Shown in pieces: positions 1-35,314 of a stretch of DNA of 35,314 nt. The stretch is from a virus, in IMG/VR virus record IMGVR_UViG_3300043579_000184, positions 1 to 35,314 of that record. One strand, given 5' to 3'. The notes beneath the pieces were generated by a model. It searched no databases. It was not told the origin of the DNA and saw only the letters and a list, made by a program, of their open reading frames with translations. Every line of letters begins with the position of its first letter. Positions within the stretch are counted from its first letter, which is position 1. The position numbers were made by a program, and so were the translations under genes.

Positions 1-1
1 C

Positions 2-1279
2 GCCGCCCGCTACGCCGACCTGCAGCACTGTCACGTGCTCATCACGACCTACGCTATGCTGGCCAAGGACGAAGCCCACATTCTCCCGCCCCTGAAGGAC
101 TTCGCGGTCGTGTACGACGAGGTCCATCACGTGGACAACCGGAAGCAGCAGACGCTCTTCCCGGCCTGCCAGCGCGTGGCGTCCAAGGCCAAGGTCGCAT
201 GGGGCCTCAGCGCCACCCCGATGGACAACGGCAAGCTGGACGAGCTGTACAGCCTGTTCGAGCTGCTGCGCCCCGGCACGCTGGGCGACTACCCGAGCTT
301 CCGCAAGACCTACTTCGTCCTCAAGCTCGTGAAGCCGATGTGGAAGGACAAGAAGACCGGCGCGCGGGCCCGCCCCTTCTACGAGGTGCTGGGCACCCAG
401 AACCTGCCGCATCTGGCGGCCCGCATCGACAAGTTCTACCTGCGCCGCCCGGCCGAGCGCATCCGGCCGGGCTTGCCGCCGGTCACGTTCACCACGGACT
501 CTATCGAGCTGGGCCCCCGCCAGCGCCATGTCTACGACGAGATCGTGGACGGCCACTGGCCGGATGCCAAGACCAAGATCGACCAGCTCGCGGCCATGGT
601 CCGGGCCCAGCAGGCGGCGGATGCCCCGGAGATCCTCGGCTTCGATGTGGGCAACGCGAAGCTCGACCGGCTGGTCGAGCGCCTGCAGACCGACCTGCTG
701 GGGACCAAAGTACTGGTCTACTCGAAGTTCCTCGAAGTCGTCCGGGTCATCGAGCGGCGGCTGCTGAAGGAGAAGATCCTCTACGCGCGCATCACCGGCG
801 AGGATTCCGTCAGGGCCCGGGACACGGCCCGCGAGCGCTTCACACTGGAGCGGCCCACCCCACCCTCCCCCACCGTTCGCCACCGCGTGGTGACGCCGGA
901 GGCGTCAGGTGACGCCGGGTTCATCGCCGACGCGGCGCGCACCAGTTCGCAAGCGGTGAACGTGCTCTGCATCACCGACGCGGGCGGCGAGTCGCTCGAC
1001 CTGCAGGCGGCGCAGACGGTCATTCTGTTCGACCTGCCATGGGAGCACGGCAAGTTCGAGCAGATCGTCGGCCGCGCCCGCCGCATCGGCTCTCAGCACG
1101 CCAACATTCTGGTTCTCCTGCTGGCCGCCGAGGGCACGCTCGATGAGCAGATCGTCCACGTGCTGCGGGCCAAAGAGCGGATCATCCGGCAGGCGGTCCC
1201 GCAGGGCAAGGAGACGGTCGGGCTGGCGGAGCAGCTCCAGCGCGCCGACGAGGACGTGCTGCTGGAGGCGCTGTTTTGA
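2..1279 (+). CDS. SNF2/SWI2-family helicase (5' truncated by window edge)
   Basis: DEVH Walker B, LSATP motif III, NKLDELYSL-like segment, HELICc region (SLDLQAAQTVILFDLPW) and motif VI QIVGRARRIG; frame is open back to position 2. Confidence 0.9.
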   Translation, partial: AARYADLQHCHVLITTYAMLAKDEAHILPPLKDFAVVYDEVHHVDNRKQQTLFPACQRVASKAKVAWGLSATPMDNGKLDELYSLFELLRPGTLGDYPSFRKTYFVLKLVKPMWKDKKTGARARPFYEVLGTQNLPHLAARIDKFYLRRPAERIRPGLPPVTFTTDSIELGPRQRHVYDEIVDGHWPDAKTKIDQLAAMVRAQQAADAPEILGFDVGNAKLDRLVERLQTDLLGTKVLVYSKFLEVVRVIERRLLKEKILYARITGEDSVRARDTARERFTLERPTPPSPTVRHRVVTPEASGDAGFIADAARTSSQAVNVLCITDAGGESLDLQAAQTVILFDLPWEHGKFEQIVGRARRIGSQHANILVLLLAAEGTLDEQIVHVLRAKERIIRQAVPQGKETVGLAEQLQRADEDVLLEALF

Positions 1280-1584
1280 CCGTCGAGGAGTGGCGGGCTG
1301 AAGGGACGCGCCGTTTCGGGCCGGACATGGAGCACTGGCGGTTCGTGTGTCCGTGCTGCCACTACGTCCAGTCCGTTGCGGAGTGCCGCGCGGCGGGCAT
1401 GGCCAACGCCATCGGGTTCTCGTGTATCGGGCGCTGGACGGGGGCGAAGCGCGAGGCGCTCGGCGGGACCGGGCTGGGCCCGTGCAACTACGCGGGCGGC
1501 GGGCTCTTCCGGCTCAACCCGACCCGCGTCCTCGACGCGGACGGGCACGAATACGAGATGTTCGACTTTGCGTCGGGTGGGTAA
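1276..1584 (+). CDS. Cys-rich conserved phage protein (VVA0879-like)
   Basis: WRFVCPCC...GFSCIGRW...CNYAGGGLFRLNP...FDFA pattern; 4-nt overlap with the helicase stop. Confidence 0.7.
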   Translation: MTVEEWRAEGTRRFGPDMEHWRFVCPCCHYVQSVAECRAAGMANAIGFSCIGRWTGAKREALGGTGLGPCNYAGGGLFRLNPTRVLDADGHEYEMFDFASGG

Positions 1585-1624
1585 GCTCGCTGGTACGCGA
1601 GCTTAACATGGCTGTCAAGGGGGG
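1579..1624 (+). repeat. Intergenic hairpin/pseudoknot element, copy 1
   Basis: Stem TAAGCTCGC/GCGAGCTTA followed by ACATGGCTGTCAAGGGGGG; near-identical to 11442-11485. Confidence 0.7.
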
Positions 1625-1628
1625 CACA

Positions 1629-1835
1629 ATGGCGAGCTGTATGGATTGCCGGATGCCGTATCACCAGCACGGCTTAGACATCACCCTGTCGGACGCGCAG
1701 TGGCGGTTGATCCACGTCTCCAGCGGCGGGCTGCTCTGCGGCCGCTGTCTCGCCCGGCGTGCGGCGCTGCTGCCGGGCGCGGTGGCCATCCGGGCGGTGA
1801 TTGAGTTCGCGCCGTCGAAGGTGGAGCCGTGCTGA
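1629..1835 (+). CDS. Small CxxC...CxxC zinc-binding protein
   Basis: ATG after AAGGGGGG; CMDC...CGRC; 68 aa. Confidence 0.65.
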   Translation: MASCMDCRMPYHQHGLDITLSDAQWRLIHVSSGGLLCGRCLARRAALLPGAVAIRAVIEFAPSKVEPC

Positions 1836-2074
1836 CCGTCCAAGACATGGACAACCTGCGGCACATGATCGGGGTGTCTACGCAGTGCCCGCGCGGCTAC
1901 CGCAACCACTTCGTGGCGGGCGGCGACGACGTAGCCAGCATGGAGCGGCTGCGGGAGGCCGGGCTCGTGGTGAAGAACGAGCGCATTCACCCCCAGCTCA
2001 CCGGCGGCGACCCGTGCTACCACGCCACGGAGCTGGGCGCGCGGTTCCTCGGGTTGGCCCGACTGCCGCGCTAG
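1829..2074 (+). CDS. Hypothetical phage protein (YRNHF motif, winged-helix-like)
   Basis: GYRNHFVAG...LREAGLV...YHATELG pattern; GGAG SD; overlaps previous gene. Confidence 0.7.
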   Translation: MLTVQDMDNLRHMIGVSTQCPRGYRNHFVAGGDDVASMERLREAGLVVKNERIHPQLTGGDPCYHATELGARFLGLARLPR

Positions 2075-2166
2075 ACTGCATAGTTCTATGCAACGGAGCG
2101 AAAAAATCCGGGGTTTGCATCCAGAAACCCCGTATACACCGCATAACTATACAAAAGGAGTGTGAC

Positions 2167-2379
2167 ATGGAGCTGGAACGCCTGAAAGACGCCCGCAGCG
2201 AGCCCATCTGTAAGGTCTGCGGGCAGACGGAGCCGCAGCATCAGACCGTCGCCGGGACCGCGCTGCACCCGTTCGAGGCGGAGGAACCGGTCGCCCGCAG
2301 GGACGGGCCGAAGGAGCCGGAGAAGCCGGAAGAGCCCCCGCCCGCAGGGGATGTTGACAAGGCGGGCGGTATCAACTAG
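2167..2379 (+). CDS. Small hypothetical protein (CKVC, acidic/Pro-rich tail)
   Basis: AAAGGAG SD before ATG 2167. Confidence 0.6.
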   Translation: MELERLKDARSEPICKVCGQTEPQHQTVAGTALHPFEAEEPVARRDGPKEPEKPEEPPPAGDVDKAGGIN

Positions 2380-2382
2380 CGT
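2354..2382 (+). promoter_or_regulatory. sigma70-type promoter for the noncoding unit
   Basis: TTGACA (2354-2359), 17 bp spacer, TAGCGT (2377-2382). Confidence 0.55.
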
Positions 2383-2386
2383 CAGG

Positions 2387-2624
2387 GAGTCGCGACCTGC
2401 GGGGCCGCCCTCTGCACGGGTACACCTAGCGTCCATGCCGTCTGAGGCGATGAGCCTACAGTCCCGACTCATCAATAAAAACAGAAACAGCTAAGCCCAG
2501 AGCAGAAACAGATAAGAGCAGAGCAGACAAGGCGAAGTGAAGTGCAGCGAAGCGAAACGTAACGAAGCCGAATAGAAACAGAAAATGAAACAAACAGGGG
2601 GTGTGTCTCACCCCCTGTTCTTTT
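2387..2624 (+). ncRNA. Putative noncoding RNA (5' long hairpin, purine-rich pentamer tract, terminator)
   Basis: Bounded by a promoter and an intrinsic terminator; GAGTCG...CGACTC closes an irregular stem; A/G-rich tract 2474-2595; no substantial ORF. Confidence 0.45.
2593..2624 (+). terminator. Rho-independent terminator (possibly bidirectional)
   Basis: AACAGGGGGTG-tgtct-CACCCCCTGTT 11-bp perfect stem then CTTTT; A-rich upstream. Confidence 0.8.
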
Positions 2625-2634
2625 GATCCCTCAA

Positions 2635-2674
2635 GATCCCTATAGGGTACGTACAGACCCTATAGGATCTGTAC
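2635..2674. repeat. Two tandem CCTATAGG palindromes 20 bp apart
   Basis: CCCTATAGGG (2638-2647) and a near-perfect 24-bp palindrome GTACAGACCCTATAGGATCTGTAC (2651-2674). Confidence 0.7.
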
Positions 2675-2708
2675 AGTACCGGACCCACCGCTGAGCTGGC
2701 CCACCCCC

Positions 2709-2739
2709 GCCCCTGTAGGGAATTTCAGCCTACAGGGGC
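2709..2739 (-). terminator. Hairpin downstream of the minus-strand gene
   Basis: GCCCCTGTAGG/CCTACAGGGGC 11-bp perfect stem; no clear U-tract. Confidence 0.5.
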
Positions 2740-2781
2740 CCTGCCCGAAAGACTTCCGGCAACAGCCGAGCTACCACCGGC

Positions 2782-3276
2782 TCAGCCAGCGACCGAGACC
2801 CGGCTGGTTCCGCCCTTGGGCTCGCCGCCGCCCTTGGGTTCGCCGCGTCCGGGGATGGAGTCGCGCTCGCGCTTGGCGGGCTCGCGCCCGGCCTTGAGGT
2901 TCTCCACCGTCTCGGCCTGCTTGGCCGCGATGGGCGCAAGAATCGGCTCCGGGGGTCCGCTTTTCGGATGGCCGTTCTCGTCGAGCCCGGCCTCCGTCCG
3001 GCGCAGCGCCTGCGCCGCCTCTTCCGCCTTCGCGGTCACTTCCGCCTGCTGGGCGAGCTGCTCTTCGGCCAGCTTGTTGATGGCGCTGGGGTCGCCTTCC
3101 TCCTCCGGCAGGACCGGGATGTTCTGCACGTTGGCAACCGGCTCGCCGGTGACGCGGGCGTACATCTCGGTGGCCTTCCGCAGGCTCTCGTGGTCGCTCT
3201 TCTTCAACCCCTTGAAGCCCTCGCCCTCGGGCTTCCGGCGCTCGCCGGTCGTTTCGTTCCGCTTCTCGTCAGCCAT
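2782..3276 (-). CDS. Hypothetical charged, probably disordered/coiled-coil protein (164 aa)
   Basis: GGAGG SD upstream of ATG (MADEKRNETT...); E/K/A-rich; the only convincing minus-strand gene. Confidence 0.75.
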   Translation of the reverse strand: MADEKRNETTGERRKPEGEGFKGLKKSDHESLRKATEMYARVTGEPVANVQNIPVLPEEEGDPSAINKLAEEQLAQQAEVTAKAEEAAQALRRTEAGLDENGHPKSGPPEPILAPIAAKQAETVENLKAGREPAKRERDSIPGRGEPKGGGEPKGGTSRVSVAG

Positions 3277-3321
3277 GTGCGTGCCTCCATGGGGCTCGGC
3301 TGCACGAATCGTGCGCGCCCC

Positions 3322-3329
3322 TGTATAAC
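3322..3329 (+). promoter_or_regulatory. TGTATAAC motif (second promoter class candidate), copy 1
   Basis: Same 8-mer precedes starts at 3361, 17985, 21130 and 34816. Confidence 0.5.
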
Positions 3330-3360
3330 CAGCCAGCACAAACAAATCGGAGGCGAACCG

Positions 3361-4035
3361 ATGGACACCCCGGTGATCGGCGTGAAACGGAACCCGAACG
3401 GCACCTGTGCGGAATGCACCCATGGCACGAAGCGGCGCGACGACGGCACCCTTGTGCAGTGCGGCTGCAGGCTGGAGGGACTGAGTGAGCGCGTGCCGCC
3501 CATTCTGCGCCACGGCGAAGTGATGCTGGCGGAGGGCTGGCGAGACATGGAGGTCTGGCCACTGACCAGTCGGACCCAGATCGGTGGCGACTATGACCAG
3601 TGGCGGCATCAGGTCTGGCGATCCTTGATGCACTACGTCGGACAGCAGCCGTCGTGGTTCGCCGGGGTGGCGGCCATGGAGGCCGGGCGCATCGCGGAGA
3701 TTCACTTCACCCGTGACACCGGTGAGTACCGCAGCTACCGCGACCTGATCCATCCGAAGCTGCTGATCCTGATCTGCGGCCGCTACGACCTGTCGAACGC
3801 GTACTCGGTGGACCTGACACGGGTCGTGCTCGGCCTGCGTGCGGACCACGGCGTGCCGTCATGGGTGTACACCACGCACAAGTCCCATCTGGGCCGGACC
3901 ATGGAGGAAGTCATCCGGGACGCGCCGCGCATCGATCTGGTCACGGGGGCCGCGCCGCCGACCCGCCACTCGCGCCGGGAAGGTGAGGCCGCACCGGTCA
4001 AGCCGCGCCGGTCGCGGCCGTGGAACGACGACTGA
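3361..4035 (+). CDS. DnaC/IstB-like helicase loader, apparently ATPase-degenerate
   Basis: N-terminal CAEC...CGC zinc motif; C-terminal PKLLILICG...LGLR...VPSWVYT resembles the DnaC/IstB Walker B/sensor region; translationally coupled to the DnaB-like gene; GGAGG SD. Confidence 0.55.
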   Translation: MDTPVIGVKRNPNGTCAECTHGTKRRDDGTLVQCGCRLEGLSERVPPILRHGEVMLAEGWRDMEVWPLTSRTQIGGDYDQWRHQVWRSLMHYVGQQPSWFAGVAAMEAGRIAEIHFTRDTGEYRSYRDLIHPKLLILICGRYDLSNAYSVDLTRVVLGLRADHGVPSWVYTTHKSHLGRTMEEVIRDAPRIDLVTGAAPPTRHSRREGEAAPVKPRRSRPWNDD

Positions 4036-5471
4036 TGGCCGACCCGCATCTGCTCGACCCGATCCTGCTCCGGGGCGTCATCGACTGTAGCGGCGACCCG
4101 CAGCCCGCGCTGCTGCAGAACCTGATGGCGCTGCGCGCCGAGGTGCGTCCGGAAGGGCTCGACCTGCACCTGCTCACGTTTCTGGGCGGGCTCGCCGACC
4201 AGACCGGCGTGGTCCCGTCGCTGGCGCTGCTGAGTCAGCACTACACCCACCTGCAGATGCAGGGCGACCCGCATGGGTTCAGCGGGCTGACCCGCATCAT
4301 GGAGGCGGTGAGCGAGCCGCTGCTCCAGCCGGTGGATTATCAGTACGCGCTCACCACCTACCGCGAGCGCGTCTTAGGCGACGGGCTCGGCATGGTGCTG
4401 CAGGCGGCGGCGACGATTCTCACCACGGGGCATCATATCCAGCCGCCGAAAGGGCCGCCGATCACCCTCAAGGGGCCGCAGCAGGCCATCCAGTTCGTCA
4501 CCGACAGCGTCGAGACCCTGTCGGCCCGGTTTCAGGGCGGAGCCGTCGAGGGGAACCTCCGGGACGAGATCGGCCGGGTGTGGGAGCGCTACCAGCAGCG
4601 GCTGACGCAGCCGCCCAAGCTGGTGCGGACCGGCTTCGAGCAGATCGACACCGTGCACGGCGGCATCCGCCCGGGCGACCTCGCGCTGGTGCTGGGCTTC
4701 ACCGGCCAGTACAAGAGCCTCGTGGTGCTCAACATCGGCTACCGCGCGCTCCTCGCCGGGAAGTCGGTCGCGTTTGTGCCGCTCGAAGGCAGCGCCATCG
4801 GCATCATGGATAGTCTCGCCGTGCTGCACTGCCAGCACCCGAAGTTCGGCGACCACCTGCTCCGCATCAGCTACGACCGGCTGCAGCAGGGCACGCTGAC
4901 CCCGGCCGAACTGGACCTGCTCCAGACCGCGCTCGCGGATCTGCGCGCCTGCGGGGACTACGGGACGCTCCTGTATAAGGAACCAGACCGGGCCGACATC
5001 ACCATGGGCGAGATTCGCCGCTGGGCGGAAGGCAAGGCGCGGACGGTGCCGCTCGACCTGCTGGCCATCGACTACCTCGGGCTGGTGAACCCGTCGAGCG
5101 GCGGGCTCTCCATGCGCGAGTCGGCGTTTGCCAATCAGGCGATTCGGGAGGCCAAACAGACCGCGATGAGCTTCAACCGGGGCCACGGCATCGGCATCAT
5201 CAGCCCGTTCCAGTCCAACCGCGACGGCTTCAAGGAGGCCGAGAAGGTGGGCGGCCGCTACTCGCTGCGCGCCTTGGCATGGGCCCCGGAAGCGGAGCGC
5301 TCGTCGGATCTGGTCTACTCGGTCTACCGCGACGAGAGCATGGCGCGCGACGACGCCGCCGTGCTCGGCAACCTCAAGGCCCGCGACCGCGCGCTCATCC
5401 TCGACACGTGGCGGGTCACCGCCGAACCCGCCACCCGCTACATCGGCGATCTCAAACAACGCACGTTCTGA
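4035..5471 (+). CDS. dnaB: DnaB-like (SF4) replicative helicase
   Basis: TGFEQID..GGIRPGDL..VLGFTGQYKS (H1), PLEGS (H1a), AIDYLGL (H2), QSNR (H3), ERSSDLV (H4), KAR. Confidence 0.9.
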   Translation: MADPHLLDPILLRGVIDCSGDPQPALLQNLMALRAEVRPEGLDLHLLTFLGGLADQTGVVPSLALLSQHYTHLQMQGDPHGFSGLTRIMEAVSEPLLQPVDYQYALTTYRERVLGDGLGMVLQAAATILTTGHHIQPPKGPPITLKGPQQAIQFVTDSVETLSARFQGGAVEGNLRDEIGRVWERYQQRLTQPPKLVRTGFEQIDTVHGGIRPGDLALVLGFTGQYKSLVVLNIGYRALLAGKSVAFVPLEGSAIGIMDSLAVLHCQHPKFGDHLLRISYDRLQQGTLTPAELDLLQTALADLRACGDYGTLLYKEPDRADITMGEIRRWAEGKARTVPLDLLAIDYLGLVNPSSGGLSMRESAFANQAIREAKQTAMSFNRGHGIGIISPFQSNRDGFKEAEKVGGRYSLRALAWAPEAERSSDLVYSVYRDESMARDDAAVLGNLKARDRALILDTWRVTAEPATRYIGDLKQRTF

Positions 5472-5496
5472 CACCCACTCACAAGGAGCCCCACCC

Positions 5497-5775
5497 ATGG
5501 CCTCACGGAAAGACAAACGCTTTCGCGGCGAACTGGTCCCCCTGCGCGACCCCGACACGTCCACCCCCGGCCCCATCCGCGCCGACATCAAGGCGATGGT
5601 CCAGCAGGCGCGGGCCTCGTTCAAGGAAGACATCATCAAGGTCTTGACCGAGACCGGCACGCACGCCGAGGAGCTGGAGCGGGCCATTGGCGATCTGTCG
5701 CAGGCCGAGGCGCTCAGCGCGGTCAAGCAGTTCTTCGTGACCGAGCTGGACCGGCAGCTCGCCAAGTACAGCTAG
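5497..5775 (+). CDS. Hypothetical protein
   Basis: AAGGAG SD; phage-typical codon usage. Confidence 0.75.
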   Translation: MASRKDKRFRGELVPLRDPDTSTPGPIRADIKAMVQQARASFKEDIIKVLTETGTHAEELERAIGDLSQAEALSAVKQFFVTELDRQLAKYS

Positions 5776-5777
5776 CC

Positions 5778-6320
5778 ATGGTGCCCCCGCATCCGCTGGT
5801 CAGCAATCAGCTCCCGCTGCGCGTGCGCGCCATCCATGCGGGCGTAGACATCTTCAGCGTCTTCGAGCGCATGGGCGTCCGGGTCGAGCGGCCCGAGACC
5901 CAGCAGATGAAGTGCCCGTTCCACCGGGACCATAGCCCGAGCGCGCGGGTGTATGCCGAGCAGAACGTCCTGTACTGCTTCACCTGCCAGAAGCGCTGGG
6001 ACGTGATCCAGTGCGTCTGCGATCACTTCCACTTGAGCTTCACGGATGCGGTGAGCTGGCTGGAGCAGGAGTTCGGGCTGGGCGGGGTCAGCCCGAGCCT
6101 CACCGGCTCCATCCGGATGACCCTGAGTGCCGCCCCCACGCCGCCGGTCGCGGCCCTCACCCAGACCATGGAGCAGCGCCTCAAGGCGCAGCGGCAGGCC
6201 CTCGGGTTCGAGCGCTACAGCCGGGCCCTGCTGGCGCTGGACCTGTTCGCGCATGACGCCCCGACCCTCAAGCGGCCGGAGCTGCAACGTCGGCTGGACG
6301 CGCTCAGCCGGGTGCGCTGA
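5778..6320 (+). CDS. CHC2 zinc-finger protein (primase zinc-binding domain without TOPRIM)
   Basis: CPFHRDHSPSARVY....YCFTC...DVI...LSFTDAVSWL; 180 aa, too short for a TOPRIM domain. Confidence 0.85.
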   Translation: MVPPHPLVSNQLPLRVRAIHAGVDIFSVFERMGVRVERPETQQMKCPFHRDHSPSARVYAEQNVLYCFTCQKRWDVIQCVCDHFHLSFTDAVSWLEQEFGLGGVSPSLTGSIRMTLSAAPTPPVAALTQTMEQRLKAQRQALGFERYSRALLALDLFAHDAPTLKRPELQRRLDALSRVR

Positions 6321-6868
6321 TGCCTGCGACCCAGTCGGCCACCGTCGAGACCCTGACGGCGGAGGTGCGGGTGCTGATGGTCGGCTCGCGGCAGATCACC
6401 CTGTCGGTCGCCCGGCAGCTCGACTGGGTCGAGCTGGAGGACATGGAGCCGTTCGGCCGCGTCCGGCTGGACGCCGACCCGACCGTCATTGGCCGGGACC
6501 GGGAGACCGGCGCGCTGGTCCTCGCCACCTACCGGCTCCCCCACGAGCCGGTGTTTCTGGACTCGGACGATCTCGAACAGTCGATCACGGTGTGCGCGAC
6601 CCACCGGCTGGCGAACGACCGGGCCCCGCTGGCGATCACGTTCGAGGGCACGCGCGTGCAGGTCTCCGCGCTGATGGTGACGCTCTGCGGGGTGGCGGGG
6701 CACTTCTGGCACCAGACCCCCAGCGGTGTCCCCGCGTGTCTGCCGCCGATCCTGCTGCATGGGCAGGAGCGGTCTGTCCGTCGGGCCGTGGCGGCGGAGG
6801 CCGAGCGCATCCGCCTGCGGCGGTCCATGGACGACCTGCCGCTCATCGTGCTGGCGGGGCTGCGCTGA
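6320..6868 (+). CDS. Hypothetical protein
   Basis: TGATG coupling at both ends. Confidence 0.75.
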   Translation: MPATQSATVETLTAEVRVLMVGSRQITLSVARQLDWVELEDMEPFGRVRLDADPTVIGRDRETGALVLATYRLPHEPVFLDSDDLEQSITVCATHRLANDRAPLAITFEGTRVQVSALMVTLCGVAGHFWHQTPSGVPACLPPILLHGQERSVRRAVAAEAERIRLRRSMDDLPLIVLAGLR

Positions 6869-9045
6869 TGCTGACGCTCGACGTGCTCGGCCCCCAGCCG
6901 GTTGTGCGCCCCGCCCCGGGGGAGGGCTGCGACTTCCGGCTGTGCGGGAGCATCCAGCAGCTCCACGAGTTCCTCCGGCCCGCCATCGAGGACCGGATCG
7001 CGTTCGGGGCGGACTGGGAGGCGTCCAGCCTGAATACCCATCTGGCGCGTCCAGCGGGCCTGAGCGTGGCGTTCGACCATCGGGCCCTGTATGTGCCCGT
7101 CGGGCATCTGGTCCATCCACAGGCCAACCTGCCGGTCCGGGAGGTGCTCGCCGCCTTCGACCGGACCGACGCGGACAGTCTCTGGTTCAACGTCGCCTAC
7201 GACCATGAGCTGAGCTTCCTCGCCCTCGGCTGGGAGCCCCGGCGCTGGCAGGAGGTCTGGTCGGGCGTCTTCCTCGTGGACTCCAACGTCCTCGAACTGG
7301 GCTTGAAGCCGAGCGCGCTGCGGTTTCTGGGCGAGACCATGCAGGAGCTGAGCGCGCTCGACGAGGACTGGGTCCGCCTCTCCAAGCGGGAGCAAGCCGT
7401 CACGCCCTACCGGTTGCCCCACCAGCTCCCCCCGGAGGTGGTGATGCCGTATGGCTGTGACGACGCCGAGAAGACCCGACGCCTCTGGTTTCACCCGGCG
7501 GTGCAAGCGGCGGTGCACGAGCAGCCCACCATCCATGACTTGGAGCAGCGCGTGAGCCCGGTGCTGCGACAGGGCAACCGGCACGGGGTCTACCTCTCCG
7601 CCGCCCGTCTCATCCAGCTCCGCGAGGAGACGCTCGCCCAGCGCCAAACCCTGCAGGGGCAGATTTGGGCCCACCTCGGGGAAGAGGTGACGCTCTCCCG
7701 CAAGGCGTATCTGGGGCAGAAGCTCTTAGACCTCGGCCTCCCCATCCTCGAACGCACGGAGACCGGGCTGCCGACCGTGAATGTGAAGGTGCTCCAGAGC
7801 TACCAGCACGTGCATCCGGTCGTCCCGCTCCTCACGCAGTACGCCCAGCTCACGGCGCAGCTTGAGAACTACATCCTCAAGCTCCTGCGCGCCCACGAGT
7901 ATTTCAGCACCCAGCCATGGGCCGAAGGCCGCGTCCGGTTTCCGTTCAAGCATCTGGGCGTGCCGACCGGCCGGATGAAGTGCGGCTCCGGCGACAAAGG
8001 CCGCGCCGCGTACCTGAAGGGCTATGCGGATGTCAACGCGCAGAGCATCCCGGATGTCGAGAAGGCCAGCGGCTACCTCCCGAATATCCGCAGCGCGTTC
8101 ACCGCCCCGCCGGACTTCGTGGTGGTCGCGCTGGATTACTCCCAAATTGAACTCAGAATCACCGCCAATCTGTCGGGGGAGCCCACATGGATCCGCGCCT
8201 ACCAGCAGGGGCAGGATCTGCATCTGGTGAACGCCCAAGCCATCGCCCGCATCAACGAGCCCGGCGTGACGGTCCTCCCCGACGACAAAAAGCGGCGCGG
8301 CGGCGCGAAAGCCACGAGCTTCGCACTGGTGTACGGGGGCGACGAGCACACCATCGCCAGAAACGCCCACCTCCCGCTCCCCGAGGCCAAGCAGCTCTTG
8401 GAGGGCTTCTTCCAGAGCCTCCCCACCCTCCAGCGGTGGATCCAGCAGACGCAACAGCACGCCCGCGCGACCAAACAGGTGCGGACCCACTTCGGCAGAA
8501 TCCGACGCCTGCACACGTTCTTCGAGCCCGAGCCCCCGAGGCCCCCGCGCGGCACGCCCAAGTCCGACCCGGCCTACCAGAAGTGGCTGCGCTGGTTCCA
8601 GCTCGACGCCCGAGGGGCCCGCGAAGCCATCAACGACCCGGTGCAGGGCGGGGCCGCCGATATTTTCAAGCAGGCGTGCACCCGTATCGCCAGCACCCTG
8701 AGCCATCTCCCGCCGGGCATTTGCAGCCCACAGGTGCTGTGGGAACACGACGAGGTCGTGCTCTACGTCCACCATGCCCATGTGACCGAGGTCGTCCCGC
8801 TCCTCGTGCAGGCCATGGAGTTCCCCGTGCGCGGCTGGCCAGTGCCCCTGCAGGCCGACCCGGAAGTGGGCTCCCGCAGGTTATATCTGGAAGGGAAGCG
8901 CGCGAGCCTTGCCCAGCAGGGACAGGACACGGCCCTGTATGACCGCCTGCTGGCCGAGCCCATGGATGATTTTGGCAGCGGGAGTAGCTGGGGCGAACTG
9001 GTCCCCTACGCCCGGTGGTGCGCCCGGTACGCCCCAAGCCCCTGA
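6868..9045 (+). CDS. polA: Family A DNA polymerase with 3'-5' exonuclease domain (no 5'-3' exonuclease)
   Basis: Exo I DWE, Exo II FNVAYD, Exo III YGCDDA; TGR; motif A DYSQIELR; motif B RRGGAKATSFALVYG; NDPVQGGAAD; motif C EHDEV. Confidence 0.95.
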   Translation: MLTLDVLGPQPVVRPAPGEGCDFRLCGSIQQLHEFLRPAIEDRIAFGADWEASSLNTHLARPAGLSVAFDHRALYVPVGHLVHPQANLPVREVLAAFDRTDADSLWFNVAYDHELSFLALGWEPRRWQEVWSGVFLVDSNVLELGLKPSALRFLGETMQELSALDEDWVRLSKREQAVTPYRLPHQLPPEVVMPYGCDDAEKTRRLWFHPAVQAAVHEQPTIHDLEQRVSPVLRQGNRHGVYLSAARLIQLREETLAQRQTLQGQIWAHLGEEVTLSRKAYLGQKLLDLGLPILERTETGLPTVNVKVLQSYQHVHPVVPLLTQYAQLTAQLENYILKLLRAHEYFSTQPWAEGRVRFPFKHLGVPTGRMKCGSGDKGRAAYLKGYADVNAQSIPDVEKASGYLPNIRSAFTAPPDFVVVALDYSQIELRITANLSGEPTWIRAYQQGQDLHLVNAQAIARINEPGVTVLPDDKKRRGGAKATSFALVYGGDEHTIARNAHLPLPEAKQLLEGFFQSLPTLQRWIQQTQQHARATKQVRTHFGRIRRLHTFFEPEPPRPPRGTPKSDPAYQKWLRWFQLDARGAREAINDPVQGGAADIFKQACTRIASTLSHLPPGICSPQVLWEHDEVVLYVHHAHVTEVVPLLVQAMEFPVRGWPVPLQADPEVGSRRLYLEGKRASLAQQGQDTALYDRLLAEPMDDFGSGSSWGELVPYARWCARYAPSP

Positions 9046-9104
9046 AGCGGATATGGGCAGGCCGCCCCCCGGATGCTGCGCCCGTACCGAGGGGGGTCCG
9101 CCCT

Positions 9105-9150
9105 CAAAAACCGCAAAAACAGGCGCAATTCTGCGCTATTTTGGTTTTTG
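9105..9150 (+). terminator. Imperfect A/T-rich hairpin after polA
   Basis: CAAAAACC...GCGC-aattct-GCGC...GGTTTTTG. Confidence 0.45.
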
Positions 9151-9264
9151 TTCACTTACGAATAGTGTGTCCGAATCTGACTAGTTGCGTACGGCGGTGC
9201 GGTACAGGGGTCGTTCGAGCGGGTAGGGTGTTGAGCCCACCCGAGGTCTTGTGATACACTCGCA

Positions 9265-9289
9265 CAACGTGTTGTGTATCAAGCACTTA
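9265..9289. promoter_or_regulatory. IHF-like site within 25-bp pseudo-palindrome
   Basis: TATCAAGCACTTA (9277-9289) matches WATCAANNNNTTR. Confidence 0.6.
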
Positions 9290-9357
9290 GCGCAGGGGCG
9301 AAGAAGAAGCGCAATAAAGGGATAATATGCAGAAATATCGCCGGTGCTTAGAAGCGG

Positions 9358-9382
9358 TAACTACTTGATACATAAGGGGTTG
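9358..9382. promoter_or_regulatory. IHF-like site within 25-bp pseudo-palindrome
   Basis: Reverse complement of 9358-9370 is TATCAAGTAGTTA, which matches WATCAANNNNTTR. Confidence 0.6.
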
Positions 9383-9421
9383 TGCGGTTCAGGATGTGCT
9401 AAAACAGGCCCAAAAGAGCCT

Positions 9422-9449
9422 GAGTCTGATAATGAGCATTATGTTAACC
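9422..9449 (+). other. dif-like XerC/XerD recombination site
   Basis: GAGTCTGATAA-TGAGCA-TTATGTTAACC has the 11-6-11 layout; the XerD arm matches E. coli TTATGTTAAAT at 9/11 and the XerC arm ends in ATAA. Confidence 0.8.
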
Positions 9450-9461
9450 TGTAACGCCACT

Positions 9462-9486
9462 TAAGTGCTTACCAGTCAACGACTTA
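9462..9486. promoter_or_regulatory. 25-bp pseudo-palindrome (paired degenerate IHF-like sites)
   Basis: TAAGTGCTTACCAGTCAACGACTTA. Confidence 0.5.
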
Positions 9487-9565
9487 CAGGCGAGTCCGGT
9501 GTGGCAGGACAACACCTGCCAGAAGAGCTAGTAGCAGACACATCGAAGCTGAGGTAGAGACGCTC

Positions 9566-9793
9566 ATGCCTATCAACTTTCGCCAGCGCGCCGAGTCGTT
9601 GAAAGACCAGCTCGCACAGGTCAAGATCGACATTCAGCGCGCGTCCCCGGACGAGCAGCGCAGGCTGACCGCACTGGCCGCTTCGCTGCAGCGCTCGCTG
9701 CGCTGGTACACGGCGCGGGCCGGGTCGCGCTCGGACGTGCACGCCCTGCGGGTGAGTGTCGCCGACGAGATCCACACGACCACGGGCTCGTAA
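9566..9793 (+). CDS. Small hypothetical helical protein
   Basis: GAGG SD; amphipathic helix pattern; followed by hairpins. Confidence 0.6.
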   Translation: MPINFRQRAESLKDQLAQVKIDIQRASPDEQRRLTALAASLQRSLRWYTARAGSRSDVHALRVSVADEIHTTTGS

Positions 9794-9822
9794 GTTCTAG
9801 TCCGCACAGGACTTCTGTGCAG

Positions 9823-9861
9823 GCCCGCCCGGGCAGGAACATCACCCCTGCCCGGGCGGGC
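9823..9861. terminator. 15-bp perfect GC-rich hairpin
   Basis: GCCCGCCCGGGCAGG-aacatcacc-CCTGCCCGGGCGGGC. Confidence 0.55.
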
Positions 9862-10250
9862 GTGTGTACAGGGGGCGTTCGGGGCGGAATAATGCGTATG
9901 TGCGCGCCTGTACTGTTCGAGGGGGGCCTGAGAAGAAAGTAAACCTCGCCGGGGGGTGTCCTGTGGCAGGCCCCGGCCCTGCCGGGGCGAGGTTTTCTAC
10001 AGGGGGGCTTCTGTGCGCGGTTTTCTACGGGGGGCTTTTCTGGTAGAACCCCTGTATACGCAATAACTTAGGGGTATATATAGCGGGGGGTGTTTCTTGT
10101 GAAGTACCTGTGCGTGTGGGCAGGTACGAGTGCAGTGCGTACGTGTGCGTATGTCGGGGTACGAGCGGCGTGTGCCTCGTGTGGAGCGCATACACCCAGC
10201 GTGCGGTACGTCAGTTCGAGGGTGTGTACTGCACAGTACGCAGGTGTGCG

Positions 10251-10275
10251 TAAGTGCAATAACAACAGGCACTTA
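10251..10275. promoter_or_regulatory. 25-bp pseudo-palindrome (degenerate IHF-like)
   Basis: TAAGTGCAATAACAACAGGCACTTA, same family as 9265, 9358 and 9462. Confidence 0.45.
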
Positions 10276-10410
10276 GCACGTGTCCCACAGGCGATTAGCT
10301 ATCGAAACGTCGAGGTAAAACCCCGGCCCCCAGCGCTGCTAAACGTGGCAAGAATAATGCCAGCCCAGCCGCATCCGCACCCCTCCCGAATTTTCTGGAT
10401 TGCGCTGTGG

Positions 10411-10500
10411 TGCTATCTCGTGACGGCAGAAGCTATCTCGTGACGGCGACAGACATCAGAAGCTGTCTCTTGACAGCATCTGATGTCTCGTGCTATCTCT
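10411..10500 (+). promoter_or_regulatory. Promoter/operator with helically phased GMTRTCTC repeats
   Basis: Octamers at 10412, 10432, 10462, 10482 and 10492; TTGACA at 10470; inverted repeat AGACATCAGA/TCTGATGTCT. Confidence 0.65.
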
Positions 10501-10507
10501 AGCAGTC

Positions 10508-10948
10508 ATGAAGGTGTTTACGCTCCGGCTCTCGGACGAGGACTGGGCGTGGCTGGAGCAGGTGAAGGCACGGGACGGGGTGGCGGTGACCGAGCAGCTT
10601 CGGCGGGCGGTGGCCCTCTGGCTGGCGGACCGGATGGCAGCGGGGCCCTTGACCAACCCGGTGGTAGACGGGTTCCTGCAGGCCGAGCCACCCCCGGACC
10701 CGGTGCGGACGGCCCGGGTCAAGGCGCGCTTCGCGGCGAAGCAGGCCCCGAGCGCGCCGCACACGGTGGGGACCGACCCGCCGACCCCGGCGAACGACCC
10801 GGTGGGGCGGTTCCAGACGCGGACGCCACTCGACACTGAGGCGGACGAGCCCGTGGAGGTGCAGGACGCGGTGGAGGCACGGGAGTCGCCGGGGACGCGG
10901 TGGTGGCGGGAGCGACAGAAGGCGGGAGGCCCTGATGGCGACGAGTGA
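10508..10948 (+). CDS. Ribbon-helix-helix (CopG/Arc-like) DNA-binding protein with disordered C-terminus
   Basis: MKVFTLRLSDEDWAWLEQVKARDGVAVTEQLRRAVALWL follows the beta-helix-G-helix RHH pattern. Confidence 0.75.
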   Translation: MKVFTLRLSDEDWAWLEQVKARDGVAVTEQLRRAVALWLADRMAAGPLTNPVVDGFLQAEPPPDPVRTARVKARFAAKQAPSAPHTVGTDPPTPANDPVGRFQTRTPLDTEADEPVEVQDAVEARESPGTRWWRERQKAGGPDGDE

Positions 10949-11432
10949 GGGAGAGCTGCGGATGACGCTGGCAGGCGCAGGGGAGCCGGACCCCGATGGC
11001 CGGGAGTCGGCGGTCGAGCGGGCGCGGGCGGGCTGGCAGAAGGTGCAGCGCTTCGAGCGCGGGGCGACCGGGCCGGGGCAGATCAAGCGGCTGGGCGAGG
11101 CCGTGTTCGACGCCCTGCAGGTGGTGACGGTGCAGTTGGCGCGGGTGAGTGCGTTGCAGCAGGAGCAGTTCCGGGTGCTCACGTGGATTCGCCAGACCTG
11201 CGATGCCGCCGCCGGGGTGCAGCGAGAACGCCGGGACAAGCGGATGCCCGGAGCCAAGGGCGCGGTCCGGGTGCTCGTCGAGCGCTACCGGGCGCAGGGG
11301 GCGCGGCTGGCGGCGGTCTCGGCGGAGCTGGAGGCCCTGCGGGTCGCGCATGACCGGCTGGCCATCGCGCTGGCCGAGAAGGAGGGCTGGCAGGCGGGGT
11401 TGCCACCGATAGCCCCGGCGGCGCGCGAGTGA
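10935..11432 (+). CDS. Hypothetical coiled-coil protein
   Basis: GGAGG SD; heptad-like helices. Confidence 0.65.
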   Translation: MATSEGELRMTLAGAGEPDPDGRESAVERARAGWQKVQRFERGATGPGQIKRLGEAVFDALQVVTVQLARVSALQQEQFRVLTWIRQTCDAAAGVQRERRDKRMPGAKGAVRVLVERYRAQGARLAAVSAELEALRVAHDRLAIALAEKEGWQAGLPPIAPAARE

Positions 11433-11441
11433 TTTCCGTCG

Positions 11442-11485
11442 GGGTATGCTCGCTGACACGAGCATAACAGGGCTGTCAAGGGGGG
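11442..11485 (+). repeat. Intergenic hairpin/pseudoknot element, copy 2
   Basis: Stem TATGCTCG/CGAGCATA then ACAGGGCTGTCAAGGGGGG; compensatory pair change relative to copy 1. Confidence 0.7.
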
Positions 11486-11489
11486 ATGT

Positions 11490-11750
11490 GTGTTGCCGGA
11501 GGTGCCAGCCATCGCGTGTCCGTGGTGCGGGGTCATGCAGGACTTCGTGACGCCCCTGTCGGGAGAAGAGGGGCCCCGGCCGGGGTCGGTCACCATCTGT
11601 CTGAGCTGCACCGGGGCGAATCTGTTCACCGAGGGGCTCGGCCTGCGGCGGCTGGAGCCTGCGGACCTCGCCGACTGGCCCGAGGCGGAGCTGGCGCGGC
11701 TCCGGCAGCTCAAGCAGTGGGTGCTGGTGCGCGCCGTGGCGCGCAACTAA
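11490..11750 (+). CDS. Small zinc-finger protein
   Basis: CPWC...CLSC. Confidence 0.7.
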   Translation: MLPEVPAIACPWCGVMQDFVTPLSGEEGPRPGSVTICLSCTGANLFTEGLGLRRLEPADLADWPEAELARLRQLKQWVLVRAVARN

Positions 11751-12016
11751 TGCTCGGGCCGCACCGGCATGGCTGTGCGGACTGTCAGGACGAGTGGGAC
11801 TGTCTGGAGCGCGCGGCGCGCGCCACGCGCTGCCCGGTGGACGTGGCCGCGAAGGTCAACCGGCAGGGGCCCTTCTGCCACTGGTGCCGGGTGGTGCGCG
11901 AGTTGCTGGCGCTGGCGCACCTCAAGGGCTGGGTGGTGGAGGTGCGGGTACAGAAGGAGGACGGATCGTGGCGGACCCCGCCGTCGGGCACGTCGTCGTC
12001 GAGATCACCGGGCTGA
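11750..12016 (+). CDS. Small Cys-rich protein
   Basis: TAATG coupling; CADC...C...C...CHWC. Confidence 0.6.
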   Translation: MLGPHRHGCADCQDEWDCLERAARATRCPVDVAAKVNRQGPFCHWCRVVRELLALAHLKGWVVEVRVQKEDGSWRTPPSGTSSSRSPG

Positions 12017-12204
12017 TGGACCGCTACGAGCGGATCCTGAGCGACCCCGAGGCGCTCATCGCCGAGGTCCGTCGGCTGGGGCAGCGCCCCCATGTCATGA
12101 CGGACCCGGAGCTGTCGTTGATGCTCGGGCTGCTGGTCGGCCGGGTGCGCGAGCTGCAGGCACTGGTGGACGAGGTGTTCACGCCCCGTGACCCCCGACA
12201 TTGA
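11968..12204 (+). CDS. Hypothetical protein
   Basis: AAGGAGG SD before GTG 11968. Confidence 0.65.
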   Translation: MADPAVGHVVVEITGLMDRYERILSDPEALIAEVRRLGQRPHVMTDPELSLMLGLLVGRVRELQALVDEVFTPRDPRH

Positions 12205-12225
12205 TAAGCCCACCTGTGGTAGAAT
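12201..12225 (+). promoter_or_regulatory. Cassette promoter repeat, degenerate copy (no -35 at canonical spacing, no SD)
   Basis: AAGCCCACCTGTGG-TAGAAT with TGn extended -10; ATG 6 nt after the -10 suggests a leaderless mRNA. Confidence 0.65.
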
Positions 12226-12231
12226 AAGGCC

Positions 12232-12402
12232 ATGCATGAGCCTCTTCTTGCCTATTACGAGCGGCTGCTGGCCTACCGGCGGCTGATGTACGCGCTGGCC
12301 ACGCATCCGACGCTCAAGGCCGACTGGGCCCGGGAGATCCGGGCGGTCGAGCGGCTGCGGGACCGGGCGACGACACCCACGACGCGCCCGCTGGCGGCTT
12401 GA
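12232..12402 (+). CDS. Small hypothetical protein (56 aa, MHEPLLAYYERLL...)
   Basis: Fills the gap between two repeats; stop is the TGA of TTGACA. Confidence 0.6.
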   Translation: MHEPLLAYYERLLAYRRLMYALATHPTLKADWAREIRAVERLRDRATTPTTRPLAA

Positions 12403-12438
12403 CACTAAGCCCGCTCTGTGGCATCATGTCTGTGGAGG
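12399..12438 (+). promoter_or_regulatory. 40-bp cassette promoter/SD repeat
   Basis: TTGACA-ctaagcccgctctgtgg-CATCAT-gtctgt-GGAGG. Confidence 0.85.
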
Positions 12439-12442
12439 ACAG

Positions 12443-12679
12443 ATGACCGCACTGGTGACCGACCTCAGAACCCGCGTCAAGGACGTGCAACGGCTCAGCG
12501 GGCACGCGCAAGAGGCGCTCTCGCCCAAGGCCCCGGGCGGCGGCACCAAGGTGATCAACCTTGCGGACGTGATGACCTACTTGCTGACCATCAGCGACGT
12601 GGTCGCCGAGGCCCGACTCGCTATCGAGGACGCCGCCAAGGCGGCCGGGGCGCGCGAGCGGACGGCGCGGCGCGGATGA
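12443..12679 (+). CDS. Hypothetical protein
   Basis: Starts at the repeat SD. Confidence 0.75.
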   Translation: MTALVTDLRTRVKDVQRLSGHAQEALSPKAPGGGTKVINLADVMTYLLTISDVVAEARLAIEDAAKAAGARERTARRG

Positions 12680-12879
12680 AGCGGGCGGGCCGGATCCACC
12701 TGCGCGCCGACGACCCGGCGCTCGTCGCGCTCCGGGAGGCCGCCGTCGTCTGGGCGCGGGCCTCACGGGACGAGCCCGTCGATAGCCGGGACAGTGTCTT
12801 CCAGATCATCGACCGGCGGCTCCAGCGGGCGGCGCTCCGGTTTGCTAGAGCCTCCAGCCCGCCGAGGACCAAGACATGA
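12676..12879 (+). CDS. Hypothetical protein
   Basis: ATGA overlaps at both ends. Confidence 0.6.
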   Translation: MKRAGRIHLRADDPALVALREAAVVWARASRDEPVDSRDSVFQIIDRRLQRAALRFARASSPPRTKT

Positions 12880-13103
12880 ACGACGAACTGGAAGCCCTGC
12901 GGCGCGAGAAGCTGGTCGAAGTGAACACCGGCCCCGTCCCTGACGGCCCGACGTGGACGACCGAGCAGCTCACCGAGGCGTTCGCGGTCGAGGGCTTTCT
13001 AGCCCCCTACGTGGTGGTCCGTCGCCGGAGCGACGGCAAGCGCGGGACACTCCTCTTCAAACATTCACCTCGGGTGTATTTTGACTTCCAGCCGGAGGCA
13101 TGA
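12876..13103 (+). CDS. Hypothetical protein (GFLAPYVVVRR..DG..G.L.F.HSPR.YF pattern)
   Basis: ATGA overlaps; globular beta-rich pattern. Confidence 0.75.
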   Translation: MNDELEALRREKLVEVNTGPVPDGPTWTTEQLTEAFAVEGFLAPYVVVRRRSDGKRGTLLFKHSPRVYFDFQPEA

Positions 13104-13342
13104 TGCCGTGCGACCGTTGTAAGCTCCCCTACCCGGAGGGCCTGCTGAACCCGGTGAGTTTCGGCAATCACACGGGGGCCGGGCGAACGCTGCCGGTGTG
13201 CGGCATCTGCGCGTTGGACCTCTCCAACGAGATCCTCAAGACGCGACGTAAAGCGTTCGGCGGCTCGATGGCCGAAGAGTACCGGCAGCGGGCGATCCGC
13301 TGGCGCGAGCGGCACCCGGACGCCCAGCCGGTGAAAGCGTGA
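13100..13342 (+). CDS. Small zinc-finger protein
   Basis: GGAGG SD; CDRC...CGIC. Confidence 0.7.
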   Translation: MMPCDRCKLPYPEGLLNPVSFGNHTGAGRTLPVCGICALDLSNEILKTRRKAFGGSMAEEYRQRAIRWRERHPDAQPVKA

Positions 13343-13647
13343 GCCCGCGCGTCTGCCCGGCTTGCAAGGGCCGGGCGACCAAGATCGTCAGCCTGAGCGA
13401 CGGCACCTACACCTGTCAGCAGTGCGGGCACCGGTATGACCCGCTGCAGGAGGCCCCCATGGGACTGGTTCTGACCTTCTACGCGCTGGTCGATGCGCGC
13501 GGCCACCTGTTCGACTGCGGGGCGGGCCCGGGCCGCGCCACGCTCTTCACCAGTCCCGAAGACATCGAGCCGACGCGGCGGATGATCGCGCGGCTGGACC
13601 CGAAGGTCCGGATCATCCCGGTCCGGGTGACCGAGGAGCAGTCATGA
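13339..13647 (+). CDS. Zinc-ribbon protein (possible internal start at MGLVL)
   Basis: CPAC...CQQC; internal AGGAGG SD before an internal ATG. Confidence 0.6.
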   Translation: MSPRVCPACKGRATKIVSLSDGTYTCQQCGHRYDPLQEAPMGLVLTFYALVDARGHLFDCGAGPGRATLFTSPEDIEPTRRMIARLDPKVRIIPVRVTEEQS

Positions 13648-13895
13648 CGCCTGACGAACGCGACCGGCTCGGGATTGTGGCGCAGTCGATGTGGGGCGGG
13701 TTCTTCCGCTGCCCCACGACGGGCCGGGTTATCGAGGCGCTCCATGGGGACGACAAGGTGCTCTGCCCCTGCGGGGTCAGTAACCCGAGGGTGCCGACCG
13801 AGCAGACCCATCTGACCGGGGTGCATATCGTCCGGTTCCTCACCGAGGCCACGGTAGACGAGTATCTCGACCAGCGGGAGGCTGACGAACGATGA
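13644..13895 (+). CDS. Hypothetical protein
   Basis: GAGGAG SD; ATGA overlaps. Confidence 0.7.
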   Translation: MTPDERDRLGIVAQSMWGGFFRCPTTGRVIEALHGDDKVLCPCGVSNPRVPTEQTHLTGVHIVRFLTEATVDEYLDQREADER

Positions 13896-14047
13896 CGACA
13901 CCCGTCGTCGTGCTGCGCTGTCCGGCCTGCGCCGCCGTCCTCGCCATGACCGAGCCGACCTACCGCGACTGGATCGCCGAGGTCGCCCAGCTCCGCTGCG
14001 GCCTTTGTCCGGACGAGCCGGGCCTCCAACCCACCCAACCAGCTTGA
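13892..14047 (+). CDS. Small zinc-finger protein (51 aa)
   Basis: CPAC...CGLC; GGAGG SD; stop is the TGA of TTGACA. Confidence 0.65.
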   Translation: MTTPVVVLRCPACAAVLAMTEPTYRDWIAEVAQLRCGLCPDEPGLQPTQPA

Positions 14048-14083
14048 CATCTGGGCCCACCAGCGGTATTATGTAGCTGGAGG
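14044..14083 (+). promoter_or_regulatory. 40-bp cassette promoter/SD repeat
   Basis: TTGACA-tctgggcccaccagcgg-TATTAT-gtagct-GGAGG. Confidence 0.9.
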
Positions 14084-14089
14084 TACGAG

Positions 14090-14254
14090 ATGGCCCGCAC
14101 GGTTCGCAAGCCCATCCGCAAGTTCTGGCGCAAGGAAGCCACCGGCTTTCGCCGCGCCAGCGTCCGCCGCCACCGCAAGGCCGCGAACGCCGCGACCCGC
14201 GCCGGGCGCGAGCTGCCCTCCTTCAAAGGCACTGGAGGCCGACTCACATGGTAA
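14090..14254 (+). CDS. Small Arg/Lys-rich protein (54 aa, MARTVRKPIRKFWRK...)
   Basis: Starts at the repeat SD; very basic; below the ORF-track length cutoff. Confidence 0.7.
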   Translation: MARTVRKPIRKFWRKEATGFRRASVRRHRKAANAATRAGRELPSFKGTGGRLTW

Positions 14255-14511
14255 GTCCCGCGACCCCGACCCCCCTGACCCCCGAGCTGATGGAAGCGTT
14301 CATGAGCATCCTGAACGCGCTCAGCCCGGAGAACCTGATGATGGACGGCGAGCGCCCGATGGCAGCGGCCAAGCGAGTCGCCAAAGCGCTCCGGGCCCGC
14401 TGGAAGGCGCTCGAAAAGACCCTCGGCCGCCCGGTGACCGAGGACGAAGTCTGGGCGATGTTTCTGACGACGCCCCGCACCCCGATTGGGATGCGGAGCA
14501 CCTTTCGATGA
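14248..14511 (+). CDS. Hypothetical phage protein (LSPENLxxDGE motif)
   Basis: GGAGG SD. Confidence 0.7.
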   Translation: MVSPATPTPLTPELMEAFMSILNALSPENLMMDGERPMAAAKRVAKALRARWKALEKTLGRPVTEDEVWAMFLTTPRTPIGMRSTFR

Positions 14512-14521
14512 GGAGGAGCTG

Positions 14522-14797
14522 ATGGCCTGCATGTGCGGAGATACCCACTGCGGAAGCTGCGGTCCGGCGCAAGGCAACAGCACGTGCCCGATGTGCGGGG
14601 CGTGGAGGGACGACGGCTGCGAGCACTACGACGACGAGACCGGCGAGGTCAAGCCGGAGTTTACAGCGGCTGCAGCCGCAGCCTACGAGGCTGACCGGCT
14701 GGCGGCCGAGGCCGAGGCCGCGCACGGGGCCGAAGCCGAGCGGCTGGCCGAGGAGTACTGGAAGTCGCTGGATGACGACGGGAAGCCGCGCGTATGA
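14522..14797 (+). CDS. Cys-rich acidic protein
   Basis: GAGGAG SD; CMCGDTHCGSCG...CPMC. Confidence 0.7.
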   Translation: MACMCGDTHCGSCGPAQGNSTCPMCGAWRDDGCEHYDDETGEVKPEFTAAAAAAYEADRLAAEAEAAHGAEAERLAEEYWKSLDDDGKPRV

Positions 14798-14991
14798 GCC
14801 GCTACGCCCTGCCCATCGGTGACTACAGCCCGGTCCGGTCGCCTGACTGGCGCGTCGAACCGTGGTCCGCCACGTGCTGGTCTGTCGAGCACTGGAACGG
14901 CGTGACGTGGGAGACCATCGAGAATTTCACGACGCCTCGCGAGGCGTGGGACTTTCTGTACGAGTGCGTTCGCGGCGGGAGGACGACATGA
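14794..14991 (+). CDS. Hypothetical Trp-rich protein
   Basis: ATGA overlaps. Confidence 0.6.
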   Translation: MSRYALPIGDYSPVRSPDWRVEPWSATCWSVEHWNGVTWETIENFTTPREAWDFLYECVRGGRTT

Positions 14992-15185
14992 GCGACTGCA
15001 CCTGCCCCTCGAAGCCGTCGTGGGGCCTCTGGCCCTACATGTACCCGCCCGACGCGCCGCACCCGGTGCAGTACTTCGCGCAGGTCGTGTCGGGCTGCGG
15101 CGTGACCATCCGGTGGAGCTGCCGCCACCGGCACCCGGACCGTGACACGGCGCTCGACTGCGCCAGAAAGCATCTCGATGGCTAA
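14988..15185 (+). CDS. Small Cys/His protein (CxHxH...AxxCA)
   Basis: GGAGG SD; ATGA overlap. Confidence 0.65.
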   Translation: MSDCTCPSKPSWGLWPYMYPPDAPHPVQYFAQVVSGCGVTIRWSCRHRHPDRDTALDCARKHLDG

Positions 15186-15438
15186 GCCTGACCGCAAGAC
15201 CCGCAATCGCATCAAGCGCGCGGTGCTCGACGCCGCCGACAACCGCCCGTCCCTGTCGGAGTTTCTGGTCCGCCTGACCGGCGTGCACCCGGACCTCGAC
15301 GCGGCGCTAGAGGGCATCTACACGGGACGGGAAGGCCGGGTGGCCGAGCCCGTGGCCGACTGGAACTGCAGCCTCGTCTTCGGCTGGGCGAGCACGGAAA
15401 CCCGTAAGTTTGTCATCGAATACGCTTATCTGGCCTGA
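15178..15438 (+). CDS. Hypothetical protein
   Basis: Overlaps the previous gene; stop lies in the next repeat. Confidence 0.65.
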   Translation: MAKPDRKTRNRIKRAVLDAADNRPSLSEFLVRLTGVHPDLDAALEGIYTGREGRVAEPVADWNCSLVFGWASTETRKFVIEYAYLA

Positions 15439-15471
15439 ATAGGCCCACCTGTGGTATTATGATGGTGGAGG
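15432..15471 (+). promoter_or_regulatory. 40-bp cassette promoter/SD repeat (degenerate -35, extended -10)
   Basis: aggcccacctgtgg-TATTAT-gatggt-GGAGG. Confidence 0.8.
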
Positions 15472-15480
15472 TAGTGAAGG

Positions 15481-15699
15481 ATGAGTGACCCACGGTGGTT
15501 CTGGCTCGCGGTCTTCACCGACGGCGGCACCGCGACGTTCTACGCGGACAGTAAAGCACTGGCGTTCGACCACGCAGGGACGCTGGCGCGCGACTTCGCG
15601 CGGCGCGGCGTCCGGACGGTGACGCGGCTCAAGCATTCCAAAGACGTGACGCCCGGCGAGAACGCGGCCGCAGGCATCCTGCACGAGGAGACCAGATGA
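15481..15699 (+). CDS. Hypothetical protein
   Basis: Starts after the repeat SD. Confidence 0.7.
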   Translation: MSDPRWFWLAVFTDGGTATFYADSKALAFDHAGTLARDFARRGVRTVTRLKHSKDVTPGENAAAGILHEETR

Positions 15700-16037
15700 G
15701 CACACTCGACTGGAACGTCGGCGACGTGAACGGCACCTGCCTGCGCGGGTTTCTCGACCTGATGGATAACGACTTCGACCGGACGGTCGAACGGCTCAAG
15801 GCGCTCGGCGCGGAGGACGACGGCCCCGGCGACAAGACCACGGTGGAGTTTCGCGGCCGCTTCAACGGCGCGGTCTTCACACTCTACGACTACTACGGGA
15901 GCCGCAGCGGCCTGCACATCGGCGGGTTCGCGCCCTACGACGGTCCCCTGCCGGTTGATGTCGAGGGCCTCAAGGCGCACCTTGCCGAGTGGTTCAAGCT
16001 GCCCGGCGTGACGGCACGGCCGGGAGCCCCGTCATGA
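15696..16037 (+). CDS. Hypothetical phage protein (DK..VEF...FTLYDY...HIGG pattern)
   Basis: GAGGAG SD; ATGA overlaps. Confidence 0.75.
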   Translation: MSTLDWNVGDVNGTCLRGFLDLMDNDFDRTVERLKALGAEDDGPGDKTTVEFRGRFNGAVFTLYDYYGSRSGLHIGGFAPYDGPLPVDVEGLKAHLAEWFKLPGVTARPGAPS

Positions 16038-16204
16038 CCCGCTGGGTGGTCTATCATTCGGCCGACTGGGTCGGGCTGGTCGAAACCGGCTGGGTCACGG
16101 TCAGCGTCACCCCGTGCCTGACGTGGGGCGGACGCCCCTCGGAGACCGACGGGATCCCGGGCCCCTTCGCCCTGATGGCCACCGGCCGGGGCTGGACGAG
16201 CTGA
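16034..16204 (+). CDS. Small hypothetical protein
   Basis: ATGA and TGATG coupling. Confidence 0.55.
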   Translation: MTRWVVYHSADWVGLVETGWVTVSVTPCLTWGGRPSETDGIPGPFALMATGRGWTS

Positions 16205-16473
16205 TGTTCACCGACGCACTGCTGCCAGACCGTCGCGTCATGACCTTCACCGAGTACGTGCTGCCCGACGGGAGGACCGTGCGGGTCGATGCGACCGCCG
16301 CCAAGGGGCTCTCGGTCATCGACTTCACACTGGTCGGCGGCCGGATCGTCAACGCGATCCGCGCCGATCTGGTCTTCGTCTGCCCCCGCTGCAAGTCCCT
16401 CTCGCACAACCGCAACGACATCCGCGAGCGCTATTGCGGATCCTGTCACTGCTTCACCGCCGACCCAGCTTGA
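16204..16473 (+). CDS. Zinc-finger protein (CPRC...YCGSCH)
   Basis: TGATG coupling; stop is the TGA of TTGACA. Confidence 0.7.
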   Translation: MFTDALLPDRRVMTFTEYVLPDGRTVRVDATAAKGLSVIDFTLVGGRIVNAIRADLVFVCPRCKSLSHNRNDIRERYCGSCHCFTADPA

Positions 16474-16509
16474 CATTTAAGCCCACCGGTGGTAATATGC
16501 TGGTGGAGG
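16470..16509 (+). promoter_or_regulatory. 40-bp cassette promoter/SD repeat
   Basis: TTGACA-tttaagcccaccggtgg-TAATAT-gctggt-GGAGG; perfect CCACCGGTGG palindrome. Confidence 0.9.
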
Positions 16510-16515
16510 TAACGG

Positions 16516-16917
16516 ATGGCGAAAGCGACAGGACCGAGCAAGGCCGTGCTGGCCGACCTGATGCGCGCGGCGCACGCAGCGGGGATGGCGGCGGGAGCGG
16601 CGGCGGTGCCGCCGGTGATGATTGTCCGGCGACACGAGAACCCGTTGGACGACAGCTCGCCGGTAGCGAACGAATGGATTGTGCCCGACGGACCTTGCGG
16701 ATTTGCTTGGGTCACGATTCGCCCGGCGAACAGCCGAGCGGCGCGGGTGATGGCCGAGGAGCTGGGCGCGCGGACCAACAGCTACGAGGGCGGGATGATG
16801 CTCTGGGTGAGCGCATTCAACCAAAGCATGGCGCGGAAGGAAGCCTACGCGGCGGCCTTCGCGGAGGTGCTGCGGGCGGAAGGCATCCGGGCCTACGCCG
16901 GGTCACGGATGGACTGA
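16516..16917 (+). CDS. Conserved hypothetical phage protein (CGFAWV...QS..RKEAYA.AFA.VL...SRMD)
   Basis: Recognisable phage-family motif; starts at the repeat SD. Confidence 0.85.
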   Translation: MAKATGPSKAVLADLMRAAHAAGMAAGAAAVPPVMIVRRHENPLDDSSPVANEWIVPDGPCGFAWVTIRPANSRAARVMAEELGARTNSYEGGMMLWVSAFNQSMARKEAYAAAFAEVLRAEGIRAYAGSRMD

Positions 16918-16981
16918 CCGGGGAGCGGGTGGAGCACACGGGGCCCGGCCTGAACGGGCCCCCCAAACGAAGGGAGAGCAG

Positions 16982-17557
16982 ATGGAACGCGGTGACCGAG
17001 TGCGTGTGACGAAGGGCAAGAACCGGGGCGTGACCGGCGAGGTCTTCTGGGTCGGCGAGACGAAGTGGGGCCCGCGCATCGGGATCGACACGGGCGGCGG
17101 CAACAAAATCTGGGCGAGGCCGACTGATGTCGCGCTGACCTCGACCGACGTGCTTCCAGCCCCGGCCGTCCCGCCCGTCGGCGGGCTGATGGCGCTGGCG
17201 GCGGCGCTCGACGGCACGGCGGCGGCTCCGGCCTTCACCCTGACGCTGCCCGACGGGATTCCGGCGGCGGCGGTCCCGGCGATGGTCGCGACGGTGTCGG
17301 ACAGCGCAGTGGCGGCCCTGACGGCACGAGTCACAGGGCTGGAACTGCTGGTGGCGAGCTTGATGGCCAAGGTGGCGGCGCTGGAGAGCGCCGCCCCGGG
17401 CGAGGAGTACATGGCGACGGCGCGCGGCCCTGTCAGCGACCGCAGCATGGGCACCGCTGCCGACTACGGGTCTCGCGGGGACGTGGTGGCGCTCAGCGTG
17501 GACCCCGGCACGCACTGCCACGACGGTCACGACGGACTCTTTGAGGAGGCTTCCTAA
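16982..17557 (+). CDS. KOW/SH3-like N-terminal domain protein
   Basis: GDRVRVTKGKNRGVTGEVFWVG; GGGAG SD. Confidence 0.7.
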   Translation: MERGDRVRVTKGKNRGVTGEVFWVGETKWGPRIGIDTGGGNKIWARPTDVALTSTDVLPAPAVPPVGGLMALAAALDGTAAAPAFTLTLPDGIPAAAVPAMVATVSDSAVAALTARVTGLELLVASLMAKVAALESAAPGEEYMATARGPVSDRSMGTAADYGSRGDVVALSVDPGTHCHDGHDGLFEEAS

Positions 17558-17558
17558 C

Positions 17559-17957
17559 ATGCGCGGACTGAGTGTGAGTGTGTATCGGGACACGGGACTA
17601 CCGGACTGCACCAACGGCGGGGTGACCTCGTCGATGTCGCGGTTCATCCTCTTCGGCGAGGGGATCGACGGGAACTGGTCGCCGGACGAGTCGGCGGTCC
17701 CCAAGATCCTGCTCCTGAAGCGTGACAAGGTCCACCTCGGGGGCTATCTCTACGCGGTCCCCGGCGTCGTAGACCCTGACTCGGGGAACGTCGTCCCCGC
17801 GCCTCTGCCGGAGGGCCACGTCGGCTGGATGATGGGCGGCAACTACGTCGGCACCTGCGATAGCCGGTTCTCGACCGGGGTGACCAGCCTCGGAGCCATC
17901 CCGGTCCACGACCGCTCGGAGAGCTACGAGCTGTATCGCACGTTGTCGTCGGACTAG
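17559..17957 (+). CDS. Conserved hypothetical phage protein (DCTNGG...GGNY...DSRF...HDR.E)
   Basis: GAGGAGG SD; recognisable motif pattern. Confidence 0.8.
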   Translation: MRGLSVSVYRDTGLPDCTNGGVTSSMSRFILFGEGIDGNWSPDESAVPKILLLKRDKVHLGGYLYAVPGVVDPDSGNVVPAPLPEGHVGWMMGGNYVGTCDSRFSTGVTSLGAIPVHDRSESYELYRTLSSD

Positions 17958-17958
17958 C

Positions 17959-17966
17959 TGTATAAC
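17959..17966 (+). promoter_or_regulatory. TGTATAAC motif, copy 2
   Basis: Intergenic, just upstream of AAGGAGG SD. Confidence 0.5.
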
Positions 17967-17984
17967 CCTGAAGGAGGAACCCCC

Positions 17985-18476
17985 GTGCGTTGTGACCAGT
18001 GCTCGAAGTTCGTGAGTTTCGATACCGACCGTGAGCCCGAGGATCTCAGCCTCGATGTGACCGACGACGGGTCGGTGAGCGGCTCGGTCCGCATCGTCAA
18101 CGCCTGCGCGGACTGCGGGCAGGACTTGACCGAGGCCAACCTCGAAGTCGAGATGGATCTGAGCGGCGAGGTCGAAGAGCACCGCGAGGATATGAAGAAG
18201 GCGCACGACGAGGAGCAGGCCGCCAAGCCCGAGGACGAGCGCGAGCCGTACGACGAGGCTACGCACGACATGCTGTCGATCAGCAGCTCCGAGGCCGTCC
18301 GCTCCGACCGCCGTCAGACCCACGCGCGCAACGGCAAGCTGATTAGTAACCCGCGCTACCAGCGCCAGTACTACGGCGCGGAAGTCACGGTGGGCATCGA
18401 GTGCAAGTGCGGCGAGACCTTCGAGCGCACCGAAGTCTTCGAGGAACAGGCCAGCGCGATGGAGTCGCTGGTGTGA
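17985..18476 (+). CDS. Acidic zinc-binding protein
   Basis: AAGGAGG SD; CDQC, CADC, CKC; D/E-rich. Confidence 0.8.
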   Translation: MRCDQCSKFVSFDTDREPEDLSLDVTDDGSVSGSVRIVNACADCGQDLTEANLEVEMDLSGEVEEHREDMKKAHDEEQAAKPEDEREPYDEATHDMLSISSSEAVRSDRRQTHARNGKLISNPRYQRQYYGAEVTVGIECKCGETFERTEVFEEQASAMESLV

Positions 18477-18637
18477 GTGGGCCCAACCTCCAGAAGCGGT
18501 ACTCCTACGTTGTGTCGCTCCTGCTGCGCGCCCAGTACCTGATGGGCAATGACTGGCCCGAGTCCGCGCAGTTGCTCGAACGGCTCCTTGACAAGCTGGC
18601 GGAGGAGTCCTCGCCAGCGAAAGCCCTGCCGGGATGA
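18473..18637 (+). CDS. Small hypothetical protein
   Basis: GTGA overlap; GGAG SD. Confidence 0.55.
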   Translation: MSGPNLQKRYSYVVSLLLRAQYLMGNDWPESAQLLERLLDKLAEESSPAKALPG

Positions 18638-18639
18638 CA

Positions 18640-18816
18640 ACCGGCTAGTCGGGAGACCCCACTCCGACGATGTGAAGCGGGTTTGTTTCCGCAGACAAAG
18701 GCCGACCCGGAGGGTTGAGTTTCCGGAGTAACAAACCGGCGCGAGAAGGGCGCGACAGGCCGGGCGGGGGAGGTGTCACCAGCACCGGTGATCCCGTCCG
18801 GCCACCTTCGCTTTTT
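18640..18816 (+). ncRNA. Putative multi-stem structured RNA of unknown class
   Basis: ORF-free gap with stems GGTTTGTT/AACAAACC, GGCCGGGCGGG/CCCGTCCGGCC and TCACC/GGTGA, closing pair AAGCG/CGCTT, and a T-run. Confidence 0.5.
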
Positions 18817-18818
18817 GC

Positions 18819-18904
18819 GGGGCCTGAAGAGAAACACGGTATCCAGCCCGTCAATCGCCTGCTGAGGCAGGAGTTCCGGGTGCAAATCCCGGCAGGCTCC
18901 ACCA
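18819..18904 (+). ncRNA. tRNA-like / tmRNA-TLD-like RNA with encoded CCA and G3:U pair; no canonical anticodon arm
   Basis: Acceptor GGGGCCTG/CAGGCTCC plus ACCA; T-arm CCGGG-TGCAAAT-CCCGG. Confidence 0.7.
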
Positions 18905-18912
18905 TCCATACC

Positions 18913-18952
18913 TTGACATCTGGGCCCACCAGCGGTATCATATAGCTGGAGG
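18913..18952 (+). promoter_or_regulatory. 40-bp cassette promoter/SD repeat
   Basis: TTGACA-tctgggcccaccagcgg-TATCAT-atagct-GGAGG; 38/40 identical to the 14044 copy. Confidence 0.9.
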
Positions 18953-18956
18953 ACAG

Positions 18957-19370
18957 ATGACAGCAACCCCAGCAGCGTTCACCCGGGCGGGCCGCAACGG
19001 CCGCAGCCACGTCACCTACACGCCGACCACCGTGCTCGGCGACACGCACACCCACCTGAAGATCGATATTTACTACTCCAAGGGCGGCACCAACGTCTGG
19101 CACGGTACGACCGAGCCGCGCGGCTACTGGTTGAGCCTCGGGGCGGTCGAGGTCCGCGAGAACAGCATCATCGAGACCCTGTCGCTCAGGAGCGACGGCT
19201 TCGGGAAGCGCATCTTCCTGAAGGGCGCGGCCAGCTTCAGCGCGAAGCGCTTCGCGGAGGTCGTGATGATGGTGCGAACCGCCGAGGCCGAGCTGGTCCG
19301 GCTGGCGCTGGTCCGCGACTACTCCAACGTGTCGAAGGTGGCCAAGGAAGCCCTCGGCATCGCAGCTTGA
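18957..19370 (+). CDS. Hypothetical phage protein (YYSKGG.N...EPRGYWL)
   Basis: Single-gene cassette between two repeats; stop is the TGA of TTGACA. Confidence 0.85.
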   Translation: MTATPAAFTRAGRNGRSHVTYTPTTVLGDTHTHLKIDIYYSKGGTNVWHGTTEPRGYWLSLGAVEVRENSIIETLSLRSDGFGKRIFLKGAASFSAKRFAEVVMMVRTAEAELVRLALVRDYSNVSKVAKEALGIAA

Positions 19371-19406
19371 CAATTAAGCCCACCTGTGGCACCATAGTGG
19401 TGGAGG
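19367..19406 (+). promoter_or_regulatory. 40-bp cassette promoter/SD repeat
   Basis: TTGACA-attaagcccacctgtgg-CACCAT-agtggt-GGAGG. Confidence 0.85.
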
Positions 19407-19414
19407 TAGACAGG

Positions 19415-19591
19415 ATGGCGAAGTTCTCGACGGTCCCGGTGCTCTTCCCGACGCCGTTCGCGGTGCTGGCCAAGGTGCTCGCGGCCAAGGCCAGCGGGGC
19501 CCCGAAGACAGAACTGGCGGCGCTCGACGCCGCGTTCAAGGTGGCGGTCCTCCTGACCGCCAAGTCCCCGGCCCTGAAGGAGGCCGCGTAA
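19415..19591 (+). CDS. Small Ala-rich hypothetical protein
   Basis: Starts at the repeat SD. Confidence 0.7.
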   Translation: MAKFSTVPVLFPTPFAVLAKVLAAKASGAPKTELAALDAAFKVAVLLTAKSPALKEAA

Positions 19592-19914
19592 TGCCTAAAG
19601 CCTACGGCAATCTCATCAACCGTGTCATCGAAGACAGCGCCAGCCCGGCCCCGGCCGTCGGGATGGGTGCCACGATTCTCTGGTGGTCGGACCGGACGCC
19701 CGCGACGGTGACCAAGGTCAGCCCGAGCGGCAAGACCGTCACCCTCACCGAGGACCGGATCACTGGCTGGGAGAACCACTACGGCACCAGCTTCGCGCCG
19801 AACCCGAACGGCCGGGTCTTCGTCGCGCGCAAGAACCGGTACGGCCGGTGGAAGACGGCGGGGAACGGCGTCACGCTGGGCTCCCGCGCCGCCTATCGCG
19901 ACCCGAGCTTCTGA
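19591..19914 (+). CDS. Conserved hypothetical phage protein (VGMGAT..WSDR.P.TV)
   Basis: AAGGAGG SD; TAATG coupling. Confidence 0.8.
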   Translation: MPKAYGNLINRVIEDSASPAPAVGMGATILWWSDRTPATVTKVSPSGKTVTLTEDRITGWENHYGTSFAPNPNGRVFVARKNRYGRWKTAGNGVTLGSRAAYRDPSF

Positions 19915-19916
19915 CC

Positions 19917-20267
19917 ATGCCCTACTACCCCACGATTGCGGAAGACCTCGCCCGGGCGAAGCGGATTCTCGCCGACGGCAAGCCGCAGGAAGCCGACCTT
20001 GCCGACTTCGACGGCCTGCCGCCGCAAGTGAAGCAGTGCTTGGCGGCGGGCGGCACCATCTTCGGCGCGGACATCTACGCGGCCTACAAGCTGCTAGAGA
20101 GCCTCGTCGCCGAGGTCGAGCGGCTCCACCCCCTGCTGGCCGAAGTGCGGGAGCAGTACGACCGGCACCAGCGGCAGTACGAGTCGGCGGGCGGGAACCC
20201 ACGCACGCGCAAAGGGAACCTGATGTGTCACCTGCCGTACGCGCTGCTCCTGAAGCTCTTCCCTTGA
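19917..20267 (+). CDS. Hypothetical protein
   Basis: Starts 2 nt after the previous stop; stop lies in the -35 TTGACT. Confidence 0.7.
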   Translation: MPYYPTIAEDLARAKRILADGKPQEADLADFDGLPPQVKQCLAAGGTIFGADIYAAYKLLESLVAEVERLHPLLAEVREQYDRHQRQYESAGGNPRTRKGNLMCHLPYALLLKLFP

Positions 20268-20303
20268 CTTCTGAGCCCACCTGTGGCATCATGATGGTGG
20301 AGG
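20264..20303 (+). promoter_or_regulatory. 40-bp cassette promoter/SD repeat
   Basis: TTGACT-tctgagcccacctgtgg-CATCAT-gatggt-GGAGG. Confidence 0.85.
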
Positions 20304-20309
20304 GAAGCA

Positions 20310-20507
20310 ATGGCGGGTCGATACAGTTTCGAGTTGGCGGCACGGGCCACGGCGGCGTCAGCGGCGCTGAGAGCGCCGGGGGCGGCGGAGGCCAGTCTCG
20401 CCGCCACGCGGGTGGAAGTGGTGCGGATGGCTGCGATACGGGCAGCGGCGGACGCCCGGTTGGCGGCGAAGGCAGCGGCGAGAGCCGCCGCGAAGGAGGC
20501 AGCGTGA
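20310..20507 (+). CDS. Small Ala/Arg-rich helical protein
   Basis: Starts at the repeat SD. Confidence 0.65.
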   Translation: MAGRYSFELAARATAASAALRAPGAAEASLAATRVEVVRMAAIRAAADARLAAKAAARAAAKEAA

Positions 20508-20734
20508 CAGACAAGGCAGCGATACTGGCGACGGTTCGCGCGGGCGACCGGGTGACCATGCTGGTGCCGAACGGCATCGGGCGGAACGGCGTCGAGTGGA
20601 AGGCGGTCACCGGCCGCGCGGTCATGCCGAGCGCACACGGCGGCTGGGTGCTGAATCTCGGCGGCCGGTTCGGGACGCCGGGGGTGGTGGACGACAGCAA
20701 CTTCGTGAAGGTCGTGAAGCGGGCCAAGCGATGA
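20504..20734 (+). CDS. Small SH3-like hypothetical protein
   Basis: AAGGAGG SD; GTGA overlap. Confidence 0.7.
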   Translation: MTDKAAILATVRAGDRVTMLVPNGIGRNGVEWKAVTGRAVMPSAHGGWVLNLGGRFGTPGVVDDSNFVKVVKRAKR

Positions 20735-20946
20735 CGCTCCCCGACCTTATCCGGGTGCGCCTGACGACGATTGACCACTACGCGGAGTCCCGCCGGTTCA
20801 AGACGCTGGACGGGGCCCGCAAGTATGCCCGGCGGAAGCTCGGCGACACCTTCGACATCGGTCTCCACTACGCGGTCGATGCCTACGGGTGCGTGAAGCT
20901 CGAAGCGAACATTCCGATAGCCCTGCTGATGGGGAGGGAGGCGTGA
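20731..20946 (+). CDS. Hypothetical protein (FKTLDGARKYA)
   Basis: ATGA overlap. Confidence 0.7.
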   Translation: MTLPDLIRVRLTTIDHYAESRRFKTLDGARKYARRKLGDTFDIGLHYAVDAYGCVKLEANIPIALLMGREA

Positions 20947-21122
20947 TGGAACTACGTGACGTGACGCTCGGGATGCGCGTGGCGATCCACCCGGCGACGA
21001 GTCTCTGGATGCGCGGCGTGCGCTTCGCCGACGTGGTGAAGATCGGTCGCAAGACCGTGACGGTCGAGGCGGCGGGCCTCAAGGTGCGCGTCCACCCCTC
21101 GAATCTGGAGCCCGTTGTATAA
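20946..21122 (+). CDS. Small SH3-like protein (HPAT.LWMRG)
   Basis: GGAGG SD; TGATG coupling. Confidence 0.7.
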   Translation: MELRDVTLGMRVAIHPATSLWMRGVRFADVVKIGRKTVTVEAAGLKVRVHPSNLEPVV

Positions 21123-21123
21123 C
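21116..21123 (+). promoter_or_regulatory. TGTATAAC motif, copy 3
   Basis: Overlaps the upstream TAA stop; 6 nt before ATG 21130. Confidence 0.45.
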
Positions 21124-21129
21124 GAAGGG

Positions 21130-21330
21130 ATGCAGTGCACCTTCTACGTGCTGAGCGCGGATGACCCGCTCTTCCTGCTGGACCTGCCGTCGCTGCCGCC
21201 GCGCGGGCAGATCGTCCGGTTCGCCAACCGCTTCTGGACCGTCGAGGAGACCGAGCTGCGCGTGGCCCCCGGCACCCAACGCCCGGACCCGCAGGGGATC
21301 GTCTGGCTGCAGGAACGCCTGACCCACTGA
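21130..21330 (+). CDS. Small hypothetical protein
   Basis: ATG 21130 in ORF 21115-21330. Confidence 0.6.
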   Translation: MQCTFYVLSADDPLFLLDLPSLPPRGQIVRFANRFWTVEETELRVAPGTQRPDPQGIVWLQERLTH

Positions 21331-21335
21331 ACCCA

Positions 21336-21512
21336 ATGCGGCACGTCCTCTGCGGCGAGCCGGTCGTGTGTCGCCGCCAACCCCTGACGGCGGATCCCGA
21401 CGAGCGGCTGGTCGAGATGATCCCCTACTGCGCGTGGTGCGATCTGGATGTCCCGGCCGATGGACTGGCCGAAGACGAGCCCACCGCTGGACAACAAGTC
21501 ATAGGTCAGTAA
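21336..21512 (+). CDS. Small Cys-containing protein (58 aa)
   Basis: HxxC...CAWC; fills the gap. Confidence 0.5.
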   Translation: MRHVLCGEPVVCRRQPLTADPDERLVEMIPYCAWCDLDVPADGLAEDEPTAGQQVIGQ

Positions 21513-21545
21513 TCCATTGGTGCGCGGTCCTAGCAGAGGACCGCG

Positions 21546-22049
21546 ATGTCAGCCACCCAGCAGCGACGACCCCGGAAGAAAGCAACTGAGGCCACCCTTG
21601 GGCGGCCCGTGCAGGTGAGCGGGTTCTACCGTCTCATGTTGCACGACGTGCGGAATGGGCAGAAGGTCTACACCCCGTGGCGCAAGAACGTCATCACCGC
21701 CGACGGCTTCCAGTCCTACATTGTCCAGTCCATCGGCAGCGGCCTGACCGGCAAGACCGTCAGCCACATGCAGCTCGCCAGCCAGACGGCGGCCCCGGTC
21801 AGCAGCCAGACCTCGGCGAGCGGCGAGTTCGAGGCCCGCAAGGCCGTCTCCAACAGCTTCGTTGCCAACGGCACGCTCCGCGCGACCGCGAGCTGGAACA
21901 CCAACGAGGCCACGCAGTCCGCCGTCGGGGCGGTGGCGCTTTACAACACCAGCTCCGCCGGGACGGCGGGCTCGATTGCCACCTTCACCGCGAGCACCAA
22001 GACGACGGACCAGACTTTGAACGTGACGTATGAATGGAGGTTCAGTTGA
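21546..22049 (+). CDS. Virion structural protein (tail/baseplate-associated beta domain)
   Basis: KNVIT..G...ATASW..NEA...VALYN...TKTTDQTLNVTYEW pattern typical of tail-associated proteins; S/T-rich; GAGG SD. Confidence 0.7.
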   Translation: MSATQQRRPRKKATEATLGRPVQVSGFYRLMLHDVRNGQKVYTPWRKNVITADGFQSYIVQSIGSGLTGKTVSHMQLASQTAAPVSSQTSASGEFEARKAVSNSFVANGTLRATASWNTNEATQSAVGAVALYNTSSAGTAGSIATFTASTKTTDQTLNVTYEWRFS

Positions 22050-22062
22050 GCTAGCTTCGCGC

Positions 22063-22092
22063 TTGCGCGAATTAGCCCGCTGGTGGTAATGT
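22063..22092 (+). promoter_or_regulatory. Divergent copy of the cassette promoter repeat
   Basis: TTGCGC...tagcccgctggtgg-TAATGT, overlapping a hairpin TTCGCGC/GCGCGAA. Confidence 0.55.
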
Positions 22093-22104
22093 CTGGGGCA
22101 CGAG

Positions 22105-22719
22105 ATGGCGACTCGTGCCCCTAAGGCTGTACTCGACAAGATCAAGGCGGCCAAGACCCTTCGGCTCGACCTCGGCTGCGGTCCGAACAAGCAGCCCGGC
22201 ACCTTCGGCATCGACGCCCGGGCGTGCACCGGCGTCGATCTGGTCTGGGATCTCGAAGAGACCCCATGGCCCCTGCCGGATGACGTGGCCCGGGTCGTCT
22301 TCATGAGCCACTTCTGGGAGCACATCAGCCCCCGGAAGACGCTGCCGTTCATGGCCGAGCTGCACCGGGTCTGCCAGCACGACGCGCAGGTGCTCATCAG
22401 CGCGCCCTACGGGGTCGAGTTCCGCTTCGTGCAGGATCCCACCCACTGCAACCCGACCAACGAGGCGACGTTTGCCTATTGGGACAACCTGCACCCGTCC
22501 GGCTTGTGGCTCGTCTACGAGCCGCCGATCTTCCATCTGGAGAGCTTCGAGATTTTCCCGGCCGGGCAGAGCCGGGACTTCAGCGCGATCCTCCGCGTGT
22601 GCAAGGCCGGGGCGGGCAAGACCTGCCAGCACCTCGTGATCACCGAGGGCCCCGGCAAGGCGGAGAAGAAGCACGTGGCGTCTCCGCCGATGGTGCCGCC
22701 GAAGAAGGCCCGGTCATGA
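22105..22719 (+). CDS. Class I SAM-dependent methyltransferase
   Basis: LDLGCG motif I, GID, SHFWEH, ELHRV, DPTH. Confidence 0.85.
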   Translation: MATRAPKAVLDKIKAAKTLRLDLGCGPNKQPGTFGIDARACTGVDLVWDLEETPWPLPDDVARVVFMSHFWEHISPRKTLPFMAELHRVCQHDAQVLISAPYGVEFRFVQDPTHCNPTNEATFAYWDNLHPSGLWLVYEPPIFHLESFEIFPAGQSRDFSAILRVCKAGAGKTCQHLVITEGPGKAEKKHVASPPMVPPKKARS

Positions 22720-23363
22720 CCGAGCAGGCCACGCGATGGCCGCTGAGCTGGCCCGCCGGGTGGCCCCGGACCCCGCGCAGTCAGCGGAAGGCGGCGAAGT
22801 TCTCGAAGAAGCGGATGGTCAGCCCCACCTACGCGCGGCAGGAAGACCTGACGGTCTTCGACGCCGTCAAGCGCTTGACCGACGAGCTGCGGCGGCTGGG
22901 CGCAAGCGCCGGGACCGAGGTGCTCTCGACCAACCTCGTCACCCGCCTCGACGGGCTGCCGCGCTCCGACCAGCGCGCGCCGGAGGATCCCGGCGCGGCG
23001 GTCTACTTCCGGTTGAAGGGCCAGCCCCGGGTGCTGGCGTGCGACCGCTGGACGCGGGTGGCGGATAATATCGCGGCGGTGGCGGCGCACATCGAGGCGA
23101 TCCGCGCGGTGGACCGCTACGGGGTGGGCTCGCTGGAGCAGGCGTTCGCAGGCTACGTCACCCTGCCGGAAGCGGCGACCGACTGGTGGGTCATCTTGGG
23201 GGTCTCACCCAATGCGACGTGGGAGGACGCCAACGCGGCGTTCCTGCGGCTGGCGCAGGCGGCGCACCCCGACAAGCAGGGCGGCTCGCACGAGCAGATG
23301 GCCCGGCTGAGCGAGGCGCGGGAGAAGGCGCGGAGCCGTGTCGGGATGGCGAGGGCCCGGTGA
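22716..23363 (+). CDS. Phage protein with C-terminal J-domain (DnaJ-like)
   Basis: WPLSWPAGWPRT N-terminus, DPGAAVYF, CDRW..VADN; C-terminal WWVILGV...AHPDKQGG with the HPD motif. Confidence 0.85.
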   Translation: MTEQATRWPLSWPAGWPRTPRSQRKAAKFSKKRMVSPTYARQEDLTVFDAVKRLTDELRRLGASAGTEVLSTNLVTRLDGLPRSDQRAPEDPGAAVYFRLKGQPRVLACDRWTRVADNIAAVAAHIEAIRAVDRYGVGSLEQAFAGYVTLPEAATDWWVILGVSPNATWEDANAAFLRLAQAAHPDKQGGSHEQMARLSEAREKARSRVGMARAR

Positions 23364-23569
23364 CCGAGGCGCACCGGCTGGAGCTGGAGCGATTGCTGGC
23401 GCGGCTGCACCGCGATGACCCCGGCAACTTCCCGGCGATACAAGCGTTGGAGGCGGTGCTGGCGGAGGCGCGGCCGGTCGAGCGGAAGCACAAGTGGCAG
23501 TTCTACTTCAACGGTACGTTCTGTGAGGTCTGCGGCGCGGCGATAGGGAGTGACACCCCGTGCCGGTGA
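23360..23569 (+). CDS. Small hypothetical protein (H...CxxC...C)
   Basis: GTGA overlap. Confidence 0.55.
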   Translation: MTEAHRLELERLLARLHRDDPGNFPAIQALEAVLAEARPVERKHKWQFYFNGTFCEVCGAAIGSDTPCR

Positions 23570-23583
23570 GGAGAGACATCCCT

Positions 23584-23931
23584 ATGAGCGAACAGATTCC
23601 GACGATTGGCCGCATTGTTCACTATCGCTTGAGCGCCGACGACGCCACGCAGATCAACCGCCGCCGTACGACCGGAGCAAGCATCGCTGAGCGCTTGAAG
23701 TATGGCGATGATCCGCAGTTGAAGGCGTGGCCTGCTGGCGCACAAGCGCACATTGGGAACGAGGCGAAGGAAGGTGACGCCTACCCGATGCTGATCGTGC
23801 GCTGCTGGGGAGATACCGCCACGAGTGCGGTGAACGGGCAGGTCATGCTCGACGGGAACGACACCTTCTGGGCGACATCGCGAATGGTTGGCGATGCCCC
23901 CGGTACGTTCAGTTGGCCGACTCGCCAGTGA
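23584..23931 (+). CDS. Conserved hypothetical phage protein (PTIGRIVHY...W.WP)
   Basis: GAGGAG SD; recognisable motif. Confidence 0.8.
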   Translation: MSEQIPTIGRIVHYRLSADDATQINRRRTTGASIAERLKYGDDPQLKAWPAGAQAHIGNEAKEGDAYPMLIVRCWGDTATSAVNGQVMLDGNDTFWATSRMVGDAPGTFSWPTRQ

Positions 23932-24110
23932 GCGCACGGCGGACGTATCGGCTGATCGTCACGGCCTCGATAGAGGTGGATGACGAGGAGCTGGCCGAGG
24001 TCCAGCGCCTCGTGCAGGAGCAGGTCAACGTCATGTTCTACCGCATGGCGCGGGAGAACGACATCCGCGTGGTGCTGCAGCACCAGTGCGCGGTCGTGGA
24101 GACACCATGA
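23928..24110 (+). CDS. Small hypothetical protein
   Basis: GTGA and ATGA overlaps. Confidence 0.6.
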   Translation: MSARRTYRLIVTASIEVDDEELAEVQRLVQEQVNVMFYRMARENDIRVVLQHQCAVVETP

Positions 24111-24565
24111 TTGAAGTGCATCCGAGCCCGACGGCCGACACGCGGACCTGTGACTACACGCAGGTCACCATGCAGCAGCTCCTCAATAGCTCCAAGCAGC
24201 ACATCGCGGACGTGCAGGCGGCGCTGCGCTACTTTCAGGAGATGCTGGCACAGGCCGCTGACCAGCATGACCCGGACAAGATCGCGGACATCGAGGGGTT
24301 CCACGCGGACTTTGTGACCGGCTTCGCGCAGACCGGCTGGTGGGACCGGCACCGGAAACTGAACCGGCATCACCTGACGATGGCTGACGGGATCCCGGAC
24401 AACGTGAACCTGATCGATGTCCTCGACTTCATCGCGGACTGCGTGTGCGCCGGGATGGCGCGCAGCGGCAGCGTCTATCCGCTCAATTTGCCGCCGGAGC
24501 TGCTGGAGCGGGCGTTCCAGAACACGGTGGAACTTCTCAAGTCAGAGATCGTCGTGGTGCCGTGA
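24107..24565 (+). CDS. HD-like metal-binding protein (DUF5662-like)
   Basis: H...HDPDK...H...NRHH...NLIDV..FIAD pattern. Confidence 0.65.
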   Translation: MIEVHPSPTADTRTCDYTQVTMQQLLNSSKQHIADVQAALRYFQEMLAQAADQHDPDKIADIEGFHADFVTGFAQTGWWDRHRKLNRHHLTMADGIPDNVNLIDVLDFIADCVCAGMARSGSVYPLNLPPELLERAFQNTVELLKSEIVVVP

Positions 24566-24792
24566 CGACTGCCCGGCAGTTCCGCAACCTCGTGCTCGCC
24601 TACGAGCAGTTTAGGGCCGCGTCGGAAGACCCGGAGCAGATGCTGCGGGAGATGCCGGAGGACCAGTTCCGGCTGGTGCTGCAGGCGACCGCCGTGTTGC
24701 TCACGCAGCTCAAGCGAGAAGCGAAGCGGCGCGGGATCTGGGATGAGATGGTGCAGGCAGGGCTGGGGTTGAAGAAGTCGGACCTGACATGA
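24562..24792 (+). CDS. Hypothetical protein
   Basis: GTGA and ATGA overlaps. Confidence 0.6.
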   Translation: MTTARQFRNLVLAYEQFRAASEDPEQMLREMPEDQFRLVLQATAVLLTQLKREAKRRGIWDEMVQAGLGLKKSDLT

Positions 24793-25532
24793 CGACGAGC
24801 CGCGAGAAACACGGGTGTCGCATCTGGTGGCACTTCAAGGGGGGGCGTCACCGGGTCATCGGCGTTGAACTGGGCTGGTGGCACTCCTTCTGTCACGCCG
24901 GGGTCAGCGTCGATGACGAGGGGTGGAACCTCTCGCTGGCGCTGCCGCCGCTGTTCTTTCACCTGTCCCTTGAAGGCTTCCCGATCTGGCAGCCGCAGCG
25001 CATGTGCGTGGCGACGTGGCGGACGCCTCCCGAGGACATTTGGCTGACCGACCAGCGGGAGTGCCGGATCGGCATTCACGACTGGACGATCTGGCTGCAC
25101 CCGTGGAGTAAGACCATGGAGTGGGCGGCGAACGACCCGTGGTGGGTGCGCGGCGTCACGTTCAATCTCCGCGACTTCGTGCTCGGCAGGACGGACTACA
25201 CTTGTGAGACACTCGGCCCGGCCTTCGCGGTGTCGATTCCCATGCCGGAAGGCGTCTACACGGCGACCTTCCAGCCGCAGCGCCAGACGTGGACGCGCCC
25301 GCGTTGGCGGCGCAGCCTCGTGCGCGAGTCGTTCGACATCCGCATCCCGAAGGGTATTCCGTTTGCCGGGAAGGGCGAGAACTCGTGGGACTGCGGCGAT
25401 GACGGCCTGTTCGGGATGGGCGCGGAAGGCACCGTGGAGCAGGCCGTCGCCACGGTGCGCGAGAGTGTGATGGCGCGCAGGCACCGCTACGGAGCGCCTT
25501 CGGAAGACGCGATTCGAGAGGCTCTCGCATGA
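24789..25532 (+). CDS. Hypothetical Trp-rich phage protein (GKGENSWDCGDDG)
   Basis: 247 aa; ATGA overlaps. Confidence 0.75.
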   Translation: MTTSREKHGCRIWWHFKGGRHRVIGVELGWWHSFCHAGVSVDDEGWNLSLALPPLFFHLSLEGFPIWQPQRMCVATWRTPPEDIWLTDQRECRIGIHDWTIWLHPWSKTMEWAANDPWWVRGVTFNLRDFVLGRTDYTCETLGPAFAVSIPMPEGVYTATFQPQRQTWTRPRWRRSLVRESFDIRIPKGIPFAGKGENSWDCGDDGLFGMGAEGTVEQAVATVRESVMARRHRYGAPSEDAIREALA

Positions 25533-26413
25533 AGAAGAACCACAACCGCAAGGCGGACACCGAGAAACGTGACTGGGCGGCGGCGAAGCGCGGCAAGAAG
25601 CACCGCCCGGCGCAGACCGTCCAGATGCTGCCACTGCCGGTCTACGAGAACACCGGCAAGTACAAGCACCGGCTGCTGGTCGGCACCCCGACCATGGGCA
25701 ACATCCGCATCGAGTTCCACAACAGCGTGAACGCGCTGGTGATGCCGGTGAACTTCCAGATCAGCAACCAGACCCCGATTGGGTTCCTCGTCGCCGACGC
25801 GCAGAACCTGATCGCGCATGATGCCGTAGCGCGCGGCTTCGAGTGGCTCCTGCTCCTCGAAGACGACGTGCTGGTGCCGCCGGACCTGCTGCTGCGGCTG
25901 GAGCCCTACATGCAGGCCAAGACCGCGCCCATGGTCAGCGGGCTCTACCCGCTCAAGTCCACGATGGCGATGCCGTTCATCTTCCGGGGCCGGGGGAACG
26001 GGGTCTTCACCGACTTCACCGTGGGCGACAAGGTCTGGGCGGACGGGGTGCCCACTGGCTGCCTGCTCGTCCACACGTCCCTGCTGGAGGCGCTGGCCAA
26101 GGTCGTCCCCACCTACGCCCTGACGTGTAACGGCGGGCAGACCCAGCTCCCGCGCGTGTTCGAGACCCCGCGCAAGGCGTACGCCGACGCCGGGACCGGC
26201 ACCTACCAGAAGCTGATCGGCACCAGCGACCTGTATTTCTGTGATCAGCTCAAGGAGCACGACATCCTCCGCAAGGCGGGCTGGAAGAAGCTCGCCGCCA
26301 AGCCCTACCCGTATCTGGTGGATACCGCCATCAACTGCGGCCACTGCGAGCGCGGTGAGGGCGTGGTCCGGGTCTACCGCATCGGTCCGCGCGGCGACGA
26401 ACTGCAAGCCTAG
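25529..26413 (+). CDS. GT-A fold glycosyltransferase (GT2-like)
   Basis: VGTPT, AQNLIA, LLLEDD (DxD-like), VSGLY, GVPTGCLLV, SDLYFC, CGH. Confidence 0.75.
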   Translation: MKKNHNRKADTEKRDWAAAKRGKKHRPAQTVQMLPLPVYENTGKYKHRLLVGTPTMGNIRIEFHNSVNALVMPVNFQISNQTPIGFLVADAQNLIAHDAVARGFEWLLLLEDDVLVPPDLLLRLEPYMQAKTAPMVSGLYPLKSTMAMPFIFRGRGNGVFTDFTVGDKVWADGVPTGCLLVHTSLLEALAKVVPTYALTCNGGQTQLPRVFETPRKAYADAGTGTYQKLIGTSDLYFCDQLKEHDILRKAGWKKLAAKPYPYLVDTAINCGHCERGEGVVRVYRIGPRGDELQA

Positions 26414-26417
26414 CTTC

Positions 26418-26450
26418 AGCCCACCAGCGGGTTATTAAGCCCGCCTGTGA
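26418..26450 (+). promoter_or_regulatory. Two tandem operator-like cores of the cassette repeat
   Basis: AGCCCACCAGCGG and AAGCCCGCCTGTGA in the intergenic region before the tail genes. Confidence 0.55.
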
Positions 26451-26486
26451 GTAATGCGTCGGTGTGCCGCTTCCTGTGAGTGGCCC

Positions 26487-27002
26487 ATGCCCGACACCAA
26501 GCTCGCGGACCTCACCGCTATCGTCACGCCTAGTGACGATGACCTGTTCTACCTGACCAACCCCGGCGGGTCGCCCGTCGATACGAAGATGACGCTGGCC
26601 CAACTGCGGGCCTTCCTCGGGACATGGATCTCGGTCAGCCTCGGCGGCAGCCGCGCGGCGAGCCTGCCGCTGGCGGCCGCGACCTACGACCTCGTGAACG
26701 CCGAGCCCGCGTTCACGGTGCCGACGCTCAGCGCCGCCATGCTGGCCACGGCCCGCATTGTCGCGGACTGCCGGAGCGCGGACTCCAGCGTCAGCATCAC
26801 CCCCAGACTCATCAATGTGTCGTCCTTGGCGGTGGCGGGGACCGGGGCGGCCTGTACGGCCAGTGCGGATGACTACACGGGGACCAACCAGCACCAGACG
26901 GTCGCGGTCACCGTGGTGAGCGGGCAGACCTACAAAGCCCAAGCGATTGTCTCGGCGGGGGTGCACGCCACGTTCTGCACGATTCGGTTGGAGATCGGCT
27001 AA
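26487..27002 (+). CDS. Virion structural protein
   Basis: MPDTKLADLTA...DDDLFY...TKMTLAQL N-terminus typical of tail/decoration proteins; beta-rich. Confidence 0.7.
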   Translation: MPDTKLADLTAIVTPSDDDLFYLTNPGGSPVDTKMTLAQLRAFLGTWISVSLGGSRAASLPLAAATYDLVNAEPAFTVPTLSAAMLATARIVADCRSADSSVSITPRLINVSSLAVAGTGAACTASADDYTGTNQHQTVAVTVVSGQTYKAQAIVSAGVHATFCTIRLEIG

Positions 27003-28408
27003 TGCCTACCAATGTCCTCCGGGTGAACACGAACAACTGGATCGTGACCGGCGCGGGCGACCCGGAAGGGCGGGAACGCGCGCCGGTCGGGAGCATCTAC
27101 CTGCGGGAGGACGGCGCGGGTGGGACCAGCCTCTACGTCAAGGAGACCGGCGGGGTCGGCTACATCGGGTGGAAAGCCATGGCGATTCCTGCGGGCGGGC
27201 AGGCTCCAGTGGCGCACGCGGCGTCACATGGCTCCGGTGGCGCTGACCCGATCACGGGGCCGCTGACGTTGAGCACGCCCTACCCGCAGATCCGGCTGAA
27301 CGCCGCGATCCCGATGGTGCAGTGGCAGGAGGTCGGTGCGTCGGCGGACAAGAAGCGCTGGCGCATGTTTGCGAGCGGGGAGGTCTTCCGCTTCGACTGT
27401 CTGAACGACGCGGAGAACGCGGTCACCATCACGCTCCTGACGGTGGCCCGGGACGGCGCGGTCAATCTGCTGGGGGCCCTGACGGTCAACGGCCTCGTGA
27501 CCGCGCCGGGCTACATCGCGCAGGGGGCCGGGGTGGGCATCACGATTCTCGACACCGCCGCCCCGGCGGATGCGAAGCGCTGGCAACTCGCGACCTATAA
27601 CAACGGGCAGTTGTATCTCGAAACGCTGAATGATGCGCTGAACGCCTATCAGGGACGTGTCATCTTCGACCGAGCCGGGGGGATCACGGCTGGGAAGATT
27701 GTCACGGGTGTCGCGGGGAATAACCTTGCTGACCTGACGGTGGGGGCGACCAACTTCACGGCGGGCATCTACATGACCGCCGGGAATCTGAATCTAGGAC
27801 CGGGGAGTCTCGTGGGCGGCGGGTTTCTGCAGCCCAATGGTTATATCTATCCGGGCCAGTACAACAACGGAGGGGCACAGGCGAATTGGTATCTGGCGGG
27901 GCATGGGAGCTACGGCCTCTACTGCAACACAGGCATCTACATTGCGGCTCATCTGTGGACTGGGCTGAACCTGTACGTGGGTGGGTCTGGTGATGTAGGC
28001 ACGTCGCTCAACGTCGGGACCACGATCCGCGCGGGCAGCGGCGTCTACGAACGCGGGCGCGGGCAGGCGATGGGTGACTGGGTGGACGAGGCGTTCAACG
28101 CCGGTCGCTACGGCTTCACCTGCTACGCGGCGGAAGCGGCCTACATGCAGATCGGCGGCACGGTCTTTCAGAACATCAACATCACGTCGGCCACGGTGCC
28201 GTCGGCGTCGGCGTACAACATCTACACGTCGTTCAACGCCGTGCGGAACACGCACGCCAGCGCGCATGTGATTGTGGCGGGCGGCTACCAGCCCTCCTCG
28301 GTGTTTTCACTGGCCGGGACCAACGTCGTGCAGATTCGACAGACGAGCGGATTGAACTACCCCGCAGGCAACATGACCTGCCAGTTTACGGTGCCCATCA
28401 GCGTGTGA
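27002..28408 (+). CDS. Tail fibre / receptor-binding protein
   Basis: GAGDPEG...APVGSIYLR.DG..GTSLYVKE.G...GW motif, HAASH.SGGADP, duplicated AD.KRW...LNDA.N segment, Gly-rich beta shaft. Confidence 0.8.
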   Translation: MPTNVLRVNTNNWIVTGAGDPEGRERAPVGSIYLREDGAGGTSLYVKETGGVGYIGWKAMAIPAGGQAPVAHAASHGSGGADPITGPLTLSTPYPQIRLNAAIPMVQWQEVGASADKKRWRMFASGEVFRFDCLNDAENAVTITLLTVARDGAVNLLGALTVNGLVTAPGYIAQGAGVGITILDTAAPADAKRWQLATYNNGQLYLETLNDALNAYQGRVIFDRAGGITAGKIVTGVAGNNLADLTVGATNFTAGIYMTAGNLNLGPGSLVGGGFLQPNGYIYPGQYNNGGAQANWYLAGHGSYGLYCNTGIYIAAHLWTGLNLYVGGSGDVGTSLNVGTTIRAGSGVYERGRGQAMGDWVDEAFNAGRYGFTCYAAEAAYMQIGGTVFQNINITSATVPSASAYNIYTSFNAVRNTHASAHVIVAGGYQPSSVFSLAGTNVVQIRQTSGLNYPAGNMTCQFTVPISV

Positions 28409-28415
28409 GGAGAGC

Positions 28416-28730
28416 ATGGAAGAACTGACCCTGACCGACCCGGTGGTCATCCCGCAAAAGACCACGGCTAAGTACCACGTCGTCTCGCTAACGCTCAGCA
28501 CCGACCAAGCGGCGGCGGTGGCGGGCCCGCCGGGACTCATTCTCATCACGCTGCGAAACGAGCACGACGAGGCGAGTAACTACAGCTATACCGGGGATGC
28601 CGCCATCGCGATGATCAAGCAACTGAACACCGCGAATCTGACCACCAAGTCGATGCACAAGCGGATTCTGGAGAAGTTGTCGGCCGATGGTCTCCTGCCC
28701 GGCACGGTGACCGGCACGCCCGATCCGTAG
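28416..28730 (+). CDS. Tail-fibre-associated small protein
   Basis: GAGGAG SD; position after the fibre gene. Confidence 0.65.
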   Translation: MEELTLTDPVVIPQKTTAKYHVVSLTLSTDQAAAVAGPPGLILITLRNEHDEASNYSYTGDAAIAMIKQLNTANLTTKSMHKRILEKLSADGLLPGTVTGTPDP

Positions 28731-28732
28731 CG

Positions 28733-28960
28733 ATGGCCCGCGAGCGGCACCCCGTTCCGGCTCCCCCGACCGGGCTCCCGCTCGACCAGCGCGTGCTCCT
28801 GCTGGAGAACCGCCTCGCCCAGCTCTGGGACGAGGTCTGGTGGCACCAGCTCCCGTGGTACCGCCGCCTCGCCTACCGCCTGCAGGGCTTCCGCAGTCCA
28901 ATCCGCCGCTTCTACCTCCCCCACAGCGATGACACGCCTGACCTCGAAGTGAGGCTCTGA
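28733..28960 (+). CDS. Small hypothetical protein
   Basis: Fills the gap between structural genes. Confidence 0.6.
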   Translation: MARERHPVPAPPTGLPLDQRVLLLENRLAQLWDEVWWHQLPWYRRLAYRLQGFRSPIRRFYLPHSDDTPDLEVRL

Positions 28961-28961
28961 C

Positions 28962-31900
28962 GTGGCTCAGGTCCGCTGGTATCTCAATAACACGACGATT
29001 GACGGGTGGCAGCTCCTTGACCAGAGCGCTGCCACGGCTGCCACGCTCCCGAACGGATGGGTGGTCGGCACCGGCGCGACATTCAGTTCTGAACTGGCGT
29101 CTGGTGCAGCGGGTGACCGCGCGTCCACGACGTTCACGGCCAACACCGTCCCTGACGGCACCCTCGACACCACCCTGAAGGATGCCTGTCGGTCACAGTT
29201 CGCGTGGACGGGGAACTTCGCGGCCGGGAACTGGACGTTTCAGTTCGCGGTGGTGTCCACGGTGCAGTCGGGGGCCGCTGACGGGCAGATTGTCTTTCGC
29301 GTCCTGAAGGCCAATGCCGACGGCTCGGGGGCGACCGAGATTACGACGGGCCAGCAAGCGACCACGGTCGCCACGAACGTCGCGGGCACGGACGTAAACA
29401 TCACCGCGACATGGGCGGCCCCGGCGTGGTCGATCACCAACCAGTACATTTTCGTTCAACTCGCGTGGAAGCGGACCGGTGCGGGTGGCATGACCACCAC
29501 CAACATCCGGCTCCGCACCGGCAGCAGTACGACCGTGGGCACCACGGGGCTGACGGCGAACTTCACCGAGTCCCTCCTGACAGCGTCGGTCTTCGAGACC
29601 GTCGCGGTTAGTGAGTTCCGGAAGGCGGTCCTCCCGCAGCTCACGGCAGTCGAGGTCGAGACGGTCAGCGTCACGGAGCTTCGCAAGCCGGTCCTCCGTC
29701 AGCTCGCGGTCCACGCCGCCGACAGCGTCGGTGTGAGTGACAGTGCCTCAGTGACTACGGCAGGTGGTGGGGGCGGGCCTGCCGTGATCACGCTCGTCAC
29801 GTCGGGACACGCGCATGGTAACAGCGGCGCGTTCGTCACCGGTCTCGACATGACGGGCGTGGACCTGATCGTCCTCGTGGCTGCGCGCTACGACAGCGGC
29901 CCGGCCTACGCCATCAGTGATAGCGAGAGCAACACCTACGTCCCCGGCACGGCGCAGAACAACAGCTCGGCGTTCACGCAGGTCCGTGCGTTCTATGCGT
30001 GGAACCCGACCGTCAGCGCGTCGATGGACTTCTCGCACCCCGGCGCAGTCAACTACGCCACGCTGGTCGTGCTCGGGTTTGCGGGGGTGGATCGTCTGGC
30101 CGATCCGCTGGTGACGCAGTCTGGCCTCGGTAGCTACTCGGCGGCCAACGGTCCTGTGGCGGTCGGCTCTATCGCGTCCTTGGCCGCTGGCGATCTGCTG
30201 GTGTCGGGCGTCGGGCAGTATCCGGATCGGCCGACCAACTGGACTACGGTCACGTTGCCCACGTCGGTGCTCGCCGAAATTGACGTGGGCACGGCGGGTG
30301 CGACCTTCGGCGCGTCAGCGGCCTATCACGTCAATGCGACCGGCAGTGCCGAGTCCTCGCTGACGCCGACGTGGACACCGGACCCCGTCGGGGCGAGTGA
30401 TGTCTACATCGCGGGCGTCGTGCTGACGTTCCGCGCCGCCGTCGGAGCCCCGCCGGGGGGACTCACGGTCACCGTCGCCGAGACTATCGGCGTCACCGAG
30501 AGTGCGTCAGCGGTCCCGGCTGACAGTGCGCCTCCCGCGCTTGAAGACATCGTCTTCGACTCGGCCAGCACCGGTGGCACCAACGGCGGTACCGGCTCAC
30601 TGACGTTTGCGTTCAATAACGTCGCTGGTGACCTCGTGGTGGTCGGCATCCGTCGGGCGAATGCATATGACCTCACGACGGTGACGTACGGTGGCGTAGC
30701 GATGACGCTCGCCGCTGCAGAGACTTTCGCTTCGTCACTGGTGAAGACCTATCTGTACTACCTCGCGGCTCCTCCGACTGGCACGAACAACGTCGTCGTG
30801 AACGCCAGTACCAACCAGTTGATGCATGGCGTAGCGGTTTCGTATAGGAAAGTTGACCAAAGCGACCCACTCGACGCGCTTGGCCTTGACAGGTTAACCG
30901 GCACGTCGCTGACCCTCGGCACGACGACCTCACTTGATAAGTGCTGGGCGGTTGCCGTCGCGACGAACCTGTCCGGTATTACCCCCAGTGCCGGGGCCGG
31001 AACGACGCAACGCGCGGTCGATAGCAGCGGGCAGGTGTCGTTGTACGACGGCAACGCGGCGGTCTCCCCTCCCGGCGCAACGAGTCTGGAAGTTCAATTC
31101 AGTGCGTCCGGTGCTGTTGCTGGGGTGCTCGCGACGTTCATCCCAGCCGTGGCGAGCGTGCTGCTGCTCGACACCGGCTCACGGCTACTGCTGGACGCGG
31201 GCGGTCGATTGCTGCTTGCTGGAGTCGCCGCCCCGCCGGGTCCACCGCTGACCATCACGGTGGCTGACACGGTCACGGTCAGTGACCCCGTCAGTGTGGA
31301 CTTCGTCGCCGCCTCGACCGGCGGGCTCTCCATCGAGTACGACTTCACCACCGAGTCGGATGTCATCCCGCTGCCGGACCCGCCATGGCAGGCGGTGGTC
31401 GGGCAACTGAAGAACGCCAGCGGGCAGGCCACGCCGGTGGCGTTTGGGGGCATTCAGGCGGTTCGCTGGAATCCCAGCACCAATACGTTCGACCAAGACC
31501 AGTTCATGGAACTGCTGGTCGGCGCGGGCTCCGCCACCGCTGGCTACCAGCAGTTCCTCTTCGTCCGTGGGTCAGGCACGGACGCCACCTCGTTTCACGG
31601 GTATGTCCTGTACTGGGGTGATGGCTACGGGGGAGCCATCACGATTGGCCGCATCGAGAGTGGCGGGTTCGCCGTTCTGCAGGTCTGCACCGGCTCCGCC
31701 GAAGTCGGCAAGTGGCTGCGGCTGGAAGTCGAGGGCACGGTCCTCCGGGCCTACAAGGAAGGCGCACTCATCGGCTCCGCCGCGACGACGGGCACGTCTT
31801 ACACGGGTCAGCCCGGGTTCGGCGGCTACTACGTCGGCTACGACAACACCGACACGGTGCGTCTGGGCGAGCTAGGGGCCCCGGCCGCCGTGCCGTCGGT

Positions 31901-34355
31901 GGAGACCATCGGCGTCACCGACAGTGTCAACGCCGTCCTCCGCCAGCTCGCGGTGCACGCGGCGGACGCGGTGGCGGTCACCGAGCTGCGCCGTGCGGTC
32001 CTGCCGCAGCTCGCGATCCATGCCGCTGATGCGCTGACGGTTGCCGAGTCCCGCACGGCGGTCCTGCCCCAGCTCGCGGTGCACGCCGCCGAGACCATCG
32101 GGGTCGCGGAGCTTCGCAAGCCGGTCCTGTCCCAGCTCGCGGTGCACGCGGCCGAGGCGCTGACGGTCACCGACGTAGTCACGCCGCAGCTTCGGACGGT
32201 CCGGCTGAAGGTCGCGGTGGCCGACGCCCTGCTGGTGACCGAGAGTGCCAAGGCGGCGCTGGCCCAGCTCGTCGTGCGCGCGGCGGACAGCGTGGCGGTC
32301 GCGGAGTTCCGCCGGGCGGTCCTCCCGCAGCTTGCCGTTCATGTCGCTGAAGTCCTGACCGTCACGGAGTTCCCCAAGGCGGTCCTCCCGCAGCTCGCCG
32401 TCCACGCCGCCGACACGATCACCGTCGCGGAGGCGGCCTCGGCCCGGTCGGCGGTGCTGGCGGTCGCGCGGGCCGACAGCGTCTCGGTGGCCGACAGTGT
32501 CAAGGCGGTCCTGCCCCAGCTCGCGGTGCACGCCGCCGAGACCATCGGGGTCACCGAGAGCACCAAGCTGGTCTTCCCGCAGCTTGTCGTGCGCGTGGCC
32601 GACAGCGTAGCCGTCGCTGAGTTCCGGAAGGCGGTCCTGCCCCAGCTTGCGGTCCATGCGGCGGAGGCCCTGTCGATCACCGACTTCCGGAAGGCCGCGC
32701 TGGGCCAGCTCGTCGTGCGGGCGGCCGAGATCGTCACCGTCGCGGAGTTCCCCAAGGCGGTCCTGCCCCAGTTGGCGGTTCACGCCGCCGAGACGATCAG
32801 CGTCACCGAGGCCCGCGCGACTCGCCTGCAGCCGCTGGTTGTCCGGGCGGTCGAGACGATCACCGTCACCGACTTCCTGACGGCCGGGGCGGCGGCGATC
32901 AACGCCTCGGTCTTCGAGACGATCACCGTCACCGAGGCGCGGGCGACTCGCCTGCAGCCGCTGGTGGTGCGCCCGGCCGAGGCGGTGGCTGTCCTCGACG
33001 CGGCGAGCGCAGTGCTGCGGACGGCCCGCCTGAAGGTGGCGTCTTCTGACGCCATCGGCGTCACCGACAGCCTCAAGGCGGTCCTCACCCCGCTTGCGGT
33101 CCATGCGGCCGAGGCGCTGACGGTCACGGAGTTCCGGCGGGCCCTGCTGCCCCAGCTCGCGGTCCATGCGGTGGAAGTCCTCACCGTCGCTGAGTTCCGG
33201 AAGGCCGCGCTGGGCCAGCTTGCGGTCCGGGTCAGCGACAGCATCGGGGTCACCGACCCGGTCAGCGCGGAGGTCCGTCTCGCGGTCGGCGGCCAGTCCC
33301 GGTCCGAGGCCGTGGGCGTCACCGACGCGGCGAGCGCGGCGCTCCGGACCATCCGCCTGTCCGTCGCCGTCAGTGAGTCGGTCGCGGTCCTCGACAGCAT
33401 CCTGCTGGGCCAGAAGCTCACGCTCACCCGGTTCGAGGCGGTCACGGTCACCGACAGCGTCAAGGCGGTCCTGCCGCTGGTCGTGCGGGTGGCCGACAGC
33501 ATCGGGACCACCGACAGTGTGCGCCGGGGCCTGCAGCTCGGGGTGGTCCGCGCCGAGGCCATCGGGGTCGCCGACAGCCCCAAGGTGGCGCTGCGGCCGC
33601 TGGTGGCCCGCCCGGCCGAGCTGGTCACCGTCACCGACAGCGTCATTGTCCAGCTTCGGACCGCCCGGCTGACGGTGGCGTCAGGTGACGCCGTCGGCGT
33701 CACGGACGTGCCGCGTCTGGTGCTGCAGCCGCTGGTCGTCCGGGTGGCCGACAGCGTCACGGTGGCCGACGTGGCCCGCGCCGGGGCCGCTGCGATCAAC
33801 CTCGATGGTGGCCAGACCGTCACGGTCACCGACAGTGTCAAGGCGGTCCTCCCGCAGCTTGTCGTGCGCGCGGCGGATGCCCTGCTGGTCACCGACACCG
33901 TCAAGGCCGCGCTGCCCCGGCTCGTGGTGCACGTCGCCGACAGCGTCTCCCTGACCGACGCCGTCCGGGCCGTCCTGCCCCAGCTCGGGGTCCACGCCTT
34001 CGAGACCGTCACCGTCGTGGACGCGCCGCCGAAGCCGGTCCTGCCGGAGCTGCGGGTGGCGGTGGCCGAGGACGTGGCCGTCACCGACCGGGTCATGGCG
34101 GCCTTCGGTGTCCTCGCCGTGGACGAGGTTACAGTCACCGAGGCGCTGGCGCTGAGCTTCACGCCTGTTACTCACTTTGTAGTCGCTGAACTGAGAGACG
34201 TGGGCTCGCGCTCGCACCAGTACGGGATTCTGGTGGGCGAGGAGTTCGACGGCGAGCTGGTCGGCATGGCGGGCGGCGGGCGGCTGGCGGGCCCGGACTG
34301 CGCGGGCACGCTGGTCGGCGGGGTGGGCGGGCGGCTGGTGCGCGTGGAGACCTGA
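28962..34355 (+). CDS. Large modular virion fibre/adhesin-like protein with about 20-aa repeats
   Basis: 1797 aa; A/V/T/S-rich; many AVHAA(E/D)TxxVTExxKAVLPQL repeats; beta-sandwich modules including a ConA/LamG-like one (LRLEVEGTVLRAYKEG...GQPGF). Confidence 0.85.
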   Translation: MAQVRWYLNNTTIDGWQLLDQSAATAATLPNGWVVGTGATFSSELASGAAGDRASTTFTANTVPDGTLDTTLKDACRSQFAWTGNFAAGNWTFQFAVVSTVQSGAADGQIVFRVLKANADGSGATEITTGQQATTVATNVAGTDVNITATWAAPAWSITNQYIFVQLAWKRTGAGGMTTTNIRLRTGSSTTVGTTGLTANFTESLLTASVFETVAVSEFRKAVLPQLTAVEVETVSVTELRKPVLRQLAVHAADSVGVSDSASVTTAGGGGGPAVITLVTSGHAHGNSGAFVTGLDMTGVDLIVLVAARYDSGPAYAISDSESNTYVPGTAQNNSSAFTQVRAFYAWNPTVSASMDFSHPGAVNYATLVVLGFAGVDRLADPLVTQSGLGSYSAANGPVAVGSIASLAAGDLLVSGVGQYPDRPTNWTTVTLPTSVLAEIDVGTAGATFGASAAYHVNATGSAESSLTPTWTPDPVGASDVYIAGVVLTFRAAVGAPPGGLTVTVAETIGVTESASAVPADSAPPALEDIVFDSASTGGTNGGTGSLTFAFNNVAGDLVVVGIRRANAYDLTTVTYGGVAMTLAAAETFASSLVKTYLYYLAAPPTGTNNVVVNASTNQLMHGVAVSYRKVDQSDPLDALGLDRLTGTSLTLGTTTSLDKCWAVAVATNLSGITPSAGAGTTQRAVDSSGQVSLYDGNAAVSPPGATSLEVQFSASGAVAGVLATFIPAVASVLLLDTGSRLLLDAGGRLLLAGVAAPPGPPLTITVADTVTVSDPVSVDFVAASTGGLSIEYDFTTESDVIPLPDPPWQAVVGQLKNASGQATPVAFGGIQAVRWNPSTNTFDQDQFMELLVGAGSATAGYQQFLFVRGSGTDATSFHGYVLYWGDGYGGAITIGRIESGGFAVLQVCTGSAEVGKWLRLEVEGTVLRAYKEGALIGSAATTGTSYTGQPGFGGYYVGYDNTDTVRLGELGAPAAVPSVETIGVTDSVNAVLRQLAVHAADAVAVTELRRAVLPQLAIHAADALTVAESRTAVLPQLAVHAAETIGVAELRKPVLSQLAVHAAEALTVTDVVTPQLRTVRLKVAVADALLVTESAKAALAQLVVRAADSVAVAEFRRAVLPQLAVHVAEVLTVTEFPKAVLPQLAVHAADTITVAEAASARSAVLAVARADSVSVADSVKAVLPQLAVHAAETIGVTESTKLVFPQLVVRVADSVAVAEFRKAVLPQLAVHAAEALSITDFRKAALGQLVVRAAEIVTVAEFPKAVLPQLAVHAAETISVTEARATRLQPLVVRAVETITVTDFLTAGAAAINASVFETITVTEARATRLQPLVVRPAEAVAVLDAASAVLRTARLKVASSDAIGVTDSLKAVLTPLAVHAAEALTVTEFRRALLPQLAVHAVEVLTVAEFRKAALGQLAVRVSDSIGVTDPVSAEVRLAVGGQSRSEAVGVTDAASAALRTIRLSVAVSESVAVLDSILLGQKLTLTRFEAVTVTDSVKAVLPLVVRVADSIGTTDSVRRGLQLGVVRAEAIGVADSPKVALRPLVARPAELVTVTDSVIVQLRTARLTVASGDAVGVTDVPRLVLQPLVVRVADSVTVADVARAGAAAINLDGGQTVTVTDSVKAVLPQLVVRAADALLVTDTVKAALPRLVVHVADSVSLTDAVRAVLPQLGVHAFETVTVVDAPPKPVLPELRVAVAEDVAVTDRVMAAFGVLAVDEVTVTEALALSFTPVTHFVVAELRDVGSRSHQYGILVGEEFDGELVGMAGGGRLAGPDCAGTLVGGVGGRLVRVET
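31895..34160 (+). repeat. Intragenic tandem repeat, about 60-nt unit, roughly 35-40 degenerate copies
   Basis: Recurrent aaggcggtcctgccccagctcgcggtgcacgccgccgagaccatcggggtc-like units. Confidence 0.85.
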
Positions 34356-34805
34356 GTGGAACCCCAGATTCTACGGCTGACCGGCGTCGAGGTGCAGATC
34401 GAGCTGTACCGGGGGGCGACCTCGACCTTCGATGCCTACCTGACCTATGCCAACAGCGCGCCGGTCAACCTCGATGACCCGCCGCGCCGCGTCACGCTCA
34501 AGATCACCGACCGGGCGGTCGGCGGCACGCTCAAGTACGTGCAGGTCAACGAGCCGGGCGCGCACACCAATGCGACGGGGGGCCAGACGCGCTTCTCGAT
34601 CCCGCCGACGGTGACCGAGGGGCTCACGGCCGAGCGCTCCTACACGTGGAAATACCTCATCTTCATGGAGGACACGACGACCGGCAGTCGCTACCCGTTC
34701 TTCCACGGCGACCTGCGGGTGCTGACGCCGAACGCCCCTCTGTTGACCGAGGCGCTGGGGGTGACGGTGGCCGACGAGATCGGTCTCGGGGATTCGCCTG
34801 TATAA
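34356..34805 (+). CDS. Virion structural protein (BppU N-terminal/Ig-like)
   Basis: IELYRGAT..F......PVNL...G..RF.I....T......KY.I...FHGDLRV pattern. Confidence 0.7.
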   Translation: MEPQILRLTGVEVQIELYRGATSTFDAYLTYANSAPVNLDDPPRRVTLKITDRAVGGTLKYVQVNEPGAHTNATGGQTRFSIPPTVTEGLTAERSYTWKYLIFMEDTTTGSRYPFFHGDLRVLTPNAPLLTEALGVTVADEIGLGDSPV

Positions 34806-34806
34806 C
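34799..34806 (+). promoter_or_regulatory. TGTATAAC motif, copy 4
   Basis: Overlaps the upstream TAA; 9 nt before ATG 34816. Confidence 0.45.
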
Positions 34807-34815
34807 CTAGCCGAG

Positions 34816-35058
34816 ATGTCGCTGCTCAAGTTTCGGCCCAAGACCCCGCTGCCTCCGACTAAGCCCCCGGCGACGGCGCGTATCAAGTACGGCCTGTATC
34901 CGGTGGGCGACGAAGTGTTGATGAGTATGCCGACCTTCGAGGTGATCGTGCATGTGCTCTCGAACACGACCGACGAGGGCCGGGAGCTGGCGCAGCAGCT
35001 CCGGCGGATGTACGACTCGCCGTTTGTCGGCATGAACGGGGGCACCAGTGACGTATGA
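34816..35058 (+). CDS. Hypothetical protein
   Basis: 80 aa ORF. Confidence 0.6.
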   Translation: MSLLKFRPKTPLPPTKPPATARIKYGLYPVGDEVLMSMPTFEVIVHVLSNTTDEGRELAQQLRRMYDSPFVGMNGGTSDV

Positions 35059-35314
35059 GATGGTGTTCTACCACGAGCCGCCCATTGAGGGCCGCCGGAT
35101 GTGTCTGGCCAACATCGGCGGTGTCTCCAGCCGGGAGGAAGCCGAAGCGGTGGCGCGCGAGCGCTGGCCGGGGATCGTCCGGTTCAAGTGGGTGCGGGTG
35201 CAGGTGAAGATCCGGAAAGGGAAGCGCGGGCGGGGCCCGCAAGCCCTGCCGGTCGAGTTGCCGTCGGACCTGACCGACCGGATCCGTCAGGCGGCGGCGA
35301 AGGCGGGGGCGGCG
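35048..35314 (+). CDS. Hypothetical protein (3' truncated)
   Basis: GTG/ATG start overlapping the previous gene; frame (MVFYHEPPIEGRR...) open to the window end. Confidence 0.5.
   Translation, partial: MTYEMVFYHEPPIEGRRMCLANIGGVSSREEAEAVARERWPGIVRFKWVRVQVKIRKGKRGRGPQALPVELPSDLTDRIRQAAAKAGAA

Follow-up and report, generated by a model that had tools for sequence, protein, structure and literature searches.

The small-ORF array and its relatives

The window analyzed here, a stretch of 35,314 nucleotides from the IMG/VR record IMGVR_UViG_3300043579_000184, belongs to the 129,940-bp genome of an uncultured phage found repeatedly in metagenomes of soil and sediment. It harbors an array of small open reading frames (ORFs), arranged in runs that are headed by copies of a short repeat (Table 1). 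The array is densely coding (90% over 12232..21512), and no paralogs were found when its ORFs were compared with one another, in line with an initial annotation that had described them as mutually unrelated. The same annotation had divided them into blocks of one to six ORFs; the blocks do correspond to co-directional runs, but these comprise one to seven. Independent gene calls exist in the protein collection for 29 of the 30 array products that we looked up, while Pfam and PHROG give no function for nearly all of them and offer only hints of zinc ribbons. Their GC content at third codon positions (GC3) is 0.869, compared with 0.870 for the other small genes of the genome. Between 9 and 24 kb, we found no tRNA or Rfam match, the non-coding gap of the array included, and terminator-like sites occur at chance level (6 found, 5.9 expected).

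Table 1. Features of the small-ORF array (window coordinates)
Feature	Position	Strand	Remarks
Small-ORF array	12232..21512	+	about 33 ORFs of 51–191 aa, all co-directional, eight runs
Unit, variant of leaderless type	12197..12234	+	core GCCCACCTGTGG, −10 TAGAAT, 6 nt, then ATG of gene 12232 (56 aa); no consensus −35
Run 1	12232–12402	+	ORF calls
Unit, degenerate shifted core GCCCGCTCTGTGG	12399..12438	+	−10 CATCAT, GGAGG; upstream TGA in TTGACA
Run 2	12443–14047	+	ORF calls
Unit, full	14044..14083	+	38/40 identical to 18913; upstream stop within −35 box
Run 3	14090–15438	+	ORF calls
Unit without −35 hexamer	15432..15471	+	GGCCTG instead of −35; core, −10 and GGAGG intact
Run 4	15481–16473	+	ORF calls
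Unit, full, −10 TAATAT	16470..16509	+	upstream stop within −35 box
Run 5	16516–18637	+	ORF calls
Non-coding gap, 275 nt	18638..18912	+	within array, directly before unit 18913
Unit, full	18913..18952	+	preceded by the 275-nt gap
Run 6	18957–19370	+	ORF calls
Unit, full	19367..19406	+	upstream stop within −35 box; 37/40 identical to minus-strand unit 95399 (genome)
Run 7	19415–20267	+	ORF calls
Unit, full, TTGACT/CATCAT subfamily	20264..20303	+	38–39/40 identical to genome units 40605, 90261
Run 8	20310–21512	+	ORF calls

We found no cultured phage close to this genome, and no IMG/VR relative covering the window with PolA, a PolA alignment and the proteins encoded at 17985–18476 and 27002–28408 as queries. 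Two scans of IMG/VR with the promoter pattern described below returned a single 22-kb contig (L019) besides chance matches, and a scan of genome contigs matched only ABC-ATPase coding sequences. A scan of metagenomes yielded contigs of a relative, phage B, for genome positions 34–96 kb and none for 1.3–34 kb, together with a contig that joins the ends of the genome (L112) and a distant contig of 1.3 kb (L108). Further relatives, whose contigs must extend over the array, are known through their proteins alone; these contigs measure 67,656 bp (PolA 98%), 64,933 bp and 44,163 bp (PolA 66%). The four sequencing runs that we examined contain one strain throughout, with 0 differences.

Anatomy of the repeat unit

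The repeat is a 40-bp unit with the consensus TTGACA-N5-GCCCACCTGYGG-TATCAT-N6-GGAGG, and its anatomy, like its genome-wide distribution, its conservation and the breakpoint positions discussed below, can be read directly from the sequence. These elements mark it as a promoter of the sigma-70/SigA type, with an extended −10 box (TGn) and a Shine-Dalgarno (SD) box where the mRNA is predicted to begin; the proposal of the initial annotation that promoter-plus-SD units head the small-gene runs is thereby supported. The invariant geometry that it reported also holds, with a −35/−10 spacer of 17 bp and GGAGG at unit positions 36–40 in 7/7 full array copies. In a weight matrix, the 12-bp spacer block GCCCACCTGYGG is as conserved as both hexamers; this block is probably a regulator site, and the operator postulated earlier is plausible on this ground.

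All eight sites listed by the initial annotation were found again, the seven full ones also as a family of their own (D11) in a repeat search, and its pair of nearly identical copies is that at 14044 and 18913. Its list of seven full-length units needs qualification: the unit at 15432 has the core, the −10 box and GGAGG, but no −35 box, and the core at 12399 is degenerate and shifted. Conversely, the supposed partial unit at 12201 is in fact a complete variant of the leaderless type.

This type is defined by an ATG or GTG that takes the place of GGAGG. GGAGG lies exactly 7 nt past the −10 box in 18 of 28 core matches and is replaced at the identical position by a start codon in another 6, so that 24/28 copies carry one or the other at this distance. 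The leaderless-type starts open ORFs of 56–475 aa, and three of them coincide with independent gene calls; the start codon follows GGAGG after 4–10 nt in 19 of 26 units. At the other end, the TGA within TTGACA is the stop codon of the upstream gene in 11 units, and the sequence 5′ of the −35 box is GC-rich coding DNA, devoid of an AT-rich tract. An inverted repeat of 5 bp without a U tract, CCACC/GGTGG, surrounds the −10 box; a hairpin is possible in every strong unit (mean −9.0 kcal/mol over 29 nt), with stems of 8–9 bp in three copies.

A genome-wide family

The initial annotation had regarded the repeat as the mark of a special system between 12201 and 21512. A weight matrix of 40 columns that was derived from the strong copies and applied with a threshold score of 14 instead finds 26 sites above this value in the 129,940-bp genome, with a best score of 8.2 in 20 shuffled control genomes. 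Altogether, there are 26–28 copies on both strands, each pointing toward the adjacent downstream gene, and the array is merely their densest cluster; units also precede larger genes of 207–475 aa. Within the window, an 18-nt core pattern has 11 matches where 1.5 are expected.

Five pairs of units are identical at 37/40 positions or more, compared with 0.13 expected pairs. The closest copies form subfamilies (38–39/40) whose members have unrelated flanks, occur on either strand and can be separated by as much as 70 kb. Their identity stops sharply at the unit edges, which suggests copying or conversion among the units in the course of evolution. They are also constrained: 12 strong units show 3 substitutions in 480 nt, where 12.7 would be expected from the 2.65% divergence over 42,152 aligned columns (Poisson P ~0.001). 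Moreover, the distant contig L108 carries two copies, one of the SD type and one leaderless, next to unrelated genes.

The units as a probable promoter class

In our view, the repeats probably are strong promoters of the host type (sigma-70/SigA) and form a single family that extends across the phage genome, is most likely active early and is densest in the array. The array would then be an early, small-gene (‘hyperplastic’) region situated downstream of the replication genes. At each unit, the TGA inside TTGACA would often end the upstream gene, while RNA polymerase would be recruited by TTGACA, the 17-bp spacer and TATCAT with its TGn extension. The presence of GGAGG or ATG/GTG at a fixed distance from the −10 box suggests that the start site is fixed as well; we infer that transcription starts 7 nt past the −10 box, such that the mRNA would begin with GGAGG in the SD type and with the start codon in the leaderless type. 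This geometry agrees with that in Mycobacterium smegmatis, where ANNNT is found at −13 to −6 and 24% of the transcripts are leaderless (PMC6448022). A common regulator acting at GCCCACCTGYGG might switch all units together; among the genes beside the divergent units at 35–37 kb, Pfam identified no candidate for it. Given that the array has no terminators, its units could serve as reiterated internal promoters that sustain high expression along the 9-kb co-directional run, and not as insulators of separate cassettes.

Do the units promote gene exchange?

Another reading, which we consider rather unlikely, assigns the units a second role. Here, they would be both promoters and preferred sites of homologous recombination via the phage RecA, similar to the promoter-early stem-loops (PeSLs) of the T4-type phages RB49/phi1 (Arbiol et al., 2010; PMC2839356). 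The blocks between them could be excised, inserted or reordered, with a newly placed gene gaining a stop, a promoter and a ribosome-binding site at once. The initial annotation had likewise seen them as the borders of exchangeable cassettes and had aptly drawn the parallel to PeSLs, given that both reach from the stop codon of the preceding gene to the SD box and start codon of the next (PMC2839356). The sharp edges of the near-identical subfamilies in unrelated flanks, the RecA encoded by the phage and the pairing of units with unrelated genes on L108 are consistent with this reading. So is the 44,163-bp contig, on which no homolog of array gene 18957 is listed, while PolA and gene 21546 are retained.

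The comparison with close relatives argues against it. It covers 42 kb, aligned at 97.35% identity and located elsewhere in the genome than the array, and the relatives are syntenic across 12/12 strong units; the only ones that a relative lacks are two weak units, 71970 and 72186, both within a deletion that is bounded by another repeat. Of the nine structural differences, none both begins and ends in a unit, and just one abuts the 3′ edge of a unit. This difference between the genome and phage B, a 60-aa gene at genome positions 74530–74709, directly follows unit 74486 and is flanked by a ~20-nt direct repeat of SD box and start codon, as might be expected of such a joint. Yet, one in nine is no enrichment, because ~19% of the gene junctions in the compared region carry a unit, as estimated from gene calls and units. 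The other differences lie at plain gene junctions (genome 52520, 56572 and 57386) or in three diverged patches, and an indel of 1,168 nt is bounded by coding repeats of an N-terminal tag, not by units.

Phage B has one difference that could be located within the array; it starts inside a gene, in the 3′ end of 12443–12679, and not at a unit. In all three sampling campaigns, contigs that bridge the units agree with the array in both order and sequence; Logan contigs break at unit 20264..20303. Neither unit-joined deletions nor mini-circles were found in the Logan contigs of the four runs, which drop rare variants, and the joints that were listed have sides of only 20–33 nt, traced to cross-matches with copies 40605, 90261 and 91294. 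Finally, a 40-bp unit offers less homology than a PeSL of ~100 bp.

Over the 42 kb, breakpoints fall independently of the repeat instead of mapping to it as the reading of the initial annotation would imply, and the synteny across 12 strong units, with 0/9 differences running from unit to unit, speaks against its view of the units as cassette borders. A role in cassette exchange is weakly supported at best, and recent gains and losses of small genes would occur at gene junctions generally, without preference for units. On longer time scales, a role as joints may be considered, since the unit subfamilies do recombine or spread. In its broadest form, which we deem unlikely, the unit might serve a high-GC phage lineage as a portable, universal joint: a stop for the upstream gene and a promoter plus ribosome site or leaderless start for the downstream one, with RecA-mediated exchange or conversion shuffling small genes without terminators, as in a minimal, terminator-less analog of PeSLs.

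Other explanations

An RNA-level function appears quite improbable. CCACC and GGTGG might fold in read-through RNA, where they would mask the SD box or mark a processing site, such that each gene is translated mainly from its own short transcript. Read-through RNA must exist, since there are no terminators in the array, and every strong unit can form the hairpin mentioned above. However, the real units (−9.03 kcal/mol) fold just slightly better than chimeras that combine 5′ and 3′ halves of different units (−8.51; permutation P = 0.056), so that covariation of the arms falls short of significance, and the 3′ arm is absent from the leaderless-type units.

We regard it as very improbable that the units are read by a phage sigma factor instead of the primary sigma factor of the host. 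The phage does encode a sigma-70-family protein (Sigma70_r2; genome positions 43229–43783), and the 12-bp block, conserved as strongly as the hexamers, might be part of its recognition sequence in middle or late promoters. Against this, TTGACA-17-TATCAT with TGn is the consensus of primary sigma factors, the genes under these promoters are small ORFs without known function, as is typical of early regions, and unit 40605 lies upstream of the very gene for the sigma factor.

Lastly, an integron-like system, in which genes are captured at the repeats by dedicated site-specific recombination, has nothing in its favor except the appearance of small unrelated ORFs parted by a fixed repeat and is next to inconceivable, as the complete genome encodes no tyrosine or serine recombinase (PF00589 and PF00239 are without match, and no integrase, resolvase, RecT or ERF was found), attC-like elements are absent from the gene 3′ ends, the repeats are gene-oriented promoters found genome-wide, also before genes of 207–475 aa, and every block, in contrast to integron cassettes, which are promoterless, is provided with a promoter of its own. 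The integron-like reservoir of the initial annotation is not supported, given the lack of a recombinase, the GC3 that the array shares with the genome and the colinear contigs of three campaigns.

For an uncultured phage of 130 kb, the promoter class favored here provides a near-complete map of one type of promoter and of the transcription units that probably result from it. The unit is an unusually compact regulatory part, with a stop in its −35 box, an SD box at the predicted mRNA 5′ end and a leaderless twin of equal geometry, and might be of use in high-GC bacteria as a module of promoter and RBS. The case also calls for caution: a repeat-partitioned array may resemble a cassette system, yet the available relatives turn over their genes at ordinary junctions.

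Comparison with known systems

Promoter-bearing repeats of this kind are already known in other phages. With integrons, the array shares small unrelated genes that are parted by a recurring short element, but it has no integrase, attI or attC; instead, it has one promoter per block and repeats that occur genome-wide on both strands. The stoperators of Cluster A mycobacteriophages, sites for gp71 in L5, are repressor sites of a temperate phage, separate from its promoters. They resemble the units as many short, asymmetric, transcription-oriented sites across a genome, through which one protein controls many units; here, by contrast, the conserved block is part of the promoter spacer, and neither a repressor nor an integrase was found.

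Halovirus HF2 has classes of short intergenic repeats with promoter motifs (PMC8707807) and is similar in bearing such repeats in a virus genome. Its host is archaeal, however, as are its AT-rich promoter motifs, and its repeats are related to the units neither in sequence nor in architecture.

The start-associated sequences (SAS/ESAS) of Cluster K mycobacteriophages (Pope et al., 2011; PMC3203893) are closer. Like the units, they are asymmetric, occur in a single orientation a few bases before the start codons of non-structural genes, include the SD box and sometimes the upstream stop codon, and are conserved before unrelated genes. Unlike the units, which comprise a whole promoter, they are a 13-bp translation-associated motif without promoter hexamers, and their consensus GGGATAGGAGCCC (13 bp, 3–7 bp before starts) has no match in the window at up to two mismatches.

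PeSLs differ in several respects: they span ~100 bp instead of 40 bp, and have an AT-rich upstream tract and a terminator or attenuator stem-loop, neither of which is predicted from the sequence of the units. They are also associated with mini-circles, of which the Logan contigs here, in which rare variants are lost, give no evidence, and lie next to 10/14 differential genes (PMC2839356), compared with 1–2/9 for the units. The units, in turn, place the upstream stop inside the −35 box and come in both SD-type and leaderless-type versions. Nevertheless, both are repeated intergenic promoters of sigma-70 consensus, concentrated amid small ORFans and delimited by the stop of the preceding gene and by the SD box and start of the following one, and in both, the copies evolve as a family.

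Genome and setting

The source record, an IMG/VR virus of which the window covers bases 1–35,314, comprises 129,940 bp at 67% GC and has a CheckV completeness of 100%. Although it is recorded as linear, a 2.6-kb metagenome contig (L112) bridges base 129,940 to base 1 with an overlap of 156 nt, which makes the genome, as assembled, circular or circularly permuted. No close cultured phage was found, and the best matches of its DnaB helicase, to phages of Microbacterium, Mycobacterium and Gordonia, share only 24–26% identity. For the long repeat protein beyond the array of small genes, no match was found in Pfam; the assembly of a relative appears to break within its gene.

Features of the window and of the complete phage genome (G000)
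Feature	Position	Remarks
SNF2 helicase, DnaB helicase, family-A DNA polymerase (PolA)	window 0–9 kb	
Small-ORF array		directly after the replication genes, before the 1,797-aa repeat protein
Full-length array units	window 12399, 14044, 15432, 16470, 18913, 19367, 20264	
Leaderless twins (core, −10 box, exactly 6 nt, ATG/GTG)	window 12208–12234; G000 37945, 39585, 71981, 88163(−), 128563(−)	also copy 2 of contig L108
Non-coding gap, 275 nt	window 18638–18912	inside array, just upstream of unit 18913
1,797-aa ORF	window 28962–34355	mostly 63-nt (21-residue) tandem repeats
RecA homologue	G000 47476–48234	
Sigma-70-family protein	G000 43229–43783	
1,168-nt indel	G000 71338–72505, against 22-kb contig L019	ends in ~80-nt repeats encoding a shared N-terminal peptide tag
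180-nt indel, 60-aa Cys-rich gene	G000 74486–74715, against L019	gene in G000 only; directly after unit 74486, before next gene

A genome-wide promoter family

The eight repeat sites of the initial annotation are all exactly as described there, and a repeat search of the window groups them as one family. The unit is not confined to the array at 12–21.5 kb: 26–28 copies are spread across the entire genome, on either strand and each oriented towards the adjacent gene. When a weight matrix derived from the strong copies is run over the genome, 26 sites exceed a score of 14; the highest score in 20 shuffles is 8.2. In the consensus, TTGACA-N5-GCCCACCTGYGG-TATCAT-N6-GGAGG, the hexamers are 17 bp apart and the −10 box is extended by TGn; the 12-bp block within the spacer is as conserved as both hexamers. 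The units are a real, well-built promoter family. CCACC and GGTGG lie on either side of the −10 box, but the advantage in folding of real units over chimeric ones is only marginal (P = 0.056).

The TGA of TTGACA is the stop codon of a co-directional upstream gene in 11 of 26 units, including five of the seven full-length units of the array, and most such upstream genes in the array are the same ORFs in the independent gene calls of the protein collection. Downstream, GGAGG lies exactly 7 nt past the −10 box in 18 of 28 core matches; in six others, an ATG or GTG takes its position and opens an ORF of 56–475 aa. One of these six is the supposed partial unit at 12201, a real site, albeit a complete one of the leaderless type. 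The geometry shared by both types implies a transcription start 7 nt after the −10 box, such that the mRNA would begin with either the SD or the start codon. Mycobacteria typically show leaderless starts and an ANNNT motif at −13 to −6 (PMC6448022); this resemblance, along with the protein matches, suggests an actinobacterial host. Two viral contigs of 33–34% GC (L148 and L161) have one sigma-70-type promoter in which an identical spacer core, GCCCACCTGTGG, precedes TATACT; this may reflect chance or a shared preference of the host polymerase.

To judge from their sequences, the units do recombine or spread: five pairs are identical at 37 or more of 40 positions, compared with 0.13 expected from column shuffling (P < 0.0005), have off-consensus states in common, such as TTGACT with CATCAT, and lose their identity sharply at the unit edges, where unrelated flanks begin.

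A distant phage fragment of 1,308 bp (L108) contains two near-identical units with a 16-bp spacer and unrelated genes. Unlike the window's array, it has a strong intrinsic terminator between them.

Structural differences between relatives

The initial annotation had proposed that the units delimit exchangeable cassettes. Neither IMG/VR nor the metagenome contigs scanned yielded a relative spanning 12–22 kb of the window; phage B, a close relative from metagenome contigs, was recovered for genome positions 34–96 kb and combined with a single contig from another sample. The resulting 42,152 aligned columns outside the array are 97.35% identical, span 15 units and contain nine structural differences, namely six indels of 126–1,168 nt and three diverged patches. 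In no case do both ends lie in units, which argues against units as cassette boundaries. Phage B has whole small genes inserted at ordinary gene junctions (genome positions 52520, 56572 and 57386). The largest indel takes out two weak units as passengers; given the repeats at its ends, this loss or gain of genes is owed to the family that encodes the N-terminal tag rather than to the promoter. The 60-aa gene after unit 74486 is flanked on both sides by a direct repeat of ~20 nt, comprising SD and start codon (GGAGGT..GTGAGCGAGA). As roughly one fifth of the gene junctions in the compared stretch carry a unit by our own estimate, a single difference in nine adjoining one is no enrichment. The unit sequences themselves are conserved, with 3 changes in 480 nt versus 12.7 expected from the overall divergence.

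The small-gene array

Within the array, relatives were compared at the protein level, where identical proteins share one database entry. The phage B orthologues are 82–100% identical, most of them 96–100%. That of gene 12443–12679 has an unrelated 30-residue tail past about residue 70, so that the replacement starts inside the gene, ~250 nt past unit 12399, and that of gene 16982–17557 has an in-frame deletion of 31 residues. A more distant relative (PolA 66%) retains the gene at 21546, but among the homologues listed for the gene at 18957, none lies on its contig; turnover of array content thus seems to occur at larger distances, as it does in any accessory region. With 85% identity in this relative, gene 21546–22049 is much better conserved than its array neighbours; in two relatives, its product extends 18 residues beyond the window's stop codon. 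The stretch is contained in 24 public runs, and the contigs of the four compared, from three campaigns, are identical to the window and run colinearly across all units but 20264. The joints listed for these contigs have sides of 20–33 nt and are traceable to near-identical copies at 40605, 90261 and 91294.

The ~33 array ORFs (51–191 aa) include no paralogs, have a GC3 of 0.869 versus 0.870 for other small genes, and received almost no assignment from Pfam and PHROG; two have distant homologues scattered over phages of unrelated hosts. No tRNA or Rfam match was found at 9–24 kb, nor any match by ARAGORN or Rfam in the non-coding gap. Terminator-like sites at 9–24 kb occur at chance level (6 versus 5.9 expected), which makes the units reiterated internal promoters of one long co-directional run rather than heads of insulated cassettes.

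Comparison with known systems

The array does not classify as an integron. No integrase or resolvase, nor RecT, ERF or WhiB, was found among the phage's genes, and breakpoints in the aligned columns are not tied to units, which leaves the integron-like cassette reading unsupported. The consensus of start-associated sequences (PMC3203893) is absent here. The promoter-early stem-loops (PeSLs) of T4-type phages include an AT-rich tract as well as a terminator hairpin and adjoin 10 of 14 differential genes (PMC2839356), whereas the units described here have neither hairpin, AT tract nor breakpoint association. What they share with PeSLs is a layout running from stop codon to start codon, the sigma-70 consensus and a preference for regions of ORFans (PMC2839356), and a slower PeSL-like role is conceivable, if rather unlikely.
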